A stretch of DNA of 64,000 bases from an uncultured bacterium (lineage in GTDB: Bacteria > Acidobacteriota > Thermoanaerobaculia > Multivoradales > JAHZIX01): NCBI GenBank assembly GCA_965368975.1, contig CBDUPA010000003.1:224001-288000 (forward strand), in the 5' to 3' direction. Both the position numbers and the translations under genes were made by a program. Of the stretch, positions 1-64,000 are shown in pieces; the first letter of the stretch is position 1, and each line of letters starts with the position of its first letter. The notes under the pieces are model-generated. The model did not search any database, was not told where the DNA came from, and saw only the letters and a list, made by a program, of their open reading frames with translations.

Positions 1-720
1 AGTCTTGCGACAGGGAGGACCTTGATCGACAAGAATGTCGTGATCAGTGCCGGTCCGACCCACGAACCGGTCGACTCGGTACGCTATCTGGGCAACCACT
101 CGAGCGGCAAGATGGGCTTTGCGCTCGCCGCGGAAGCCGCCCGCCGTGGTGCGCGTGTGCAACTCGTGGCCGGACCTACGGCACTGCCGACTCCCGAGGG
201 GGTCGAGCGCATCGACGTCACCACCGCGCTGCAGATGCAGCAGGCCGTGCACGATGCGGTCGAGGCCGCCGACCTGGTGATCATGTCGGCGGCCGTGGCC
301 GACTTCCGCCCTGCACGACCGGCTGATCGTAAGCTGAAGAAGGAAGAGGGCGTGCCGCAGATCGAGCTGCAGCAGAACCCGGACATCCTGGCGGGGCTGG
401 CGGATGTCGCGCCGCAGGCCGTGCGCGTCGGCTTCGCCGCGGAAACGAACGACCTGGAGTCCAATGCGCTCAGCAAGCTGGAGCGCAAGCGGGCTCACAT
501 GGTGGTGGCCAACGACGTTTCCCGCCAGGACATCGGCTTCAGTCACGACTCCAACGAAGTGATCGTCTATCGCCGCGATGGCGAGCCGGTGTTTCTTTCC
601 CGGCGTCCCAAGACCGAACTCGCCGAGGCCTTGCTGGACCTGTTCGCCGAGGTCCTCGAAGCTCATCAAACCGGGGCCCGAGACCCGGGCGCCTCGGCAG
701 AGGCCGGTCGGGAGGCCTGA
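1..720 (+). CDS. coaBC: Bifunctional CoaBC, C-terminal phosphopantothenate-cysteine ligase domain (5' truncated by window edge)
   Basis: Motifs ISAGPTHEPVDSVRYLGNHSSGKMG, MSAAVADF, KLKK, VGFAAET, VANDV; frame is open back to base 1. Confidence 0.93.
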   Translation, partial: SLATGRTLIDKNVVISAGPTHEPVDSVRYLGNHSSGKMGFALAAEAARRGARVQLVAGPTALPTPEGVERIDVTTALQMQQAVHDAVEAADLVIMSAAVADFRPARPADRKLKKEEGVPQIELQQNPDILAGLADVAPQAVRVGFAAETNDLESNALSKLERKRAHMVVANDVSRQDIGFSHDSNEVIVYRRDGEPVFLSRRPKTELAEALLDLFAEVLEAHQTGARDPGASAEAGREA

Positions 721-724
721 GTCG

Positions 725-1579
725 ATGCCGGATCCTCGGCAAGCTGTGAAGCTGGATAGGGCACAAGCCGAGCTGACGCTCTACCTGCGAGATCTGGGTT
801 TCGGCGAGCTGTACTTGCGTGGTGGAGATCCGGGCGCGGGGCCTGCTCGTGCAGAGGCTGCTGCGTCAGAGTTCACCCCATCCAGGCCGACCCTATCGAA
901 GCCGAGATCCTCGCATCCTGGAAGCCCTGAGCCTATCCACATCGAACCTGTCCATCCTGGCTCCGTCAACTCTGAGCCGGTCCACGCGGAATCACCACGA
1001 CCGGTCGCCTCGACGCCGGCGCAGCGCGCCGAACAGCTCCTCGTCTGCGCTGCGGAGGCCGGTGGTTGCACGCGTTGCCGTCTGGCCGAGGGACGTAACC
1101 GGGTGGTCTTCGGTGTCGGGGATCCGAATGCCGATCTCATGTTCATCGGCGAAGGCCCCGGAGCTGACGAGGACCGCCAGGGCGAGCCGTTCGTCGGCCG
1201 TGCTGGCCAGTTGCTCGACCGCATCATCCAGGCGATCGAGATGCAGCGCGAGCAGGTTTACATTGCCAACATCGTCAAATGCCGGCCACCACGCAACCGT
1301 GACCCGCAGGCCGACGAGGTCGAAGCCTGCATAGGCTATCTGCAGCGCCAGATCGACCTGGTGCGGCCGAAGGTCCTTGTGCTGCTCGGTAAGGTGGCTG
1401 CGCAGACGCTGCTCGGCACGGACTTGACGCTCGGCCGCATGCGCGGCCGCTGGTGGCAGGTGCGCGGCGTCGAGACCCGTGTCACGTACCACCCGGCGGC
1501 GCTGCTGCGCAACGACCAGTTCAAGCGCCCGACCTGGGAAGACATGCAATTGGTGCGCGATCGCCTGAGGACTGAGTAG
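725..1579 (+). CDS. Family 4 uracil-DNA glycosylase with Pro/His-rich N-terminal linker
   Basis: CTRCRL Fe-S ligands, [29 protein letters not shown]; ATG at 725, 4 nt after the coaBC stop. Confidence 0.92.
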
Positions 1580-1608
1580 GGCGGGGCCTCCTGCCAGGAC
1601 GCAACGTC

Positions 1609-3129
1609 ATGGCCTGGCCGGCCTCGTTTCTGGATCGTCTCGAGCGCCGTTTGGCAGGTCTCGACGGGCCTTTGATTCAGGTGTGGAGTCGACCCGGTTC
1701 GGGTGCCCGCCTGCTGCTCGATGCGCTGCAGCCGCGCGTCCACGAGATCCCTCCCGCCGTGCTCACGCGTCCCGACGCCTTCGCGGCTGCCCTGACCGAG
1801 GCAGAGGCGCTGGAGCGACCCTGGCTACTGTGTACGGGCATTCCCGCTGCTGGCGATGTGGCACCCGCGATGGCACAGTTGACCAGCCGGCAGCGCTTGG
1901 TGCTCTTCACCCACCGGCGCCTGGAACTCGACCTCCCGCCTTCGAGCGGCATGAGTTGGTTGACGCCTCGAGACTGGCACCTGACGCCGGCCGAGGTGGT
2001 GGAGTTCTGGCGCGCGGCACGGGGTGTCGAGCTGAGTGAATCCGCGGCTCTGTCGCTGGCGCACGCCAGTGACGGCTGGCTACGCCTCCTGGAGCTGGCC
2101 GCCGACGGCAACTTCGACGTCTCGGCGGATCAGGCCCGTGACACAGAGCGTTTGCGCGCCCTGCCCGCGGTCCGAGCCTTTCTCGAGGTCACGGCTTCTC
2201 TGGGCTCGGACCTGCCGGACGAACCTGGCTCTCTGAGCGATGCCGGCGAGAGTGCGGGGTATGGCAGCAACGCTTGGGAGGCTGTGGAGCTGGCTGTGGA
2301 ACTGGCCGTGGACGTTCAGGGCTCGGGGGAGCCGGATTACCGAGTCCGCTTGTTTGGTCTGCCCACCGTCGAGCGCCGCGTCGCTCCCGGACGCTACACC
2401 GAGGTCGATTTCACCCTGCGCCGCTGTTTCAAGCTCCTGCTCTACCTGGCGGCAGCGCCCGACCACCGCGTGGGCAAGGAAGAACTGGTCGAGGTGCTGT
2501 GGTCGGAGGACGAAGCCGAGTCGGTGCAACGCAACTTTCATCCCACGCTCAGTCACCTGCGCCGGGATCTCGGTGGCACCGGTTCGAGTTCTCCGGGGGC
2601 GGCGCGCAATCCGATTGTCTTCCGAAATCGCTCGTACCAGCTCAACCCGGACTTACACTGGGAGATCGACGTCGACCTCTTCGAAGCCCAGGCGCTGGAG
2701 GCGGCGCGCTGCCTACAGGAGGCGAACCTGCCGGGGCGCCGCGACAGCGATCTGCAGGCTGCCGTGGCAGCCGGGCAGCGAGCCTGGAAGCTCTACCGCG
2801 GGCCCTTTCTCGATGGTCAATACGACGCTTGGACCCACAGCCGCCGGGACGATCTGCAGCGCACCCACCTGCGTTTGCTGCGTGATCTGGGCGATATGTA
2901 CGTGCGTCTCGGCCGTCCCGTCGATGCCCTCGATGCGTACCGCGCGGTGATCACCGAAGACCCGATGGAAGAGAGCGTCCAGGTCGCCATCCTGCGTCTC
3001 TACGCGGCGCAGGGTCGCCGTGACCTGGTGCGGCGGCAGTACGACAAGCTCTGCACCCTGTTGCTCAACGAGCTGGGCGTCGAGCCCCTGCCGGAGACCA
3101 CGGCCGAATACCATCGCCTGATGGCGTGA
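1609..3129 (+). CDS. SARP-like transcriptional regulator (winged helix + BTAD domain)
   Basis: LLLYLA...KEELVEVLW...LSHLRRDL wHTH, DVDLFE, LYRGPFL, and C-terminal ELGVEPLPET typical of BTAD. Confidence 0.82.
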   Translation: MAWPASFLDRLERRLAGLDGPLIQVWSRPGSGARLLLDALQPRVHEIPPAVLTRPDAFAAALTEAEALERPWLLCTGIPAAGDVAPAMAQLTSRQRLVLFTHRRLELDLPPSSGMSWLTPRDWHLTPAEVVEFWRAARGVELSESAALSLAHASDGWLRLLELAADGNFDVSADQARDTERLRALPAVRAFLEVTASLGSDLPDEPGSLSDAGESAGYGSNAWEAVELAVELAVDVQGSGEPDYRVRLFGLPTVERRVAPGRYTEVDFTLRRCFKLLLYLAAAPDHRVGKEELVEVLWSEDEAESVQRNFHPTLSHLRRDLGGTGSSSPGAARNPIVFRNRSYQLNPDLHWEIDVDLFEAQALEAARCLQEANLPGRRDSDLQAAVAAGQRAWKLYRGPFLDGQYDAWTHSRRDDLQRTHLRLLRDLGDMYVRLGRPVDALDAYRAVITEDPMEESVQVAILRLYAAQGRRDLVRRQYDKLCTLLLNELGVEPLPETTAEYHRLMA

Positions 3130-3205
3130 GCGGTGCTCTCGACGGGTGGGCGGGGCCTTCTTCTGGATGGCGTCCATCGTGCCAGCGGGGTACAATCTCC
3201 TCGTT

Positions 3206-4216
3206 GTGAGTTCGACCGCCGTCGCCCCCGCGCCCTCCCCAGCTGCTCTTCCGTCCTCGCAGGCGAACACGCCGGAGCCGGAGGTGTCTGTGCTGGTCCC
3301 TGTCCTCGACGAAGAAGGAACCGTCGAGGACCTGGCACAGCGCGTGGCGGCGGTGCTGGACGGCCTCGGGCACAGCTTCGAAGTCCTGTTCATTGATGAT
3401 GGTTCGCGGGACGCCACCGTGGCACGGATCCACGCCGCGCATGAGCGCGACGAACGCGTCAAGCTGGTGCAGCTGCGCCGCAACTTCGGCAAGGCCGCGG
3501 CGCTGTCAGCCGGCTTCGAGCACAGCCGTGGACGCCTGATCTTCACCATGGACGGCGATCTGCAGGACGATCCGGACGAGATCCCACGTTTCCTCGAGAC
3601 GCTGGAGGAGCAGGATCTGGACCTGGTTTCCGGCTGGAAGCACCAGCGCCGCGACCCGATCTCCAAGCGGTATCCGTCCAAGGTCTTCAATTTCGTCACC
3701 CGCCGGCTGGCGGGCGTCGATCTGCACGACTTCAACTGCGGCTTCAAGCTCTATCGGCGCGAAGTACTGGAGCAGATCGCCATCTACGGTGAGCTGCACC
3801 GTTACATTCCCGTGTTGGCCAGCCACAAGGGTTTCCGCGTCGGCGAGCTGGCCGTCAACCACCATCCGCGCCGGCACGGCGTCAGCAAGTACGGCTGGGA
3901 TCGTTTCCTGAAGGGGCCGCTCGACCTGCTGACCGTCCTCTTTGTCACCCGCTACATGCGCCGGCCGCTGCATCTCTTCGGTGCCGTCGGTGGCCTGTGC
4001 CTGGGGCTTGGTTTCCTGGTCAACGCCTACCTGGCGGTGCTCTGGTTGTTCGGCGAGTCGCTGTCCAACCGGCCGTTGCTGCTCTTCGGCGTCTTGCTGA
4101 TGGTGATCGGCCTGCAGATCCTGACGACCGGTCTGCTCGGCGAGATGATCACGCACAAGGGCTTTCGCCGGGCGGATAGCTACTCGATCAAAGACACGGT
4201 CGGTCTCGCGGACTGA
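3206..4216 (+). CDS. GT2 glycosyltransferase, polyprenol-phosphate glycosyltransferase (DPM/ArnC-like)
   Basis: IDDGSRD, RNFGKAAAL, MDGDLQDDP, DFNCGFK, HRYIP, two C-terminal TM helices; GTG 3206 chosen because a TACAAT box lies at 3191-3196. Confidence 0.88.
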   Translation: MSSTAVAPAPSPAALPSSQANTPEPEVSVLVPVLDEEGTVEDLAQRVAAVLDGLGHSFEVLFIDDGSRDATVARIHAAHERDERVKLVQLRRNFGKAAALSAGFEHSRGRLIFTMDGDLQDDPDEIPRFLETLEEQDLDLVSGWKHQRRDPISKRYPSKVFNFVTRRLAGVDLHDFNCGFKLYRREVLEQIAIYGELHRYIPVLASHKGFRVGELAVNHHPRRHGVSKYGWDRFLKGPLDLLTVLFVTRYMRRPLHLFGAVGGLCLGLGFLVNAYLAVLWLFGESLSNRPLLLFGVLLMVIGLQILTTGLLGEMITHKGFRRADSYSIKDTVGLAD

Positions 4217-4228
4217 AGCCGTGCGACC

Positions 4229-5515
4229 TTGCGACTGAGGACGGACGTTCCCCTGAAGCTTCTCTTCCTGACCCAGACCTTCCCGCGCTTTCCCGAGGAC
4301 ACCGCTGGCCCGTTCATCCAAGAACTGGCGCGTGGCTTGGTGCGCGGCGGCGACGAGGTCTGCGTGCTGGCGCCGCATGCGCCAGAGGTGCCGGCTGCTT
4401 GGGAGGTCGATGGCGTGGAGGTACGCACCTTTCGCTATGCGCCCGAGTCGCTGGAACTGGTCGGCTACAGCCGCAGCCTGGATCGCGACGAGAGCCTCAA
4501 GTTCGGCGCCGTGCTGTCGACGCCGCTCTACTTCCTGGGCGCCCTGCGGGCGGTGCGCCGCCTGTGCAAGCAGCGACACTTCGACCTGGTGCAAGCGCAC
4601 TGGGTCGTGCCCAACGCCCTGATCACCGCGCCGCTGCTCGGTTCCTGGTTTGGGGGGCGCGATGCCCGAGCCCGCAATGTACCCGCCTTGGCTGTCGGCC
4701 TGCACGGTAGCGACGTCTTCTTGGCCGAGAAGCCCGGCGTGCGCACGGCCGTCGGTTGGGCGCTGCGCCGCTCGCAGGTGCTCACCGGCTGCTCACCAGA
4801 ACTCGTCGACCGCGTCGCGGCACTCGGCTTCCCGCGCGACGCCGCCGCGGTGATCCCCTACGGTGTCGATGTCGAGGTCTTTCGTCCGAACGCCGGAGAC
4901 GCAGGTGCGGCAGAGTGGCGGCGCAAGCTGGGCATCGACGACGGCGCGCCGTTGGTGCTGACCGTCGGCCGCATGGCAACCAAGAAGGGCTTCCAAGTGC
5001 TGCTGCCGCAGCTCGAAGCCTTGCTGCGGGCGCACCCGGCGGCCCACTGCGTGTTCGCCGGAGCCGGCGACCGGCTGCGAGAGTTCCAGGACATCGCCGG
5101 CCGGCTCGACGCCTCGGAGCGCGTCCATTTCCCCGGCGCCGTCTACCGCGACACTCTGCCCGACCTGTACCGCGCTGCCGACCTCTTTGTCCTACCCGCC
5201 GTGCACGATGTTGCCAGCAATGTCGACGGCCTGCCCAACGTGATTCTCGAAGCCATGGCCAGCGGCCTACCGGTCATCGCCTCGCGTCTCTCGGGCATCC
5301 CCTTGGCGGTGGAGGATGGGGTCACGGGCCGGCTGGTGCCCGAGCAAAACGGTGAAGCCTTGCGCCAGGCGCTCGACGACCTGCTCGGCGACCTCCAGCG
5401 TTGCCGCCTCTGGGGCGCCGCCGGTCGGCGCAAGGCCGAAGCCGAACTCACTTGGGACGCTGTCGCGGCGCACTACCGCGCGGCCTACCGGCGGGGAATC
5501 GAGATGCGATCTTGA
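4229..5515 (+). CDS. GT4 (GT-B fold) glycosyltransferase
   Basis: HGSDV, IPYGVD, VGRMATKKG, DGLPNVILEAMASGLPVIAS. Confidence 0.9.
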   Translation: MRLRTDVPLKLLFLTQTFPRFPEDTAGPFIQELARGLVRGGDEVCVLAPHAPEVPAAWEVDGVEVRTFRYAPESLELVGYSRSLDRDESLKFGAVLSTPLYFLGALRAVRRLCKQRHFDLVQAHWVVPNALITAPLLGSWFGGRDARARNVPALAVGLHGSDVFLAEKPGVRTAVGWALRRSQVLTGCSPELVDRVAALGFPRDAAAVIPYGVDVEVFRPNAGDAGAAEWRRKLGIDDGAPLVLTVGRMATKKGFQVLLPQLEALLRAHPAAHCVFAGAGDRLREFQDIAGRLDASERVHFPGAVYRDTLPDLYRAADLFVLPAVHDVASNVDGLPNVILEAMASGLPVIASRLSGIPLAVEDGVTGRLVPEQNGEALRQALDDLLGDLQRCRLWGAAGRRKAEAELTWDAVAAHYRAAYRRGIEMRS

Positions 5516-6708
5516 TGTCCGCCGAGACGGCTGCTCACGGGAACTGGGTGCACGACCTGGAATGCTCGCGCACCGGCACCCGGGCGCCCATCGATCAACC
5601 TGCCTTCTTGTCGCCCGCCGGCGCGCCGTGGCTGGTGCGCTACCTGCTCGATGCCGAGCGGGGTCGTCAGCTGCGCCGGGCGCTGGTCCAGGACAACCGC
5701 CCGTGGACCCTGTGGCGCTACCGGGAGCTCCTGCCGCTAGGTGACTTCGATGCGCGCGTCGATCTCGGCGAGGGAGGCACGCCGCTGGTTGCCTTGCGCC
5801 GCGTTGCGCCGGCGGGCGTACAGGCCTGGTGGAAGCAGGAGGGCAACAATCCCACCGGCTCGTTCAAGGCGCGCGGCCTGAGCCTGGCAGTCAACCGGGC
5901 GCGCGAGCTGGGCGCACCAGGCGTTGAGCTGGCAAGCGCCGGAAATGCTGCGCTGGCGCTGTGTGCCTATGCCGTCAGTGCCGGCTTGCCGAGCCGCGTA
6001 GCCTTACCCGAGGACACGCCGCGTACCGTCTTCGAGCGCTGTAAGGCGCTCGGGGCCGAAGTACTGAGCGGTCACGGGACCTTGGTCGAGGCCGCCGCTC
6101 GCCTCCAGGAGCGAGATCTCGGCTACTGGAACCTGTCGACGTTGCGCGAGCCCTACCGTGTCGAAGGCAAGAAGACCATGGGGTTAGAACTCTTCGAGCA
6201 GTTCGGCTGCCTGCAGCCTGGGGGGCAGCTGCCGGACTGGATTGTCTACCCGACCGGTGGAGGCACCGGCATTGTCGGCATGCACAAAGCTTTCGACGAA
6301 CTCGAAGCGCTCGGCTTGCTCGACCCCGGGCGTCCGCGGCCACGCTTTGCCGTCGTCCAGACGGCTGGCTGCGCACCGTTGGTCGAGGCATGGAAGGCTG
6401 GGCGAGAGAGCGCCGAGCCATGGCCGGACCCGCGGCGTACCGACGCCTGGGGTCTGCGCGTGCCCAAAGCCTCGGGCGACTTCCTGGTGCTCCGAGCCCT
6501 GCGCGATACCGATGGTGTCGCGATCGCGATCGAAGAAGCTCGGATGCGCGAAACGATGCAGCGGGTCGCCCGCGCGGAAGGTCTGTTCGTCAGCCCCGAA
6601 GGCGCGGCCTGCCTGGCCGCCCTGGAGGACCTGGTCGCCAGCGGCGAAATCCGCCCCGACCACCGCGTGGTGCTTTTTCAAACTGGGGATCCGGCGAACT
6701 ATCGCTGA
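5515..6708 (+). CDS. thrC: Threonine synthase-like PLP enzyme
   Basis: LWRYRELLP, GEGGTPL, NPTGSFKARG (PLP Lys), SAGNA, EGKKTMG, PTGGGTG; ATG overlaps GT4 stop (TGATG). Confidence 0.85.
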   Translation: MSAETAAHGNWVHDLECSRTGTRAPIDQPAFLSPAGAPWLVRYLLDAERGRQLRRALVQDNRPWTLWRYRELLPLGDFDARVDLGEGGTPLVALRRVAPAGVQAWWKQEGNNPTGSFKARGLSLAVNRARELGAPGVELASAGNAALALCAYAVSAGLPSRVALPEDTPRTVFERCKALGAEVLSGHGTLVEAAARLQERDLGYWNLSTLREPYRVEGKKTMGLELFEQFGCLQPGGQLPDWIVYPTGGGTGIVGMHKAFDELEALGLLDPGRPRPRFAVVQTAGCAPLVEAWKAGRESAEPWPDPRRTDAWGLRVPKASGDFLVLRALRDTDGVAIAIEEARMRETMQRVARAEGLFVSPEGAACLAALEDLVASGEIRPDHRVVLFQTGDPANYR

Positions 6709-6778
6709 CGCGTCCGTCTCACATCAGAACCGGTCGTTCGAGCCGGACCCTACGCTGACCTGCTGGGAGGAGAAGGAA

Positions 6779-8068
6779 ATGATTCGACGCTCGCTGTCCT
6801 GGTGCTGTCTGTCCGCGTTAGCTGTTCTGCTGTTGCCGACCGCCGGCCACGCGCAGCTGTCCAAGCGAGACATCCTGGAGATGGCTGCTGCCGGCGAGCC
6901 GACCGCCCGCATCGTGGCGCGTGTCCAAGAAGAGTGCGTCGACTTCGAAGTCGATGCGTTGACCATCGCTGACCTGTCTGATGCTCTGCCCCGCGAGGTG
7001 CTGGAGGTGGTCGCCAGCTGTCGCGAGACCAAGCAGAGCAGTTTGCATTGCCGTCTCTATCGTGCTGCCTCTGTCGACGACGAGCTTCAGGGTTTCCCGT
7101 TCGTCATTCGCAAGATCCGCCACGGCGAAGTCACGGTGGATGTCATGGATCGCCGACCGTGGATTGAGGAGCGGACTAGCGGCCCCTTCGACATCCGCGG
7201 CATCGCCCGCGAGATGCAGAATTGGGATGCGCACGAGGTCTTGCTGCGGGAGCGACTGGAAGCGGTGAGCGGTCTGCGTGATCTCTATATCGAGTTCGAA
7301 AGCCTCCTCGACACCGAAGAGCTAACCGCTCGCCAATTGCGCGCTGTGCTCGACGTGTGCGCCGAAGACAGCGGCGAGCCCGCCGGCGTTCCGTTGCTGG
7401 TGGACAGTACACCCGAAGGCGCCGCCGTCGTCGTCGACGGGATTCCGTTCGGCCAGACGCCGCTGCAAGCTTCGGTGCCAGAGAAGGAAGTTGAGATCGA
7501 GATCCTGCTTCCCGGTTACAGCGCCTACCGTACGGTTGCCGAGGGTGTCCTGAACCAGCAATTGCGTCTCGACGTCGAACTGGAGGGCAGTGCGCAGAGC
7601 TGCCTGAGTTTCGGCCTCAGCGGTGATGTCGACGGCCAGCTACGTGCACTCAAGGGCAAACTGGAAGGCCAGCGCATCGAACTGGTGGTGCCGCTGGTCG
7701 AGGTGCTGAGTAGCAAGACTAACCTGCGCGTCCCGTCCACCCACGTGGTCGAGGGTCGGCGCATTCTCTTCGAGCCGAGCTCCGGTGACGAATACGTCGA
7801 CCATCCGCACCTGCTGCTGGGCCAGGATCTCGGTGGTTGGGCCTTCGGCGAGACGGCACGGCGTCTGGAGATCCTGGTGCCTGGTCCGGTGACCGTGATC
7901 GAGGTCGACGATGGTCGTCACGGCCTCGAGATCGAGCTGCTGCACGAGAGCGGGGAGAAGACCAAGGTCTACTTCGACTTCGTGCGCGATTTGGACGAGG
8001 TACCAGTGTCCGAGCTGGAAGCCGGGGTGTGCCGGATCTTCGCGGCCCGAGAGGCGCTTGGGCCTTAG
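6779..8068 (+). CDS. Secreted PEGA-domain protein
   Basis: RBS GAAGGA, signal-peptide-like N-terminus ending AGHA, PEGA motif VDSTPEGAAVVVDG..GQTP..LPGY. Confidence 0.7.
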   Translation: MIRRSLSWCCLSALAVLLLPTAGHAQLSKRDILEMAAAGEPTARIVARVQEECVDFEVDALTIADLSDALPREVLEVVASCRETKQSSLHCRLYRAASVDDELQGFPFVIRKIRHGEVTVDVMDRRPWIEERTSGPFDIRGIAREMQNWDAHEVLLRERLEAVSGLRDLYIEFESLLDTEELTARQLRAVLDVCAEDSGEPAGVPLLVDSTPEGAAVVVDGIPFGQTPLQASVPEKEVEIEILLPGYSAYRTVAEGVLNQQLRLDVELEGSAQSCLSFGLSGDVDGQLRALKGKLEGQRIELVVPLVEVLSSKTNLRVPSTHVVEGRRILFEPSSGDEYVDHPHLLLGQDLGGWAFGETARRLEILVPGPVTVIEVDDGRHGLEIELLHESGEKTKVYFDFVRDLDEVPVSELEAGVCRIFAAREALGP

Positions 8069-8085
8069 GCGCTCAGCCCTGGTAG

Positions 8086-8634
8086 TCAGCCTGCGGTGAA
8101 CAGCGGAACGAAGCAGCGCGGCTGGTGGAAGTCCGGCCGCGCACCCGGCACTGGCTGCCAGGCTAGATAGCAGCGCTTGGAACCTGTGCCGTGGATGGCG
8201 TAGACGTTCAAGTGGTGGGGAAGGGGCGGTAGGTAGCTGGCGGGAATCTGTGCGCGGCCGCGCCAGCGGCGAGCTTTGAAGTCGATCTCGGCGTCGAATT
8301 CGAGGGGGAAGCCCTGCGTTGCGACCTTGCGGATGTCCGAGAGCTGCAGCACCAGATAGTGCCCGTGCGGTCCTAGCTCGACTTCCAGGTATGGGATCGC
8401 ACCGTCGCGCTGCGGTGGTCCCGCGATGAAGAGTTCGACGACTTCGAAGTTCCACAGGCCGTCGACGGAGCCAGGAGGATGATCTGGGGCGGGGTCGTTG
8501 TGGAAGGGAGCATCGATCTGGATGTGAAGTCCAGCACCAGGAGCCTGCCTGATGAGGCGCACTATGACCTGCTCCGTAGGTGGAATCGGTTTCCCGTTCC
8601 AGGTAGCAGTGATGACCAGATGAGACTCGTGCAC
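8086..8634 (-). CDS. Hypothetical protein, DOMON/CBM9-like sugar-binding fold
   Basis: LWNFEVVELFI, YLEVELGPHG and PDFH motifs resemble DOMON-like family; TAGGCT box 7 nt before GTG. Confidence 0.6.
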   Translation of the reverse strand: MHESHLVITATWNGKPIPPTEQVIVRLIRQAPGAGLHIQIDAPFHNDPAPDHPPGSVDGLWNFEVVELFIAGPPQRDGAIPYLEVELGPHGHYLVLQLSDIRKVATQGFPLEFDAEIDFKARRWRGRAQIPASYLPPLPHHLNVYAIHGTGSKRCYLAWQPVPGARPDFHQPRCFVPLFTAG

Positions 8635-8676
8635 ATTGGGTAGCCTAGCAGATGCTATACTCCGACCACTCTAGCC

Positions 8677-9909
8677 ATGGACCCTCATCTATCCCTCTAT
8701 CTTCCTATCGCCGCGGCTCCCGGCCTGGATGGTTTGCCGGCGCTGCTGTTCACGGTCTTCGTCGCTCTGTCGATCTCGTTTCTGTGCTCGATCTTGGAGG
8801 CGACGCTGCTCAGCAGCCGCATCCCGAGCCTCACCGCGCGGCGCGACGAAGGTGACGTCGGCGCAGAGATCTTGCTCGGACTCAAGCAAGAGAACGTCGA
8901 CGACGCGATCAGCGCCATCCTGACGCTCAACACCATCGCTCACACCATCGGTGCGGCAGTCGCGGGTGCCCAGGCGGCCGTGGTCTTCGGTGACGCCTGG
9001 GTGGGCGTCTTTTCCGGGATCTTGACCGTCCTCGTGCTGGTGGTCACGGAGATCATTCCGAAGACCATCGGAACCGTCTACGCGTCGGCCCTGGTGGGTT
9101 TCGTAGGACGCACGATCCGTGTGTTGATCGTGCTGCTGAAGCCGATTCTCTTCCTCACGGGGCTGGTCACGCGCGCGGTCGCCCATGGTGCCGAGGCGCG
9201 CGGAGTCTCGCGCTCGGAGGTGGCGGCTCTGGTGACGTTGGCGGCGGAGGAGGGGGCGCTGCAGTCGCACGAGACTCGGATGTTGGAGAGCGTGCTCAGC
9301 TACGAGTCGATCCTGGTGCAGGACGTCATGACGCCGCGGACGGTGGTGACCATGCTGGCCGCGGACACGCCGATCGGCGAATTGCTACAGGCGGACAAGC
9401 CGCTGCCGTTCTCGCGTCTGCCGCTGTTCGAGAGTACGCGCGACAATGTGATCGGCTACGTTCTGCAACGCGAGGTGCTCTGGCACGCCGCCTGTGATCT
9501 CGATCCTCAAACACCGGTGCGCGAGCTGATGCGTCCGCTGGGCTACATTCCGGAGACCGACTCAGTAGCCCGTGTGTTGCGCTCGTTGATCGAGGCCAAG
9601 GCGCACATGGCCGTGGTCGGCGACGAGTTCGGCGGTGCGGTGGGAGTTGTGACGCTGGAGGATCTGGTCGAGACGGTACTGGGGATCGAGATCATCGACG
9701 AGAGTGATGAGGTGGTCGATCTGCGCGAGGTGGCGAAGCAGTTGCGGGTGAAGCGTCTGCAGGAGCGTGGCCTGCAGTGGCAGGCGGACGAGGCGGCTCG
9801 GGTGGCGCAGGAGAAGGCTGACTTGTTGGAGAGCTCTCAAGAGGAAGAGCGGAAGTCGGAGCCGGCTGTTGTACAGACGGGCGCTCCGGAGCCAAGGCCG
9901 GAAGAGTAA
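8677..9909 (+). CDS. CNNM/CorC-HlyC family membrane protein (DUF21 + CBS pair)
   Basis: SFLCSILEA, ILTLNTIA, EIIPKTIG, VMTPR, FSRLP, DEFGG, TLEDLVE. Confidence 0.9.
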   Translation: MDPHLSLYLPIAAAPGLDGLPALLFTVFVALSISFLCSILEATLLSSRIPSLTARRDEGDVGAEILLGLKQENVDDAISAILTLNTIAHTIGAAVAGAQAAVVFGDAWVGVFSGILTVLVLVVTEIIPKTIGTVYASALVGFVGRTIRVLIVLLKPILFLTGLVTRAVAHGAEARGVSRSEVAALVTLAAEEGALQSHETRMLESVLSYESILVQDVMTPRTVVTMLAADTPIGELLQADKPLPFSRLPLFESTRDNVIGYVLQREVLWHAACDLDPQTPVRELMRPLGYIPETDSVARVLRSLIEAKAHMAVVGDEFGGAVGVVTLEDLVETVLGIEIIDESDEVVDLREVAKQLRVKRLQERGLQWQADEAARVAQEKADLLESSQEEERKSEPAVVQTGAPEPRPEE

Positions 9910-12900
9910 AGCAGAAGGCGGTGCCGGTGGCGCCGGACTGGAACCACAGTTCACCGCCAAGTCGGTAGACGAGACTCTGAGCGTAGGCCAGGCTGACGGC
10001 ACCGGCGCCGGGGCTCGCACCGAGTCGGCCAAAGAGGCGGAAGACACGGGACATGTCGTCACGCTCCAGGCGGCGGCCATCGTGCCACACCTCGAAATGC
10101 CAGGTGGGCCCGTATTGGTGCAGCTCTCCAGTGTCTTCCGGCATGCGGGGGAGCTCTCTCGCGCTGATGCTGATGCAACCGCCTTGGTCGGGCAGCTGAT
10201 GCAGGGCGTGGCGCAGCAGGTTGTCGAAGATGATGCGCACGAAGTCGCGATCGGTCGACAGGCGCGGCAGCCCTGAAACGCGCACCTCGACGTGGCGTGC
10301 TGCGAGTTCCTGCTGCAGATCGTTGAGCGGCTGGCGTACGAGATCGCGCAGATCGACCTCGCGCGCCCGTGGCTGGCGGCGACTGAGGCGGGTGAAGTGC
10401 AGGAAGGAGTCGAGGAGCTGGTCGAGGCGTGCGGCGGCTTGATCGATGAAGTTCAGTGCTTCCCACACCTCGGGGTCGAGCTGGTCTGACCGCGGCGTTG
10501 CACCACTTGCATCCGTCTCGACTTGCGTCCTGGCTGGAAGGGAGCGGCGCAGCTCTCCGGCAAAGCCGCGCAAGTTGACCAAGGGAGCGCGCAGGTCGTG
10601 CGCGGCGAGGGCGATGATTTCGTCTTTCTCGCGGTCCAGCGCCTGCAAGCGCCGGTTGGCGGCGGCCAGGCGTTCCGATTGTAGGCTGACCTCGGCGGTT
10701 CTTGCGGCGACGCGCTGCTCGAGGGATCGGGTGTGCCCTTTGAGCTTGCGGATGCGCAGGTGGTGAATCGTGAGGGTGCTCAAGCCGACGACTGCACCCA
10801 GGATTGCGTAGAACCACCAGCTGAGGTGGTAGGGGCGTTGGCGCTGGAAGTCGAGGCTGGCGATACCCCCACTGGCAGCTCCGAGGAATGTCGCCTCGAG
10901 AGTGAGGACGTGGTGGCCGGGTTCCAGGTTGGTCAAGAAGAGATGGCGGTCCGTGCCGAGGTCGCTCCACGTTCCGTCGCGGTCGAGACGGTAGCGATAG
11001 CGCAGACGCTCGGCGCGGCCGGGACTGATGCCGGTGAAACGCAACTCGAGATCATCCTCGTGGCTGTGTAGGCGTAGTTCTTCGCCGCCCGTGAGGTCGA
11101 CCCGGCGCGTCGAATTGACGACGGCGCTGACGAAGCGCGGCGGCGGCAGCGGGACGGAGGGGGCCAGTTGGCTGGGATCGATGCGTACGGCGCCACCGAG
11201 GGTAGGGAACCAGAGAAAGCCATCGCGATCCCGCAGGCCGGCGGGTTGGTGACCGCCGGTGCAGCCGCTGGCGGGCAGGCCGTCGTTCAAGCTGAAGTGA
11301 TCGGCCTGCAGCCGGCTGCGCTGACCCGTGACGAGTTCGGTCAGCTGTTCGCGGTCGAGGCTGTAGATGCCACGGTTGTGACTGATCCAGAGCTGACCCT
11401 TGTCACCACGCAAGACGCGAAACACGAAGTCGTCGGGCAGACCCTCGGCTTCGGTGAAATGGTGGACGGGGCCGGTGTTCTGCTGAACCTGGGGGTTGCG
11501 GGGGAACCAGAAGAGGCCGTCGCCGTAGGTGCCAACCCAGAGGTCGTCGAAGCCATCGCGGTGCAGGTCGAAGACCATGGCCTGGCGGAGGACGTCAGGC
11601 CGATACGGGGTCAGGGTGCCGCCGGGCGCGAGCCGAGTCAGGCCAGCCCGAGTGCCGAACCAGAGATTGCCGTCGGCATCCTCGTCGATGACGTGAACCC
11701 AGGGGTGGGTGAGGCCGTCTTCGAGGCCGAAACTCCTCCAGGATTGCCCGTCAAAGCGGCTGAGGCCGCCGCGCGTACCGACCCACAGCACGCCGTTGCG
11801 GTCCCGTAGCAGCGACATGACGAAGCCGTGGACGGGGCCTACTGCCGGTCCGGCCTCCGGGCCGTAGCGCAGGAAACGGCCGCCCTGGCGATGAAACAGG
11901 CCGTCACGGGTTCCTACCCAGAGGCTATCGTCCGTGTCGACCAGCAACGAAACGACGAAGTCGTTGCTCAGCCCTTGGGCAGGTCCGTAGGTGGAGATGG
12001 TGCCGTCCGGTGACAAGCGGTTGAGACCTTGCTGCGTTCCGATCCACAGCCCACCTTCGGAGTCTTGGGCAAGGGAAGAGGTGACGGAGGCCGACAACCC
12101 TTCGGCCGGCGTCCACGGCGTGAAGGTCGGCTGACGCAGGTGCACGAGACCCAGGAAGGTGCCGACCCAGAGGTTCTCGGCCGGGTCCAGGTACAAGCAG
12201 CGGATGCTGTCGGTCGGCAGCCGGTGGGCCTGGCCGAGAACCTGGCGACTTCCACCCAGACGTGGCTCAGAGCTGCCTGGCAGGCGCCAGAGGCCGGTGT
12301 CGGCGGCGATCCAGAGGACCCCCTGGGGGTCTTGCAGGAGCTGGTTGATGGTGCCGCTAGGGAGGGCATGGGCAGCTCCCTCGACAGCTGAGTGGAACTC
12401 TGGGTCCGGAGGCTGTGGCGACGCGGGCTGCCACGCGTCGTCGGCGAAGATCGCCAGACCGTTGGCTGTGCCAACCCAGAGGGTGCCGGTGTCGTCGTAG
12501 AGCAGGGCACGGATGTCCGCCGAAGCCGCCGTCGGACCGCCTGTTGCGGGACCCCCGTGATCGAGCAGGGTCTCACCGTCCCAGGAGCGCAGTCCGCCAC
12601 GGGTGCCGATCCACAGCGTCGAGCCGACGTGGAGTAGAGCGTTGACGTAGGCTGTGTCCTGCACGGTCGAGGGAGTTACGGCTCGGTCTCGTGCGAGCTG
12701 CTCGCCGGCTGGTGGGCCGTCCAGCGGCAGCGGGGTGAAGCGGTCCCCTTGCTGCACGAACAGGCCGCGCGGCGTCCCTATCCACAGACGGCCGCGCTCG
12801 TCGTGAACCAAGGCGTGAATGGCTGTTGCTGGCAGCCCGACCTCGGCTCCGAGTGCCGAGAAGCTGCCGCTGCCGTGCTGGGGGTCGTCGCCGGTCGGGC

Positions 12901-13357
12901 GATAGCGTCCCAGGCCGCGCGGCGTGCCGAGCCAGAAGCCACCCGCGCCGTCCGCCAACAGCACATCGACCTGATCGTGCAGCAGGCCATGACGCATCGG
13001 CCGGAAGGTCTCGAAGGACGTGCCGTCGAAGCGTGCCAGTCCTTGCTGTGTTCCGATCCACAGGTAGCCGTCACGGGTCTGGGTGATGCTGGAAATAACG
13101 GACTGCGGTAGTCCGTTGCGCGTGTCCCAGGTAGTGATGTCGAGCTGACTGAGGTGGAGTCCCGGGGCGAGGGCGTTCGCGGCAGATGCGAAGAGGAGCA
13201 GCAGAGTGGAGGCGGCGCGGTAGGCGCTGGCGAGGCGACGGCTGGTGCCTTGGTCCCAGGCTCGCTGGATGCGCGGCAGGCGAAAGCTCGACAGCGCCAG
13301 GCTGCAAGGAGCAAACCGGCTCGATCGGCGGGGCTTAGCCTTCGCCTGCGGCATCAT
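9692..13357 (-). CDS. Beta-propeller (Reg_prop repeats + Y_Y_Y) sensor histidine kinase with degenerate HATPase
   Basis: Many LWIGT/GL repeats, TM helix WWFYAILG, HisKA AAHDLRAPL; start uncertain (ATG 13357 or 13447). Confidence 0.85.
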   Translation of the reverse strand: MMPQAKAKPRRSSRFAPCSLALSSFRLPRIQRAWDQGTSRRLASAYRAASTLLLLFASAANALAPGLHLSQLDITTWDTRNGLPQSVISSITQTRDGYLWIGTQQGLARFDGTSFETFRPMRHGLLHDQVDVLLADGAGGFWLGTPRGLGRYRPTGDDPQHGSGSFSALGAEVGLPATAIHALVHDERGRLWIGTPRGLFVQQGDRFTPLPLDGPPAGEQLARDRAVTPSTVQDTAYVNALLHVGSTLWIGTRGGLRSWDGETLLDHGGPATGGPTAASADIRALLYDDTGTLWVGTANGLAIFADDAWQPASPQPPDPEFHSAVEGAAHALPSGTINQLLQDPQGVLWIAADTGLWRLPGSSEPRLGGSRQVLGQAHRLPTDSIRCLYLDPAENLWVGTFLGLVHLRQPTFTPWTPAEGLSASVTSSLAQDSEGGLWIGTQQGLNRLSPDGTISTYGPAQGLSNDFVVSLLVDTDDSLWVGTRDGLFHRQGGRFLRYGPEAGPAVGPVHGFVMSLLRDRNGVLWVGTRGGLSRFDGQSWRSFGLEDGLTHPWVHVIDEDADGNLWFGTRAGLTRLAPGGTLTPYRPDVLRQAMVFDLHRDGFDDLWVGTYGDGLFWFPRNPQVQQNTGPVHHFTEAEGLPDDFVFRVLRGDKGQLWISHNRGIYSLDREQLTELVTGQRSRLQADHFSLNDGLPASGCTGGHQPAGLRDRDGFLWFPTLGGAVRIDPSQLAPSVPLPPPRFVSAVVNSTRRVDLTGGEELRLHSHEDDLELRFTGISPGRAERLRYRYRLDRDGTWSDLGTDRHLFLTNLEPGHHVLTLEATFLGAASGGIASLDFQRQRPYHLSWWFYAILGAVVGLSTLTIHHLRIRKLKGHTRSLEQRVAARTAEVSLQSERLAAANRRLQALDREKDEIIALAAHDLRAPLVNLRGFAGELRRSLPARTQVETDASGATPRSDQLDPEVWEALNFIDQAAARLDQLLDSFLHFTRLSRRQPRAREVDLRDLVRQPLNDLQQELAARHVEVRVSGLPRLSTDRDFVRIIFDNLLRHALHQLPDQGGCISISARELPRMPEDTGELHQYGPTWHFEVWHDGRRLERDDMSRVFRLFGRLGASPGAGAVSLAYAQSLVYRLGGELWFQSGATGTAFCFTLPALAPERPSVQQPAPTSALPLESSPTSQPSPAPPEPPRPPATAGHAPADASPATASPPRADRPPHHSRR

Positions 13358-13585
13358 GCTTCTCCACAAGAGATCTCGACGAAATGGTTTTAGCGGGTTT
13401 TTGTCGCCAGGGACGAGCAAGCCCGCGTTCTGCGGGAACCAAGCCATCTGTCAAGAGATTGCCCGCTGGAGGAGGGGCTCCGAGGGGCGAAAACAACCAA
13501 TGAGAGATGAGGGTATCGTGGGGAAGGCTATGGTGTCCAGCTCGGGTCGGCGCCGCCAGACCTAGGGCTCAGCAAGACCTCAGGC

Positions 13586-14911
13586 TCAGCGACCGACCGC
13601 CGCTAGATGGACTCGGTTGCGGCCCCCACGCTTGGCTCGGTAGAGCGACGTGTCGGCGAGTTCTAGGACGTCCGGCGCTTTGCGCTGCGCCGGCCCGCGC
13701 TGGGCCGCGCCGATCGAGACGGTCACGCGCAGTTGATTCTGACGTCTGGCAGGCGCCTGGCCCCGGTTCTTGCGGTCGTTCGCCTTGGGGGTCTTGCGTG
13801 CTGGCCGGGGTGCTCGGCGCACCATGAAAGCTGTGTCGGCAATGCGCTGGCGCAGAGCCTCCAGGTGTTCTCCGGCTTCGACCAGGTTACGGCCTGGAAA
13901 GACGATCGTGAACTCCTCGCCGCCGTACCGGTACGCGTGTCCGCCGCCGCCGACCGTGTGCAGCTGTGCCGCGACCATGCGCAAAACCTGGTCGCCGACG
14001 TCGTGGCCGTGGCGGTCGTTGAGTTTCTTGAAGTGGTCGATGTCGACCATCGCCAGAGAGTAGCGGCCGGACAGCTGGCGTAAGCGATCTTGGAGGGCCC
14101 GCCGCCCGGGCAGTCCCGTCAGCTCGTCGCGGTAGGCGAGGGCGTAGCTGACCTCCAGCGTCGTCAGACCGAGCAAGAGGGTGCCGAGGCCGAGCAAGAG
14201 ATGCGCGCGTGGCTGCAAGGCCAAGGTTTCGAGGCTGTGGTGAGGCGGCCAGACGAGGAGCGGGACGGCGAGCGAGACCCAGGCGAAGGCGCGCGGCACT
14301 GGGTCGCGGGTGGGCAGGTAGCGGCCCAACTGCACGCAGGCGAGCAAGCCGAAGAAGGCCAAGTGCGGCCACGGTACGCCTGCCTCCGGCAGGCCCAAGT
14401 GCTGGTCGATCCAGCCTCCGGCGTCACCGACGAGCCAGCGGACCAGGGGCGAGGCCAGGGCATCCTCGATCTGCCCGTCTGCCGCCGCCGTCCGTCGTAC
14501 CACCCAGGCGATGAGCGCGGCGGGTAGCAGGAAGAGGGTCAGTTGCAGACCACCTTTGAGGGTCAGCAGACCGCGCTCCGGTAGCAGGGACGCGGCCAAC
14601 AAGGCCAGGCCGGCGAGGAAGGGCAGCAGGGTCAGCAGGCGTGCGAGGAGTTCCTCCAAGGGCGCGCTCGTGCTCGAGGTGACGAACAAGTGGACGGCCT
14701 GATCGCTCAGAGCCAGGACCACGATGCCGAAGATCAGCCGGCTGCGGTGGAAGCGAGCGGCGAGCAAGGCTAGGACCAGGCACAGTGGCCACAAGGGCCA
14801 AGCCAAGAGCGTCGTGATGCCGGCTCCGGCTTCGAGCTGCCGCAGAGCCAGCCAGAGAAGCGCCAGGGCCGCGGCGCCGGGCCACAGGCAGGAAAACAGG
14901 CTGCGTATCAC
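13586..14911 (-). CDS. Membrane-bound diguanylate cyclase (GGDEF)
   Basis: Multiple TM helices, DELTGLPGRR, DIDHFKKLND, YRYGGEEF; GTG 14911 overlaps the ppk1 stop (GTGA). Confidence 0.9.
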   Translation of the reverse strand: MIRSLFSCLWPGAAALALLWLALRQLEAGAGITTLLAWPLWPLCLVLALLAARFHRSRLIFGIVVLALSDQAVHLFVTSSTSAPLEELLARLLTLLPFLAGLALLAASLLPERGLLTLKGGLQLTLFLLPAALIAWVVRRTAAADGQIEDALASPLVRWLVGDAGGWIDQHLGLPEAGVPWPHLAFFGLLACVQLGRYLPTRDPVPRAFAWVSLAVPLLVWPPHHSLETLALQPRAHLLLGLGTLLLGLTTLEVSYALAYRDELTGLPGRRALQDRLRQLSGRYSLAMVDIDHFKKLNDRHGHDVGDQVLRMVAAQLHTVGGGGHAYRYGGEEFTIVFPGRNLVEAGEHLEALRQRIADTAFMVRRAPRPARKTPKANDRKNRGQAPARRQNQLRVTVSIGAAQRGPAQRKAPDVLELADTSLYRAKRGGRNRVHLAAVGR

Positions 14912-17055
14912 TCCTGGCGCCACCTGCCACCGTTTTCGAGCAGCCACTCCTGCGAGTTCAGCGGTGCTTCACCCTCAGCAGGTTGTACACGCTCGTAGGT
15001 GCCATCGGGCAGCAGTCGCCGTGCCTTGACGGTGTCGCGAAGATGCAGGAAGAGGATGTCGTCGCGGATGGCGCGGCGCAGCGTCGGATCCTCGACAGGG
15101 AACAGCGTCTCGACGCGGCCGTCCAGGTTGCGCGGCATCAGGTCGGCGCTGCCCAGCAGGATGTCTTCTTCGCCGTGGTTGAAGAAGTAGTAGATACGGC
15201 TGTGTTCCAGGAAGCGGCCGACGATCGAAGTGACGCTGATCGTCTCACTGAGCCCCGGCACGCCGGGAACCAGACCGCAGATACCGCGCACTTGCAGGTC
15301 GATCTTGACGCCCGCTTGCGACGCTTTATAGAGCGCATCGATGCAGGCTTTGTCGACCAGCGCATTGCACTTGAAGGTGATGTGACCGTCGCCATGCTGG
15401 CGGTGCATGTCGATCTCGCGTCGGATGCGTCGCAGCAGTTCCGTGCGCATGCGTCGCGGAGCGACCAGCAGGTTGCGGTAGTGCTCCTTGAGCGAGTAGC
15501 CCGTCAGGGCATTGAACAGGTCCGAGCCGTCTTCGCCGATGCTGGGTTCGCAGGTGAACAGGCCGACATCGGTATAGATGCGGGCGGTGATCGGGTTGTA
15601 GTTGCCGGTCGACAGGTGCACGTAGCGGCGAATGCCATCGTGCTCTCGGCGCACGACCAGACAGATCTTGGCGTGTGTCTTGAGCCCCATCACGCCGTAG
15701 ACCACGTGCACGCCGGCTTGTTCCAGCGCGCGTGCCCAGACGATGTTGTTCTCTTCGTCAAAGCGAGCCTTGAGCTCGACCAGCACGGACACCTGTTTGC
15801 CGTTCTCGCGTGCCTCGCGCAAGGCCTGCACGATGGGCGAGTCGGGTCCGACGCGGTAGAGCGTCTGCTTGATCGCCAGTACGTGCTCGTCGCGAGCGGC
15901 AGCGCGCAGGAAGTCGACTACCAGGTGGAAGCTGTCGAAGGGGTGGTAGAGCAGGATATGCCGGTGGCGCCGCAGCATCGAGAAGATGCTCTCGTCTCGA
16001 TGTGGCTGCGGCCGCATCATCGGCTGAAAGGGCGGAAACTTGAGCGCAGGTCGTTCCAGACTGGGCAGTTGCGAGAGATCGGAAAAGCCGATCGGCGCAC
16101 GTGTTGTGTACACCTGGTAGGGCTCGAGTCCCAGGTTCTGGACCAGCAGGTCGCGGATGTTCGCTGGCATTGCCTCGTCGACTTCCAGGCGCACAGCGGA
16201 ACCGAACTGACGCTGGCCGACGACCTCGGTCATGGCGTCGAGCAGGTCGGCGGCCTCGTCTTCTTCGATGTCCAGGTCGGCGTCGCGCGTGACGCGGAAG
16301 GGATGGGCGTCGGTCACGGTGCAGCCAGGAAATAGTAGATCCAGGTTGGCGGCTACCAGCTCTTCCATCCAGATAAAGTTCGGGGCCTTCTCCTCTTCTA
16401 GCCCCAGCCGTTCGTAGTCGTCGGCGCGTTCTTCGTCCGGCACGCGCAGCAGGCGCGGCAAGATCGCCGGGACTTTGAGGCGCGCGAACCGCCGTCCCTG
16501 CTCCGGGTGCTCGACGATCACCGCCAGGTTGATGCTCAGGTTGGAGATGTGGGGGAAAGGATGGCTGGGATCGGTGGCCAGCGGTGTCAGCACGGGGAAG
16601 ATGCGTTCCTTGAACAGGCGTCGTAGTAGCTTGCGTTGTTTGCCCTTGAGCTGGTCGAAGTGCAGCACACGGATGTTGACTTGGGTGAGCTTCGGTAGAA
16701 GGTCGTCATGCCACAGAGCACTGCTGGTATCGAGCATGGGCAGCACCCGCTCGCGGATCGCGCTCAGTTGTTCCCGCGGCGTCATGCCGTCGGGTGGTGC
16801 TTCGAGTACCTCACCTTCGAGCTGCCGGCGCAAACCCGAAACGCGGATCATGAAGAACTCGTCGAGGTTGCTGGCGAAGATCGACAGGAAGCGCACGCGT
16901 TCGAGCAGCGGGTTACCGGTGTCCAGTGCCTCTTCGAGTACGCGGCGATTGAACTCCAGCCAGGACAGCTCGCGGTTGAAGTAGCGGACGGTCGAGGTGT
17001 GCTTCGGGCCTGGCGTCCGCTTGCGGGGACGTTTGGCGGTGTCGACTTCGGTCAT
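14908..17055 (-). CDS. ppk1: Polyphosphate kinase 1
   Basis: YFNRELSWLEFNRRVL, SNLDEFFMIRV, ELKARFDEENN, KTHAK, TGNYN, GRFLEHSR, SADLMPRNL. Confidence 0.97.
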   Translation of the reverse strand: MTEVDTAKRPRKRTPGPKHTSTVRYFNRELSWLEFNRRVLEEALDTGNPLLERVRFLSIFASNLDEFFMIRVSGLRRQLEGEVLEAPPDGMTPREQLSAIRERVLPMLDTSSALWHDDLLPKLTQVNIRVLHFDQLKGKQRKLLRRLFKERIFPVLTPLATDPSHPFPHISNLSINLAVIVEHPEQGRRFARLKVPAILPRLLRVPDEERADDYERLGLEEEKAPNFIWMEELVAANLDLLFPGCTVTDAHPFRVTRDADLDIEEDEAADLLDAMTEVVGQRQFGSAVRLEVDEAMPANIRDLLVQNLGLEPYQVYTTRAPIGFSDLSQLPSLERPALKFPPFQPMMRPQPHRDESIFSMLRRHRHILLYHPFDSFHLVVDFLRAAARDEHVLAIKQTLYRVGPDSPIVQALREARENGKQVSVLVELKARFDEENNIVWARALEQAGVHVVYGVMGLKTHAKICLVVRREHDGIRRYVHLSTGNYNPITARIYTDVGLFTCEPSIGEDGSDLFNALTGYSLKEHYRNLLVAPRRMRTELLRRIRREIDMHRQHGDGHITFKCNALVDKACIDALYKASQAGVKIDLQVRGICGLVPGVPGLSETISVTSIVGRFLEHSRIYYFFNHGEEDILLGSADLMPRNLDGRVETLFPVEDPTLRRAIRDDILFLHLRDTVKARRLLPDGTYERVQPAEGEAPLNSQEWLLENGGRWRQE

Positions 17056-17129
17056 GTGGCTGGCTCCCTGGCGGATGGGCTCGGCACGCGAGCACGGAGA
17101 AACGGTTAGATGAGGGTATGCTACCGGAT

Positions 17130-17657
17130 ATGAGCCGGACTCTGATGTTACTCCGTCATGGCAAATCGGATTGGGCGGCCGATTTCGGCCACGATCGCGA
17201 CCGTCCGCTGGCTCCCCGAGGGCGGCGCGCGGCGCACCGAATAGGCCAGTTCGTGACTGCTGCCGGCTGGCTGCCGCAGCGCGTGCTCACGTCACCTGCC
17301 CGTCGGGCTGCAGGTACCGTCGAGCGTGCCGCCGAGGCCGGGGGATGGCTGCAGGTCCAGGATGATGGCAGTCGCTGCCCGGTGGTGATCGAGGAAGCCT
17401 TGTACGAGTCGACGCCCGAGCGTGTGCTCGAGGTGCTCAAGGCGCAGCCGCGCGAGGCCGAGCGCCTACTGCTGGCGGGCCACGAGCCGACATGGTCGCA
17501 GCTGGCGTCAAGGCTGATCGGAGGTGGTCGCCTGCGTGTCCCGACCGCGGCCCTGATCGGAGTTCGCTTCGATGCCGAGAGCTGGGCCGATGTGGCCTTC
17601 GCTGGTGGAGAGCTTCTTTTCTTGCTGCCAGCCCGTTGGCTCGATACAGAAGGGTAG
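17130..17657 (+). CDS. sixA: SixA-like phosphohistidine phosphatase
   Basis: LLRHGKSDW, DRPL..RG, SPARRA, GHEP; TATGCT box 7 nt upstream of ATG 17130. Confidence 0.85.
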   Translation: MSRTLMLLRHGKSDWAADFGHDRDRPLAPRGRRAAHRIGQFVTAAGWLPQRVLTSPARRAAGTVERAAEAGGWLQVQDDGSRCPVVIEEALYESTPERVLEVLKAQPREAERLLLAGHEPTWSQLASRLIGGGRLRVPTAALIGVRFDAESWADVAFAGGELLFLLPARWLDTEG

Positions 17658-17712
17658 CGCTGGCGGCCAGGCGAGGGCGGTAGGGTAGGGAAGGTAGGGA
17701 ACAGGGAAGAGC

Positions 17713-17741
17713 TTGCCGGCCTGGAGCCCCTCTGTTAGCCT
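17713..17741 (+). promoter_or_regulatory. Putative sigma70 promoter of purA
   Basis: TTGCCG-N17-TAGCCT with TG extended -10. Confidence 0.5.
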
Positions 17742-17787
17742 CGGGCGCCCTCGGTTGCCTTGGGGGTTTGGCAAAGGAACTAGACGC

Positions 17788-19131
17788 ATGAGCAATCTTC
17801 TGATCGTAGGTATGCAGTGGGGTGATGAGGGCAAGGGCAAGATCGTGGATCTCTTGTGCCCGGCCTTCGACGCCGCTGTTCGCTATCAGGGTGGACACAA
17901 CGCCGGTCATACGGTGAAGTTCGCGGATCGACACTTTTCGCTCCACCTGATCCCCTCGGGCATCGTCCACGGCGGCAAGCAAGCGGTGCTCGGCAACGGC
18001 ATGGTGATTGCGCCCGAAGCTTTCCTGAAGGAGCTCGACGGCCTGCGCCAGCAGGGGATCGACGTCGAGGGACGCCTGTTCGTCTCGGACCGTGCTCACG
18101 CCGTGCTGCCGTACGCCGTCGATCTCGACCAGGCGCGCGAAGCGGCGCGCGGTGACGACAAGATTGGCACCACGGCGCGCGGTATCGGCCCGGCCTACGA
18201 AAGCAAGACATCGCGTTTCGGTTTCCGGCTCGGCGACCTCGGCACAGCTGCGATGGAAGCTCGGCTGGGGGCCCAGCTGGCGCGCGTCCAGGCCGAGCTA
18301 CAGTCGTTGGGTGCCGCCCCTGCACTGTCGCAAGCCGAGCTCGTGGAACGCTGCGGACGGTGGGCTGAAGAGCTGGCGCCGTACGTCTGCGATACGGTTC
18401 AACTGCTGCACGGCTGGCTGCGCGAGGGGCGTTCGTTGCTGCTGGAAGGTGCCCAGGGCACGCTGCTCGACATCGACCACGGAACCTATCCCTTCGTCAC
18501 GAGCTCCAACTCGACCGCTGGCGGTGCTTGCACCGGTACCGGTCTGCCGCCGCGCGCGATCGACGGCGCGCTCGGCGTGCTCAAGGCCTACACGACACGC
18601 GTTGGCGAGGGGCCGTTCGTCACCCAGGCGGAGGCCGAAGCGGCCGAGCGTCTGCGGGCTCGCGGCAACGAATTCGGCACCACGACCGGGCGCCCGCGCC
18701 GCTGTGGCTGGCTCGACCTGCCGGCGGTGCGCTACGCCTGCCAGGTCAACGGGTTGGATGCCATTGCCCTGACCAAGCTCGACGTGCTCGACGACCTGGC
18801 CGAGATTCCGGTCTGCGTGGGCTACCGTTTGCCTGACGGCCGCCGCGTCGACGACTATACGCGCGCCGTCGAGAGCACGGCGGGCGGTACGGTAGAACCG
18901 ATCTATGAGACGCTGCCCGGCTGGCAGCAGGACACCGTCGGCGTGCTCGACTTCGACGCGCTACCGCAAAGGGCCCGGGAGTACGTCCGCTTCGTCGAGG
19001 AGCAGGCCGGAGCGCCGGTTGCGTTGATTTCGAGTGGGCCTCGGCGGGAGGAAACGGTGGTGCGCGAGTTGCCGATCGTCGAGCAGATGTTGGGGGATGG
19101 GGTGGAGGTGGTGCGGAGGCAGTTGCGGTAG
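17788..19131 (+). CDS. purA: Adenylosuccinate synthetase
   Basis: QWGDEGKGK, GGHNAGHT, IGTT, EGAQG, GTYPFVTSS, EFGTTTGRPRRCGW. Confidence 0.97.
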   Translation: MSNLLIVGMQWGDEGKGKIVDLLCPAFDAAVRYQGGHNAGHTVKFADRHFSLHLIPSGIVHGGKQAVLGNGMVIAPEAFLKELDGLRQQGIDVEGRLFVSDRAHAVLPYAVDLDQAREAARGDDKIGTTARGIGPAYESKTSRFGFRLGDLGTAAMEARLGAQLARVQAELQSLGAAPALSQAELVERCGRWAEELAPYVCDTVQLLHGWLREGRSLLLEGAQGTLLDIDHGTYPFVTSSNSTAGGACTGTGLPPRAIDGALGVLKAYTTRVGEGPFVTQAEAEAAERLRARGNEFGTTTGRPRRCGWLDLPAVRYACQVNGLDAIALTKLDVLDDLAEIPVCVGYRLPDGRRVDDYTRAVESTAGGTVEPIYETLPGWQQDTVGVLDFDALPQRAREYVRFVEEQAGAPVALISSGPRREETVVRELPIVEQMLGDGVEVVRRQLR

Positions 19132-19182
19132 GGGGAGAAAGGCTAGTTCAGCGCTTAAGCACACCTGTCCGAGGAGTAGAGA

Positions 19183-19551
19183 ATGGCTATCATGTCGGCG
19201 GCTGAACGTGCGGCGCAGATCTGGGCGGTTCTCGGACTTGCTGCACGGAATCGGCAGATCCTTACCTACAAGATGGTCGGTCGTCTGATAGGTGTACCGG
19301 CACATGGCCTAGGACAGCTTCTTGAGCCGATTCAATCGTTCTGTCTGCTCAACCAACTTCCGCCGCTCACAATTTTGGTAGTCTTAGAAAAGACAGGGTT
19401 GCCGAGTACCGGATTTAGTGGAGCGCCCGCTGATGAGTTGGCGAGGCAACAGCTCGATGTATTCGCTTTCGATTGGATTGAGCATGGAGCTCCGACGCCC
19501 GATGAACTGGCGCAGGCGGCGGATGAGATGAAGCATCGACAGAACTCTTGA
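19183..19551 (+). CDS. Small hypothetical protein, probable winged-helix DNA-binding fold
   Basis: GAGGAG RBS; LTY..VG.LIG, LPPLTILVV..TGLPSTGF pattern; AT-richer than flanks. Confidence 0.65.
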   Translation: MAIMSAAERAAQIWAVLGLAARNRQILTYKMVGRLIGVPAHGLGQLLEPIQSFCLLNQLPPLTILVVLEKTGLPSTGFSGAPADELARQQLDVFAFDWIEHGAPTPDELAQAADEMKHRQNS

Positions 19552-19574
19552 GTATTAGGAGCACTGGAGAGAGT

Positions 19575-19760
19575 ATGAATTTTCAGCTAGATGGCAAGGA
19601 CTTGGAGCTTATTCTAGAGTCTCTGAGATACACGAAGGAGAGGTTCTCGACCTACGATGGCTACCCATCCGAGGACTTCAGGAAGGAAAGGATTGAGCAG
19701 GTTGAACGCACGCTAGCAAAGCTGCGTTCTGCCAAGTCTACGACTGAGGGTGCAGCATAG
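19575..19760 (+). CDS. Small hypothetical protein (61 aa)
   Basis: GGAGAG RBS before ATG 19575; helical charged sequence. Confidence 0.5.
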   Translation: MNFQLDGKDLELILESLRYTKERFSTYDGYPSEDFRKERIEQVERTLAKLRSAKSTTEGAA

Positions 19761-19826
19761 AGCTTCTGAGCTAGCTGCCGAGAGTGGCGGAGGAGAGGAG
19801 CTAGTTCTTTCCCTTAAGGAGTTATC

Positions 19827-20573
19827 TTGCAAAAGACTGTGAAGCACGATTATCAAGCCTGGCTTCTTCCCGAGAACGTACTAGGCGCCATTCAGACACT
19901 AGCGTTAATCTTTGCTGGGATGTGGGGTATTTTTATTTTCGTGAAGTTCGAAGAGGCGGAAAGATCTCTTCAGGCGGAGTTACTGAAAAGTCAAAATTCT
20001 CAGGCAGAACTCTCTCAGCAGATCGCGTCGTTGGAACTCCTGCAGCAGGAGAATCAGGTGCGCACAATGCAAAGTGCACGGCATGCCATAGATCAGAGTA
20101 TCGAGATTCAAACCATTGAGAGTGAAGAAGAGCGGAATACCTATCTTGTGACATATGAGTATGCAGTCTACAATACGGGGGACTCAGCCATTGAAGTTAC
20201 CTATATAGTTGTTTATGCATACATCTTTGATAACTTCTTTTTGGCGCCTATGCGGGCGATGGAGGTGCCTAGATTTGGTACTGAACTAGGGTCTGGATGG
20301 GAGCCGATTCTCGATAAGGGGTATTACTATGGTCCTCACTGGAAAGAAGGAATGACCTTTGTCTCGAAGCAGGGAGGAAGAGCAGAATTTCTGAAGGGTG
20401 GCGGAGGTACCTCAGAACTTGACCCTTCAGAACGGTCTGTGGGTGATGTTCAGCTGCTGATTAGGGCTGAGCCTGGTAGTATCATCGGATTCGAAGCAGT
20501 GATCGGTATCAATGGAGGGAAGGACCCCGTTGACCGATTGCATTTGAGAGATAAGGCGCTCCTCTTGGAGTGA
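19827..20573 (+). CDS. Hypothetical membrane-anchored protein (TM + coiled coil + beta-rich domain)
   Basis: AAGGAG RBS before TTG; one N-terminal TM, Gln/Glu coiled coil; long ORF in AT-richer DNA. Confidence 0.65.
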   Translation: MQKTVKHDYQAWLLPENVLGAIQTLALIFAGMWGIFIFVKFEEAERSLQAELLKSQNSQAELSQQIASLELLQQENQVRTMQSARHAIDQSIEIQTIESEEERNTYLVTYEYAVYNTGDSAIEVTYIVVYAYIFDNFFLAPMRAMEVPRFGTELGSGWEPILDKGYYYGPHWKEGMTFVSKQGGRAEFLKGGGGTSELDPSERSVGDVQLLIRAEPGSIIGFEAVIGINGGKDPVDRLHLRDKALLLE

Positions 20574-20602
20574 GGAGATCACTGCCATTTTGAAGGGAGA
20601 AT

Positions 20603-20899
20603 GTGTTGTTAAAACCACCTTGGCGACCAGTGAAGCTGACTCTTGGGCTTGTCTTCGTGGGATTGTGTGCGGGTTGCGGAGGGAGCACACTAGAACAGGG
20701 AACGAGTTCAGGTGAAGCAGTTGAAGTGACATCAGAGTCAATTGAAGAAGCAGCGGAAGACACTGCAGATGAGGCAGTGGGCGCTGCAGATGAGGTAGAG
20801 GACGCTGCAGATGAGGCAGAGGACGCTGCAGATGAGGCAGAGGACGCCTCTACGGATGCAGAGGAAGGCACTGGAGGACCCGATCCAATAGGTAGCTGA
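20603..20899 (+). CDS. Putative small acidic lipoprotein
   Basis: Hydrophobic signal and lipobox-like CAGC, followed by AADEAED repeats. Confidence 0.5.
   Translation: MLLKPPWRPVKLTLGLVFVGLCAGCGGSTLEQGTSSGEAVEVTSESIEEAAEDTADEAVGAADEVEDAADEAEDAADEAEDASTDAEEGTGGPDPIGS
20763..20846 (+). repeat. 21-bp coding tandem repeat, four copies (ctgcagatgaggcagaggacg)
   Basis: Units start at 20763, 20784, 20805 and 20826 with few mismatches. Confidence 0.9.
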
Positions 20900-20999
20900 T
20901 GCGGACGTGCACTGACTCGAGGTTGAGCTTCAGGCTTGTGCCATTGGAATTGCTGTTCGTTCTTCGCCGAGTTGCGTGACCTGTGCATACTGAAGTCAT

Positions 21000-22508
21000 T
21001 TAGGCCGGTTCGAAGCAGGCGTGGAATCCTAGCCGCACCGGCTTCGGTAGCGGCAAGCGTGCTACTGGCCCGGCCGCGACGTCGAAGGCGTCGAACAGCA
21101 GGAAAGCACCCGTACCTGTCTCGGCGGCGAATTCTTGGATCAAGATCAGGCCTTCGTCCGTCTTCTCGGGATGCGGCAGGAACGTCGGTTCACCGCCCAG
21201 GTAGCACTTGGGCGGAGCTTGCCAGAAGCCAGCGGCGCCGCCGCTCGACTTGAGCTTGGGCGTGTCCTTCCAGCTCAGGTGCACGAGACGATCAAAGAAC
21301 TTCCGTCCCGGCTTCGCTGTGTGCGACAGGGCGAGGACCCAGAAGTCGTCATAGGGTTGTTCCAGACGCCGTGGATCGATGTGCGGGAAGTCGCACATCA
21401 GGTCGTGGCCCAGTTCTCGACGCTCGACCAGCTCACCGGCTCTGGGATCGAGTACGAAGCGCACCGGCCGTGCATGGCGGACGTCTTCGAACAGGTGATC
21501 GGGGACGCCGTACTGGTCGTAGACGGGGCGTTCGAGTTCGATCACGTCGACCACCAGGTAGGTCTTCTCTCCATCGCGACGCTCGAAGCTGTTGACCAGG
21601 TGCAGGCAGTAGCGGTCGCCCAGTTCGACCTCGCAAAGGGCGCTACCGTCGTCGCGGCGGGCGATCAGTAGCTTGCTGCCGAGCGGTTGGGTTTGACCTT
21701 CGAGCGTGGGCCGCCAAGTCAGGGCATCCATCAGCGTCGCCTGGCTGCCCATCAGCGCGTCCATGTCGAGCACGTAGGGACTCAGATAGATCACCAGGTG
21801 GTGCGGCGCCAGGGCGAAGTCGTGCACCGAGCGCGGAGCATCGAGAGGCAAGCGCTGACGGTAGATCGACGCGCCCTGGGCATCGAAACGGTAGACATGC
21901 ACGCACGGTCGGCGAGCGGCGAAAGAAACGCCGAAGTTGAACAGCTCGCCGCTCTGGCCGTCGATCTTCGGGTGCGCCGAGAAGGGGCTGATGGCGTTCA
22001 GGCGGCCGTCGAAGGTGAAGACCTCTTTGGTCTCGAGGGTCTCTGGATCCAGTTCCCAGGGTAGGCCTTGTTCGCCAAAGGCCAGCAGCGTGCCGGCTGC
22101 CGGGTAGATGCTGACGTTGAGCGGGGACTCGAGACCGATCCCGTGCTTGAGCTGGTCGTCCTCGAAGGCGGTGCCGAAGGTGCGGTACAGCGCGTGTCCG
22201 GCGGCGTCTTCGTCGCGCACCTTGGTGCCGTGGACGAAGCGGTGGGTGAAGCGGACACGATCCTGCGTTCCGTTGCCGGTACCGGCGCTGCCGCCAAAAC
22301 GCAAACGGCTGACCTGGCCGTCACCATCCAGCCAATGTCCATAGCGCTGGGTGCCACGGCGAAACCGCGCAGGGCCGTTGAGGTAGTAGTTCCCGCGCAG
22401 CCAGGACGGAATGTCTCCTTCGATCTCGGTCAACTCCAGGTCGCCTTCCCACAATTCGAGGTCGAAGGCGCGTTCGAGCAGGGGAGCGTGGTCGGCGTTG
22501 GGCATCAT
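21000..22508 (-). CDS. Carotenoid oxygenase / RPE65-family non-heme iron dioxygenase
   Basis: GDIPSWLRG.YYLNGP, HWLDGDG, four His ligands (SAHPK, VHDF, LHLVN, GFHA), DFP, GEP.F. Confidence 0.9.
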   Translation of the reverse strand: MMPNADHAPLLERAFDLELWEGDLELTEIEGDIPSWLRGNYYLNGPARFRRGTQRYGHWLDGDGQVSRLRFGGSAGTGNGTQDRVRFTHRFVHGTKVRDEDAAGHALYRTFGTAFEDDQLKHGIGLESPLNVSIYPAAGTLLAFGEQGLPWELDPETLETKEVFTFDGRLNAISPFSAHPKIDGQSGELFNFGVSFAARRPCVHVYRFDAQGASIYRQRLPLDAPRSVHDFALAPHHLVIYLSPYVLDMDALMGSQATLMDALTWRPTLEGQTQPLGSKLLIARRDDGSALCEVELGDRYCLHLVNSFERRDGEKTYLVVDVIELERPVYDQYGVPDHLFEDVRHARPVRFVLDPRAGELVERRELGHDLMCDFPHIDPRRLEQPYDDFWVLALSHTAKPGRKFFDRLVHLSWKDTPKLKSSGGAAGFWQAPPKCYLGGEPTFLPHPEKTDEGLILIQEFAAETGTGAFLLFDAFDVAAGPVARLPLPKPVRLGFHACFEPA

Positions 22509-22516
22509 CGTTCTCC

Positions 22517-24382
22517 TCAGGTGGAGCGGAAGCGGTCGAGGACGGTCGGGTCGAGTTGCCAGGCATGAGCCCGGCCATCGGCGTGGTCGACAGCCAGAGC
22601 CGCCCAGGTCTCGGGCATGAAGTCCAGCGCGTCGAGATCGAGGGATGCGACGAAGCCGGCGTCGCTGCGCAGCTCGGGTCGTTCGAGCACCACCGAGGCC
22701 ACGTGGGCGGCGAGAAAGCGGGCGAACTCTTCGAGGCTGGTGAGCTGGGCATCGAGCACCCGGCGGGCCTCATCCGCGTCGACGCCGACCTCATAGAAGG
22801 TCGTTTCGGCGCGGCGCAGCGGTGCCAGGTCCATGAAATCGAAAAAACACGGCTCCCCGCGACCGGCGCCCGGGTGTGCGCGCTCGCTCTTCCATTGGAA
22901 GAAGCCGCTGAGCAGGCGCTGGACGCCGTGGTTGGTCGGGCCCAGGCGGGCGAAGCGGCGCAGCCAGCCGAGCGCGAAGCGGCGGTCGGTGAGCAGGTCG
23001 TTGATGAAGGGGAAGACGTAGTAGGCGAAGTAGACGGTCAGCTCCCAGGTGTACTTGAGGCTGAAGGCTTCCTGGTCGCCGAGGGCGTCATAGCTGACGG
23101 TGTACGTCGGTTCGTAGGCGGCGTAGACGCCGCGCATCAACTGCTCCGAGAGCGAGCACTTGTCAGCCAGGCGCTGGCGGCCGGCTTGGTCCGTCGTGTC
23201 GGTCTCAATGGCATCGACGATCAACGTGTTGTAGACGGAGATCAGGTCACTGCCGGGACTATAGAGCGGGTCGCTGAAGCGCCCGGCCTCACCCGCCAGC
23301 GCCCAGCGTCGCGGGTGGAGGGTCTGCTCGCAGTCGTAGGAGAAGTCCTTGTAGCCACCGAAATCGACCACGTTCCGCCGCGGTAGATCGTGGGCGAAAC
23401 AGGGGAAGCGCTCGCACACCCAGGCGGTTGCCTTGTCGACGGTGAAGACGTCGCGGTAGTCGACCACCGCCTTGTCGAAGACCAGGCCGAGGCTGGTCTT
23501 GCCCTGCAGCGGGATGACCCAGAACCACAGCCCCTCGTCCATGAAGTGGTTGGTCGCTAGCCACGCAGGAAGGTGGCCTTGGTGGCGTCGCTGAGGTTTC
23601 TTGCGGATCTCGTCGCTGCTGGCGTCGGTGAGGCGATCGACGTCGACCAGACCGTCGACCCACCAGAAGAAGGCGGCGTGGTCGATCGAATTGTCTCGCG
23701 TCAGCTTTTCCTGCTTGGCCAGCAGCTTCCGGCGGCCGGTGGTGTCGACCACCCAGCCGGCGGCGACCTCGTACTCCGGTGCGTCCGTCTCGGGCCCACC
23801 TGAGTAGGTCTTCTGCGGGTCGCCGAGACGGAAACGCAGCTCATGGTCCTGGTCGGGGTCAGCCGGCGAGGAGCCGCGGTCGAGGTCGACCTGCAACTGC
23901 TGTACGCCCAGGCGAGCCGTGAAGCGTGGATTCTGCAGATTCCGCCGGAGCAGTTCGGCCTCGAAGGTATTGCGATCGAGCTGGTAGCTGGCGATGTTGG
24001 AGAACGGCCGAATGTAGGACTGGCTGTATTCCTCGAAGCGCTGGTTGCCGGCGCCGGGTGTCTTCCAGTAGAAGCGGAGGTTGTACTTCATGAAGTGGTG
24101 CAGGAAGAGATACTCTTCCAGCTCCAGGACGCGCGAGAAGTAGTAACCGGCGAGTTGCACGCTCGACTCTCCGACTTTCTGCCGCTTTTGCGGCAGCAGG
24201 TCTCGACGCTCCAACAACAGTACGCTCTTGTTGGTCTTGAGTAGCAGGTGGCGCGCGAGGCTGAGGCCGGCCAGGCCGCCACCGAGGATCACGACGTCGT
24301 AGCGCGCCGCAAGTGCCGTGCCGTCGGCGCTCGCGTTCACCTGCTCGGCAGTGAAATCCACGACGGGTTGAGGGGAGTTCAT
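22517..24382 (-). CDS. Flavin-dependent halogenase-like protein
   Basis: GGGLAG FAD motif, KVGES, FMKYNLRF (candidate catalytic Lys), WFWVIP (WxWxIP), FSDPLYSPG; ATG 24382 overlaps upstream stop. Confidence 0.8.
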   Translation of the reverse strand: MNSPQPVVDFTAEQVNASADGTALAARYDVVILGGGLAGLSLARHLLLKTNKSVLLLERRDLLPQKRQKVGESSVQLAGYYFSRVLELEEYLFLHHFMKYNLRFYWKTPGAGNQRFEEYSQSYIRPFSNIASYQLDRNTFEAELLRRNLQNPRFTARLGVQQLQVDLDRGSSPADPDQDHELRFRLGDPQKTYSGGPETDAPEYEVAAGWVVDTTGRRKLLAKQEKLTRDNSIDHAAFFWWVDGLVDVDRLTDASSDEIRKKPQRRHQGHLPAWLATNHFMDEGLWFWVIPLQGKTSLGLVFDKAVVDYRDVFTVDKATAWVCERFPCFAHDLPRRNVVDFGGYKDFSYDCEQTLHPRRWALAGEAGRFSDPLYSPGSDLISVYNTLIVDAIETDTTDQAGRQRLADKCSLSEQLMRGVYAAYEPTYTVSYDALGDQEAFSLKYTWELTVYFAYYVFPFINDLLTDRRFALGWLRRFARLGPTNHGVQRLLSGFFQWKSERAHPGAGRGEPCFFDFMDLAPLRRAETTFYEVGVDADEARRVLDAQLTSLEEFARFLAAHVASVVLERPELRSDAGFVASLDLDALDFMPETWAALAVDHADGRAHAWQLDPTVLDRFRST

Positions 24383-25659
24383 GATGGACCTCGAGTTGCG
24401 GACGACGTCTCCGGCGAAGCCTGGCTCTCTGCAGCAGACAGCTCTTCCGCCGCGGATAGTGGCCGGTTGCGGCCGTAGGTCTCGTGCGCGTCGACGAGTT
24501 CCGAGCTGGCGATGGCACCACCCATGGACAGCTCCCCCGCCAGCGCCATGGCGACCGCGATTTCGGCGAATTTGCGTGCCTTGCCACTGCCGACGCAGTC
24601 GAGCATGCGCAGGCACTCTTGGCTGGTACCGAGCGCGGTGCCGCCGCCGACCGTGGCGATGGTGAGCGCGGGGAGGGTGACGCTGGCGTAGAGGTCACCG
24701 TCGTCGGTCAGCTCGAACACCGTGATGCCGACCGCCGCGTTGGCGATGTTGGCGACGTCCTGTCCTGTGGCGAGAAACAGCGCCGTCAGACCGTTGGCCA
24801 AGTGTCCGTTGTAGCCCAGGGCAGCCGTCTGCAAGTGCCCGATCACCGTGTGCTGCCACATGCGCACCAAGGCCTCGGGGCTTGCGTGCAGAAGGCTACG
24901 GCAGATATCCGCCGGGATGCGAGCCCCGGCGACGGCGCGCTTTCCCTTGCCTCCGGCGAACAGAGAGCCGGCAGCACGTTTCTCGGCGCTGTAGCCACTG
25001 AAGATGTAGAACTCGGGTGCGTCCAGATGGTCGCGCAGCCAGGCGCACACCGCCTCGGTGGCTTTCACCGCCATGTTCATGCCCTGCGCATCGCCGGTAG
25101 AGAACACCAGGTTGAGAATCAGCTTGCGGCCCACGGGCTGCAGCTCGATGCGTAGCAGGGCACCGTGCTGGGTGGTGGTGGCGGCGGCGGCGCGCAGTTG
25201 CTCGAGGTGCGGTGGTAAGCGCTGGGCGAAGGCGTGAGCCCGCATGGCGGTGTCGAACAGGAAGACGGGAGAGACGCGATTCTCGTCGCTGTAGAGGCGC
25301 GCTTCGGCACCGCCAGCCCGTGTCAAGGCGACCATGCCGCGCTCGTAGGAGCGCACCAGGGTACCTTCGCTGGTCGCCATGGGGACGTAGAAGACACCGT
25401 CGGCATGCTCGCCGCGCACGTGCAACGGACCGGCGACGCCGAGTGGCGTTTGTACCGAGCCGATCGGGTTCTCGATGTTGCCGCGCAGGCTCTCGCCCGC
25501 CAGCGAGCAGCGCCCGACGTGCTCCAGGCTGGCGCCTGTCTGCGCCTCGACCCACTGGCGTCGACGCTCGATGTCGGCGTCGCTGTAGCCCTGCTTGCGC
25601 AGGCGTGGGACCAACCGCGGTGCGCGCTGAGTGGGCTCTTCTCTCGTGTCGCTCGTCAT
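24379..25659 (-). CDS. Class I HMG-CoA reductase-like protein
   Basis: ENPIG, PMATSEG, DAQGMNM, GQDVAN, TVGGGT, C-terminal AH. Confidence 0.88.
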   Translation of the reverse strand: MTSDTREEPTQRAPRLVPRLRKQGYSDADIERRRQWVEAQTGASLEHVGRCSLAGESLRGNIENPIGSVQTPLGVAGPLHVRGEHADGVFYVPMATSEGTLVRSYERGMVALTRAGGAEARLYSDENRVSPVFLFDTAMRAHAFAQRLPPHLEQLRAAAATTTQHGALLRIELQPVGRKLILNLVFSTGDAQGMNMAVKATEAVCAWLRDHLDAPEFYIFSGYSAEKRAAGSLFAGGKGKRAVAGARIPADICRSLLHASPEALVRMWQHTVIGHLQTAALGYNGHLANGLTALFLATGQDVANIANAAVGITVFELTDDGDLYASVTLPALTIATVGGGTALGTSQECLRMLDCVGSGKARKFAEIAVAMALAGELSMGGAIASSELVDAHETYGRNRPLSAAEELSAAESQASPETSSATRGPS

Positions 25660-27044
25660 GATGCCTCGTCCTCACGCTGCAGAATCAGCGCACATGCGTT
25701 GCCGTCTAGGCCGAGAGCCGTGACCAAGCCTCGGCGCACGGACGTGGAGCCGGCCGGACGCTGCCGCAGGGGTTGGCAGGTCGCCTGGACCGGCAGTGGG
25801 AAGGCGTCGGGAAGCTGCTCGAGTCCATGAACGCCCGGTAGCTCTCCCTGCGCCAACGCGGTGATCAGCGCTACCGTTTGCAGGGCTGGACCGGCGCCCA
25901 AGGCTTCGCCGAGCATCGACTTGACGGCGGTCACCGGCGGTAGGGACGTGCAGGAGCGGAAGGCGAGGGCCAGCCCGGCGGCTTCGTGCTGATCGCCTGC
26001 CGGACTGCCGTTGGCCGAGCAGCTGACAGCGTCGATGTCGTCGATCTGCACTTGTGCGTCGTCGAGGGCGATGGCGATAGCACGAGCGACGGCGTCGGCG
26101 GCCGACTCGGCGTCCCGCCCGCGCGACGGATCGAAGGCGTTCCCGTGACCGACCAGTTCAGCGTGGATCTGGGCGTCGCGCTCGCGTGCCGCGGCCAGAG
26201 GTTCGAGCATCAGCAGCGCCGCTCCTTCGCCGAGTGCGAAGCCGTCCCGGCCGGTGTCGAAGGGTACCGGTCGCTGCGTCTGCGTTGCTGCTCTCTCGGC
26301 GCCTGGACCGTTCGAGGCTGATCCGCTGAGATCCGGCCCACCCGTCATGCGTCCGGTGCGCAGAAAGCCGAAGAAGGAAGGCAGGCTCAACTCCTCGGCG
26401 CCGCCTGCGAGCACGGGGCCACTGCGGCCGGAGCGCACCATTTCGGTAGCGTAGGCCAAGGCTTGCAGGCCGGACGTGCTACCGGCGCACAGCGTCGAGT
26501 TGAGGCCGCGCAGGTCGTGCCAGATGGCCGCCTGGCCGGCGGCGGCGTTGATCACGGTATTGGCGAAGTCGAGGGGCTTGGCATACTGCGGCCCGAGTTC
26601 CAACGCCCGTTTGTCGAACTGCACGATCGTGCGCACGCTGCCGAACATGGTGCCGAGGACCAGGCCGACTTCGTCCTCGGCGCGGCGCTCTGGAGTCCAG
26701 CCCGCTTGCTCGAGCGCCAGGTGTGCCGCCACCGTCGTCAGGCGTCCGGTTCGGTCGAGTGGGCGGAAGTTACGCTTGCCCAGGTAGTCGAAAGGAGAGA
26801 AGCCTTCGATCGGGGCGCCCAGTCGACCTTCGATCGCTGGGCGCAGGGCCTCCGGTAGTTCGCCGTCGTCGGGCATCTCGTGCAGCGGACGCAGCGCGCT
26901 GTTGCCGCGGCACAACGCTGCGTGGAGGGTCTCGGCGGCGTCGCCCAGCGGGCTCAGCAGGCCGATTCCGGTCACCGCCACGCGTGCGGCAGTCGGGTGG
27001 TGGACGGTGCCCGTGGTGTGCCCGTGTCGTGTGCCTTTTGACAT
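25656..27044 (-). CDS. Ketosynthase-like protein lacking catalytic residues (chain-length-factor-like)
   Basis: KS fold (VTGIG, PFD..RDG..LGEGA) but AGSTSG at the Cys loop, SANGS for HGTGT and LGE for LGH. Confidence 0.85.
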   Translation of the reverse strand: MSKGTRHGHTTGTVHHPTAARVAVTGIGLLSPLGDAAETLHAALCRGNSALRPLHEMPDDGELPEALRPAIEGRLGAPIEGFSPFDYLGKRNFRPLDRTGRLTTVAAHLALEQAGWTPERRAEDEVGLVLGTMFGSVRTIVQFDKRALELGPQYAKPLDFANTVINAAAGQAAIWHDLRGLNSTLCAGSTSGLQALAYATEMVRSGRSGPVLAGGAEELSLPSFFGFLRTGRMTGGPDLSGSASNGPGAERAATQTQRPVPFDTGRDGFALGEGAALLMLEPLAAARERDAQIHAELVGHGNAFDPSRGRDAESAADAVARAIAIALDDAQVQIDDIDAVSCSANGSPAGDQHEAAGLALAFRSCTSLPPVTAVKSMLGEALGAGPALQTVALITALAQGELPGVHGLEQLPDAFPLPVQATCQPLRQRPAGSTSVRRGLVTALGLDGNACALILQREDEAS

Positions 27045-27055
27045 CGTGGGTCCCC

Positions 27056-28294
27056 TCAGGCGGTCTTCCGAAAGAGTACGGAGGCGTTGTTGCCGCCGAA
27101 GGCGTAGGCGTTGTTCATCGCCACCTGGACGGTCACGTCGCGGGCCTCGTTGGGTACGCAGTCGAGCGGCATACAGTCTGGATCCTCCTCCTCGAAGTTC
27201 ATCGTCGGCGGGACCCGATCTTCATATGTCGCCAGGGCACAGACCGCAGCCTCGATCGCCGACGCGGCGCCCATGGTGTGCCCGAGCATGGACTTGATCG
27301 AACTCATCGGCGTCCTGCCCGCAGCGTCTCCGAAGACACGCCGTACCGCTGCACTTTCCAGGCGGTCGTTGGTCGGTGTGCCGGTGCCGTGGGCGCTGAT
27401 GTAGTCCACTTGCTCAGGACGAAGGCCGCATTCGGCGAGTGCCTTGCTCATCGCCCGTGCCGCCCCTCGACCCTCCGGGTGCGCTCCGGTCATGTGATGC
27501 GCGTCACAGGACAGGCCGTAGCCAGCAACCTCACTGTAAATCGTGGCGTCCCGTGCTACGGCACGCTCCCAGGGCTCGAGCACCAGCATGGCGGCTCCTT
27601 CACCTGGAATCATGCCCTTACGGTTGCGGTCGAAGGGTTGAACGCGCTCGGGGGCGATGGCTCCGACGCGCCAGAAGCCGGTGTAGGTGATGCGTGAGAA
27701 CGAGTCCGCACCACCTGCCAGCATGATGTCGGCGCGGCCGCTGCGCAGCACGTCGAAGGCGTGGGCGATGGCGTAGTTGCCGGCCGCGCAGGCTGCCGGG
27801 ATCATGGTGTTGACGCCCGAGAAGCCGAACTCCGCGGCCACGTAGCCCGGCACCACGTGGCAGGGGTAGAGGTTCATGAACTCCGGTCCCAACTCGGGTA
27901 GGGCCTGCGCAGCTTGGCGGTCATTGTAGTGCTCGACCTGCAGCGGTTCGCCGGAGGTCGTGCCGAGTGCCACGCCGATACGTTCGCTGCGGACGCCGTC
28001 ACCGAGATCGAGCCCGGCATCCTCGAGCGCTTGTCGCGTCGCCGCAATCGCCATCTGGGATGTGCGACCAATGTCGGCCGGATCGAGGTTGCGGACGTGC
28101 TGCGCGGCATCGAAGTCGCTGACTTCGGCGCCGCGGTCAGCGGTAAAGTTCGTGGTATCGAAGGAACGAACTGCGTGAATGCCGGAATCTCCGGCGAGCA
28201 AACGTTGCCATACCAACTGCCGACCGCTTCCCAGAGGGGTGACGAGGCCGATGCCGGTGATAGCGACGCGAGAGCAAGCGCTGCGCGTGGCCAT
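27056..28294 (-). CDS. Beta-ketoacyl-ACP synthase (FabF-like / type II PKS KS)
   Basis: Intact Cys-His-His triad: AACAAG, HGTGT, KSMLGHTMGA. Confidence 0.93.
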   Translation of the reverse strand: MATRSACSRVAITGIGLVTPLGSGRQLVWQRLLAGDSGIHAVRSFDTTNFTADRGAEVSDFDAAQHVRNLDPADIGRTSQMAIAATRQALEDAGLDLGDGVRSERIGVALGTTSGEPLQVEHYNDRQAAQALPELGPEFMNLYPCHVVPGYVAAEFGFSGVNTMIPAACAAGNYAIAHAFDVLRSGRADIMLAGGADSFSRITYTGFWRVGAIAPERVQPFDRNRKGMIPGEGAAMLVLEPWERAVARDATIYSEVAGYGLSCDAHHMTGAHPEGRGAARAMSKALAECGLRPEQVDYISAHGTGTPTNDRLESAAVRRVFGDAAGRTPMSSIKSMLGHTMGAASAIEAAVCALATYEDRVPPTMNFEEEDPDCMPLDCVPNEARDVTVQVAMNNAYAFGGNNASVLFRKTA

Positions 28295-28310
28295 GAGAAG
28301 CGAACTCGTG

Positions 28311-28583
28311 CTACGCGGCTTGCGTGTCGTCGAGGTGCTGCCGGCGAAGGGTTCCTTGCACCAGGTCGACGGCTTCTTGGACGTTCTTCAAACTCTGGAG
28401 CCGCTCTTCCGGCAAGCCGAGCTTGAACTCATAGTCGACGTCGACGGCGATCTCCAGAAGGGACAGGGAGTCGAGGTCCAGTTCGTCCTGGAACGAGGCG
28501 TTGTCCCCGATCTCTTCCGCCGGGATACCGGTGACGTTGGTGATGATCTGCTTGATTCTGCCGCGAAGTTCAGAGGCTTCCAT
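28311..28583 (-). CDS. Acyl carrier protein
   Basis: 90 aa acidic protein with LDSL phosphopantetheine site; GGAGGA RBS. Confidence 0.92.
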   Translation of the reverse strand: MEASELRGRIKQIITNVTGIPAEEIGDNASFQDELDLDSLSLLEIAVDVDYEFKLGLPEERLQSLKNVQEAVDLVQGTLRRQHLDDTQAA

Positions 28584-28669
28584 GACTTACGTTCCTCCCT
28601 GGAGGTTCAATGGATCAGGCGCTGATTTAGAAGGCATCGAAGAACTGCGGAAATTCCCGCATTGCCAGA

Positions 28670-28741
28670 ACAGTAAGTCCAACTGACGATATCTCAACCG
28701 ATTGTCGTTCGACAAGGGTCTCCAGCTGCCGTTCGACAAGG
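28670..28741 (-). promoter_or_regulatory. Putative promoter of the ACP-KS operon with upstream operator-like repeats
   Basis: Minus-strand TTGAGA(28697-28692)-N16-TACTGT(28675-28670); inverted repeat TTGTCG-TT-CGACAA at 28702-28715; CGTTCGACAAGG repeated at 28706 and 28730. Confidence 0.5.
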
Positions 28742-28755
28742 AGCAGGGTCTACGC

Positions 28756-29481
28756 TCAAATGCTATCAGAAGTCGTCAGCCAGCCGCGTTCCTGCGCGAG
28801 GTGCACGGCCTCGTGGCGGTTCTCGACCTCCAGCTTGTCGAGGATGTGGTGGACGTGATTCTTCACCGTATGCACCGACAAGTGCAGTTCCTGAGCGATG
28901 CGTTTGTTGGAGGCACCGTGCGCGATCAGCTGCAGGACCTCCATCTCGCGCGCTGTCAGCGCCAGGGCCTCCGCCCTCAGCCGTTTGCGATGACGTGCTT
29001 CCAGCTGTTCAAGGTGCTTGAGCAGAGCGCGGGTGATTGCCGGCGAGCTGACGGCCTCACCGGCGGCGAGCCGGCGCACGGCGTCCGCAAGTTCCACCAG
29101 CGACGTGTCGCGCGACAGGTAGCCGCGCACACCGGCACGTACGCTCGGAAGTAGCAGCGTGTCGACATCGAACGGACCCAGCAGCAGCAAGCGCGCTCCA
29201 TCCAGCTCGCGTGCCAGGTCGCGGATCAACGACAAGTCCTCGGCGTCGGAGCGGGCCGGCGCAATCAGCACCACGTCCGGTTGCTGCTCGCGACCCAGTT
29301 CGAGAGCCTCTGCGGCGTCGCCGGTGGCACCAGCGACCTCGAGATCCTCGCCATCCAAGGCCAGGATCAGGCAGTCACGCAGCACCTTGTGCGGTGTGAC
29401 CACCAGCAGGCGGATTTTCGGTCTCAACGGTACGTCTCCCTGCAGCTTCGCTCCCACCAGCGAACCTGCTCTGCGTTCCAC
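28756..29481 (-). CDS. NarL/LuxR-family regulator with atypical receiver domain
   Basis: LTAREMEVL..G.SNK.IA..L.LS.HTVKNHV HTH; DVVLIA in place of DVVLLD. Confidence 0.88.
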   Translation of the reverse strand: MERRAGSLVGAKLQGDVPLRPKIRLLVVTPHKVLRDCLILALDGEDLEVAGATGDAAEALELGREQQPDVVLIAPARSDAEDLSLIRDLARELDGARLLLLGPFDVDTLLLPSVRAGVRGYLSRDTSLVELADAVRRLAAGEAVSSPAITRALLKHLEQLEARHRKRLRAEALALTAREMEVLQLIAHGASNKRIAQELHLSVHTVKNHVHHILDKLEVENRHEAVHLAQERGWLTTSDSI

Positions 29482-29602
29482 GGCTGACCTCGTCCCGCCA
29501 GCGACGAGCCGTGGATTGCAGGACCGCCTGAGGATACCCGAAACGCTGTGCTTGTCAAAGCACCTGTTCCAGGGCGGTCACTGCCGGCATCGGCTTCGCG
29601 AT

Positions 29603-30331
29603 TCACCCGTCGAGTTCCTCATGGCGCTGCGTCTGCGACGATCGCGGTGCAGTCTCCTCTGCCCTTGAAGCTGGTGCCTCTGAAGCGGCTGCCTCTGAGG
29701 GGGGTGGCAGCCAACCACGGCGCTGTGCTTCGTCGACGGCTTGGGCGCGTCTGCGAGCGTTGAGTTTGTCCAGGATGTTGTGCACGTGGTTCTTGATCGT
29801 GTGGATCGACAGGCCGAGGCGCTCGGCCACGGCCTGATTGCCTAGCCCTTCCTGGATCAGCGTCAGGACATCCAGTTCGCGCGCCGTCACTCGTGGTTGC
29901 TGGTCCGAGGTGGTGGCCTGACGGTAGCGGGCTTGCAGCCGTCGGAGCAGAGCTGGCAACTCCTGTGGTGGGCAGCCTGCCTTGCCGCGCAGCGCTGGCC
30001 GCAGGATGTCGAGCAGCTCCCGGAAGCTGCATTCGCGCGACACGTAGGCGGGGGTCTTGTCCGCCAGTTCTGGCGGCACCATCAGCAACAGGCGGCAGTG
30101 ACTGGGCAGAGTACGCGCTACCTGGTTCAGTCGCAGCAGTTCCGTGGGGCGCCGTCCGTCGGTCTCTATGATCACCAGGGCTGGAGCCTCGGGCAGCAAC
30201 GGGGCAGTGTCGATGCGTAGGTCTGCCTGCACGACGGCGTGGTCTGGGAAGGCTCGCTCCAGGCGCGCGGCGAGGCCTTCACGCCAGACACCGAAATTAC
30301 TGAGCACGAGAAGTGTCGGACTGTCGAGCAT
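29603..30331 (-). CDS. LuxR-family regulator with degenerate receiver domain
   Basis: VTARELDVL...TIKNHVHNILDKL; start may be 30331 or 30367. Confidence 0.82.
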   Translation of the reverse strand: MLDSPTLLVLSNFGVWREGLAARLERAFPDHAVVQADLRIDTAPLLPEAPALVIIETDGRRPTELLRLNQVARTLPSHCRLLLMVPPELADKTPAYVSRECSFRELLDILRPALRGKAGCPPQELPALLRRLQARYRQATTSDQQPRVTARELDVLTLIQEGLGNQAVAERLGLSIHTIKNHVHNILDKLNARRRAQAVDEAQRRGWLPPPSEAAASEAPASRAEETAPRSSQTQRHEELDG

Positions 30332-30452
30332 GGTCTGGACCCGTTGGGAACGGCCCCTCGGTTGCACAAGCCGTCTCAGCTGCCGAAGAAGAGGAGCCGA
30401 AGAAGAAATGGAGAGCTGCGCGGCGTCTACCGTGCTTCAGGAGGCCGCGTCT

Positions 30453-31157
30453 TCAGACTGGAGAGCGGAGCGTCGAGCGCCACGGAGACTCGCCTTCCAA
30501 GATGCCGCTTTCGTAGGCACAGCGAATGGCATCGCGCCGACGGCGAACCTGGAACTTCGTGAGGATGTTGTGCACGTGGTTCTTGATCGTGGGCACGGTG
30601 ATTTCCAGGCGAGACGCGATTTCTTTGTTGCGCAGGCCACCCGCCATGTGCTGCAGCACTTGCAGTTCGCGCCGCGTCATGGCCACTCTCGCCGGTGCGC
30701 CGGACTCTGGCTCGGCAGTGAGGAGGCAGCGTAGCCGTTGGAGGGCGGCATCGAGCACTGGTTGCCCGAGATTGGGTTGCCGGCGGTGAACTTGACGGAT
30801 GTTGCCCAGGAGCTCCGGGATGGAGGCCTGTTTCAGACTGACGCTGGCAGCACCGGCTGCCAGGAGCTGTACGACCTGCGCTACGTTGTCGGCATCCAGA
30901 CCGAAGGGCAGAATCTCGGCGGCGGAGCCGACGGTGCGCAACTGCCGGGTGATGTCCAAAGCACGGCGCGTCCCGAGTCCGGTGTCGAGCAGGACCACAT
31001 CCGCCTGGCTGCGTTGCAGACGCTGCTGCGCCTCGCCATCGAAATCCTGACTCTCGCCGGCTAGCTGCAACTCGGCCTGGTCCTCGAGACAGTCACCCAG
31101 GACTTCTCGCATCAGGCGGTGGCGGCAGATCAGGAAGACGCGAATGGGGTCGTTCAT
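30453..31157 (-). CDS. NarL/LuxR-family regulator
   Basis: DVVLLD retained but N-terminal acidic pair replaced (LICRH); MTRRELQVL...TIKNHVHNIL. Confidence 0.86.
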   Translation of the reverse strand: MNDPIRVFLICRHRLMREVLGDCLEDQAELQLAGESQDFDGEAQQRLQRSQADVVLLDTGLGTRRALDITRQLRTVGSAAEILPFGLDADNVAQVVQLLAAGAASVSLKQASIPELLGNIRQVHRRQPNLGQPVLDAALQRLRCLLTAEPESGAPARVAMTRRELQVLQHMAGGLRNKEIASRLEITVPTIKNHVHNILTKFQVRRRRDAIRCAYESGILEGESPWRSTLRSPV

Positions 31158-31352
31158 GGCCAAGAAGGGGGTCCGACTGCACAAAGTTTTGCGCTACACG
31201 ACCCTTTGTCGATACTCATCAGATGTAAGATTCAATCGTTCGTGGGATTTCGAACGCTCCTGTGTTGCGATCATCGGTAACCCTACGTTTCAGGTCGAGC
31301 CGCGGCAATGAGTCGCAGGTCCTAAAAAGGATGCTGGCTCCTTAATGGTCGA

Positions 31353-31366
31353 TCATAGATCTATGA
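31353..31366. promoter_or_regulatory. Perfect 14-bp palindrome TCATAGATCTATGA, candidate operator
   Basis: Exact dyad in the AT-rich divergent intergenic region between the LuxR trio and the XRE gene. Confidence 0.5.
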
Positions 31367-31637
31367 ATCAGTTCCCATTGTTGTATCCGACAGAGTAAAA
31401 AAGAACGATCGAGGAACGCTTGGGCGGTCGCGTCACGGCCTGTGGAAGAGAAATCGCCTGGGAGAGGTGGCTAAGTGGCACCGTGGGCGAAGCCGCAGGG
31501 GTTCAGGGTCGGTTGGCGGTGATGACAGGAATGCCTGTGCGAGCCGGACGGGGAGTTGCTGAAACAGCCCCCGAGAGCCAGGTCGTGCGCGCTGCTGCGG
31601 CTGCAGGAGAAAGCGGCCCGGCTCGTCCCGCAGGTGG

Positions 31638-31666
31638 TTGACCTTGAGCACATGCCGTCATAGCAT
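31638..31666 (+). promoter_or_regulatory. Putative leaderless sigma70 promoter of the XRE gene
   Basis: TTGACC-N17-TAGCAT ending 6 nt before ATG 31673; no SD. Confidence 0.65.
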
Positions 31667-31672
31667 AGGCGC

Positions 31673-32065
31673 ATGGACGTGCCCCAGCCCCTGCAGCAAG
31701 CTCAACTGGTGGGTCGGAAGTTGCGTCAGCTGCGGAAGGAGCGCAAGCTTACTCAGAGTCAGCTGGCCAAGCGCATTGGTATCCAGCAGTCGGATCTGTC
31801 GCGCATGGAGCAAGGGCGCTATCGAGTGAGTTTGGACACGCTTTTCCGCATCCTGGCGGAATTCGATATTAGCCTCGCCGAGTTCTTCGACGAGGGACAG
31901 GCGGAGTCCTTCACGCCGCGGGATGTGCTGCTGATCCGGCAGTTTCGCGGTCTGCCGGAAGATGCCAAGGCGGAAGTCGAATCGTTCATCGGCTTCAAGC
32001 GGGGAAGTGGGTCGCAGTCCGAAGCCGCCACCGGGGAGGGTGGCTCCGGTGCCGGGGATACTTGA
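31673..32065 (+). CDS. XRE-family HTH transcriptional regulator
   Basis: GRKLRQLRKERKLTQSQLA..IGIQQSDLSRMEQG. Confidence 0.9.
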   Translation: MDVPQPLQQAQLVGRKLRQLRKERKLTQSQLAKRIGIQQSDLSRMEQGRYRVSLDTLFRILAEFDISLAEFFDEGQAESFTPRDVLLIRQFRGLPEDAKAEVESFIGFKRGSGSQSEAATGEGGSGAGDT

Positions 32066-32988
32066 ACACTCGAGGTTTGAAACTCGAAAGGTACGGTATG
32101 GATCTTCGTAAGGAATATGACGCTCAGCGGCAGCGCGGAGCCGCCGCGGTGCGGGACGCTCGGCTGGGAGTTGCGCTCGACAGCTTTGAGCAGGCCGAGA
32201 GTCTTGCGCAGCGGCTCAAGGACCCGGTCCTGATCGACCGCGCACGCTGCAACCGCTACGCCGTGGCCATTGAGCTGGGGCAGGCGGAAGGCGCCGTGCC
32301 AGCGCTGGCTGCCATCCTGATGCGCAAGAAGGACGGAGAGAACAGTCGCTTGGCCGCCTATCATCTCGCCCGTCTCTACCAGGCGCGCAAGGAAATCCCG
32401 CGAGCTCTGTTCTACGCGCGCCAAGCCGAAGAGCTGGCGCGCGACAGCCAGCGTCCCGAGTGGATTGCCATGAGTCACAACCAACTCGGCATGCTGCTGG
32501 TGGCGGACAGCCGCTTCGAGCCCGCGCTGGAGCGGCTAGAAACAGCTCTGGCGCACGCCCCCGGCCCCTCAGTGCAGCGCGGCATCATCCTCGACAACAT
32601 TGGCTATTGCCGCTTGCTCCTGGGCCGCTCGCGGGAGGGGTTCCGGGCTCTCTTCGCCAGCCTGCGCCTGCTCAACCGCCTGGGCGAGCGGTTCTACGAG
32701 ATCGGTCCCCGCTTGAGCCTGTGCTTCGGCTACCTCGACCTGGGCCGCTACCACCGTGCGTTCCGCCACGGCCAGGTGGCGCTTCGTTTCGCGGAGCAAG
32801 CGGAGGATCCCGAGAACCTCAAGGCGTCGCTCTTCTTGTTGGGTGAAGCCGCCAAGCTGACCGGCCGTGACCTCGTCGCCCGGCGCTACTTCTCGCGTCT
32901 GCAGGAGAGCTTCTTCCCCAAGGACACCTATCTGACCGACCTGCTGATGCTGATCGACGCCCGGCAGATGATCAACCTCAAGGCCTGA
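32062..32988 (+). CDS. Tetratricopeptide-repeat protein
   Basis: TPR-like helices (AYHLARLY, SHNQLGML, LDNIGYC, LFLLGEA); overlaps XRE stop; alternative ATG at 32098. Confidence 0.8.
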   Translation: MNTRGLKLERYGMDLRKEYDAQRQRGAAAVRDARLGVALDSFEQAESLAQRLKDPVLIDRARCNRYAVAIELGQAEGAVPALAAILMRKKDGENSRLAAYHLARLYQARKEIPRALFYARQAEELARDSQRPEWIAMSHNQLGMLLVADSRFEPALERLETALAHAPGPSVQRGIILDNIGYCRLLLGRSREGFRALFASLRLLNRLGERFYEIGPRLSLCFGYLDLGRYHRAFRHGQVALRFAEQAEDPENLKASLFLLGEAAKLTGRDLVARRYFSRLQESFFPKDTYLTDLLMLIDARQMINLKA

Positions 32989-32993
32989 CCGTC

Positions 32994-34508
32994 ATGAAGA
33001 AGCCCGCCATGAAGAAGCCCGCCATGAACAACGTCGTCTCTCGAAGCTTTCCGGCCACGGCAGCCACGGTCGTGTCGATGCTGGCCCTGATGTCGATTCT
33101 GGCCCTGGTGACGGTGGCCGTACCGGCCAGCGCCGCAGGCAATCCCGTGGTTGCGGGTGATGCACTGCTGGCAGATGACGGTACCGTCTACCGGATCTTG
33201 GGTGGACCCTACAGCGAGCTCTTCCCCGAAGGCACCGAGGGGTTTGGAGCCGCGCCGGTGCTGGCGCTCGACGTCGTGAGCGCGGACGGAGACACCCATC
33301 GCTGGCTGGTTCCGGGGACCGGGGACGACGATCTCGATGGTCTGCCCGTTGCCGTCTATCAAGCCGCCACCAATGGTTTGTATCTCTTCTGGCAGAGCCG
33401 TATCGGCACCGACGCTCACTTGCAGCTGATCGGCTTCGATGGCGATGGCTTCGGAGACCGGATCGCCATCCTCAGCGAGGGCCAGACGCCGCGAGCTGGT
33501 TCCGCCGGCCTGACGGTGACCAGTGATCGCGTTCCGTCGAGTAGCGTGCAGGGGGCCACGGTCCAGCGTTCGGTCGTGCACCTGGTGTGGTGGGCCGAAA
33601 CGTCGGAGTTGGGTGAGGGCGCCTACTATGCGCCGGTGGTGCTCGAAGACGGCGCCTACCTGGGCTGGCATCCGGTGTTGCCCTTGAACACCCTGCAGCC
33701 TGCCGGCCCCCCGGCCGAGAGTGCCGGTTCCGGCGCTACCAACGTGCTGCCGAGCAATCCCGTGGTGCAGCCCGGCCGCGACCGCTGGTCCGTCGTGCTC
33801 GCTTTCACCGATGCGGAACGGCGTGAGCTGGTGACCGCCGAGGCACGTCTGCTGCCCGGTGAGCTGGTCACCCTGGCGCGCGAGGCGGCGGCCTTCGTCG
33901 ACGAGACCGACCCTGGTGTCGGTGGCGTCGAGAGCTTGGCCGAGGGCATCGGCAGCCACTTGATCGAGATCGGCTTCTGGGCTCATCCGTCGCTGCGCGG
34001 GTACTTCGCCACCTCGGCGCGCGACCGCTTGCTCGATCTGGCGTACGACTGGAACGCTCCAGCCATTCCGCAAGACGCGCTGGGCGAGAAGATCGGCAGC
34101 CACTTGATCGAGATCGGTTCGCGCTACTTCGGCCGTGACGGCTTCATCGATTTCGATGGGACCGAACCCGTGCATTTGCTCACTCTGCGTCCGGACGGCC
34201 CCGGTGTTGCCGGTAGCCTCGAGGAGGAAGACCTCGGCTTGCTAGAGGACACCTCGGCGCTGCACCTGATCCGACTCTACGTCGTGTCCCGCCTGTCGCT
34301 GCCCGATGCCGAGAGCGGTGACGGAGCCAAGGTCTTCGTCGGTGGCAGTGGCGAGCAGAGCCTGATCAGCTGGGAAGAGGGTGACACCATCCACTACCGC
34401 GAGAGCCGCGGTGCTGGCTGGACGCCGTCGCTCTCGTTGTCTCTGACTCCGGGCCTCGACCGTGAGCAAGCCTACCGCTTGCTGTCGGAACGCGTACGAG
34501 AGCGCTGA
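32994..34508 (+). CDS. Secreted hypothetical protein with duplicated IGSHLIEIG motif
   Basis: Long hydrophobic signal ending ASA; starts 5 nt after TPR stop. Confidence 0.75.
   Translation: MKKPAMKKPAMNNVVSRSFPATAATVVSMLALMSILALVTVAVPASAAGNPVVAGDALLADDGTVYRILGGPYSELFPEGTEGFGAAPVLALDVVSADGDTHRWLVPGTGDDDLDGLPVAVYQAATNGLYLFWQSRIGTDAHLQLIGFDGDGFGDRIAILSEGQTPRAGSAGLTVTSDRVPSSSVQGATVQRSVVHLVWWAETSELGEGAYYAPVVLEDGAYLGWHPVLPLNTLQPAGPPAESAGSGATNVLPSNPVVQPGRDRWSVVLAFTDAERRELVTAEARLLPGELVTLAREAAAFVDETDPGVGGVESLAEGIGSHLIEIGFWAHPSLRGYFATSARDRLLDLAYDWNAPAIPQDALGEKIGSHLIEIGSRYFGRDGFIDFDGTEPVHLLTLRPDGPGVAGSLEEEDLGLLEDTSALHLIRLYVVSRLSLPDAESGDGAKVFVGGSGEQSLISWEEGDTIHYRESRGAGWTPSLSLSLTPGLDREQAYRLLSERVRER
33948..34117 (+). 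repeat. Identical 26-bp direct repeat atcggcagccacttgatcgagatcgg
   Basis: Copies at 33948-33973 and 34092-34117, 144 bp apart and in frame. Confidence 0.92.
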
Positions 34509-34554
34509 CGCTCAGACTGGTTCGGCCGGTGCGGCCTGTGGCACAATGCGGGCC

Positions 34555-36072
34555 ATGAACGCCAAGCCCTGTACCGCCTGCCCGACGACCTCGACCCCCG
34601 TTTCAATTGCCGTCTCGACCGGGCCGACTTCCCGGGTCGCACTCACTTTACTAGCAGTGACTGTGCTGACCCTGACGAGCTTGCTCACGGCCTGCGGCGG
34701 AGAGCCAGTCGGGACTCCGATCGCTGCGTCGGCTGCGGCTGCTACCGCTGCTGACGTGCGCGAGCGGGCGCTGCGCAGTGACGGAGCGTACGAACTGGTG
34801 TCGTCTCTGACCACCGAAGTCGGGCCGCGGCTCGCCGGCAGTGACGGCGATCGGCGTGCCGTGCAATGGGCCACCGACGCCTTCCGTCGACTCGGCTTCG
34901 ACGACGTGCAGCTGCAGCCTGTCCTGGTGCCGCAGTGGATCCGTGGCAGAGCGTCGGCTGAGATCGTCAGCCCCTACCCGCAGCCCATGGTGGTGGTTGC
35001 CCTCGGCGGTTCCGTTGCGACGCCGCCGGAAGGAATCGAGGCAGAGGTCCTGCGCTTGGAGAGCCTGGACGCCCTGGAGGTGACCGACGCTGCCGAGGTT
35101 ACGGGCAAGATCGTCTTTTTCGATGGCGGCTGGATGCCGCGGCGTCAGGATGGCGGCGGTTATGGGACGGCCGTGAAGCCGCGGGGGGAAGGCGCCGCCA
35201 AGGCGGCTGCCAAGGGAGCGGTGGCGGTGATCATTCGCTCGGCGGGGACGTCCGAGGACCGTATCGCCCACACCGGGACCAATCGCTACAGCGAGGACAG
35301 CCCACGGATTCCGGCGGCAGCGCTGTCGAATCCGGACGCCGACATGCTCAGCGAGCAGTTGTCGCGCGGTACTGTGACCTTCCGCCTACACCTGGATACC
35401 GAAGAGCGCGAGCCCGTCGAGTCGGCCAACGTGATCGCCGAGTTGCGCGGTCGGGAACTGCCAGACGAGATCGTGCTCCTGGGCGCCCACCTCGACTCAT
35501 GGGACCTCGGTACCGGGGCTCTCGACGACGGGGCTGGCTGCGCCATCGTCATGGAAGCTGCTCGTCTGATCAGCGAGCTGCCGCAGCGTCCACGCCGGAC
35601 CGTCCGGGTGGTCTTGTTCGCCAACGAGGAGTTTGGCCTCGACGGCGCCAAGACCTACACGCAGGAGCGTGAGGGTGAGCTGGCACAGCACGTCGCCGCC
35701 GTCGAAGCCGACTTCGGTGCCGGCCGGGTCTGGCGTTTCCGTTCGTGGGTCGACCCGCAAGCACTGCCCGCGGTCGAGGAAATCGCGAGTGTGCTAGAGC
35801 CCTTGGGTATCGAGTTCCTGGGCAACGAGGCGCGCGGCGGCGCTGATCTGAGCAAGATGTCCGATGCCCGTGTGCCGGTCTTCGATCTCAGTCAGGACGG
35901 CACGCACTACTTCGACGTCCACCACACGGTCAACGATACGATCCAGCGCGTCGATCGCGAAGACATCGCGCAGAACGCTGCCGCTTACGCGGTCTTCGCC
36001 TACATGGCGGCGGAAATGGATGTCGATTTTCGGCCTTCGCCGGTGCGGCCGCCGGACTCGTCGCGACGCTAG
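34555..36072 (+). CDS. M28-family metallopeptidase with PA domain (carboxypeptidase Q-like), probable lipoprotein
   Basis: LTAC lipobox, GPRLAGS, GAHLDSWDLGTGALDDGAG, ANEE.GL, HHT.ND. Confidence 0.9.
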   Translation: MNAKPCTACPTTSTPVSIAVSTGPTSRVALTLLAVTVLTLTSLLTACGGEPVGTPIAASAAAATAADVRERALRSDGAYELVSSLTTEVGPRLAGSDGDRRAVQWATDAFRRLGFDDVQLQPVLVPQWIRGRASAEIVSPYPQPMVVVALGGSVATPPEGIEAEVLRLESLDALEVTDAAEVTGKIVFFDGGWMPRRQDGGGYGTAVKPRGEGAAKAAAKGAVAVIIRSAGTSEDRIAHTGTNRYSEDSPRIPAAALSNPDADMLSEQLSRGTVTFRLHLDTEEREPVESANVIAELRGRELPDEIVLLGAHLDSWDLGTGALDDGAGCAIVMEAARLISELPQRPRRTVRVVLFANEEFGLDGAKTYTQEREGELAQHVAAVEADFGAGRVWRFRSWVDPQALPAVEEIASVLEPLGIEFLGNEARGGADLSKMSDARVPVFDLSQDGTHYFDVHHTVNDTIQRVDREDIAQNAAAYAVFAYMAAEMDVDFRPSPVRPPDSSRR

Positions 36073-36089
36073 CGCCCGATGGAGGCATC

Positions 36090-38480
36090 CTAGAGCGCAA
36101 TCGGCGCTGACAAGAGGGCGCCCGGAATGCCGAAGGCGTCGACCAGGGCGCCGGCTTGTGGCCGTAATTCGGAGCACAGGGCGTCCACCTGTTCACGAAG
36201 GGCCAGGGAGGTCGAGGGAGCCAGGTACTGCTGTTCCAGGAACCAGCCACGGTCGGCTTCCAGGCGAGCCACCGCGTAGAGGTGGGCGACGCGGTCGAGG
36301 GTCTCGAGCAGGCTGGCGTCTGTGCCGCGGTCGCGGAGGTCTTCAAGGGCGGCGTCGAACTGTTCCAGCACCAGGCGCTCGACATGCGCCTTGCTCAGCT
36401 CTAGCAACGCACCCTGGCATTCTAGGAAGGCGTCGAAGCTATCCATGCCACGCTTCAAGCGGCTGCTCAGCGCGCGTGCTGTCGCGATCAGCAGGTGCTG
36501 CTCGCGCCAGCGCAGAGTGGCCAGCTGGAAGCCGCGGCGGTCGCGCAGCTTGGCCGGGTCGGTTGTGCCGAGCAACGCCGGCACCTGGGCGTCGAGTTCG
36601 GTGCCCGCGAGGTCGGCCAGGTGTCGCACCAGGTCGAAGAAACTCAGGTTCTCGAAGCTCTTGCGGAAGGCGCTGAGCAGGCCCTTGGCGACCAGTTGCA
36701 GCAGCACAGTGTTGTCGCCCTCGAAGGTAGTGAAGATGTCGCTGTCGGCCTTGAGACTGGCGAAGCGGTTGATCGCCAAGTAGCCTTGACCACCGCAAGC
36801 CTCACGGCATTCCTGCACGGTGTCGGTCGCGTGCCAGGTGCTGTAGGCCTTGAGGCCGGCGGCCAGGGACTCGACCTCGCGGCGTGCGGCGTCGCGATCC
36901 TCGGTGTGCTCCGACGGTAGCTGACCGGGACTCTCGGCAGCGAAGGCCTGCGCGTGCTTGGCGGCCAGGTGACGCATGGCGTAGTGCAGAGCATAGGTGG
37001 TGGCCAGGCGCGGCAGCAGACGGTGCTGGTGGCTGCGGTAGTCGAGCAGCACGATCTCGGGTCCGCCCTCGGGACCGAACTGACGCCGCCGCAGGGCGTA
37101 GCGAACGGCAATGGTGAGCGCCGACTTGGCGACCGAGACGCCGGCGCAAGCCACCGCCACGCGGCCGCCCACTAGCGTTCCGAGCATGGTGAAGAAGCGC
37201 TTGCCCGGGCTTGGGATGGGGCTGCTGTACTCGCCGTCGGCGGACACCGCGCCGAAGCGGTCGAGCAGATTCTCGCGTGGCACGCGCACGCGCTGGAAGG
37301 TGAGGCGGCCGTTGTCGACGCCTTCGAGGCCGAGCTTGCGGCCACAATCCTCGATGGTCACGCCCGGCAGCGCCTGGCCGCGAGCGTCGCGGATCGGCAC
37401 CAGGAAAGCGTGGACGCCGTGCTCGTCGACACCACTGCCCTGGCGAGAGCCGCCGCTGCGCGGAATCTCCAACTGCGCGAAGACGGTCGCCAGTCGTCCG
37501 TGGGCGGCAGCGTTGCCGATGTAGTCCTTGCGTGCCTCGGGCGTCGGTGTGTGGATCTCGAAGACGCCGGCCTGCTTGAGGTAGCGGGCCCGGGTTTCGA
37601 CGTCCCGCACGTTGGAGCCGTGACCGGTTTCAGTCATGGCGAAGCAGCCGGGCAGGGCTAGAGCGGCGACATCGCGCAGGTAGCGGTGGTGATGGCGGTC
37701 GGTACCCAGTTGCAAGATGCTGCCGCCGAACAAGCCGAACTGCACGCCGAACTTGACCAGCAGGCTGAGGTCGCCGAAGGCCAAGGTTTCGAAGGTCGCG
37801 ACGAAGGCGCCGAGGTTGCCGCCGCCGCCATAGACTGGCGGATAGCTCTGGCCGCCGAAGCCGGCGTCGGCGAGCTTGTGACAGGCGTCGAGGACCCACT
37901 GCCGATAGGCGGGCCGCGGCAGCTCGGGGGCGCGCGCCAGGTTCTCGCGTTCAAGCAGGCCGAGCAGGCGGCGGCGCAGACCTCCGTGCGGTTCGGCGAG
38001 CACATGGGCCAGGTGTTCTGGCGAGAAGCTCGCGGTCGAGGGTGCTGTGCTCCCGTGAGTCTGGCCAGCACCACGACGCCCCAGCAGTCGCCGTGCCGCT
38101 TCTGGACCGACGACGCCGAGAGCCGCTTCGAGCTGCTGTAGCGCACGCATCTCGGCGTCCGATAGCGCCCGGTCGGAGGGGAGCAGACGCTGGCCCAGCT
38201 GGCTCAGGTCGAGGCGCTCCTCGGGGCTCAGCTCGGTGGCGCTGTCGCGAATACGGTGCAGGATGTCCTGGAGCTGCTGGGCCGACGGTGGCTGCTCGGG
38301 GTCGAGGAAGCCGGTCAGCAAGTCCGCGCACCTGTAGCCATCTGCGTCCGCTTCGACCTGTGCGCAGATGGTACGAATCTCGGCGATGCTCAGCGCACCG
38401 TCGGCCCAGGCGATGTGCAACATCGGCAGGTAGGGCAGCAGGCGTGGGTCACGCAGCGGATCTTCCAGGTTCGAACTCAT
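36090..38480 (-). CDS. Acyl-CoA oxidase/dehydrogenase with N-terminal TerB-like extension
   Basis: GCFAMTETGHGSNV, KDYIGNAA, GVDNG, CREACGGQGY, TFEGDN; N-terminal AWADG.LS..E. Confidence 0.88.
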   Translation of the reverse strand: MSSNLEDPLRDPRLLPYLPMLHIAWADGALSIAEIRTICAQVEADADGYRCADLLTGFLDPEQPPSAQQLQDILHRIRDSATELSPEERLDLSQLGQRLLPSDRALSDAEMRALQQLEAALGVVGPEAARRLLGRRGAGQTHGSTAPSTASFSPEHLAHVLAEPHGGLRRRLLGLLERENLARAPELPRPAYRQWVLDACHKLADAGFGGQSYPPVYGGGGNLGAFVATFETLAFGDLSLLVKFGVQFGLFGGSILQLGTDRHHHRYLRDVAALALPGCFAMTETGHGSNVRDVETRARYLKQAGVFEIHTPTPEARKDYIGNAAAHGRLATVFAQLEIPRSGGSRQGSGVDEHGVHAFLVPIRDARGQALPGVTIEDCGRKLGLEGVDNGRLTFQRVRVPRENLLDRFGAVSADGEYSSPIPSPGKRFFTMLGTLVGGRVAVACAGVSVAKSALTIAVRYALRRRQFGPEGGPEIVLLDYRSHQHRLLPRLATTYALHYAMRHLAAKHAQAFAAESPGQLPSEHTEDRDAARREVESLAAGLKAYSTWHATDTVQECREACGGQGYLAINRFASLKADSDIFTTFEGDNTVLLQLVAKGLLSAFRKSFENLSFFDLVRHLADLAGTELDAQVPALLGTTDPAKLRDRRGFQLATLRWREQHLLIATARALSSRLKRGMDSFDAFLECQGALLELSKAHVERLVLEQFDAALEDLRDRGTDASLLETLDRVAHLYAVARLEADRGWFLEQQYLAPSTSLALREQVDALCSELRPQAGALVDAFGIPGALLSAPIAL

Positions 38481-38505
38481 GTGGGCCTCCGATCAGCGGA
38501 ACGGG

Positions 38506-40236
38506 TCAGGTGGATGTGCTGCAAGGAGCGGTGGAGAGAGACTTGGCGTCGGCGGTCAGGCGGCGCGAGGCGTCTGGCGTCACCAACAAGATCAGTTGAT
38601 CGTGAGCGTGCAGCCGCGTCGGTCCGCGCGGGATCAGCATCGTATCGCCGTGCAACACGGCGACCACGGTTGCTCCCTCGACGCTACCGATGCTCTCGGC
38701 GACGGTCGAGCCATCGAGCGCGGAGTGCGGCTGCACATCGAGGCTCACTAACATGCCGATTCCTTCGGCGCTCACCGGCACCGGCTCGCCGTAGCGTAGC
38801 AAGTTGACCAGCCGTGGCAGCGTCAACTCACCAGCGTCGACGCGGCCGCCTTCCAGCACCTCGAGTGCCCTACGGACGAACACGCCGCGATGGGCGGGGG
38901 AGTCCTCGCGGTCTTCGACCTGAGATTCGTAGAGCGTGGGGTAGCGCCGACCGGTGGTCAAGGTCCGCTGGATCAAGAAAGCGAGGACGTTGGCCAGCAT
39001 GGCGGGGACAATCAAACCATAGCCGCCGGTCATCTCGGCGACCAGGATGAGCGTCGAGATCGGTGTGCGCGCGGCACCGGCGAAGACTGCTGCCATGCCG
39101 ACGACGATCAGCGCCGGTGCCGATGGCTCGCCCGGCAACCAAGGCCCCAGCCCTCCGGCGACTACCGCGCCGAGCATGGCGCCCAGGGTGATGGTCGGGG
39201 CGAAGACGCCGCCGGCACCTCCGGAGCCGATGGTCAGCACCATCGCCGGTCCCTTGGCCAGGAGGAGCAGCAGCAGCAAGGTCAACGGCAGTTGCCCGCT
39301 CAACGCCAGTTCGACCCAGCCGTAGCCCGTGCCCAGGAGCTCGGGCGCGGCCAGCGCCAGCAGTCCGACCAGCAGTCCCCCGAGGGCTGGGCGCAGCGAG
39401 CGCGGCAGCGGGACGCGCCTGAAGAGGTCTCTACCGTGGTAGAAGAGCGCTGGTAACAGGGCGCCCAAGGCGCCTGCCAGCAGGCCCAGGATGGCGAAGC
39501 CGAGCAGGTCCTCCGGTGCGAAGCCGAGGCCAGGCGGTACCGCGAAGATCGGCTCCCAACCGGCGAAGAGACCGTGCACGGCGTAGGCAGTGACCGCCGA
39601 GATGATGGTGTAGATCAAGGCTTCGGATTCGAAGACCATGCCGGCATAGAGGATCTCGACGGCGAAGATCGCCATTCCCAAGGGGGCCTGGAACATCGCC
39701 GCGAGCCCGGCCGACATGCCGGCGAGCAGGAGGATGCGGCGTTCCTCGCCGCGCAGCTTGAGGATGCGAGCGAGCATGGCGCCGACACCGACCGCGATCT
39801 GAGCTGTCGGACCCTCGCGCCCGGCGACGCCACCCGAGCCGAGCGTCAAGGCCGAGGCAATGGCTTTGACCACTGGTGTGCGGCTGCGCACGTCGGCGCC
39901 GCGCTGGTGGTAGGCGGCGACCGCGGCGTCGGTGCCGTGCCCCTCGGCCTCGGGCGCGAAGCGGAACACGAGCCAGCCCGAGAGCAGGCCACCCAGGGTC
40001 GTCACAACGGGCAACCACCAGCGCTGCGGCCAGCCGGGCACCACGTGTTCCGGAGTCAGCTCACCGGCGCCCGGTGGACGGTAGCCGCCGATACCCTCGA
40101 GAAGCAGCAGCTGCGCCCACTCGACCAACTGGTCGAAGAGCAAGGCCGCCAGCGCCCCCGCGACGCCGATCAAGCAGCAATAGCCGACCATGCGGTACGT
40201 CGGTGCGAACAGCGGCTTGGTGACGCGGTGGTCCAT
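38506..40236 (-). CDS. CLC-family chloride channel/antiporter with C-terminal TrkA-C domain
   Basis: APEAEGHGTD, GREGP, GGVFAP, EMTGGY; TAGGGT box 7 nt before ATG 40236. Confidence 0.9.
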   Translation of the reverse strand: MDHRVTKPLFAPTYRMVGYCCLIGVAGALAALLFDQLVEWAQLLLLEGIGGYRPPGAGELTPEHVVPGWPQRWWLPVVTTLGGLLSGWLVFRFAPEAEGHGTDAAVAAYHQRGADVRSRTPVVKAIASALTLGSGGVAGREGPTAQIAVGVGAMLARILKLRGEERRILLLAGMSAGLAAMFQAPLGMAIFAVEILYAGMVFESEALIYTIISAVTAYAVHGLFAGWEPIFAVPPGLGFAPEDLLGFAILGLLAGALGALLPALFYHGRDLFRRVPLPRSLRPALGGLLVGLLALAAPELLGTGYGWVELALSGQLPLTLLLLLLLAKGPAMVLTIGSGGAGGVFAPTITLGAMLGAVVAGGLGPWLPGEPSAPALIVVGMAAVFAGAARTPISTLILVAEMTGGYGLIVPAMLANVLAFLIQRTLTTGRRYPTLYESQVEDREDSPAHRGVFVRRALEVLEGGRVDAGELTLPRLVNLLRYGEPVPVSAEGIGMLVSLDVQPHSALDGSTVAESIGSVEGATVVAVLHGDTMLIPRGPTRLHAHDQLILLVTPDASRRLTADAKSLSTAPCSTST

Positions 40237-40311
40237 TCCCCGAACCCTAGCACTGCGCGCGGCCTGGCACCATGTAGGGCGACGCTGCGCGCCAGTGATG
40301 GACAGTCCGCG

Positions 40312-41595
40312 ATGGACACTCCACGATTGACACAGGACGGACAGTGGAGGACACTCGATTCTGTGAAGAACACGAATGCCGAAGCCGACTTCCAAGCTCT
40401 GCAGACCAGCTTCTGTGCTCATCTGGAGAGTGAGTTGCGCAGCCGTCTGGCGGAGAAGCGCCATCTCACCAGTGGCTATGCCCCGCAGGCACTGCCCTTG
40501 CTCGACGCGCTCGAAGACCTGGTTCTGGCACGCAGCAAGCGATTGCGGCCGGCACTGGTGTACTTCAGCTACAAGGCGTGCGGCGGGGAGAGTGAGGCCG
40601 CGGTGCTGCCGCTGGCGCTAGCAGCCGAGCTTCTGCACACCTACTTGCTGATCCACGACGACATCATGGACCGGGCACCGACCCGGCGGGGCCGACCCAG
40701 CGCGCACGCCCGCTTCGCCGCCGAGCACCGCCGCCATGGCTGGCGCGGAGACGCCGAACACTACGGCACGTCGATGGCGGTCTTGGTTGGTGATCTGGCA
40801 CACACCTGGGCCGACGAACTGGTCACGGGGGTGCAGGTCCCGGCGGTTGCCGCCCAGGCCAAGGAATCGCGGCGTGGCCGTGCCCTCGCGCGTCGGTCTT
40901 TGGTGGGCCGGTCCCGGGCGGGGAAGTCAAAGGAGTCGTCGGCGTCCGGCCTGGTGGCTCGACGGCATGCCTTGCACCACGTCTACTACCAGATGAGTCA
41001 CGAGGTGATCGATGGCCAGTATCTGGAGATGCATCTCGGGCTCGAACTGGGCGGCGAAGGCACAGCCAAGGACGATGTCCAGCTGCCGGACCAGGCGCTC
41101 CTGAATCGCGTCTTGCGTCTCAAGTCGGGCATGTACAGCGTCGAACGACCGATCGAGCTCGGGGCCTTGCTGGCGGGTGCTGGGGAGCATCGGCTATCGG
41201 CTCTGGCGCGCTATGGTCGGGCGGTGGGAGAGGCCTTCCAGTTGCAGGACGACGTTCTTGGCCTCTACGGCGATCCGGGAGCCACCGGCAAGCCAGTGGG
41301 GGGCGACCTGCGCGAGGGCAAGTACACCTTCTTGATCCACCACGCGTTGCAGCGCCTGCCGGCGGCGGATGGTCAGCGCTTGTTGCAGGCACTGGGGTGT
41401 GCCGACCTGGCGCCGGCACAGGCCGAAGAACTCGCGCAGCTGGTGCGGACTTGCGGTGGACTGGCAGCGGTCGAAGAGATGATCGACGATCGCTGTCGGC
41501 GGGCCGCGGAAGCGCTCGATGGGCTCGATTTCACGCCTGCCGGCAAGGCTTTTTTCCACGGTCTCATCGCCTACGTCGCCGGCCGAGATCACTAG
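40312..41595 (+). CDS. Polyprenyl diphosphate synthase (IdsA/GGPPS-like)
   Basis: KRLRP, IHDDIMD..TRRG, GQYLE, FQLQDD, GKPVGGDLREGK; start uncertain (40312 or 40363). Confidence 0.88.
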   Translation: MDTPRLTQDGQWRTLDSVKNTNAEADFQALQTSFCAHLESELRSRLAEKRHLTSGYAPQALPLLDALEDLVLARSKRLRPALVYFSYKACGGESEAAVLPLALAAELLHTYLLIHDDIMDRAPTRRGRPSAHARFAAEHRRHGWRGDAEHYGTSMAVLVGDLAHTWADELVTGVQVPAVAAQAKESRRGRALARRSLVGRSRAGKSKESSASGLVARRHALHHVYYQMSHEVIDGQYLEMHLGLELGGEGTAKDDVQLPDQALLNRVLRLKSGMYSVERPIELGALLAGAGEHRLSALARYGRAVGEAFQLQDDVLGLYGDPGATGKPVGGDLREGKYTFLIHHALQRLPAADGQRLLQALGCADLAPAQAEELAQLVRTCGGLAAVEEMIDDRCRRAAEALDGLDFTPAGKAFFHGLIAYVAGRDH

Positions 41596-41608
41596 GGCGG
41601 AGCGCGCC

Positions 41609-42775
41609 GTGCTCGACCGCGTGGAAGTTTCGGCCCCTGGCAAGCTGATCCTGATGGGAGAGCACGCTGTGGTCTACGGTCAGCCGGCACTGGTGGCCGC
41701 AGTTGACTTGCGGCTTCAGGTCCGTCTGCGCCGCGCTCCGGAGGTCCGTGGCTTGCGCCTGTCCTTGCCCGACCTCGATCCTCCGGGCGATGCTGCTGGC
41801 CTCGAGGCTGCCGTGCCGTGGAGGCAAATCGACACCGAGACGCGGCAGGCCGCGGAGCGCTGGCAACGTTGGTACGACGCGGCGGGCGCGCTGCCGTTCG
41901 ACGCGGCAGGCGGCGTGCGTGCGGTACGCCTGGCGGTCGGAGAGGCACGCGCCGCGGCTGAACGGCTGGGGCTCCGGGTACCCGAGGACGTCGGCGCCGA
42001 GCTGGAAATCCGGTCCGAGCTTCCGGTGGGGGCCGGTTTTGGTAGCTCGGCGGCGATGGCGGTGGCGATTGTCCTGGCGTGGTGGCGGTGGTGGGGCATC
42101 GAGGTCGAGGCTCGCGACCAGTCGGACTTGCGCGCCGAAGTGCAGCGCACGGCGTTGGAGATCGAACGGCGACAGCATGGCACGCCATCGGGCGTCGATA
42201 CCGCGGCGGTCTTGCACGGTGGTCTGCTCTGGGCACGGCGGCGCCAGGATGGCAGCGTCGAGATGGAGCTTCTGGAGCCAGCCCACGATGGGCTGCGCGA
42301 ATTGTGCGTCTTCCATAGCGGCACGCCTGCCGAGACCACCGGCGAAGTCGTGGCGGCGGTGCGCGCGCGACGCCGGCAGCGCCCGACACAGGTGGACGCG
42401 GCTCTCGACGAACTCGGAAGCGCGGCGCATGCGCTGCGAGCGTACCTGACGCAGCAGGATGCCCCGCGCGCCGACCTGCTGGCGGCCGTCCGGCACGCGG
42501 AAGCCCGGCTCGAGACACTCGGTGTGGTGCCCGAGCCGGTGCGTCGGCGGTTCCGGCAGCTGGAGGCCGCGGGCGGTGCCGGCAAGATCTCGGGGGCGGG
42601 TGCGCTCAGCGGTGAGGCTGCGGGTTGCGTCCTGGCCGTGCCCCCCTCAGAGGCTGTCGCAGGGACTCGACCACCGGCAACGAGCGAACCTCTGCCGGGG
42701 CTGGACGGGCTGAGTCGTCTCTACGTGGGCCTGGGCGGCACAGGGGCGCTTTCGGCAACGGCTACTTTGGGCTAA
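41609..42775 (+). CDS. mvk: Mevalonate kinase (GHMP family)
   Basis: SAPGKLILMGEHAVVYG, PVGAGFGSSAA, HGTPSGVD, KISGAG. Confidence 0.85.
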   Translation: MLDRVEVSAPGKLILMGEHAVVYGQPALVAAVDLRLQVRLRRAPEVRGLRLSLPDLDPPGDAAGLEAAVPWRQIDTETRQAAERWQRWYDAAGALPFDAAGGVRAVRLAVGEARAAAERLGLRVPEDVGAELEIRSELPVGAGFGSSAAMAVAIVLAWWRWWGIEVEARDQSDLRAEVQRTALEIERRQHGTPSGVDTAAVLHGGLLWARRRQDGSVEMELLEPAHDGLRELCVFHSGTPAETTGEVVAAVRARRRQRPTQVDAALDELGSAAHALRAYLTQQDAPRADLLAAVRHAEARLETLGVVPEPVRRRFRQLEAAGGAGKISGAGALSGEAAGCVLAVPPSEAVAGTRPPATSEPLPGLDGLSRLYVGLGGTGALSATATLG

Positions 42776-42785
42776 GATTCTGCGC

Positions 42786-43556
42786 GTGAACGAATCTTCC
42801 ACGTCTCTACGCGTTTCCCGGCTGACCAAGAACTTCGACACCGCGGCGGGCTCCGTCGAGGTGTTGCGCGGGGTCGACCTGCACGTCGACGGTGGTGAAG
42901 CAGTCGTGATCCTGGGCCCGTCCGGCTCCGGCAAGAGCACGCTGCTGCATGTCGTCGGGACGCTCGACCGACCGACCACCGGCCGCGTCGAAATCGACGG
43001 TCGGGATCCCTTCTCGCTCGACGAGGAGGAGCTGGCGCGTTTCCGCAACCACAGCGTCGGTTTCGTCTTCCAAGATCACTACCTGCTGCCGCAGTACTCC
43101 GTGCTCGAGAACGTCGTGCTGCCGAGCCTGGCGTTTCCGTCCGAAGAGGCCGGCCAAGCACCGTTCCGAGCACGCCAGCTGCTCGATCGTGTCGGTCTGT
43201 CGCATCGCCTCGATCACCGGCCGTCGCAGCTCTCGGGCGGCGAGCGGCAGCGCGTCGCGATCGTCCGGGCTCTGCTGCACAGTCCGAGTCTGCTGTTGTG
43301 CGACGAGCCGACCGGCAATCTGGACAGCGAGACCGCGGCGATCGTCACCGAGATGCTGTTCGAGCTGCACCGCGACATGGGCAATATCCTGCTGGTGATC
43401 ACCCACAGCCTGGATCTGGCCGCGCACTTCGAGCGGCGCCTAGTTCTAACCGACGGGCAGCTGAGTGACGCGCGTTCCAGTGATCGGCATCCGAGTGATG
43501 GGCGCCCTGGCGAAGACGAGACGAGCGCGGTGCCGGCGGACGGCCGGTCGTCATGA
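42786..43556 (+). CDS. ABC transporter ATP-binding protein (LolD/MacB-like)
   Basis: GPSGSGKST, LSGGERQR, DEPTGNLD, ITH. Confidence 0.93.
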   Translation: MNESSTSLRVSRLTKNFDTAAGSVEVLRGVDLHVDGGEAVVILGPSGSGKSTLLHVVGTLDRPTTGRVEIDGRDPFSLDEEELARFRNHSVGFVFQDHYLLPQYSVLENVVLPSLAFPSEEAGQAPFRARQLLDRVGLSHRLDHRPSQLSGGERQRVAIVRALLHSPSLLLCDEPTGNLDSETAAIVTEMLFELHRDMGNILLVITHSLDLAAHFERRLVLTDGQLSDARSSDRHPSDGRPGEDETSAVPADGRSS

Positions 43557-46500
43557 GACAGAGCCTGGCTTTTTTCTGGCGCCGCCACCTGGCGGTCGCG
43601 GTCGGTGCGGCACTCGCGTGTGCCGTCCTCACCGGAGCCTTGATCGTCGGTGATTCGGTACGCGGTAGTCTGCGCGCACTGGCGCTGCAGCGGTTGGGTG
43701 GGGTCGAGGCAGCGGTGGTCACCGAGGGTTTCTTCCGCGCTGCGCTCGCCAATGAGATCGGCAGCCAGCTGTCTGTCGCTCCGGACGCTGAGTTGGCCCA
43801 ACTGCGCGCGGTGCCGCTGCTACTGCTGCCAGCGAGCGCGGTGCACGTCAGCAGCGGTAGCCGTGCCGCCAACGTCACGCTGCATGGCGTCGACGAACGC
43901 TTTCTAGGTCTCTATCGGACCGATTCCGGCGAGACTCCCAGCGCGCTGGACGAGGCGTGGAGCTTCGACCCGCCAGAGGGCATCGGCCGTCTGTTTCCGC
44001 CGGTGCGACTGAACGAGAGCCTGCAGCGTGAACTGGGCGCCGAGGTCGGCGATCCGCTGCTGCTCAGCTTCCGCCGGGCCACCACCGTGCCACGCTCGTC
44101 GCTGCTCGGGCGCCGTGACGCGCGCGAGGTGGTGCAGACAATCCGCTTGACGTTCATCGGCACGGTGCCAGACGCCGGTGCAGGCAGCTTTCATCTGGCA
44201 CCCGACCAGAGCGTGCCGCGCAACGCCTTCGTCCACCTGCCGGATCTGCAGCGTTCCTTGCGCAGGCCGCAGCGGGTGAATGCACTGCTGGTCGGTGCGG
44301 CGACGCGGGCGGGTGTCGCCGAGGCCCTGGACGCCGAACGTCTGCGTCCGGTTACCACGGCTCTGCGCGCGAACCTGCGACTGGAAGACCTCGGTCTGCG
44401 TCTCGAGGTCTCGCCACCAGCAGCAGAGGCGCCAGAAGCTCCGACGACCGGAACCGTTCTACTGTCGAGCGAGCGCTACATCCTGCGCGATGTCACGGTC
44501 GACACGGCGCGTGCGATCGCCGATGACCTGGGAGCCGCCCACCGTGCTTATCTGACCTATCTCGCCAACCGCGTCGAGACCGTGGACGGCGGTTCCTCGG
44601 AAGGTAGCATCGTGCCGTACTCGATGGTCACCGCGCTCGGCCCGGTGCAGGGGGCGGCAGAGGGTGGAGACGCCGGGCGTGCGGCGCTGGGGACCCTGGT
44701 CGACGCGGCGGGTGTCGAGGTACCCGTGCCCGGAGATGGGGAGATCCTGCTCAGCACGTGGACGCAGGAGGATCTGTCCGCGACTGCTGGCGATGCGGTC
44801 GATCTGAGCTACTTCGTGGTCGACGAGGCCGAGCAGCTGCAAGAGCAGAGTGCGCGACTGCGGCTGGGTGGGTTCGTGGCGCAGCGCAGTCTCGGTGCTG
44901 ACCGCTCGCTGACCCCCGACTATCAGGGCATCACCGACAGCCCGACCATCGCCGGCTGGGATCCACCGTTTCCCGTCGACCTGTCGCTGATTCGCCCGCG
45001 CGACGAGGACTACTGGCGTGACTACCGCGGTACGCCCAAGGCCTTCGTCTCGCTGGCCACCGGCAAGCAGCTGTGGACGTCGCGATTCGGGGGGCACACC
45101 GGTGTCGTGCTGGCACCGAGCCAGGGTGACGCCGCCCAGCTCGCCGTCGACCTCGAGGCGCGGCTACGTGCGGCGTTGCCGCTCGGCGCCTTCGGTCTGC
45201 AGCCGCAGGCCGTGCGTGTGCAGGCCCTCGACGCGGCGCGCGGTGCCAACGATTTCGCCGGGTTGTTCGTTGGCTTCAGCTGGTTCCTGATCGTCGCAGC
45301 GGTGCTGCTCGTGGTCATGCTCTTCGGCCTCGGCGTCGAGCAGAGGGCCAAGGAAGTCGGCTTGCTGCGCGCTGTCGGTTTCTCGGAAGCCTCGGTGCGG
45401 CGCCGCTTCCTGGGTGAGGCCTCGGTGCTGGCGGCCGCAGGGGCAGCCTTCGGCGTGCTCGGGGCGATCGGCTATGGCGGCCTGATGATGGCTGGCTTGC
45501 GCACGTGGTGGCGGGCCGCGGTCGGCTCGTCGCAGCTTTACTTGCACATCGAGCCTTGGACCCTGGTGCTCGGCTTCGTGCTGTCATTGCTGGTCACCCT
45601 GGGCGCCGTGTTCCTGTACTTGCGCCGGCTGCGCCGGGTGTCGGCCCCGGCTTTGCTCGGGGGCTCGGTGTCACCGCCCGCGACCGCCGAGGAGCAACCC
45701 TCGCGGCGCCTACGCTGGACCGCCTGGCTGGCTGGGCTCGGGGCGCTGGCACTCTTCACCTTCGCCTTGCTGGGCGATGCCGAGGCCTCCGCACCACTGT
45801 TCTTCGGCGTCGGTACGCTGGTGCTGATCGCGGGGCTGTGCGCCTTTGCTTTGTGGTGCCGCGGTGCTGGCGGTGGTTTCGGTGTTCTGGCCAGCGATGG
45901 TCGTGGCCGCCACGGCATTGCCCACCTCGGTATTGCCCACCTCAGCATGGCCCTGCGCAACAGTGCTCGCAACCCGGGCCGCAGCATTCTGAGCGTCGTG
46001 CTGGTGGCCTCGGCATGCTTCGTGATCGTGACGGTCGCGGCGATGCGCCGCCAGCCGGGCGACGAGCTACTGCGTAAGGACTCCGGTGCCGGTGGCCTGA
46101 CGCTGGTGGCGCAGTCCGAGGTGCCACTGTTCCATTCCCTGGCCGAGGCGGAGGGGCGCTTCGAGTTGGGCGTCGCCGAGGAGGCGGGCGAGATTCTCGA
46201 CGACACTGAGATCTATGCCGTGCGCCGCTTGCCCGGCGAAGACGCCAGCTGTCTCAACCTCTACCAGCCGACGCGTCCACACGTGCTCGGTGTACCGCCG
46301 GCCTTCGTCGAGCGCGGTGGATTCAGCTTCGCAGCGGTCGACGATAGCGTCGAGCTACCGGAGGCAGGTAATCCGTGGAGCTTGCTCGACGCCGAAGTGC
46401 CGCCCGCCCCCAGCACCGACGTCCCGGTCATCCCAGCCATTGCCGATGCCGAGACTGCGCAGTGGATCTTGAAGCTGCCCCTGGGTGAGGACCTAGTGTA

Positions 46501-47143
46501 CGAGGACGACTTCGGGCGCCGTGTGCACGTGCGTCTAGTGGCCCTGCTGCGCAGCAGCATCTTCCAGAGCGAGGTGCTGGTGAGTGAGGCGGCGCTGCTG
46601 CGTCACTTCCCGAGCGTCGAAGGGCATAGCTTCTTCCTGCTGCGACCGCCACTCGAGCGACAAGACGAGGTGCAGCGGACGCTGGAGGCGGAACTCGGCC
46701 CCTTCGGTTTCGATGTCACTACCACCGCCGACCGCCTGGCAGCCTACAAGGCGGTACAGAACACCTACCTCTCGACCTTCCAGACCTTAGGTGGCCTCGG
46801 CCTACTGCTGGGCACCCTGGGCCTCGGCGTGGTACTGGTGCGCAATGTCGTCGAGCGGCGCAGCGAGCTGGCCTTGCTGCGTGCCTTCGGCTTCCGTCGC
46901 CGCTTGCTACGCCGCTTGGTGCTGATCGAGAATGTCTTTCTCTTGCTACTCGGCGTCGCGCTGGGAACGATTGCCGCCATGATCGCGTCGGCGCCCTACC
47001 TGCTTTCCGGTGCGACGCAGATACCCTGGACCTCGCTCGGTCTGACGCTGGGCGCGGTCGTCACAGTCGGCACCCTCGCTTGCCTGGTCGCCTCGTCGCG
47101 GGCGCTGCGCAGCGAGTTGCTACCCGCGCTACGCGGCCTCTGA
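43553..47143 (+). CDS. Large FtsX/MacB-family ABC permease (duplicated)
   Basis: Two EQR/ERR..E..LLRA.GF FtsX motifs, multiple TM helices, large extracytoplasmic loops; ATGA overlap. Confidence 0.88.
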   Translation: MRQSLAFFWRRHLAVAVGAALACAVLTGALIVGDSVRGSLRALALQRLGGVEAAVVTEGFFRAALANEIGSQLSVAPDAELAQLRAVPLLLLPASAVHVSSGSRAANVTLHGVDERFLGLYRTDSGETPSALDEAWSFDPPEGIGRLFPPVRLNESLQRELGAEVGDPLLLSFRRATTVPRSSLLGRRDAREVVQTIRLTFIGTVPDAGAGSFHLAPDQSVPRNAFVHLPDLQRSLRRPQRVNALLVGAATRAGVAEALDAERLRPVTTALRANLRLEDLGLRLEVSPPAAEAPEAPTTGTVLLSSERYILRDVTVDTARAIADDLGAAHRAYLTYLANRVETVDGGSSEGSIVPYSMVTALGPVQGAAEGGDAGRAALGTLVDAAGVEVPVPGDGEILLSTWTQEDLSATAGDAVDLSYFVVDEAEQLQEQSARLRLGGFVAQRSLGADRSLTPDYQGITDSPTIAGWDPPFPVDLSLIRPRDEDYWRDYRGTPKAFVSLATGKQLWTSRFGGHTGVVLAPSQGDAAQLAVDLEARLRAALPLGAFGLQPQAVRVQALDAARGANDFAGLFVGFSWFLIVAAVLLVVMLFGLGVEQRAKEVGLLRAVGFSEASVRRRFLGEASVLAAAGAAFGVLGAIGYGGLMMAGLRTWWRAAVGSSQLYLHIEPWTLVLGFVLSLLVTLGAVFLYLRRLRRVSAPALLGGSVSPPATAEEQPSRRLRWTAWLAGLGALALFTFALLGDAEASAPLFFGVGTLVLIAGLCAFALWCRGAGGGFGVLASDGRGRHGIAHLGIAHLSMALRNSARNPGRSILSVVLVASACFVIVTVAAMRRQPGDELLRKDSGAGGLTLVAQSEVPLFHSLAEAEGRFELGVAEEAGEILDDTEIYAVRRLPGEDASCLNLYQPTRPHVLGVPPAFVERGGFSFAAVDDSVELPEAGNPWSLLDAEVPPAPSTDVPVIPAIADAETAQWILKLPLGEDLVYEDDFGRRVHVRLVALLRSSIFQSEVLVSEAALLRHFPSVEGHSFFLLRPPLERQDEVQRTLEAELGPFGFDVTTTADRLAAYKAVQNTYLSTFQTLGGLGLLLGTLGLGVVLVRNVVERRSELALLRAFGFRRRLLRRLVLIENVFLLLLGVALGTIAAMIASAPYLLSGATQIPWTSLGLTLGAVVTVGTLACLVASSRALRSELLPALRGL

Positions 47144-47176
47144 AGCACCGCCCCGAGAAGATGGGAGATCCACAGA

Positions 47177-48379
47177 ATGAAGCAGCCTGATACCTTCGCC
47201 TCGACGGCCTTCCGCATGCCCACGCGCGTGCACATCGAAAGTGGCTGCCTGGCCCGGCTGCCGACGCTGGTGCAGGAAACGCTCGCCGAGGTACAGCTCG
47301 AGACGGCACCAAAGACGCGCATCGGTAGCGGCGTCATGCTGGTTCTCGATCCCGGCCTCGGCCAGACGCCCTGGCCGGAACGGGTGACCCAGGATCTCGA
47401 GGCTGCCGGTTGCCGGCTCAGTCGTTTCGATGCCGTCGAGCCGAATCCACGCGCGGCCACGGCCGAGGCGATCGCCGAGCAGATGCGCGCCGATGGCTGC
47501 ACCTTGGTGGTCGGCCTGGGAGGCGGCAGTGTCCTCGACGCGGCCAAGGCTGCAGCACTCCTCGCCGGCAACGGCGGCCGCTGCCTCGACTACGAGGGCA
47601 AGGACCAGGCGCCATCGCCATCGCTGCCCATGATCGCGGTGCCCACCACTTGTGGCACCGGCTCGGAGGTCACCTGGGTCTCGGTGATTTCGGTGCCCGA
47701 GCGTCAGAGCAAGATCAGTATCAAGGGCGAGAGCATGTTCCCGCGCCACGCGGTGGTCGATGCTGACCTGATCGCTACGCTGCCGCCGGCACTGATCGCC
47801 AGTACCTCGCTCGACGCGCTGACCCATGCCCTGGAAGCGCTGACGGTTCGCCAGGCCAACCGTGTTTCCGACGCCCTCGCCGAGCGCGCGGTCGGCTTGA
47901 TCCTGACCTACTTGCGACGAGCCGTTGCCGACCCGGCGGGAGATCGCGAAGCCCGCGAGGCGGTGATGACCGCCTCGACCCTCGCCGGTCTAGCCTTCGG
48001 CAATGCCGACGTTGGCGCGGTCCACTGCCTGTCCGAAGCACTGGGCGGTCTCTACGACGTGCCGCACGGGCTGGCCAACGCGCTGTTGTTGGTGCCCGTC
48101 CTGCGGGATCACGGTAGCGCGGTCGCGACGCCGCTGGCAGCCGTGTCCCGGAGAGTGCTACAGTCCCGGGCGGCGGATGCGCCCGCCGCGGCAGAGTTGC
48201 TGGATGCGGTCAGTGATCTGGTCGACGCTCTCGACTTGCCGGCCTTCGCCGATTTTGGCGTCCCGGCCACGGACCACACACGCATCGCGCAACTCGCCGA
48301 AGCCAACGGTTCGAACGCCTCGAACCCACGGCCGATGGTGGCGGCAGACTACCGGCGCATCCTCTCCACCTTGAGCTGA
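47177..48379 (+). CDS. Iron-containing alcohol dehydrogenase
   Basis: VEPNP, GGGSVLDAAK, PTTCGTGSE, DALTHALE, VH..S, PHGLAN. Confidence 0.92.
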   Translation: MKQPDTFASTAFRMPTRVHIESGCLARLPTLVQETLAEVQLETAPKTRIGSGVMLVLDPGLGQTPWPERVTQDLEAAGCRLSRFDAVEPNPRAATAEAIAEQMRADGCTLVVGLGGGSVLDAAKAAALLAGNGGRCLDYEGKDQAPSPSLPMIAVPTTCGTGSEVTWVSVISVPERQSKISIKGESMFPRHAVVDADLIATLPPALIASTSLDALTHALEALTVRQANRVSDALAERAVGLILTYLRRAVADPAGDREAREAVMTASTLAGLAFGNADVGAVHCLSEALGGLYDVPHGLANALLLVPVLRDHGSAVATPLAAVSRRVLQSRAADAPAAAELLDAVSDLVDALDLPAFADFGVPATDHTRIAQLAEANGSNASNPRPMVAADYRRILSTLS

Positions 48380-48428
48380 ATGTCTTGTTCCATGCAGAGA
48401 GTTACGCAGACTTTGGAAGGAGGCAGGT

Positions 48429-48677
48429 ATGAAGATTGAGATTCGTCACTGTGTGTCTTGAGGGTTCCGACCCAAAGCGGCGAGGCTCGCCGCTCTGATT
48501 CAGAAGGAACTCGGTTTGGGCAGTGACCTGGTACCGGGAGCACCCGGGCAGCTCGAGGTCTATGCCGATGGCGAGCGGATCGAAGCGAGGCCAGAAGGTT
48601 TCTGGAACCGCCTGCTCAGCGCCGGACGTCCCGACGAGGGCAAGCTGCTGGCGCAGCTGCGGACTCGCCTCGACTGA
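48429..48677 (+). CDS. SelW-like Rdx-family selenoprotein (CxxU), absent from the ORF track
   Basis: GGAGG RBS; MKIEIRHCVS-UGA(48459-48461)-GFRPKAARLAALIQKELG...G.LEVYADG...RPD; frame stays open to TGA 48675-48677 (82 aa). Confidence 0.85.
48462..48494 (+). promoter_or_regulatory. Candidate bacterial SECIS hairpin(s)
   Basis: GGGT-TCCG-ACCC directly after the UGA, then AGCGGCGA-GGC-TCGCCGCT. Confidence 0.6.
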
Positions 48678-48704
48678 CCGGTCCAGGACTGCAAGATCGC
48701 CTCG

Positions 48705-50339
48705 CTAGTGGGGCACCTGAGGTGCCGGCCGTGCCGCCACGGGGGCTCGCAGGAGCAAGCCCCCACGTGAGGTCTCGACCTCGATCGGGATGAGTGCGTC
48801 CGGACCCGTTCTGGGGGCACCAACCGGGGCTGAATGCTTCTGGGTTGGGCGACCCGGCACTTGGTACGTCAAGCGCACACGCCGCCGCAGGCTGGCGAGC
48901 GCTTGCTGCAAGTGTCCGGGCGTCGCCACCACCCAGCCGGCGCTCAGATCGGCCGCCAACTCAGCCACTGGCCATGGATCGAAGCGCTCGGCGTAGGCGG
49001 CGGAGGTGACCTCAGCCTCTGCACCTCCCGTCGCCGCACCGCGCCGTGCTGCCTCGGCCTCCAGGATCTGCGCATAGTCGCCGGCTTCGAGCGCCGCCGC
49101 GTCGTCTCCGGCGGCCTCGTACAGGGTCTCTAGCCGCCGGTAAGCGCGCGCCTGCAGCGCCGACGTGCGCGGGTCCCCCGCGTAGTGGAAGATCGCTCTT
49201 TCATAGGCTTCGACCGCATCGGCAGGCTTGCTCTGGCCTTCCAGGCTGTGGCCGAGGTCCAGGTAGGCGCTGGCCCGCTCTGGATCGCGGTCTTCTTCGT
49301 AGGTTGCACCGAGTCCGCGCAGGCGCCACTTGCCGAGTCGCCAGCCTCGGCGCAGACCGGCCCGGTCGTCGGGTGGAGGTGGTAGGAACGACAGCACGGT
49401 CCAGCCGTGCGCCGCCAGTGTGCGCAAGACCGGCTCGATGTGCTCGGTTGCGAAGTCGTTCAGGTCATCGTCCACTCTGCTACCCTCGCTGTCGAGGCCG
49501 GTCTGGGGCCCGTAGAGGTTGCCGTAGAAGTCGGAAGGATAGGCGTCGATACCTTGCCCCAGCCACAGTACCGCCCGCCGCGCTGTCGGTGGGTCGAGAT
49601 CCAGTAGGTAATCGCGAAAATTCTGTAGACTCTCATCGACCAACCGGGCTTCCTCGGTCCGGACGGCCGAGATCAGCTCCTCACGCGTCAGATCTTCGGC
49701 GTCCAGCTTGCGATTCAACTCCGGGTCACTCAGAACCTCCAACAACTCCCGCCGCAAAGCCAGGACCGGCAGCGAAGCGTCCCCCAAAGTCTGCTCGGCG
49801 AACAGCTCCAGCCGGGCAAGGGCACCCCCCAGCAGGTCCGACTCGCGGCCGGCGGCCAGTACGTGGGGCTGGGGATCGGCGAGAACGATGGAGACCGCGC
49901 CCAGGGCTAGGAGTTCTTCCAGTCTCGGTCCTAGTAGTCGTGCCGCCCACGCCAGTTCATCGGCCTGCAGTTGCCCCGCGTCGGCGTAGATCACCAGCTG
50001 CCAGGCTTCGGCCTGGTCACCCGGTGCTTCGAGGCCGACCACCGGCACCTCGATGCCATCGTAGAAAACGGTGAAGTCGTCAGGACGCAGCGTCTCGGGT
50101 AGGTCGCTCCCGGTGAACAGTGTCTGCTTGCGCGTCAGCTCGACGACCACATCGGCAGCGGTGACGGATGTCTTCCCGGAAAAGGTTGTCCCGGAGGAAG
50201 AAGCCTCCCCGGAGGGGGGTGCTTCGTCGGAGGCTGGCGGGGGAGAAGCAGCTCCTTGGGCCGGAACCTGCAAGGCCCACCATGCCAGCAGCAGGGGCAC
50301 CCAACCGAGCTTCCAGAGTCGACGTCCCGATCTGTGCAT
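48705..50339 (-). CDS. Secreted hypothetical protein, VWFA-related plus TPR segment
   Basis: Signal peptide, FSGKTSVT..DVVV, LRPDDFTV, RRAVLWLGQG, TPR-like AYLDLGHSL..AVEAYERA. Confidence 0.6.
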   Translation of the reverse strand: MHRSGRRLWKLGWVPLLLAWWALQVPAQGAASPPPASDEAPPSGEASSSGTTFSGKTSVTAADVVVELTRKQTLFTGSDLPETLRPDDFTVFYDGIEVPVVGLEAPGDQAEAWQLVIYADAGQLQADELAWAARLLGPRLEELLALGAVSIVLADPQPHVLAAGRESDLLGGALARLELFAEQTLGDASLPVLALRRELLEVLSDPELNRKLDAEDLTREELISAVRTEEARLVDESLQNFRDYLLDLDPPTARRAVLWLGQGIDAYPSDFYGNLYGPQTGLDSEGSRVDDDLNDFATEHIEPVLRTLAAHGWTVLSFLPPPPDDRAGLRRGWRLGKWRLRGLGATYEEDRDPERASAYLDLGHSLEGQSKPADAVEAYERAIFHYAGDPRTSALQARAYRRLETLYEAAGDDAAALEAGDYAQILEAEAARRGAATGGAEAEVTSAAYAERFDPWPVAELAADLSAGWVVATPGHLQQALASLRRRVRLTYQVPGRPTQKHSAPVGAPRTGPDALIPIEVETSRGGLLLRAPVAARPAPQVPH

Positions 50340-50475
50340 CCGTATCCGTCCTTTCGCTGTCAGGTTGGTTTCCTGCAATCCCTCGGTGGCTGCATATCGG
50401 AGGTGTCTCATCGGTGGCGGCTCCTCGTGGGGAGCCCATCGTTCAAGGTCCATCCTATGAGAGGATCCCGCCGGT

Positions 50476-52302
50476 ATGTTGCACGAACGCATCCAAGAAC
50501 GCATCCGCGAGTTGCCCGACCGTCCGGGGATCTACCTCTTCCGGGATCCCGATGGCAAGCTCCTCTACGTCGGCAAGGCGAAATCGTTGCGCAGCCGGGC
50601 CGGCAGCTACGGTGCTCGCGACCACGATCCCCGTATCGCGACCATGCTGGCCGAGGCCACCGACCTCGAAACCGTCATCACGGACTCCGAGGCGGAAGCG
50701 CTGCTGCTCGAGAACAACTGGATCAAGAACCACCGTCCGCGCTACAACATCCTGCTGCGCGACGACAAGACGTACCCCTATCTAAAGCTCACCGCTGATC
50801 CGTACCCTCGCCTCGCCTTCACTCGCCGCATCCGCGACGATGGTGCCGACTACTTCGGGCCTTTCCTGCCCGGGGGGCTGGCGCGCAAAGCGATCAAGCT
50901 GGTGCAGAAGCTCTTCGGCATCCGTGTCTGCCGCATCGAGATCGACGGCAAGCTGCCGCGTCCGTGTCTCTATCACGACATGCACCGGTGCCTCGGCCCG
51001 TGCGTCGCCGGTCTGACCACACCTGAAGCCTATGCTGAAGCCGTCGAGCAAACGCGTCTCTTCCTTGCCGGCCGAACCGAAGCGCTACTCAAGCGGCTCA
51101 AGGCCGAAATGTGGCAAGCCGCCGAAGCAGAGAATTACGAAGAGGCGGCGCGCTTGCGCGACACCGTTGCTGAGATCGATGCGGTCAGCCAGCGACGGAA
51201 GTTGTCGTCGACGCGCGGTGAGGATGTCGACTTGTACGGTCTCCACATCGCGGGCGGCGATGCTGCCGTCTCGATCCTGGTCATGCGCGGCGGCCACGTC
51301 CTCGATCGACGTGAGCTGTTCTGGGAGAAGGCCGGCGACGTGGCTCCCGAGCGCTTGTTGTCCGAAGTCCTGCCGCAGATCTATGACCGCACGACGGCGA
51401 TTCCCAAAGAGATCCACTTGCCCGTACCGATCGACGGAGAAGAAGTCTTGCTCGACTGGCTATCCGAGCGTAAAGGGGAGAAGGTCTATCTACGCTTGCC
51501 CGCGCGCGGCCCCAAGGCGCAGCGTCTCGCTGTCGCCAAGCGCAACGCCGAGCTCGCCTTCCGTCGCCGCTTCCGCAGCGCCAGCGCCGGCCAGGAGGCC
51601 GCGACGCTGCTGGCCGAAGAGCTGCAGCTCAGCGAGGCCCCCAATCGCATCGAAGGCTTCGACATCTCCAACTTCCAGGGGGCCGAGATGGTTGCGTCGA
51701 TGGTGGTGTGGGAAGGTGGGCGCATGCAGAAGAAGGAATACAGGAGCTTCAACATCCGCGGCCTTCCAGGTCAGGACGACTTCGCTGCACTCAACCAGGC
51801 GGTGGACCGCCGCTACCGTCGCCGCCTGGAGGAAGTCGGCGAAATGCCCGACCTCATCCTCATCGACGGTGGCCGCGGCCAGCTCAACGCCGCTCTGGAA
51901 GCCCTGGCCGGCCTGGGCGTCGAGGAAACGCCGATCGTTTCGCTGGCCAAGCGCGAAGAAGAGATCTACCTGCCGGAGCAGCCACTACCGCTCAAGCTCA
52001 GCAAGCACAGCCCGGCCTTGAGGCTGCTGCAGCAGATCCGCGACGAAAGCCACCGCTTCGCCGTCAGCCGTCACCGCGCGCGTCGCGGCAAGGGCACCCT
52101 GCGCAGCCGTCTCGATGACCTCAGCGGCATCGGCACGACCCGGCGCAAGCAGCTGCTGCGCAAGTTCGGTAGCCTCAACGGTGTCCAGGAGGCGAGTCTG
52201 GAGGCGCTGCAGGGGGAGTTGGGACCGGTTGTCGGAGCCAAAGTCTTCAGCCAGTTGCACCCGGAACTGGCGGCGTCGCGCGGGCAGGCAGAGGCCAGGT
52301 AA
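50476..52302 (+). CDS. uvrC: Excinuclease ABC subunit C
   Basis: GIY-YIG (PGIY..YVGKAK), RIEGFDIS, PDLILIDGGRGQ, RDESHRFA, C-terminal HhH. Confidence 0.97.
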   Translation: MLHERIQERIRELPDRPGIYLFRDPDGKLLYVGKAKSLRSRAGSYGARDHDPRIATMLAEATDLETVITDSEAEALLLENNWIKNHRPRYNILLRDDKTYPYLKLTADPYPRLAFTRRIRDDGADYFGPFLPGGLARKAIKLVQKLFGIRVCRIEIDGKLPRPCLYHDMHRCLGPCVAGLTTPEAYAEAVEQTRLFLAGRTEALLKRLKAEMWQAAEAENYEEAARLRDTVAEIDAVSQRRKLSSTRGEDVDLYGLHIAGGDAAVSILVMRGGHVLDRRELFWEKAGDVAPERLLSEVLPQIYDRTTAIPKEIHLPVPIDGEEVLLDWLSERKGEKVYLRLPARGPKAQRLAVAKRNAELAFRRRFRSASAGQEAATLLAEELQLSEAPNRIEGFDISNFQGAEMVASMVVWEGGRMQKKEYRSFNIRGLPGQDDFAALNQAVDRRYRRRLEEVGEMPDLILIDGGRGQLNAALEALAGLGVEETPIVSLAKREEEIYLPEQPLPLKLSKHSPALRLLQQIRDESHRFAVSRHRARRGKGTLRSRLDDLSGIGTTRRKQLLRKFGSLNGVQEASLEALQGELGPVVGAKVFSQLHPELAASRGQAEAR

Positions 52303-52353
52303 GATCGGGGAGCCACTCTACGGTAGCAAAGAGCCTGAACGAAACAGCTCGAC

Positions 52354-52821
52354 CTAGTTCACCGTCTCGAACTCGGTCTGGCCGATGTACTTGGAGATGA
52401 TCGCAGCCAGGCTGAGGCGGTAGGCGTCGGCCGCGCCTTTCTGCGTTTCCGATGCGGCGACCACGCGTTCGAAGTGCTGGTACAGCCAAGCCGGCCAGGG
52501 GGACCGAGTCAGCTCGGCGGCCAGCAGGGTAGGGCCGCCTTTCTGGCGGCGTAGAGGACTGAGCGTTTCGCGCCAGACGTCCAGCAGTTTGTGGTCGGTG
52601 AGCGCGGCGGGAGAGACGAGGACGACGATCCAGCGCGCTTCGGCCGGGACTTCAGGCGCGACGATCCCGTCGGACGCGATCTCCAGCTGGACGTCGACGT
52701 GCGGGTTGAGCTGTCGTAGGTGCGTGCGTAGATCTGCGGCGAAGGCTTCTGCCGGTCCACGATCCCTCTCCGGAGCGGTGATCCACCAGAGTTCGGGCTG
52801 CCATCTCAGGTTGGCTTGCAT
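52354..52821 (-). CDS. Stand-alone TIR-like domain protein (tentative)
   Basis: WITAPERDR..AEAFA..L, WIVVLVSPAAL, VWRETL, WPAWL resemble the TIR beta/alpha pattern; ATG 3 nt after the GNAT stop. Confidence 0.5.
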   Translation of the reverse strand: MQANLRWQPELWWITAPERDRGPAEAFAADLRTHLRQLNPHVDVQLEIASDGIVAPEVPAEARWIVVLVSPAALTDHKLLDVWRETLSPLRRQKGGPTLLAAELTRSPWPAWLYQHFERVVAASETQKGAADAYRLSLAAIISKYIGQTEFETVN

Positions 52822-52824
52822 TCG

Positions 52825-53490
52825 TCAGGAGAATAGCGGAAGACTCACGGGCTTGAGTGCTTCCAGGCGCTCGCGCAGCGTCTTGGTCATGTCGCGGAAC
52901 ATCTTGTTCTTCTTGCTCTTCAAGCGGTGGTACGAACGCACGATGTCGAGAACCAGGATGATCCGCACGCTGTTGCAGTGCAGCTCGCCGTAGCGGTGGG
53001 TACCGATGCGCTGGAAACCCAGGACGCGGGTGTGGAACTGCAGCGGCGAGTGCGGGTCGTTCTCGAACACGTCGGTGATGAAGTGCGTGTAGCCACGCTC
53101 GGCGACCTCGGTGATCCCGGCCAGCATCAGGTGGATGGCGACGCGCATGTTGCGCCGGTACTTGTCCTTGATCATGAAGCGACCGACCTCGACGAAGCGG
53201 CACAGGCGCGCGACGGCATCCAGGTCGATGTCCTGGTCGAGCTTGGATTCGAAGTCCGTGGGCAGCTCGAGTGGTGGATCGTAGGCCATGCGGATGACAC
53301 CCGCGGGTTCGCCTTCGACGCGCACCAGGAACCAGGAGAACTTCTCGTTGGTCTGGTAGTCCTCCGGAATCTCGCTCTGCAGGTCGTTGATCCAGTTCTT
53401 CTCCTGCAGGTAGACCTCTTGGAAAACGCCGAGGGCGTCCTGACGGTCTTGCTCGGTCAGCACCTTGGTGCTAGTGATCTCAGCTCTCAT
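52825..53490 (-). CDS. GNAT-fold N-acyltransferase (FeeM/OlsB/LuxI-like, acyl-ACP-using type)
   Basis: VY..EK.W, GVIRM, FVEVGRF.I..YR, F..RVLGF; AAGGGAG RBS. Confidence 0.75.
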   Translation of the reverse strand: MRAEITSTKVLTEQDRQDALGVFQEVYLQEKNWINDLQSEIPEDYQTNEKFSWFLVRVEGEPAGVIRMAYDPPLELPTDFESKLDQDIDLDAVARLCRFVEVGRFMIKDKYRRNMRVAIHLMLAGITEVAERGYTHFITDVFENDPHSPLQFHTRVLGFQRIGTHRYGELHCNSVRIILVLDIVRSYHRLKSKKNKMFRDMTKTLRERLEALKPVSLPLFS

Positions 53491-53535
53491 GGCATCTCCC
53501 TTGGGGGGCTCCGGGAGGAGCAGTCGGTCGTTGGC

Positions 53536-54330
53536 TCACGTATCGTACGGGTAGCACTTGTTGCAGAGAGGTTCGAGCGCCTTCATGACGCGGGTCACGA
53601 TGGCACGAGCATGCCGTCGAGCTCGCTTCTTGCGGCCCTCGTCGTCGAGATGGGGATCTTGGGGCGGTCCTCGAAAGGCGGCTCGCTCGGCACTGAAGTC
53701 CAGCGGTTCGCCGACTCTCACGACGATGTGTCCGAAGGACGGAATGTGGCCGGTTTTCTGCTTGCATGGGAAGTCGATACCTATCGGCACGACAGGAACA
53801 TCGCAGGCCAGCACCAGGTAGCCCAGGCCGGTCCGCGCTCGCAGCAGCTTGTCCGGGTCGCGGTTGCGCGTGCCTTCGGGGAAGATGCCGACGCTCATGT
53901 CTTCCTCTTCCAGGCGCTGCTTGCACAGGTCGACCACCGACAGGTGCTTGTGCGCTTGGCGATAGCTCTCGCCGATCTTCCAGCGCGCCGGCTTGGTGTA
54001 GACAGGTACGGGTTTGACGTAGCGCATCAAGTGCCCGAGGATCGGAATCTTCGTGTACATCCAGTCGACCATGAAGGTCAAGAGGCGGCCGTGCCGGCGG
54101 TAGATCAGCGTGGCCGGTACGACGATGACCTCGGACGAGTTGTTGTGGTTGAAGGCGAAGATCACCGGTTCCTGCAAGCGGTCGAGGATCTCTTGGCCCT
54201 CGAGGTCCGCCGTGAAGGCGAAGAACAAGACCCAGGCACGCAGGAGGAAGCGTCCGTGCCAGGGCAGTGGATGCAGGATCTCGAAGGTCAGAGCGTGCCT
54301 GCAGTGACGGAACCATTTCTTCAATCCCAT
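53536..54330 (-). CDS. PlsC-family lysophospholipid acyltransferase
   Basis: NHNNSSE (HX4D variant), IFPEGTR, PVVPIGI, VGEP; alternative ATG at 54414. Confidence 0.85.
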   Translation of the reverse strand: MGLKKWFRHCRHALTFEILHPLPWHGRFLLRAWVLFFAFTADLEGQEILDRLQEPVIFAFNHNNSSEVIVVPATLIYRRHGRLLTFMVDWMYTKIPILGHLMRYVKPVPVYTKPARWKIGESYRQAHKHLSVVDLCKQRLEEEDMSVGIFPEGTRNRDPDKLLRARTGLGYLVLACDVPVVPIGIDFPCKQKTGHIPSFGHIVVRVGEPLDFSAERAAFRGPPQDPHLDDEGRKKRARRHARAIVTRVMKALEPLCNKCYPYDT

Positions 54331-54612
54331 GGAGTGATCGGGACTTCGTGCATCCACACCGTGTGGAAAGAACTCGAAGTCCGAACTGTGTAGCCGCAGG
54401 TTACGCGGCCGCATTGGCGATTCCGTGTTGTTGGCATGACGTTTCTGTGACGGCGTTTCTTGGATCAGGTATCGGTCGGAAGTCGGTCAGTGTCTTCGGT
54501 CAGTGTCTGCAGACAAGGTATCCAGACTTGCATATCGGATGATGTACCTGGAGTTGGGGTCTGAATGTGCCGTCTGCGTGGACCGTCTGACTATACTTCC
54601 GTAAACCCTGGG

Positions 54613-54641
54613 ATTCTACCAGCATCGACACGGTTGAACAA
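54613..54641 (-). promoter_or_regulatory. Putative sigma70 promoter of the plsC-GNAT-TIR operon
   Basis: Minus-strand TTGTTC-N17-TAGAAT with TG extended -10. Confidence 0.55.
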
Positions 54642-54725
54642 TGTCTCTACGACTCTGCCGGGCCTCTTGCGTGTTTCCACGGCGCCTGACAGGGAGCGGG
54701 TGTATGCGGTATGCTGCGCCGCACG

Positions 54726-56300
54726 ATGAACGCGAAATCCGAATCTCTCAGTATAGGTCGGCGGGTCGTGGGACGGATGCTGGCACTGACACTCGCAACC
54801 GGGGTCGTGGCTGGCTTGGCTGCCTGCGCCGGACCGGCGACGGAACCGGCCGATGGGGCTGGCGAGGGGCCGCGGCGCTCGCTGGCGTTGGAGCCGTGTC
54901 ACCTCTCGACATTCGGCTTGCCGCAGCGCGTCGAGGCCGAGTGTGGCACGCTCGAAGTGGCCGAGAATCCGGACGACCCCGAAGGTCGCCGCATCGAACT
55001 CTTCGTCGCCGTGCTGCCGGCGGTCAGCCGCAACGCACAGCCGGACCCGCTGTTCCTGCTCGCAGGTGGCCCCGGCCAGGCGGCGAGCGAGGCCTTCCTG
55101 TCGACGCTCGGGCTGCTCGATGCGATCAACAAGGAGCGCGACCTGGTGCTGGTCGACCAGCGAGGTACTGGCAAGTCGAACCGTCTGCAGTGCTTCGAAG
55201 ACTTGGCGCTGGACGAGCTCATCGAAGCTGGGGAAGATGCCATCCTGGACTTGGTGGAGCAGTGCCGTGACGCGCTCGCCGAGACGGCCGATCCACGCTT
55301 CTATACGACGCCGATCGCCATGGACGATCTGGACGCCGTACGTGCGGCGCTCGGCTACGAACAGATCAATCTCTATGGTGTTTCCTATGGCACGCGCGCG
55401 GCGCTGACCTACCTGCAGCGCCACGAAGACCGCGTGCGTTCGGTGATCCTCGACAGCGTCGTGCCGCAAGATCTGGCTCTCGGCTCGACGGTGGCGCGCG
55501 ACGCCCAGCGCGCCGCGGATCTGATCTTCGAGCGCTGCGCCGCCGATGCTGGCTGTGCCGAAGCCTACCCGGACGTTGCTGGGCAACTCGATGCGCTGCT
55601 GACTCGACTCGAAACCTCTCCCCGGACCGTCGAGTTGGCGCACCCGCTGAGTGGCGAGCACACCGAGGTGCGAATGACCCGCGATGTCGTCGCCAGCACC
55701 GTCCGCCTGCTGTCCTATACGCCCGAGACGGCGGGGCTGCTGCCACTGCTCATCCACCAGGCGAACACCGTCGGCGATCTGGTGCCGCTGGCGGCGCAGG
55801 GGGTGCAGATCGGCGGCAACCTGAGCGCCAGTCTGGCCGCTGGCATGGCCTATTCGGTGCAATGCGCCGAGGACGCACCCTTCCTGGATGCGGAGCAGGC
55901 CAAGGCCTGGGGCGAGAGTTCCTACCTCGGCGACTTTGCCGCCACCATGGCGGAGCTGTGTGAGATTTGGCCGCGCGGGGAAGTACCAGAAGGCTTCAAG
56001 ATGCCGGTGACTTCCGACGTGCCAGTGCTGCTGCTGTCCGGGCAGGTGGATCCGGTGACGCCGCCAGAATACGGCGACCGCGCCGCTGCGACCCTCGCCA
56101 ACAGTCTGCATCTGGTGGCACCCGGACAGGGACACAACGTATTGCCCCGCGGCTGTGTGCGGCGGATTGCGGAAGATTTCCTCGAAGGTGTCGGGGGCGT
56201 TGCTGATTCCGGATCACGCTTGCCGGAACTGGAGACCGAGTGTGTCCAGGATCTGGAGCCGATGCCTTTCTTCCTGAGTTTCACAGGGCCCAGCGCTTGA
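54726..56300 (+). CDS. Alpha/beta hydrolase, TAP-like (S33) lipoprotein
   Basis: LAAC lipobox, GGPG, DQRGTG, GVSYG nucleophile, DPVTP, GH. Confidence 0.88.
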   Translation: MNAKSESLSIGRRVVGRMLALTLATGVVAGLAACAGPATEPADGAGEGPRRSLALEPCHLSTFGLPQRVEAECGTLEVAENPDDPEGRRIELFVAVLPAVSRNAQPDPLFLLAGGPGQAASEAFLSTLGLLDAINKERDLVLVDQRGTGKSNRLQCFEDLALDELIEAGEDAILDLVEQCRDALAETADPRFYTTPIAMDDLDAVRAALGYEQINLYGVSYGTRAALTYLQRHEDRVRSVILDSVVPQDLALGSTVARDAQRAADLIFERCAADAGCAEAYPDVAGQLDALLTRLETSPRTVELAHPLSGEHTEVRMTRDVVASTVRLLSYTPETAGLLPLLIHQANTVGDLVPLAAQGVQIGGNLSASLAAGMAYSVQCAEDAPFLDAEQAKAWGESSYLGDFAATMAELCEIWPRGEVPEGFKMPVTSDVPVLLLSGQVDPVTPPEYGDRAAATLANSLHLVAPGQGHNVLPRGCVRRIAEDFLEGVGGVADSGSRLPELETECVQDLEPMPFFLSFTGPSA

Positions 56301-56313
56301 GGAGATCTCCCAG

Positions 56314-57045
56314 ATGATCCAAGTCGAAAACCTGAGCAAGAGCTTCGGCGACGTGACCGCGGTGGACGGCGTCAGCTTCGAGGTACCGGACGGCCGTATC
56401 ACCGGCCTGTTGGGGCCCAACGGCGCCGGCAAGACCACCACGCTGCGCATGCTCTACACCGTTCTGAATCCGGATTCCGGCCATGCCCGTGTCGACGGGC
56501 ACGAGAGCACGACGGACCCACAGGAGGTCCAGCGCCGCATCGGCGTCTTGCCGGACAGTCGCGGCCTCTATCCACGCCTGACGGCGCGCGAGAACATTCG
56601 CTACTACGGCCGGCTGCACGGCCTGAAAGGCGCCGAACTCGACGCCAGTATCGACCGTCTGGCCGATCTCCTCGACATGGGCGACATCCTCGATCGGCGC
56701 ACCGAGGGCTTCTCGACTGGGGAGAACCTGAAGGTGGCGATCGCTCGCGCGCTGGTGCACGGGCCGCAGAACGTCATGCTCGACGAGCCGACCAACGGCC
56801 TCGACGTGATGAGCACGCGCGCCATGCGCGCCTTCATTCGCCGGCTGCGCGACGACGGCAAGTGTGTGCTGTTCTCCAGTCACATCATGCAGGAGGTGGC
56901 TGCCCTGTGTGAACACATCGTGATCATCGACCACGGCAAGGTTGTCGCCCAGGGGTCCCCGGACGAGCTGCGCGAGCAGACCGGCAAGGACGACCTGGAA
57001 GACGCCTTCGTGGCGGCCATCGGTTCCGCGGAGGGCTTGGGCTGA
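56314..57045 (+). CDS. ABC transporter ATP-binding protein, NatA-like
   Basis: GPNGAGKTT, FSTG, LDEPTNGLDV, SSHIMQEV. Confidence 0.9.
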   Translation: MIQVENLSKSFGDVTAVDGVSFEVPDGRITGLLGPNGAGKTTTLRMLYTVLNPDSGHARVDGHESTTDPQEVQRRIGVLPDSRGLYPRLTARENIRYYGRLHGLKGAELDASIDRLADLLDMGDILDRRTEGFSTGENLKVAIARALVHGPQNVMLDEPTNGLDVMSTRAMRAFIRRLRDDGKCVLFSSHIMQEVAALCEHIVIIDHGKVVAQGSPDELREQTGKDDLEDAFVAAIGSAEGLG

Positions 57046-58223
57046 TGTTCGAACGCGTCAAGGTCATCATGATGAAGGAGCTGGTGGACAACACCCGCGA
57101 CAGGCGCACGCTGGCGGCGTCCCTGGCCTATCCGCTGCTGGGACCGGCCATGATGGTGGTGATGTTCATGGTTCTGGGGAGTGTGCTGCAGGAAGGGGCC
57201 GAGAAGCCACTGGAGCTGCCGGTGATCGGTGCCGAGCACGCGCCCAACCTGATGCAGTTCTTGGAGCAGCACAACACGATCCTCGTCGAGCCGCCGGAAG
57301 ACCCGGAAGGCGAGGTGCGCGCGGGCGATGTCGACGTGGTGCTGATCATCCCGGAGGACTTCGCCGAGAACTTCGAGGCCGGGCAACCTGCTGCCGTGCG
57401 CTTGGTGCAGGACGAGACGCGAACCTCCGCGACGTCCGACATCCGGCGAGCCCGTGCGCTGATCAGCGCCTATGACAATCAGATCGGCAGACTGCGCCTG
57501 ATGGCTCGTGGCCTGAGTCCGGCCATCATCGACCCGGTGACCATTGAGACGATCAGCGTCGCGACCGATCAGAGCCGCGCCGCCAGCCTCCTGTTCATTG
57601 CGCCCTACTTCATCATCTTTGCCGTCTTCCTGGGCGGGATGTACCTGGCGATCGACACGACGGCGGGTGAGCGCGAGCGCAAGTCTTTGGAACCCCTGCT
57701 GGTCAACCCGGCCCGTCGTGGTGAATTCGTGCTCGGCAAGTACGGAGCGACGGTGGTCTTCACCTTGGTCGCGGTGATCGAAACCCTGATTGCCTTCGGC
57801 ATCGTGTTCAACAAGGTGCCTCTAGAGGACTATCTGGGCATCCGTGTCCACATCAGCACGTCAGCGATGCTCGGCATGTTTGGCATCGCGCTACCGATGG
57901 TCTTCTTGGCACCCGCGCTGCAGCTGATCATCGCGACGTTTACGCGCAGTTTCAAGGAGGCCCAGAACTACCTGGGCATCCTGCCTTTGGTACCCGCGCT
58001 CCCCGGCATGGTGCTGGCGCTGATGCCGATCAAGCCGAAGCTGTGGATGATGCTGATTCCGACACTCGGCCAGCAGCTGCACATCAACAAGCTGATGCGC
58101 GGTGAGTTCTTGGACCCGCTGCAGGTCGCGGTTTCCGCGGTGGCGACGCTGATCGCGGCCGCCTTGCTGCTGTGGGTGGCGGCGCGTATGTATCAGAGCG
58201 AGAAGGTCGTCTTCGGGCGCTGA
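57045..58223 (+). CDS. ABC-2 permease, NatB-like
   Basis: KEL..RDRRT, AGERERKSLEPLL, RSFKEAQNY. Confidence 0.88.
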   Translation: MFERVKVIMMKELVDNTRDRRTLAASLAYPLLGPAMMVVMFMVLGSVLQEGAEKPLELPVIGAEHAPNLMQFLEQHNTILVEPPEDPEGEVRAGDVDVVLIIPEDFAENFEAGQPAAVRLVQDETRTSATSDIRRARALISAYDNQIGRLRLMARGLSPAIIDPVTIETISVATDQSRAASLLFIAPYFIIFAVFLGGMYLAIDTTAGERERKSLEPLLVNPARRGEFVLGKYGATVVFTLVAVIETLIAFGIVFNKVPLEDYLGIRVHISTSAMLGMFGIALPMVFLAPALQLIIATFTRSFKEAQNYLGILPLVPALPGMVLALMPIKPKLWMMLIPTLGQQLHINKLMRGEFLDPLQVAVSAVATLIAAALLLWVAARMYQSEKVVFGR

Positions 58224-58227
58224 CGTC

Positions 58228-61200
58228 ATGACGCTCCAGGTCGGGGCCTTGGAATCTTGGGCCCTTCAGCTGCAAACCCATTGGCAGCTGGAGAGGGTGA
58301 GTTTGCATCGCCTGCCTGGTGAGTACGATCTCAACCTGGCGGTCGAAGGGCCGGTGCGAGCGGTGCTGAAGGTCATGCGGCCGGACTGTGAGCGGTCTCT
58401 GGTCGAGATGCAGATCGCCGCACTCGAGCATATACATCGGTCGGCCGAAACCAGAACTACGCTCCCTGTTCCCCGCGTGCTCCCAGCCGCGAACGGAAGC
58501 TCTGTCGTCAAGTTCCAGGGAGAAGGCGGAACTCCTCGCCTGGCCTGGATGTGTTCTTGGCTCGAGGGGAACCGGTGGGTCGATACTCGGCCCTGTACCT
58601 GGGACCTACTGGGTCAGCTGGGACGTGCCACGGGGGAGCTCGATAGGGCGCTTGTCTCTTTCGAGCATGCTGCGCTGGATCGACCGTTGAAGTGGGATCT
58701 GCAGCAGCCGTTGTGGGTACGTGATGCGCTGCCGTTGGTTACGGACGGGGCGCGTCGGCGATGGCTCGAGGCAGTTCTACAGCGCTTCGAGACCGATTGC
58801 TCGCCTCAGCTGAAGGAGCTGCCACGGCAGGCCGTCCACAATGACGTGAACGATTACAACGTTCTCTGTCGCATGGACTTGGAAGGAAGAGCTGAAGTAA
58901 CAGGTATTGTCGACTTCGGCGATATGACGCGGGCGCCGGTGATCTGCGAACTCGCCATTGCCGCGGCGTATGCACTCTTGGGACAAGAACGTCCCGTCGA
59001 GGCGGTCGCAGCCCTGCTGGAAGGCTATGTCTCGGTACGTTCCCTCGAGGCGGCCGAGGTCGAGATGCTGTGGCCCTTGATCTTGACGCGATTGGCGGTC
59101 AGTGCGCTCAACGCCGCCCAGATGCAGCGTGAGCGTCCCAATGACCCTTACGTCATGGTGTCACAGGAACCGATAGAGGCCTTCCTGTGCCGCTTGCCTC
59201 AGATTTCCGAGGCTTACGTGCGTGCCCGCCTACGGCGTGCCGCAGGCTTGGAGCCGATCGTCGGTGCGGCGTCCCTGTCGGTTGCGATCGAGTCGGCGAA
59301 AGCCAAGGGAGATTGGGCTCCTGTCTTCAAGGATGTCGATCTTGCGGTAGCGCCTGTCGCTGACCTTGGCGTGACCGGCGATGAGGCACCGCAGGACCCT
59401 CTGGCGCCAGATATCAGGCAGGTTGACGCTGCAGTTGCAGCCCTGACAAGACCCGGGGTGCCTGTCCTCGGTCGGTACGCCGAGCCACGCTTGCTGTATG
59501 CGGCGCCTGCCTTCTTCCGCGGTGACCACCCGGCGAGTGACCGGCGAACGGTGCACTTGGGAATCGACGTTTTCCTGCCAGCCGGCACCCCGGTTCGGGC
59601 GCCCCTCGAGGGGAGCGTGCATTCGGTCGAGATTTGTGCCGGACCCTTGGATTACGGCGCTGTCGTCACGCTGCGGCACGACGACGGGGCAGTTGGCCCC
59701 TTCTTCACGCTATATGGTCACCTGGCGCACGACGTGACCCGTTCTTTGAGCCCTGGCCAGAGAGTCTCGGCCGGTGAGGTGATCGCGCGACTGGGTGCGG
59801 TGGAGGAGAATGGCGGCTGGACACCGCACCTGCACTTCCAGTTGGGGCTGTTCGAGGCGCCGGGTTCCGCCTGGCCGGGCGCGGCGGATCCAGACGAATC
59901 GACTGAGTGGCTGGCCCTGTTTCCCGATCCTGCCTCGTTGCTCGGCTTGCCGCCTGGCCATGCCACTGCGCCCGAACTCTCGCCCCAGGATCTTCTGGCG
60001 CACCGCGGCAGGCATACGGTGTCCAACTTGAAGCTCTCCTACCGCGAACCAGTCACGGTGGTGCGTGGCTGGCGTTGCCTGCTGTTCGACGACCGAGGGC
60101 GTACCTACCTCGATGCCTACAACAACGTGCCGCACGTCGGACACGCGCATCCGCGGATCACCCGCGCCGCGCAACGGCAGCTGCGTCTGGTGAACACGAA
60201 CACGCGTTACCTGCAGCCGGCCTTCGAAACCTACGTGGAGGCGTTGACCAGGCGCTTGCCGGAGCCGCTGGATGTCTGTTTCTTGCTCAACTCCGCGAGT
60301 GAGGCCAATGATCTGGCAGTGCGGATAGCGCGTCGAGCCTCTGGCGGCGAGGACATGATTGTGTCGCAAGCCGGATACCACGGCATCACCAACCTGGCCT
60401 TGGCGCTGAGTGACTACAAGTTCAGTGGACCTGGCGGTGCCGGGCCTGACCCGTGGGTGCGCGTGGCACCGGTTCCGGACACCTTTCGTGGACCCTACAA
60501 GGAAGCGGATCCCTGTGCCGGGCAGAAGTACGCGGATGCGGTGCGACGGATCGTGGAGGAGATTCAGCGTGCAGGACGCGTGCTGGCTGGATTCATCTCC
60601 GAACCGTTTCCCAGCGTTGGTGGTCAGATCGTGCCGCCCGTCGGGTATCTGGAGTCGGTCTATGCGCACGTACGAGCTGCTGGCGGAATCTGTATCGCGG
60701 ATGAAGTACAAACCGGTCTTGGACGTCTAGGTCGCTTCCAGTGGGGCTTCGAGCAGCAGGGCGTGACGCCGGATATCGTAGTCCTCGGCAAGCCACTGGG
60801 CAACGGTTTTCCGCTTGCCGCGGTCGTGACCACTGCCGCCGTCGCAGAGACCTTCGCGGATCGGATGGAGTTCTTTTCCACCTTCGGAGGCTCGACGCTG
60901 TCGTGCGTCGTCGGCCTGGAGGTGCTACGAATCTTGGACGAGGAAGACCTTGCGGGGAATGCGGCCGAGGTCGGCGAGTTCCTGTTGGCCGGGTTGCGTG
61001 AGCTGGCGAGTACAACTCCGTGGATCGGTGACGTGCGTGGTCTAGGCTTCTTTCTCGGTGTCGAACTCGTCGAAGCGAATGGAACACCAGCAACCGAGCA
61101 AGCGGCCTACGTCAAGAATCGGTTGCGTGAGAAGCGCATCCTGATTGGTACCGATGGGCCGTTCGACAATGTGCTCAAGATTCGCCCACCGCTCTGTTTT

Positions 61201-61272
61201 GGCCAGGCGGACGCGGAGTTTCTCCTGACAGCTCTGTCCGAGATTTTTGGGGAAGCTCCTCTACAGGCCTGA
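58228..61272 (+). CDS. Fusion: APH-type kinase + M23 peptidase-like domain + class III PLP aminotransferase/phospho-lyase
   Basis: HNDVNDYN and DFGD (kinase); HLGID, LYGHL, PHLHFQ (M23); YNNVPHVGH, DEVQTG, LGKPLGNG (class III AT). Confidence 0.9.
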   Translation: MTLQVGALESWALQLQTHWQLERVSLHRLPGEYDLNLAVEGPVRAVLKVMRPDCERSLVEMQIAALEHIHRSAETRTTLPVPRVLPAANGSSVVKFQGEGGTPRLAWMCSWLEGNRWVDTRPCTWDLLGQLGRATGELDRALVSFEHAALDRPLKWDLQQPLWVRDALPLVTDGARRRWLEAVLQRFETDCSPQLKELPRQAVHNDVNDYNVLCRMDLEGRAEVTGIVDFGDMTRAPVICELAIAAAYALLGQERPVEAVAALLEGYVSVRSLEAAEVEMLWPLILTRLAVSALNAAQMQRERPNDPYVMVSQEPIEAFLCRLPQISEAYVRARLRRAAGLEPIVGAASLSVAIESAKAKGDWAPVFKDVDLAVAPVADLGVTGDEAPQDPLAPDIRQVDAAVAALTRPGVPVLGRYAEPRLLYAAPAFFRGDHPASDRRTVHLGIDVFLPAGTPVRAPLEGSVHSVEICAGPLDYGAVVTLRHDDGAVGPFFTLYGHLAHDVTRSLSPGQRVSAGEVIARLGAVEENGGWTPHLHFQLGLFEAPGSAWPGAADPDESTEWLALFPDPASLLGLPPGHATAPELSPQDLLAHRGRHTVSNLKLSYREPVTVVRGWRCLLFDDRGRTYLDAYNNVPHVGHAHPRITRAAQRQLRLVNTNTRYLQPAFETYVEALTRRLPEPLDVCFLLNSASEANDLAVRIARRASGGEDMIVSQAGYHGITNLALALSDYKFSGPGGAGPDPWVRVAPVPDTFRGPYKEADPCAGQKYADAVRRIVEEIQRAGRVLAGFISEPFPSVGGQIVPPVGYLESVYAHVRAAGGICIADEVQTGLGRLGRFQWGFEQQGVTPDIVVLGKPLGNGFPLAAVVTTAAVAETFADRMEFFSTFGGSTLSCVVGLEVLRILDEEDLAGNAAEVGEFLLAGLRELASTTPWIGDVRGLGFFLGVELVEANGTPATEQAAYVKNRLREKRILIGTDGPFDNVLKIRPPLCFGQADAEFLLTALSEIFGEAPLQA

Positions 61273-61277
61273 AAGCG

Positions 61278-61317
61278 AGAAAAAGAGCCCCGCCAGGGGT
61301 CCGCTTCCCGGCGGGGC
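61278..61317 (-). terminator. Intrinsic terminator for the LamG genes
   Basis: GCCCCGCC/GGCGGGGC stem (61287-61317) followed on the minus strand by TCTTTTTCT. Confidence 0.75.
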
Positions 61318-61366
61318 GAGGTAACCAGAATCGACTTGTCTCGTGAATTCGAGCCGATCCGTAGCG

Positions 61367-62929
61367 TCAGAAGTTGCTGCTCTTGCACTTGCCAGCGCTG
61401 CCAGCACCGAACAAGGTCTGGACTTCGCTGGCACTCAGCTCGCGCTTGAAGAACTCGATTTCGTCCATGGTGGCGTCGAGGTAGCTGCCGCCGGACTGTC
61501 GGGCGATGCGCACCGGAGCACTGTTGTCCAGGTTGCCCTGGCGGCCCGTTGGATTCCGACGAGTACCCACCTCGTTGCCATCGATGTACCAGCGGATTCC
61601 CTGGCTGTCGTTGCGATCGACGGTGACGGCGACAAGGTGCCATTGCCCATCGGCGACGAAGCCGTTCGAGATACTGCTGCTGCTCGAGCCGGCAACGTAG
61701 TTGGTCCAACCACCATCGGCGAGCTGCAACGCCAGGTAGCCCTTGTAGAGAAAGAAGAGATAGCCGTAATACTGGCCGGCCGAGCTGGAGCGTTTGTCGA
61801 GAATCGTGGTCACGTGCCCGGTGTCCGAGGTCTTGATCCACAGGTCGATGGAGAAGTCGCCGGTGCCGGCGTCGAGCGTCCAGTGGTCGGGCACCTGGAC
61901 GTAGTCGTTGGAGCCATCGAAGTCGAGCGCATCGTCAACGACACCGGTTGTCCAGCTAGCGCCGTAGACGGTGCCATTGTTGGCGTTCGAGATGTCGGCC
62001 GCGCTGCTTCCCGAACCCTCGTCGAACGGCCACCAGGCCTGGAGGTTTGCCGGCGGATTGACGCAGTCGTCGCCTTCTTCCTCGCAGATGGTGAGACCGG
62101 AAGCGCCGCGCGATAGTCCCGAAGGGCCGATGTTGGTGAACTGACCATTGCTCGGGTTGAGCGTACGCAGATACTTGGTGCCGTCGACGTCACCGTCGAG
62201 CACGTAGTGGATACCGGTGTTCGGGTCGACGTCGTAGCCGCTCACTGAGCCTGTGACCGAGGACGTCACCAGGCTGCTGATCACCGAGGCGTTGATCGGG
62301 TTGATCTGGTAGAGCGTCGGTGCGGTGGTGACGGTGCGGCCATCGAGTGCGAAGAGGTTGCCGTTGGCATCGAAGGCGATGCCATCTGTATCTGCTAGAC
62401 CAGGGCCCGAGTTGTAGTTCATCGTGCCGACCAAGGTCGCGGCGCCAGTGCTCTGATTGAGCGTGTACAGCTTGTTGCGCTGGGCCGCCAGGTAGAGGAT
62501 GCCGGTCGTGGGATCGAGCGCAATATCGCCCTCCAAAACCGTCAGGCCGGTGCTGCCGATGGCCGTGTACGCGCCCGTGGTCGGGTTGATGGTGTAGAGA
62601 TAGTCGCTGAATGGAGGACCACCGCTGACGTTGACCCCCCACAACAGGCCGTTGCTGGCGTCCCACTCGATTCCGACCAGGCTGCGTACCGCGAGCGAGC
62701 GCGGGTTGCTGGCTGCTCCGGTCAGGTTGTTGATGTCCCACAGCGAGATCGGGATGGTTGGGGTTGCCCAATCATTGGCGTACATGCAAATTGGAGTCGG
62801 AATCGGCGCCAGGTAGACGGGCGGAGCTTCCTCAGCGGCACGCGCCATAGGTGGTACACCGAACCACGCGAGCACTACCAAGGTCAGCGCGAGTCCAAGG
62901 GGCGTTGATACGACGTTGAATGACTTCAT
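61367..62929 (-). CDS. Secreted protein: beta-propeller-like repeats + C-terminal LamG/pentraxin-like domain
   Basis: GGAGGA RBS, signal peptide, LYTINPTTG repeats, WWPFDE, LDFDG, DGQWHLV, MDE.EFF.R.LS. Confidence 0.85.
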   Translation of the reverse strand: MKSFNVVSTPLGLALTLVVLAWFGVPPMARAAEEAPPVYLAPIPTPICMYANDWATPTIPISLWDINNLTGAASNPRSLAVRSLVGIEWDASNGLLWGVNVSGGPPFSDYLYTINPTTGAYTAIGSTGLTVLEGDIALDPTTGILYLAAQRNKLYTLNQSTGAATLVGTMNYNSGPGLADTDGIAFDANGNLFALDGRTVTTAPTLYQINPINASVISSLVTSSVTGSVSGYDVDPNTGIHYVLDGDVDGTKYLRTLNPSNGQFTNIGPSGLSRGASGLTICEEEGDDCVNPPANLQAWWPFDEGSGSSAADISNANNGTVYGASWTTGVVDDALDFDGSNDYVQVPDHWTLDAGTGDFSIDLWIKTSDTGHVTTILDKRSSSAGQYYGYLFFLYKGYLALQLADGGWTNYVAGSSSSSISNGFVADGQWHLVAVTVDRNDSQGIRWYIDGNEVGTRRNPTGRQGNLDNSAPVRIARQSGGSYLDATMDEIEFFKRELSASEVQTLFGAGSAGKCKSSNF

Positions 62930-62963
62930 GATATTCCTCCTTCTAGCAATGGGATGAGGGATC

Positions 62964-62990
62964 GAGCCCCGCCAGGTGTCCGGGCGGGGC
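62964..62990 (-). repeat. Second copy of the terminator stem, without U-tract
   Basis: GAGCCCCGCCAGG.GTCCG...GGCGGGGC matches 61285-61317. Confidence 0.7.
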
Positions 62991-63012
62991 AGGGGATGGG
63001 CAGCGAACCTGA

Positions 63013-63957
63013 TCAAGGATTCTGGTCACCACCGTCTGGCGCCTCGTAGGTCCAAGCAGGATCTCCGGGTTTGCACTTGCCGGCGAATTGTGCGGCGTAT
63101 AGGTCTAGCGCCTCGGCTGGGGACAAGACCCGCTTGAAGAACTCCAGCTCGTCCATGTGCCCATCCAGGTGAGCCGTGCCATTGAAGCGCTGGCCGATGT
63201 AAAGGGCACCACCGTTGTCCAAGTTGCCGGAATATCCCGTGGGATTGCGCCGCTTGCCAACTTCGATACCGTCGACATACCAGCGAATCCCGTCAGTGAG
63301 ATCACGGTCGACGGTGATGACTACGAGGTGCCACTGACCATCGGCCACGAAACCATGCGCAGGCGTCTTGAGCGCCGGATTGATGGTCGTCGGCATGCGC
63401 GGCATGTCGATCGTGTACGGCATGTCGATCGACACGTAGTTGGTCCAGCCCCCGTCCGCCAGCTGCAGACTCAAGAAGCCTTCGGTCAGGAAGACGTGGT
63501 AGCCGTAGTGCAGGCCGCTGGAGCTGGCGCGTTTGTCGAGGATGGTGCTCACCAGGCCGGTATCGGTCGTACGTAGCCACAGGTCGACGGAGAAGTCGCC
63601 CGTTCCGATATTCAGGCTCGAGTGATGCGGCACCTTGACGTGGTCAGCTACGCCATCGAAGTCCAGGGCACCGGCGACGTAGCCAGCCATCCAGGACGGG
63701 CCGTTCAGCGTGCCGTCATTGCCGCCTTGGATGTCTTCGGCGATCCAACCAGAACTCTCATCGAAGGGCCACCAGGAGATCAGGCCAGCTGGTGGATCGG
63801 TACACTGCGGTGGTTCGAGCGACACACCAGCGCCGGGAGCTGCATCGACATCGCTGGCCTCGGCTGCACCGCTGCTCAGCAAGACGAAGGCCAGCAGGCC
63901 GCACGAAAACAGGATCTGCAGGGCCCGCAGGCGTGGGGAAGTATCGTGGAATCTCAT
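63013..63957 (-). CDS. Secreted LamG-like jellyroll protein, paralogue of the downstream LamG domain
   Basis: Signal peptide; WWPFDE, LDFDG, GDFSVDLW, LQLADGGWTNYV, DGQWHLV, AGKCK shared with 61367-62929. Confidence 0.85.
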   Translation of the reverse strand: MRFHDTSPRLRALQILFSCGLLAFVLLSSGAAEASDVDAAPGAGVSLEPPQCTDPPAGLISWWPFDESSGWIAEDIQGGNDGTLNGPSWMAGYVAGALDFDGVADHVKVPHHSSLNIGTGDFSVDLWLRTTDTGLVSTILDKRASSSGLHYGYHVFLTEGFLSLQLADGGWTNYVSIDMPYTIDMPRMPTTINPALKTPAHGFVADGQWHLVVITVDRDLTDGIRWYVDGIEVGKRRNPTGYSGNLDNGGALYIGQRFNGTAHLDGHMDELEFFKRVLSPAEALDLYAAQFAGKCKPGDPAWTYEAPDGGDQNP

Positions 63958-64000
63958 CGAGTTCTCCTGTAAGTCGATTTGGTGCGAATCATGAACTGCC

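Follow-up and report, generated by a model that had tools for sequence, protein, structure and literature searches.

A conserved acidobacterial operon joins an apparent relative of the anammox ladderane gene module to a predicted HMG-CoA reductase-fold enzyme, halogenase and oxygenase

Aryl-polyene and xanthomonadin clusters encode a ketosynthase (KS)/chain-length factor (CLF) pair, an acyl carrier protein (ACP), a PlsC-type acyltransferase and a flavin halogenase, leading to a membrane-anchored halogenated polyene, and highly reducing type II polyketide synthase (PKS) clusters encode their own KR and DH. Closest to the locus described here is ladderane Cluster I of Kuenenia (kuste/KustE3603-3608), which comprises amxACP, amxFabZ, amxFabF2, amxFabFmut, a phytoene-dehydrogenase homologue and a B12 radical SAM protein (10.64898/2026.05.19.726425; Rattray 2009, PMC2649909; Javidpour 2016, PMC4790861). 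The preprint describes an amxFabF2/amxFabFmut heterodimer that decarboxylates malonyl-ACP and forms acetoacetyl-ACP (bioRxiv 10.64898/2026.05.19.726425), and an earlier study records that the anammox CrtI-like protein failed to substitute for CrtI (PMC4790861). We infer that PDB entries 9s5h and 9s5i are the structures of that preprint (10.64898/2026.05.19.726425), the text of which does not give the code; Val at the Cys position of 9s5h_C agrees with the description of the partner given there, and 9s5i contains an ACP.

The present locus lies in a 64,000-nucleotide stretch of DNA from an uncultured acidobacterium (GCA_965368975.1 CBDUPA010000003.1:224001-288000; here called the window), whereas Cluster I belongs to an anammox planctomycete. 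A preliminary description of the window had named six co-directional genes, and Pfam assigned all six minus-strand open reading frames (ORFs) accordingly. In order of transcription, they encode a predicted dedicated ACP of 90 aa (28311..28583; PP-binding, 43.5 bits); an active FabF-type, amxFabF2-like KS of 412 aa (27056..28294; ketoacyl-synt N, 143.8 bits, and C, 125.4 bits); a catalytically dead, chain-length-factor-like and amxFabFmut-like KS partner of 462 aa (25656..27044; ketoacyl-synt N, 109.7 bits, and C, 59.7 bits); an HMG-CoA reductase (HMGR)-fold paralogue of 426 aa, a putative NADPH thioester reductase (24379..25659; HMG-CoA_red, 346.9 bits); a predicted flavin-dependent halogenase of 621 aa, the C-terminal third of which has no family assignment (22517..24382; Trp_halogenase, 42 bits against a cut-off of 21); and an RPE65/carotenoid-cleavage-type non-haem iron dioxygenase (CCO) of 502 aa (21000..22508; RPE65, 307.5 bits). 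The junctions, read from the sequence, equal the figures first given and uphold the operon-like packing: ATGA overlaps (-4 nt) join the partner to the HMGR paralogue and the latter to the halogenase, and gaps of 16, 11 and 8 nt separate ACP from KS, KS from partner, and halogenase from CCO. A GGGAGG ribosome-binding site lies 5' of the ACP ATG, and GC3 across the six genes is 77 to 86%; the next ORF on the same strand (20509-20988), with a GC3 of 41%, is probably not coding. A Pfam search of the operon and its flanks found no KR, DH or ER in the six-gene operon.

By homology, the chain-building core of the operon is related to the anammox genes to which ladderane lipid synthesis is tentatively ascribed. 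Both run in order from a dedicated ACP through an active FabF-type KS to a dead partner; a CrtI-family flavoenzyme comes next in Cluster I and in relatives of the operon, and is encoded in trans in this genome. The best PDB match of the KS was chain 9s5h_B (E 3.4e-141), followed by the ishigamide KS (6kxd, 3.3e-95), FabF (~1e-89) and the actinorhodin KS (3.5e-68); the partner best matched chain 9s5h_C (E 7e-60). Because their best matches are two chains, B and C, of a single PDB entry, the two proteins are predicted to form a heterodimer with decarboxylation and condensation activity. In phylogenetic trees, the KS groups with Planctomycetota KSs (support 100/99), and the partner clade spans the two phyla (99/98). 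Identity to the Planctomycetota loci is 52 to 53% for the KS, 32 to 33% for the partner and 29 to 33% for the CrtI-like protein. A KS at 43 to 53% identity was present in 22 of 401 Planctomycetota genomes; four low-GC loci carry ACP, KS, KS-mut and CrtI-like genes in order, and the ORFs of one locus (L029) make up a full ACP-FabZ-KS-KSmut-CrtI-like-B12 radical SAM series. Unlike Cluster I and L029, the window operon and its flanks contain neither FabZ nor a B12 radical SAM gene, and the operon has no phytoene-dehydrogenase homologue such as Cluster I includes; added relative to Cluster I are the HMGR-fold reductase, the flavin halogenase, the CCO and an acyltransferase.

Pfam and the active-site residues both sustain the first reading of an active KS, a Cys-less partner and an ACP. 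The Cys/His/His triad is kept in 11/11 cluster KS sequences (motifs PAACAAG, AHGTGT and GHTMGA), while in the partner the Cys is replaced by Ser in the window and by Glu in 11 relatives, in contrast to Val or Thr in anammox, and the second His by Glu in all 12. Ishigamide Iga11/Iga12 (PDB 6kxd) shares the discrete ACP and the KS/CLF-like heterodimer; however, Iga11, the second-best solved relative of the KS, matches it much more weakly than does 9s5h_B, and highly reducing systems such as ishigamide differ further in having the KR and DH that the window operon lacks. In aromatic CLFs, the Cys position is occupied by Gln. An aromatic minimal type II PKS was rejected, given Ser or Glu at this position of the partner, no cyclase in the operon or flanks, and a match to the actinorhodin KS weaker than that to FabF. 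The type II PKS-like label of the preliminary description therefore needs a qualification: the KS pair does not belong to the aromatic class, its nearest solved relatives being anammox FabF2/FabFmut and the actinorhodin KS ranking last.

The ACP-KS-partner trio is present at 20 relatives' loci, where the HMGR paralogue directly follows the partner in 11 and the halogenase-CCO pair lies within the same locus in 11; because both features recur, the arrangement is not a chance juxtaposition. Ten Acidobacteriota/Thermoanaerobaculia loci have the same gene order for the set, and in L035 eight genes are contiguous (ACP-KS-partner-HMGR-CrtI-like-acyltransferase-halogenase-CCO). The window ACP is 48 to 57% identical to the first cluster gene of L001 to L010. 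Some members are variable: HMGR is absent from L005, L006 and L034, where halogenase and CCO persist, and CCO is absent from a second lineage (L044 to L047). We scanned 400 other genomes of the phylum for the partner-KS, the HMGR paralogue and the halogenase. Partner-KS orthologues occurred in 10, plus one partial, and the halogenase and the HMGR paralogue in 11 each; all three were found together in 8 genomes (9 with the partial), and any one of them in only 13. This recurrence favours the preliminary reading of the six genes as a unit; its authoring model had known of no characterised cluster of this kind, and full-text literature searches likewise yielded no paper on the combination. The six-gene set is a real, conserved operon without published characterisation.

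The system extends beyond the operon. In L001 to L004, L007 to L010, L033, L035 and L038, HMGR is followed by a CrtI-like gene, whose orthologue here lies apart from the operon on contig C8 and shares 64% identity with the L001 copy. An orthologue of the PlsC/DAGAT-like acyltransferase (50% identity), also unlinked to the operon, lies on C12 next to a second ACP (60% identity) with an ABC1 kinase beside them; a small GerE protein precedes this ACP. The flavoenzyme and acyltransferase that belong to the cluster in relatives thus lie elsewhere in this genome. With aryl-polyene and xanthomonadin clusters the system shares the KS/CLF pair, ACP, PlsC-type acyltransferase and flavin halogenase, but in place of an aryl-activating ligase the window's cluster encodes the HMGR-fold reductase and the CCO.

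A precedent for an HMGR-fold enzyme that reduces acyl thioesters is FcrA, which Grossi et al. 2025 (ISME J, PMC11948995) present as a class-I-HMGR-derived reductase converting fatty acyl-CoA to alcohol, working with WS/DGAT in wax-ester synthesis and reported as ACP fusions among bacterial members. Its signature substitutions there are Ser684 to Glu, replacement of the HMG-binding Lys and Leu862 to Trp; that lysine is printed as Lys795 and taken here as Lys735. The window paralogue keeps ENP, K, GQD, HxxN and the C-terminal His, with the Glu/Lys/Asp/His catalytic tetrad intact and most polar HMG-pocket residues retained. Its TIGR00533 score of 315.6 falls under the NCBIfam HMGR cut-off of 441.8, the cis-loop DKK reads EK[RQH] in 10/10 paralogues, and relatives have H, R, T or S where the window has Gln or His at the Lys735 position. 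A canonical class I HMGR was rejected on this score, the lost Lys735 and the altered DKK. Of the earlier label "class I HMG-CoA reductase", the family assignment stands in Pfam and the gene is a class-I HMGR homologue; the protein is, however, a diverged paralogue, scores below the cut-off and lacks the lysine reported as universally conserved in HMGR. A separate class II HMGR on C16 passes the TIGR00532 cut-off among menaquinone and prenyl genes, and the window's homologue is therefore not the mevalonate enzyme.

The resemblance to FcrA extends to the fold, the retained tetrad, the loss of the HMG-binding lysine and a genomic association with an ester-forming acyltransferase. Two of the three signature substitutions are, however, missing. 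The Ser684 position holds Ser when aligned with archaeal HMGR or Phe in a gap-free alignment, with Glu in neither, and position 862 is Leu in the window and two other cluster paralogues, Phe in 7/10 and Trp in none; there is also no N-terminal Lad domain. Another enzyme of the same genome, at C3:309893-311449, shows the complete FcrA signature (Glu, Asn and Trp, plus the PF25653 N-domain). By its residues, the window paralogue is neither a canonical HMGR nor a canonical FcrA and, with two FcrA signatures missing, it could act on a short, polar substrate instead of a fatty chain.

Halogenases of the CndH, PltA, Bmp2 and CmlS types act on carrier-bound or activated substrates, and flavin halogenases normally require electron-rich carbons, of which a saturated chain has none. 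The window gene is predicted by homology to encode a flavin-dependent halogenase, and no signature motif is missing: GxGxxG, WxWxIP and, as the predicted chloramine-forming residue, the Lys of [FY]xKYNLRF are each present in 10/10 orthologues, and this Lys aligns with a lysine in the CndH PIKRGG stretch, the catalytic Lys76. All 11 of its PDB matches are halogenases, the best being CndH (3e1t, 2.2e-9). The CCO matches PF03055, a family of seven-bladed propellers, and its four iron-binding His residues align with those of ACO. A lignostilbene dioxygenase subtype was rejected: the phenol-binding Tyr and Lys positions of LsdA (Tyr101 and Lys134) hold Phe and Gly, and the NF053778 score is 152.5 against a cut-off of 800.

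We put at about even the chance that a specialised lipid is made by a pathway whose genes are dispersed and whose core is this operon. Probably, an unusual fatty chain is assembled on the dedicated ACP, released by the HMGR-type enzyme, halogenated and cleaved; our best model of the product is a tailored lipid alcohol or aldehyde, and the halogenated, reductively released and oxidatively cleaved lipid or polyene first proposed would fit all the observations made. The KS/partner heterodimer would prime by decarboxylating malonyl-ACP and extend an acyl chain on the dedicated ACP, with the partner setting chain length. Because the operon encodes no enzymes for the reductive steps, housekeeping FabG, FabZ and FabI are assumed to supply them. 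The HMGR-fold enzyme would reduce the ACP- or CoA-bound acyl thioester to an aldehyde or alcohol, in the manner of FcrA on fatty acyl-CoA; the CrtI-like flavoenzyme on C8 would introduce C=C bonds; the halogenase would chlorinate or brominate an activated position, probably with the chain still carrier-bound; the CCO would cleave C=C bonds to aldehydes; and the acyltransferase on C12 would esterify the alcohol or anchor the chain in a lipid. Counting against this lipid model are the variable presence of HMGR and CCO, the need of halogenases for electron-rich carbon, the two missing FcrA signatures and the putative function of the anammox module itself. With no KR, DH or ER in the operon, an unreduced beta-keto product is equally allowed.

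That gap in the operon also favours a diffusible small beta-keto or aromatic polyketide signal, an alternative that we consider a doubtful but serious contender. Here an unreduced (poly)-beta-ketoacyl-ACP would be chlorinated at an activated methylene or a derived phenol, released by the HMGR-fold enzyme, trimmed by the CCO and sensed by LuxR-type regulators. The related anammox heterodimer yielded only acetoacetyl-ACP in vitro. The PDB relatives of the halogenase, several of which use carrier-bound or activated substrates, fit such a route, as do a SnoaL-like cyclase in L003 and two SRPBCC "polyketide cyclase" proteins in L046 and L047, but no equivalent of these cyclase-like genes occurs in this genome. 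Three minus-strand LuxR/GerE-family genes stand upstream of the operon (28756-29481, 29603-30367 and 30453-31184), all with Pfam GerE and the third with a receiver domain; in two of the first 10 loci, L001 and L002, a homologue of the first (~40% identity) immediately precedes the ACP gene. Two exact copies of CCTTGTCGAACGRCA, 24 nt apart on the minus strand (28703..28741), lie 120 to 158 nt upstream of the ACP start as a candidate regulator-binding site, and it is possible that the three regulators control the operon. With up to 2 mismatches, the motif matches five times in the window against 0.35 expected; the exact matches are the two upstream of ACP, the only such pair in the genome, and the pair is not conserved upstream of relatives' clusters. 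The neighbouring LuxR-type regulators are the sole ground for the signal-molecule product raised in the preliminary description. Against a polyketide signal, the KS is closer to FAS-like and highly reducing KSs than to the aromatic PKS KS, the residue that is Gln in aromatic CLFs is Ser or Glu in the partner, the phenol-binding Tyr and Lys of stilbene-cleaving enzymes are missing from the CCO, and the genes associated with the cluster, for a CrtI-like enzyme, for ABC1 kinases and for a PlsC/DAGAT-like acyltransferase, indicate a lipid.

Far less probable is a role in isoprenoid or apocarotenoid metabolism, in which a true HMGR would feed mevalonate, the CrtI-like enzyme and CCO would act on carotenoid-type polyenes, and the KS and ACP would give acetoacetyl units. 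The HMGR, CrtI and CCO families are classically tied to isoprenoids, the HMG-pocket residues are largely retained, and the organism seems to rely on the mevalonate pathway: no IspH turned up in the genome, a mevalonate diphosphate decarboxylase scores above its cut-off, and in the window a polyprenyl synthase neighbours a mevalonate-kinase-like gene (41519-42775). Yet a class II HMGR already scores above its curated cut-off in a prenyl/menaquinone context, the paralogue has lost Lys735 with DKK altered in 10/10, and it is confined to 11 of 400 other phylum genomes, 9 of which also have a partner-KS orthologue (10 with the partial in G180). No HMG-CoA synthase scored above cut-offs in the genome, the best weak match being FabH. 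Nor was a phytoene/squalene synthase found in this 99.3% complete genome, and the CrtI-like enzyme and CCO therefore act on a non-carotenoid substrate. That the six genes are neighbours without a common pathway is scarcely credible: although HMGR, CCO, CrtI-like and acyltransferase genes are each missing from some relatives' loci, two start/stop overlaps and gaps of 8 to 16 nt join the genes, the order recurs in 11/20 loci, and the three markers co-occur in 8 or 9 genomes with any present in only 13/400.

Within the preferred lipid reading, a more specific and rather improbable proposal is that ACP, FabF2-like KS, dead partner and CrtI-like enzyme make the same kind of unusual unsaturated acyl-ACP in Acidobacteriota and anammox bacteria. 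In Acidobacteriota, a third functional class of HMGR-fold enzyme, distinct from both HMGR and FcrA and possibly acting on acyl-ACP, would divert it, with halogenase and CCO leading to a halogenated lipid alcohol or aldehyde that may be LuxR-sensed. Were this so, the early steps of ladderane biosynthesis could be worked out in bacteria other than anammox ones. On C5, the genome also carries a separate aryl-polyene-type cluster, which encodes an AMP-ligase and an acyltransferase, a halogenase (29% identity), and also a KS pair and a GT2.

The operon consists of six minus-strand genes that ORF listing and scans with Pfam and NCBIfam models assigned to the same six families as the preliminary description: an acyl carrier protein (ACP; 28311-28583; 90 aa), a FabF-type ketosynthase (KS; 27056-28294; 412 aa), a second, Cys-less KS-fold protein termed here the partner (25656-27044; 462 aa), a class-I HMG-CoA_red protein (24379-25659; 426 aa), a Trp_halogenase-family flavoprotein (22517-24382; 621 aa), and an RPE65/CCO protein (21000-22508; 502 aa). 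The tight spacing claimed for these genes was also borne out, with junctions of 16, 11, -4, -4, and 8 nt in gene order, both overlaps being ATGA. GC3 ranges from 77 to 86% across the six genes, which are flanked on one side by genes for polyphosphate kinase and adenylosuccinate synthetase and on the other by three LuxR/GerE regulators. A consensus scan for promoters and terminators yielded no more sites than shuffled sequences, and a look-up of public sequencing runs over the 7.6-kb stretch returned none. An exact repeat pair that precedes the ACP gene is unique to this locus, and no conservation of it was found upstream of the relatives' clusters. We considered a same-strand ORF located 11 nt past the end of the CCO gene (20509-20988) as a seventh gene and did not count it because its GC3 is 41% and its product is a Ser/Ala-rich repeat; it has no Pfam match and is probably noncoding or a remnant. 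The tandem Ser/Ala-coding repeat lies at ∼20760-20880 within this ORF, and GC content falls to 57.5% directly downstream of the CCO gene (positions 20001 to 22000).

Motif inspection of the encoded enzymes showed that the Cys/His/His residues of the KS are retained in all 11 cluster KS sequences. In the partner, the Cys position is Ser in the window protein and Glu in 11 relatives, and the second His is Glu in 12 of 12. The HMGR homologue retains the ENP Glu, the loop Lys, the GQD Asp, the HxxN Asn, and the C-terminal His. The halogenase motifs GxGxxG and WxWxIP are retained in all 10 orthologues, as is a Lys that aligns with the lysine of the CndH PIKRGG stretch, which we take to be catalytic Lys76; all 11 matches of this protein in the PDB are halogenases. 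All four iron-binding His residues of the CCO protein align with those of ACO. A stilbene-type assignment of the CCO protein was rejected because Phe and Gly occupy the positions of LsdA Tyr101 and Lys134.

The fourth gene had been described as a class I HMG-CoA reductase. Its place in the class-I HMG-CoA_red family stands, and its reading as a canonical HMGR does not, as the HMG-binding Lys position is Gln/His in the window protein and DKK reads EK[RQH] in 10 of 10 cluster paralogues. The fatty acyl-CoA reductase FcrA is derived from HMGR and is described as retaining the catalytic tetrad, replacing Ser684 with Glu, the HMG-binding Lys with a small residue, and Leu862 with Trp, and often carrying an N-terminal lipid-binding domain (Grossi et al. 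2025, PMC11948995). In contrast to FcrA, the window paralogue has Ser, Gln/His, and Leu at these signature positions and lacks the N-terminal domain; the Leu862 position is Phe in 7 of the 10 cluster paralogues. By its residues, the protein is neither a canonical HMGR nor a canonical FcrA.

Two further HMGR-fold genes bring the total in the genome holding the window (G000) to three. On contig C16, a class II HMGR (104499-105779; TIGR00532 score of 377.9, cutoff of 259.95) lies among polyprenyl synthase, MenD, MenF, and UbiE/MenG genes and is presumably the mevalonate pathway enzyme. On contig C3, a second class-I homologue of 518 aa (309893-311449) is FcrA-type, with Glu, Asn, and Trp at the signature positions and a PF25653 N-domain, and adjoins an ABC1 kinase gene. 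Given a separate class II HMGR, an FcrA-type gene, and its own residue pattern, the most plausible role of the window paralogue is that of a thioester reductase serving the cluster product. The locus of the FcrA-type gene (C3:307376-311449) lies ∼20 kb past the right end of the window and probably encodes a true fatty-alcohol system of the FcrA type; a weak acyltransferase match adjoins the gene there, as does the kinase, which is of the ABC1/UbiB type.

IspH was not found in G000, and mevalonate diphosphate decarboxylase scored above its cutoff (C13:68537-69493); the mevalonate pathway appears to be in use in this organism. Three HMG-CoA synthase models gave no match above their cutoffs in G000, the best weak match being FabH, and the organism looks like a mevalonate pathway acidobacterium with the synthase step missing from the above-cutoff matches. 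The window itself carries, on the plus strand at 39574-42775, a polyprenyl synthase gene and a mevalonate kinase-like gene (149 bits, just below the cutoff). Relatives of the window paralogue comprise at least 2,284 sequence clusters at E ≤ 1e-90 among 8,000 scored, and wherever the source gives a name, that name is HMG-CoA reductase; MAGs of Acidobacteriota, Latescibacteria, and Zixibacteria are among the named sources. If these relatives are not HMGRs, mevalonate pathway inferences drawn from such annotations mislead. With a residue pattern intermediate between HMGR and FcrA, the window reductase may widen the range of HMGR-fold chemistry.

Among solved structures, chain B of PDB 9s5h is closest to the KS (E value of 3.4e-141) and chain C to the partner (7e-60); the related entry 9s5i additionally contains an ACP. 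A 2026 preprint describes structures of a Brocadia fulgida heterodimer, amxFabF2/amxFabFmut, and of its complex with ACP; these proteins belong to the putative ladderane "Cluster I" (10.64898/2026.05.19.726425). The text of the preprint does not give the PDB code, and a full-text literature search on 9S5H found nothing relevant; we infer that 9s5h and 9s5i are these structures, and chain C has Val at the Cys position, consistent with the preprint's description. KS homologues at 43 to 53% identity occur in 22 of 401 Planctomycetota genomes. Four low-GC Planctomycetota loci share the order ACP, KS, KS-mut, and CrtI-like (a phytoene dehydrogenase-family flavoenzyme), and in one planctomycete locus (L029) the ORFs complete the Cluster I order with FabZ and a B12 radical SAM enzyme. 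The CrtI-like proteins of these loci are 29 to 33% identical to the acidobacterial one (E values of 1e-70 to 1e-85). A maximum-likelihood tree was built from 55 KS-fold sequences, heterogeneous in amino acid composition and with outgroups from G000 alone; in it, the acidobacterial and planctomycete KS form one group (support of 100/99). The partners of both phyla also group (99/98), joined by the long-branched partner of an aryl-polyene-like cluster in G000, and housekeeping FabF falls outside both groups. Because KS and partner each group across phyla, the pair was inherited or transferred as a unit.

We regard the cluster as a type II FAS/PKS-like lipid cluster that combines known enzyme families in an undescribed way, and in our preferred model, to which we give about an even chance, it makes a tailored alcohol or aldehyde of lipid type. 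The main alternative, a small unreduced β-keto or aromatic polyketide signal, would account for the absence of KR and DH genes from the operon, the chemistry preferred by flavin halogenases, and the LuxR neighbors; however, the lipid-type partners of the cluster and the KS affinities point away from it, and we consider it rather unlikely. According to the preprint on the anammox system, the heterodimer decarboxylates malonyl-ACP, yields acetoacetyl-ACP, and prefers C6-C8 probes, Cluster I has no proven function, and no ladderane producer is genetically accessible (10.64898/2026.05.19.726425). Other reports state that the anammox CrtI-like protein did not replace CrtI (PMC4790861) and that "ladderane-type" clusters found outside anammox bacteria are of unknown function (PMC7298704, PMC8692599). 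That a kindred module occurs in a second phylum beside other tailoring genes offers an independent handle on the product of the KS pair and CrtI-like protein, and it may open a way into the biosynthesis of ladderanes.

The gene set is conserved in other genomes. Ten of the 13 loci returned by a genome collection scan with the partner protein hold the cluster, all in Acidobacteriota/Thermoanaerobaculia MAGs, with identities to the window proteins of 48 to 57% (ACP), 63 to 71% (KS), 40 to 54% (partner), 54 to 64% (HMGR), 48 to 52% (halogenase), and 37 to 57% (CCO). A CrtI-family/Amino_oxidase gene (∼500 aa product) follows the HMGR gene in eight of the ten (L001 to L004 and L007 to L010), a PlsC-type acyltransferase with a long N-terminal extension is present in L002, L009, and L010, and L005 and L006 have no HMGR gene. 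Locus L009 (766-15729) contains two tandem ACP-KS-partner-HMGR sets, one with a window-like halogenase-CCO tail and the other with a CrtI-like-acyltransferase-ABC1 kinase tail, which suggests that a single core feeds two branch pathways.

Three markers were searched for in 401 genomes of the phylum, a set that includes G000. The partner KS (≥38% identity, E ≤ 1.8e-53) was found in 10 other genomes, with a partial match in genome G180, the halogenase (E ≤ 1e-80) in 11, and the HMGR paralogue (≥53% identity) in 11. Partner KS matches occurred in 87 genomes altogether, the remaining 75 at only ∼30 to 34% identity, which we read as FabF level; one of the genomes scanned, G024, gave only such a match (31%). 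All three markers co-occur in 8 of the 400 other genomes (9 with G180), and at least one occurs in 13. Fourteen further loci were drawn from these genomes, among them a contiguous eight-gene set, ACP-KS-partner-HMGR-CrtI-like-acyltransferase-halogenase-CCO (L035). A second lineage (L044 to L047) combines HMGR, CrtI-like, TetR-like, acyltransferase, ABC1 kinase, two ArsA-like proteins, and halogenase, with CCO absent; some loci add an SDR (L046) or two SRPBCC proteins (L046 and L047), and the ACP-KS-partner trio is often at a separate locus. The trio occurs in 20 relatives' loci, with HMGR directly after the partner in 11 and a halogenase-CCO pair in 11. FG-GAP/ASPIC-UnbV propeller and TPR proteins recur beside the trio (L003, L004, L007, L008, L010, L033, and L039), one TPR protein (L003) also being a weak cytochrome c554-like match; such neighbors are absent from the window cluster. 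The KS gene of L005 (656-1860) and the halogenase gene of L006 (11271-12972) are each split over two reading frames, reflecting either MAG assembly errors or pseudogenes.

Some of these additional genes are present in G000, unlinked to the operon. A CrtI-like gene (C8:188450-190003), whose product is 64% identical to the L001 copy, is flanked by a TetR gene and an RND pump, and an acyltransferase orthologue (50% identity) on contig C12 adjoins a second ACP (60% identical to the window ACP), a small GerE regulator, and an ABC1 kinase. SDR, ArsA-like, and PAP2 queries matched unlinked genes only. Counterparts of the second-lineage START-type cyclases, ABC1-like protein, TetR, DinB, SnoaL-like cyclase, and four proteins without a Pfam match were not found in G000. 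Phytoene/squalene synthase was likewise not found in this genome (99.3% complete), and therefore the CrtI-like and CCO proteins must act on a noncarotenoid substrate, most obviously the chain that the cluster itself builds. An isoprenoid reading of the cluster is very improbable, and that the six genes share no pathway is more improbable still.

The preliminary description knew of no characterized cluster with this combination, and none was found in full-text literature whose coverage leaves out most subscription journals. Acidobacteriota are an abundant, chemically little-known phylum, and we know of no description of a halogenated, oxidatively cleaved lipid from it; the cluster possibly specifies an undescribed compound class. 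G000 also contains a separate aryl-polyene/xanthomonadin-like cluster (C5:122000-134000) encoding an AMP-ligase, a polysaccharide deacetylase, a PlsC acyltransferase, a second flavin halogenase (29% identical), a KS and partner, and a GT2. Elsewhere in the window, 8 to 12 kb from the halogenase operon, are genes for a bacterial acyl-CoA oxidase (ACOX; 796 aa) and a CLC chloride channel with a TrkA-C domain (36090-40464, minus strand); a connection of these genes with the supply of halide or the turnover of lipid is conceivable. The window also encodes a FeeM-like N-acyl amino acid synthase (52825-53490, minus strand) and a 1,014-aa protein in which an APH-type kinase, an M23 peptidase, and a class-III aminotransferase are fused (58228-61272, plus strand).

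What the first reader, a model, noticed from the sequence alone, without database searches (positions are those of the whole stretch)
24379..25659. HMG-CoA-reductase homologue may be repurposed as an acyl-ACP thioester reductase
Seen: catalytic and NADPH motifs are intact (ATSEG Glu, AEKR Lys, GQD Asp, C-terminal His, DAQGMNM, TVGGGT). By-eye alignment to the class I consensus suggests HMG-carboxylate-binding positions differ: DGMTRGP reads DENRVSP, SGNYCTDKK reads SGYSAEKR, and KNLVG reads HTVIG. No HMG-CoA synthase is nearby and the cluster has no thioesterase. Inference: it reduces a pantetheine-linked thioester other than HMG-CoA, acting as a chain-release enzyme.
Basis: partly seen in the sequence, partly recalled or inferred. 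Interest (0 to 1): 0.8.

Follow-up and report, generated by a model that had tools for sequence, protein, structure and literature searches.

The report
HMG-CoA reductase look-alike releasing acyl chains
A relative of the mevalonate-pathway enzyme HMG-CoA reductase has lost the residues that grip HMG and sits in a conserved fatty-acid-like gene cluster of Acidobacteria, where it most likely frees a finished acyl chain from its carrier protein by reducing it to an alcohol.

Summary
The ORF at 24379-25659 (-) is a real, full-length class I HMG-CoA reductase homologue. Its catalytic Glu/Lys/Asp/His, Asn755 and NADPH motifs are intact. The HMG-binding positions are changed: R590 to Val, K735 to His, D690 to Glu, K692 to Arg. 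These changes are conserved in all 80 orthologues examined. It is translationally coupled in an operon: ACP, ketosynthase, chain-length-factor-like KS, this gene, a flavoenzyme and a carotenoid-oxygenase-like gene.

The genome has two other homologues. One is a class II HMGR that passes NCBI's equivalog cut-off and lies beside a polyprenyl synthase. The other is an FcrA-type fatty acyl-CoA reductase.

In a tree, this protein's clade lies apart from canonical HMGRs and from the characterised FcrA group. ACP-KS-CLF and a CrtI-like gene are its specific neighbours. A complex prediction places the cluster ACP's phosphopantetheine serine at the CoA cleft (0.65 against 0.00 for the best control).

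It is less novel than it seemed. A 2025 paper showed that HMGR homologues (FcrA) reduce fatty acyl-CoA and not HMG-CoA. This is a new, apparently ACP-linked variant of that kind, and its product is unknown.

The parts
24379..25659 (-). HMGR-B: class I HMG-CoA-reductase-fold protein (426 aa), proposed NADPH-dependent acyl-thioester reductase
   Evidence: PF00368 E 1.7e-103. TIGR00533 scores 315.6, below the cut-off of 441.8. Residue mapping. AF2 model and Foldseek. Its start overlaps the CLF stop by 4 nt.
25656..27044 (-). Chain-length-factor-like ketosynthase paralogue (462 aa) without the catalytic triad
   Evidence: PF00109 and PF02801. The Cys position holds Ser, and the two His positions hold Ser and Glu, in alignment to the KS. 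Best solved match is 9s5h_C at 206.7 bits.
27056..28294 (-). Ketosynthase (412 aa) with Cys-His-His intact
   Evidence: PF00109 and PF02801. Motifs AACAAG, HGTGT and GHTMGA are present. Matches 9s5h_B at 474 bits and the ishigamide KS 6kxd at 322.7 bits and 41% identity.
28311..28583 (-). Acyl carrier protein (90 aa), DSL motif with Ser39
   Evidence: PF00550 E 3.8e-11. D38, S39 and L40 are invariant in 35 orthologues.
22517..24382 (-). FAD-dependent enzyme, Trp-halogenase/monooxygenase-like. Probable start is ATG 24382 (ATGA overlap with the HMGR-B stop).
   Evidence: PF04820, PF01266 and PF13450. Start codon and homologue alignment starts. Follows ACP-KS-CLF directly in many relatives.
21000..22508 (-). 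Carotenoid-cleavage-oxygenase/lignostilbene-dioxygenase family protein (502 aa)
   Evidence: PF03055 E 2.6e-91. NF053778 scores 152.5, below the cut-off.
28756..31184 (-). Three tandem LuxR-family (GerE HTH) regulators upstream of the operon
   Evidence: PF00196, with partial receiver domains. LuxR-like genes also lie upstream in several relatives and at the second locus on C12.

Best explanation
HMGR-B is an NADPH-dependent thioester reductase built on the class I HMG-CoA reductase fold. It keeps the chemistry of that fold: hydride transfer to a thioester through a hemithioacetal, using Glu, Lys, Asp, His and Asn755. It has lost the residues that bind the carboxylate and branch of HMG.

It most likely takes an acyl chain made on the cluster's own ACP by the KS/CLF pair and releases it reductively as an alcohol, possibly through the aldehyde. 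This replaces a thioesterase. The product then feeds a conserved acidobacterial lipid or polyene pathway. That pathway also uses a CrtI-like flavoenzyme, a PlsC-like acyltransferase, an ABC1 kinase, a flavin monooxygenase-like enzyme and a carotenoid-oxygenase-like enzyme.

Shown: fold, motifs, clade signature, synteny and paralogue inventory. Inferred: acyl rather than HMG substrate, ACP rather than CoA as carrier, four-electron rather than two-electron reduction, and chain type. I suggest a 3-hydroxyacyl or polyenoyl chain. Where the clusters hold any reducing enzyme it is only a KR-type SDR, and HMGR naturally reduces a 3-hydroxyacyl thioester to a 1,3-diol.
For: 1. Pocket. In 80 orthologues the R590 position is V31/I28/T21, with no Arg. 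K735 is S43/H22/R8/A3/D2/T1/Q1, with no Lys. L862 is Phe in 75 (this copy keeps Leu). D690 is Glu in 80. E559, K691, N755 and D767 are kept in 80 of 80, and H866 in 79, the remaining sequence being cut off.

2. Family models. TIGR00533 scores 315.6, below its cut-off of 441.8.

3. Tree. 156 sequences, FastTree LG. The B clade has 18 tips with support 1.0. It sits inside a 52-tip clade in which every member lacks R590 (support 0.97). Canonical HMGRs with R, K and L form a separate 7-tip clade (1.0). The FcrA-type clade with Trp862 and HMGR-A has 8 tips (0.99).

4. Another enzyme can do the HMGR job. A class II HMGR scores above its equivalog cut-off and lies beside a polyprenyl synthase and menaquinone genes.

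5. Synteny, anchored on HMGR-B. KS plus CLF lie directly upstream in 48 of 68 loci with at least 3 kb upstream, and 52 of 68 have them somewhere in the locus. A CrtI-like gene lies downstream in 63 of 69, and the acyltransferase in 48 of 69.

6. Synteny, anchored on the KS. HMGR-B lies downstream in 43 of 61 loci.

7. Specificity. Of 52 loci found with the sister-clade protein P0004, only the one that is itself B-type has ACP-KS-CLF. None of the other 51 has it.

8. Operon coupling. The stop and start codons of CLF/HMGR-B and of HMGR-B/flavoenzyme overlap.

9. ACP docking. ipSAE 0.65 against a best control of 0.00. The three runs agree in at least 90% of contacts and the partner pLDDT is 86. 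The mark was reached by 58 of 80 solved complexes and 2 of 110 mismatched pairs. ACP residues 36-41, which include Ser39, touch HMGR-B residues 15-23 of one subunit and 103, 106, 107, 110, 251 and 254-256 of the other. The second set aligns with the ASTNRG stretch of the human enzyme, which I recall as CoA-binding.

10. Two interface residues are clade-specific. R103 and E106 are present in 80 of 80 B-type sequences. Canonical and Trp862 sequences have Ala at the first position (17 of 17) and mostly Asn at the second.

11. Precedent. FcrA reduces C14 and longer acyl-CoA with NADPH, does not reduce HMG-CoA and is not inhibited by simvastatin (PMC11948995: abstract and sections 18-19 read). A natural fusion of AMP-binding, PP-binding and HMGR-like domains exists (P0022).
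Against: - No activity data exist for any member of this clade.
- This copy keeps Leu at 862, and Ser684 if the gapped alignment is right. D690E and K692R are conservative changes, and an Arg sits next to the R590 position.
- The neighbours CrtI-like and carotenoid-oxygenase-like are isoprenoid-flavoured families.
- No HMG-CoA synthase was found in the genome, so the mevalonate route is not fully accounted for.
- 16 of 68 orthologous loci have no KS/CLF within 8 kb.
- In this genome the CrtI-like and acyltransferase genes lie on other contigs.
- The characterised relative FcrA uses CoA esters, not ACP.
- The complex score is a model's confidence, not a measurement.
- Deep nodes of the tree are weak (0.24-0.83), and the sample is the 150 representatives nearest to this protein.
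Confidence: 0.55

Rival explanations
1. HMGR-B is an FcrA-like fatty acyl-CoA reductase that works on free CoA esters. It makes fatty alcohols for wax esters or ether lipids, and the ACP/KS/CLF genes only supply the acid.
For: FcrA is the only characterised non-HMG member of the fold, and it uses acyl-CoA (PMC11948995). K735 is not Lys, and position 862 is bulky (Phe) in 75 of 80 orthologues, both as in FcrA. A PlsC-like acyltransferase lies downstream in 48 of 69 loci. The FcrA paper notes PlsC-like neighbours and proposes ether-lipid roles.
Against: - No acyl-CoA ligase or thioesterase was seen in the operon.
- The FcrA hallmarks Glu684 and Trp862 and the Lad domain are absent. Unlike FcrA, R590 is lost.
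- The clade is separate from the Trp862 FcrA clade.
- The genome already has a typical FcrA, namely HMGR-A.
- ACP docking passed its controls, and the contact residues R103 and E106 are clade-specific.
Confidence: 0.22
2. HMGR-B is a genuine, divergent HMG-CoA reductase. It supplies mevalonate, for example for an isoprenoid that the neighbouring CrtI-like and carotenoid-oxygenase-like enzymes modify.
For: The catalytic tetrad, N755 and the NADPH motifs are intact. Leu862 is kept in this copy. The genome relies on mevalonate: no Dxr or IspH was found, and a mevalonate kinase-like gene and a decarboxylase are present. Neighbouring families are carotenoid-type.
Against: - R590 and K735 are lost in all 80 orthologues.
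- It scores below the equivalog cut-off.
- It falls outside the canonical clade.
- A class II HMGR above its cut-off lies next to a polyprenyl synthase.
- No phytoene or prenyl synthase was found among the cluster ORFs I scanned, in this window or in the seven relatives' loci looked at.
- Its fixed partners are ACP, KS and CLF.
Confidence: 0.07
3. It stops at the aldehyde (two-electron reduction), or it runs in reverse as an alcohol/aldehyde-oxidising acylating enzyme. In that case the product is an aldehyde that the flavoenzyme or oxygenase handles.
For: Class II HMGRs can run oxidatively (general knowledge, recalled). The downstream oxygenase and flavoenzyme could act on aldehydes or alkenes.
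Against: HMGR and FcrA both carry out the full four-electron reduction without releasing the aldehyde, and FcrA did not reduce a free aldehyde (PMC11948995, section 18). All residues for both steps are kept.
Confidence: 0.1

Closest known systems
FcrA, fatty acyl-CoA reductase of the class I HMGR fold (Grossi et al., ISME J 2025, PMC11948995)
   Same: Same fold and the same conserved catalytic Glu/Lys/Asp/His. K735 is not Lys. Position 862 is bulky in most orthologues. The proposed reaction is NADPH-dependent four-electron reduction of a non-HMG acyl thioester. PlsC-like acyltransferase genes lie nearby. The paper also notes ACP fused to some members.
   Different: There is no Glu at 684 (Phe or Ser instead), no Trp at 862 (Phe in the clade, Leu here) and no Lad N-terminal domain. 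R590 is lost, whereas FcrA keeps it. The clade is separate, with support 1.0. It is embedded in an ACP-KS-CLF operon, and the predicted partner is a discrete ACP rather than CoA. The genome carries a typical FcrA as well (HMGR-A).
Canonical class I HMG-CoA reductase (human 1DQA, Methanothermococcus 6HR7)
   Same: Fold (TM 0.82-0.88), 32-38% identity, catalytic residues and NADPH motifs.
   Different: The HMG-binding R590 and K735 are replaced, D690 is Glu and K692 is Arg. It scores below the TIGR00533 cut-off. It lies outside the canonical clade and has no mevalonate-pathway neighbours.
Highly reducing type II PKS, ishigamide Iga11/Iga12 (6KXD), and the solved KS/CLF/ACP complex 9S5H/9S5I
   Same: The cluster has a KS with Cys-His-His, a CLF-like partner without the triad and a discrete ACP. 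The KS is 41% identical to Iga11 and about 58% identical to 9s5h_B.
   Different: No HMGR-like reductase is known to me in the ishigamide system (recalled). I could not see the title, organism or paper of 9S5H/9S5I, and that work may already describe this KS/CLF family.
SDR-type terminal thioester reductase (R) domains of NRPS/PKS, and FAR domains of ElbD/MXAN_1675
   Same: They do the same job: reductive release of a carrier-bound acyl chain to an aldehyde or alcohol. ElbD combines a reductase, an ACP and an AGPAT-like acyltransferase (PMC9131029, passages read).
   Different: The fold is unrelated (Rossmann SDR against HMGR fold). HMGR-B works like them but is not a member.
Anammox candidate ladderane cluster kuste3603-3608 (PMC4790861, Table 2)
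   Same: Gene logic: ACP, FabF, a non-canonical FabF and a phytoene-desaturase-like gene in one cluster.
   Different: No HMGR-like gene is listed there. Radical SAM and FabZ genes are present there and were not seen here. I did not test homology between the two clusters.

Membership tests
Class I HMG-CoA reductase (EC 1.1.1.34, mevalonate-forming) | HMGR fold with catalytic Glu559, Lys691, Asp767 and His866 and the NADPH motifs | tested here: met
   E98, K227, D301, H392, DAQGMNM and TVGGGT. TM 0.82-0.88 to 6hr7.
Class I HMG-CoA reductase (EC 1.1.1.34, mevalonate-forming) | HMG-binding residues R590, K735, D690 and K692 (human numbering) | tested here: not met
   V129, H270, E226 and R228. 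Among 80 orthologues there is no Arg at 590 and no Lys at 735.
Class I HMG-CoA reductase (EC 1.1.1.34, mevalonate-forming) | Scores above NCBIfam TIGR00533 equivalog-domain cut-off | tested here: not met
   315.6 bits against a cut-off of 441.8.
Class I HMG-CoA reductase (EC 1.1.1.34, mevalonate-forming) | Groups with characterised-type (R590/K735/L862) sequences in a tree | tested here: not met
   The canonical 7-tip clade (support 1.0) excludes it. It lies in a 52-tip clade whose members all lack R590 (0.97).
Class I HMG-CoA reductase (EC 1.1.1.34, mevalonate-forming) | Reduces HMG-CoA to mevalonate and is statin-sensitive | not testable with these tools
   This needs an enzyme assay.
FcrA (HMGR-fold fatty acyl-CoA reductase) | Ser684 replaced by Glu | tested here: not met
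   Phe (ungapped alignment) or Ser (gapped alignment). HMGR-A of the same genome has Glu.
FcrA (HMGR-fold fatty acyl-CoA reductase) | Conserved Lys of the HMG pocket (K735) replaced, generally by a small residue | tested here: inconclusive
   It is not Lys. This copy has His. In the clade: S43, H22, R8, A3, D2, T1, Q1 of 80.
FcrA (HMGR-fold fatty acyl-CoA reductase) | Leu862 replaced by a bulky residue (Trp in N. pharaonis) | tested here: inconclusive
   This copy keeps Leu. 75 of 80 orthologues have Phe and none has Trp.
FcrA (HMGR-fold fatty acyl-CoA reductase) | Belongs to the monophyletic FcrA/putative-FcrA group of the paper's tree | tested here: inconclusive
   It is separate from the Trp862 clade that holds HMGR-A (0.99). 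The deep nodes joining the clades have support of only 0.24-0.83. The paper's figure and supplements were not visible to me.
FcrA (HMGR-fold fatty acyl-CoA reductase) | Reduces C14 and longer acyl-CoA but not HMG-CoA | not testable with these tools
   This needs an enzyme assay.
Type II PKS-like KS/CLF/ACP system (the cluster around it) | KS with Cys-His-His, CLF partner lacking the catalytic Cys, and a discrete ACP with a DSL serine | tested here: met
Type II PKS-like KS/CLF/ACP system (the cluster around it) | Dedicated KR/DH genes, as in highly reducing type II PKSs | tested here: not met
   None was found in the window's operon. An SDR follows HMGR-B in 35 of 69 relatives. No dehydratase was seen in the loci scanned.

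The most novel reading that the evidence does not exclude
The HMGR-B clade is the dedicated, ACP-docking release reductase of a widespread and undescribed type II PKS-like lipid pathway of Acidobacteriota, which is also found in Latescibacterota. The KS of the pathway additionally has close relatives in genomes labelled Poribacteria, Zixibacteria, Nitrospinota and Pirellulaceae.

In this reading, KS/CLF/ACP build a 3-hydroxy or polyunsaturated chain. HMGR-B reduces it, in the manner of mevalonate formation, to a long-chain 1,3-diol or polyenol. The CrtI-like enzyme, the PlsC-like acyltransferase and the carotenoid-oxygenase-like enzyme then turn that into a new class of alkyl, diol or polyene membrane lipid or signal.
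Probability: 0.3. Interest if true: 0.75.

Novelty: new variant of a known kind. Interest (0 to 1): 0.55.

Why it matters
Genome annotation calls all these proteins HMG-CoA reductase. That wrongly implies mevalonate metabolism and hides a biosynthetic cluster common in soil Acidobacteriota.

If the reading is right, the HMGR fold serves as a chain-release enzyme on a carrier protein. That would be a third release chemistry for type II systems, beside thioesterases and SDR-type reductases. It would also extend the 2025 FcrA discovery from CoA esters to ACP esters.

It gives a handle on an unknown acidobacterial lipid or polyene. Acidobacterial alkyl and ether lipids are used as environmental proxies and their biosynthesis is unsettled. 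I have no evidence that links this cluster to them.

Tried and rejected
- **Only HMGR of the genome: rejected.** There are three homologues. HMGR-C is class II and scores above its cut-off.
- **Ordinary FcrA: rejected for this copy.** It lacks Glu684, Trp862 and the Lad domain. HMGR-A fills that role.
- **ACP/KS/CLF plus HMGR-B as a substitute for the missing HMG-CoA synthase (an ACP-based mevalonate route): considered and set aside.** HMGS was not found in this genome (PF01154, PF08540, TIGR01835; the weak hits are FabH-like). It is present in 9 of the 21 genomes searched, counting this one. The idea was dropped because the HMG carboxylate binders are gone and the CLF has no catalytic residues. 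It is not excluded.
- **Elb ether-lipid cluster membership: rejected.** The elb genes are FAR/ACS/ACP/AGPAT, HAD and epimerase-type (PMC9131029, passages). They are not these families.
- **Identifying PDB 9S5H/9S5I: failed.** A search for the codes found only unrelated papers, and the Foldseek copy lacks the entry.
- **Literature on this cluster: nothing found.** Searches found no paper describing an ACP-KS-CLF-HMGR-like cluster. Only open-access papers and bioRxiv are covered.


Full report
**Observation**

The minus-strand ORF 24379-25659 encodes 426 residues. It matches Pfam HMG-CoA_red over the whole model: E 1.7e-103, residues 30-397 on profile positions 2-368 of 368. HMMER alignments to solved class I enzymes show E98, K227, D301 and H392 at the catalytic positions E559, K691, D767 and H866. 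The enzymes compared were Methanothermococcus 6hr7 (264 bits), Arabidopsis 7uli and 8ecg, and human 1dq8. N289 sits at N755, and the DAQGMNM and TVGGGT motifs are present.

- R590 is V129, with an Arg one position before it.
- D690 is Glu.
- K692 is Arg.
- K735 is His.

The cis-loop alignment is ambiguous. With a gap, S684 is kept. Without a gap, S684 is Phe and N686 is Gly. The ungapped form is what HMMER gives against Arabidopsis and what MAFFT gives on 156 sequences.

An AF2 model built on 53 sequences has pLDDT 84.1. Its best structural match is 6hr7, with TM 0.82/0.88 and 38% identity.

**Surroundings in the window**

The gene is the fourth in a tightly packed minus-strand operon:
- ACP, 28311-28583 (PF00550).
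- KS, 27056-28294, with Cys-His-His intact.
- A CLF-like KS paralogue, 25656-27044. The catalytic Cys position holds Ser, and the two His positions hold Ser and Glu.
- HMGR-B, whose start overlaps the CLF stop by 4 nt.
- An FAD enzyme of the Trp-halogenase/monooxygenase type. Its likely ATG at 24382 forms an ATGA overlap with the HMGR-B stop.
- A carotenoid-cleavage-oxygenase family gene, 21000-22508.

Three LuxR-type regulators lie upstream (28756-31184). No thioesterase or HMG-CoA synthase domain was found in the 16 window ORFs scanned that lie between 13586 and 40617.

**The genome**

The window is C3:224001-288000 of a 7.1 Mb genome in 59 contigs, 99.3% complete. Close relatives of its genes are almost all Acidobacteriota MAGs.

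PF00368 finds three homologues:
- **HMGR-A** (C3:309893-311449, 518 aa). It carries the N-terminal PF25653 domain and lies next to an ABC1 kinase. It has Glu at 684, a small residue at 735 and Trp at 862.
- **HMGR-B.** The gene under study.
- **HMGR-C** (C16:104499-105779). It passes the class II equivalog TIGR00532 (377.9 against 259.95). It sits between a polyprenyl synthase and MenF-like, MenD-like and UbiA genes.

Other pathway genes:
- Dxr and IspH were not found.
- A mevalonate-kinase-like gene lies in the window (41633-42604, 149.8 bits, just below the cut-off).
- A diphosphomevalonate decarboxylase passes its cut-off.

So the organism appears to depend on mevalonate, and it has a better candidate than HMGR-B for that step. 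HMG-CoA synthase was not found in this genome, although 9 of the 21 genomes searched (this one included) have it. That gap stays unexplained.

**What is known**

A full-text search led to Grossi et al., ISME J 2025 (PMC11948995). I read the abstract, several passages and sections 18 and 19. I did not see its figures or supplements.

They describe FcrA, a class I HMGR homologue.
- It reduces C14 and longer fatty acyl-CoA to alcohols with NADPH.
- It does not reduce HMG-CoA and is not inhibited by simvastatin.
- It keeps the four catalytic residues. Ser684 is replaced by Glu, the pocket Lys by small residues, and Leu862 by a bulky residue (Trp).
- Some members carry an N-terminal alkyl-binding "Lad" domain or a fused ACP.

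HMGR-A fits this description in every sequence feature. It has 64-73% identical relatives across Acidobacteriota, Chloroflexota (including a Promineifilaceae MAG), Rhodothermales and others. So repurposing of the HMGR fold for acyl-thioester reduction is already established. The question becomes what HMGR-B is.

**HMGR-B is a distinct clade**

The search for related loci returned 80 loci whose product is 50-67% identical to HMGR-B. Their residue counts are:

| Human position | State in the 80 orthologues |
|---|---|
| E559, K691, N755, D767 | kept in 80 of 80 |
| H866 | kept in 79 (one sequence is cut off) |
| R590 | V31, I28, T21 (no Arg) |
| M588 | Asn in 80 |
| D690 | Glu in 80 |
| K692 | Arg in 73 |
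| K735 | S43, H22, R8, A3, D2, T1, Q1 (no Lys) |
| L862 | Phe in 75 |
| S865 | Ala in 79 |

An exhaustive phmmer search of 1.84 billion representatives gave 3300 hits at E up to 0.001. Only one full-length representative was above 50% identity.

I built a FastTree (LG+gamma) tree of 156 sequences, rooted on HMGR-C. The sequences were HMGR-A, -B and -C, 16 of the 80 loci, and 137 of the 150 listed representatives. Thirteen representatives were dropped because they were shorter than 370 aa or matched over fewer than 300 query residues. The tree gives:
- the B clade, 18 tips, support 1.0;
- the B clade plus two sisters, support 0.95;
- a 52-tip clade in which every member lacks R590, support 0.97;
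- a canonical clade (R590, K735, L862), 7 tips, support 1.0, elsewhere in the tree;
- the Trp862 clade with HMGR-A, 8 tips, support 0.99.

The nodes that join these clades are weak (0.24-0.83), and the sample is biased towards relatives of the query. So I cannot say whether the R590-less clade lies inside the paper's "FcrA/putative FcrA" group.

**Gene neighbourhood**

Anchored on HMGR-B:
- 68 of the 80 loci have at least 3 kb upstream.
- In 48 of those 68, KS plus CLF lie directly upstream on the same strand. 52 have them somewhere in the locus, and 16 have none.
- Of 69 loci with at least 3 kb downstream, a CrtI/CrtISO-like flavoenzyme follows in 63, a PlsC-like acyltransferase in 48, an SDR in 35, an ABC1 kinase in 17, the carotenoid-oxygenase-like gene in 11 and the halogenase-like flavoenzyme in 8.

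The acyltransferase has an N-terminal extension of about 330 residues.

Anchored on the KS, of 61 loci with at least 3 kb downstream:
- CLF follows in 60.
- HMGR-B follows in 43.
- The CrtI-like gene follows in 42.
- The flavoenzyme follows in 23.
- The oxygenase follows in 19.
- Of the 18 without HMGR-B, most read ACP-KS-CLF-flavoenzyme-oxygenase.

One MAG has that module (L253) and the HMGR-B/CrtI-like module (L037) on separate contigs.

In the window's own genome, the CrtI-like gene is on C8. A second ACP, the acyltransferase and an ABC1 kinase are on C12, behind another LuxR gene. The genes therefore form one shuffled set.

The link is specific. Of 52 loci retrieved with the sister-clade protein P0004, only L259 has ACP-KS-CLF-HMGR-CrtI-like. 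L259 is itself B-type (62% identical, Latescibacterota). None of the other 51 has these neighbours.

The KS is closest to a solved KS/CLF/ACP complex, 9S5H/9S5I: 474 bits and about 58% identity for the KS, and 207 bits for the CLF. I could not see that entry's title or paper. The next closest is the ishigamide highly reducing type II PKS, at 41% identity.

**ACP or CoA**

I ran the one complex job with two copies of HMGR-B (residues 12-402) and the cluster ACP, each given as an alignment.
- Score 0.65 (runs 0.65, 0.64, 0.66), against 0.00 for the best of three controls.
- The runs agree in at least 90% of contacts, and the partner pLDDT is 86.
- The mark was reached by 58 of 80 solved complexes and 2 of 110 mismatched pairs.

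ACP residues 36-41 (the DSL motif with Ser39) and helix II touch residues 15-23 of one subunit. They also touch residues 103, 106, 107, 110, 251 and 254-256 of the other. Residues 103-108 (LVRSYERG) align with human LVASTNRG, which I recall as part of the CoA-binding site.

R103 and E106 are present in 80 of 80 B-type sequences. The canonical and Trp862 sequences have Ala (17 of 17) and mostly Asn at those positions.

I know of no solved HMGR-ACP complex, so recall by the model is unlikely. Still, this is a model's confidence and not a measurement.

Carrier-bound substrates do occur in the superfamily. P0022 is a natural fusion of AMP-binding, PP-binding and HMGR-like domains.

**Mechanism proposed**

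The retained residues argue for HMGR-type chemistry on a thioester. The lost cationic residues, and the hydrophobic residues that replace them, argue against HMG. The operon and the docking argue for a chain made on the cluster ACP.

The only reducing enzyme seen in the relatives' clusters is a KR-type SDR, and no dehydratase or enoyl reductase was seen. HMGR naturally converts a 3-hydroxyacyl thioester into a 1,3-diol. A 3-hydroxyacyl-ACP to 1,3-diol reaction is therefore an attractive specific guess. A polyenoyl chain, by analogy with ishigamide and with the CrtI-like and oxygenase genes, is the alternative. Both are inference.

My odds:
- about 0.85 that it is not a mevalonate-forming HMGR;
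- about 0.75 that it reduces another acyl thioester;
- about 0.55 that the carrier is the ACP.

**Novelty and verdict**

The principle was published in 2025. What is new is a clade with its own pocket signature, without the FcrA hallmarks, and fixed in an ACP-KS-CLF/CrtI-like gene set across Acidobacteriota. My searches of the open literature found no description of it. Subscription journals, the supplements of PMC11948995 and the 9S5H citation could not be checked. I rate it a new variant of a known kind, with interest 0.55.

Noticed in passing
G000 C3:309893-311449 (L004:8894-10450, minus strand), about 60 kb beyond the window: HMGR-A is a typical FcrA-type fatty acyl-CoA reductase. It has the PF25653 'Lad' N-terminal domain, Glu684, a small residue at 735 and Trp862. 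It lies directly upstream of an ABC1 kinase. Relatives 64-73% identical occur in several phyla.
   Followed up: partly
G000 C16:104499-105779 (L005:9500-10780, minus strand): A class II HMGR that scores above the TIGR00532 cut-off sits between a polyprenyl synthase and MenF-like, MenD-like and UbiA genes. HMGR therefore appears wired to quinone synthesis here.
   Followed up: partly
Whole genome G000: No HMG-CoA synthase was found (PF01154, PF08540, TIGR01835), and no Dxr or IspH either. A mevalonate-kinase-like gene, a diphosphomevalonate decarboxylase and a class II HMGR are present. HMGS was found in 9 of the 21 genomes searched, counting this one. The source of HMG-CoA in this genome is unexplained.
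   Followed up: partly
Representative proteins P0008, P0012, P0015, P0017, P0019 and P0024: Six of ten scanned relatives in the R590-less clade carry one or two N-terminal PilZ (c-di-GMP-binding) domains fused to the HMGR-like domain. I have not seen this fusion described.
   Followed up: no
Representative protein P0022 (1043 aa): A natural fusion of an AMP-binding domain, a PP-binding (carrier) domain and an HMGR-like domain. This suggests that the fold serves as a terminal reductase on a carrier-bound acyl group.
   Followed up: no
window 27056-28294 and 25656-27044: The KS and CLF are about 58% identical (474 bits) and 207 bits, respectively, to chains B and C of PDB 9S5H/9S5I. That entry is a KS/CLF complex with an ACP chain. 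I could not see its title, organism or paper.
   Followed up: partly
G000 C12:85822-89146 (L178) and C8:188501-189991 (L179): A second ACP (60% identical to the cluster ACP), the PlsC-like acyltransferase and an ABC1 kinase form their own operon behind a LuxR gene. Several ORFs without any Pfam match follow them. The CrtI-like gene stands alone on C8.
   Followed up: partly
L014, L015, L023 and L053 (relatives' clusters): Large FG-GAP/VCBS-repeat proteins with UnbV_ASPIC domains, and an AhpC/TSA peroxiredoxin, recur inside or beside the clusters.
   Followed up: no
window 36090-38492 (-): An 800-aa acyl-CoA-oxidase-like protein has a weak TerB-like N-terminal hit. A CLC channel with a TrkA_C domain lies next to it (38506-40617).
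   Followed up: no
window 32994-34508 (+) and 19827-20573 (+): Two sizeable ORFs flanking the operon have no Pfam match (the second also has none in NCBIfam).
   Followed up: no
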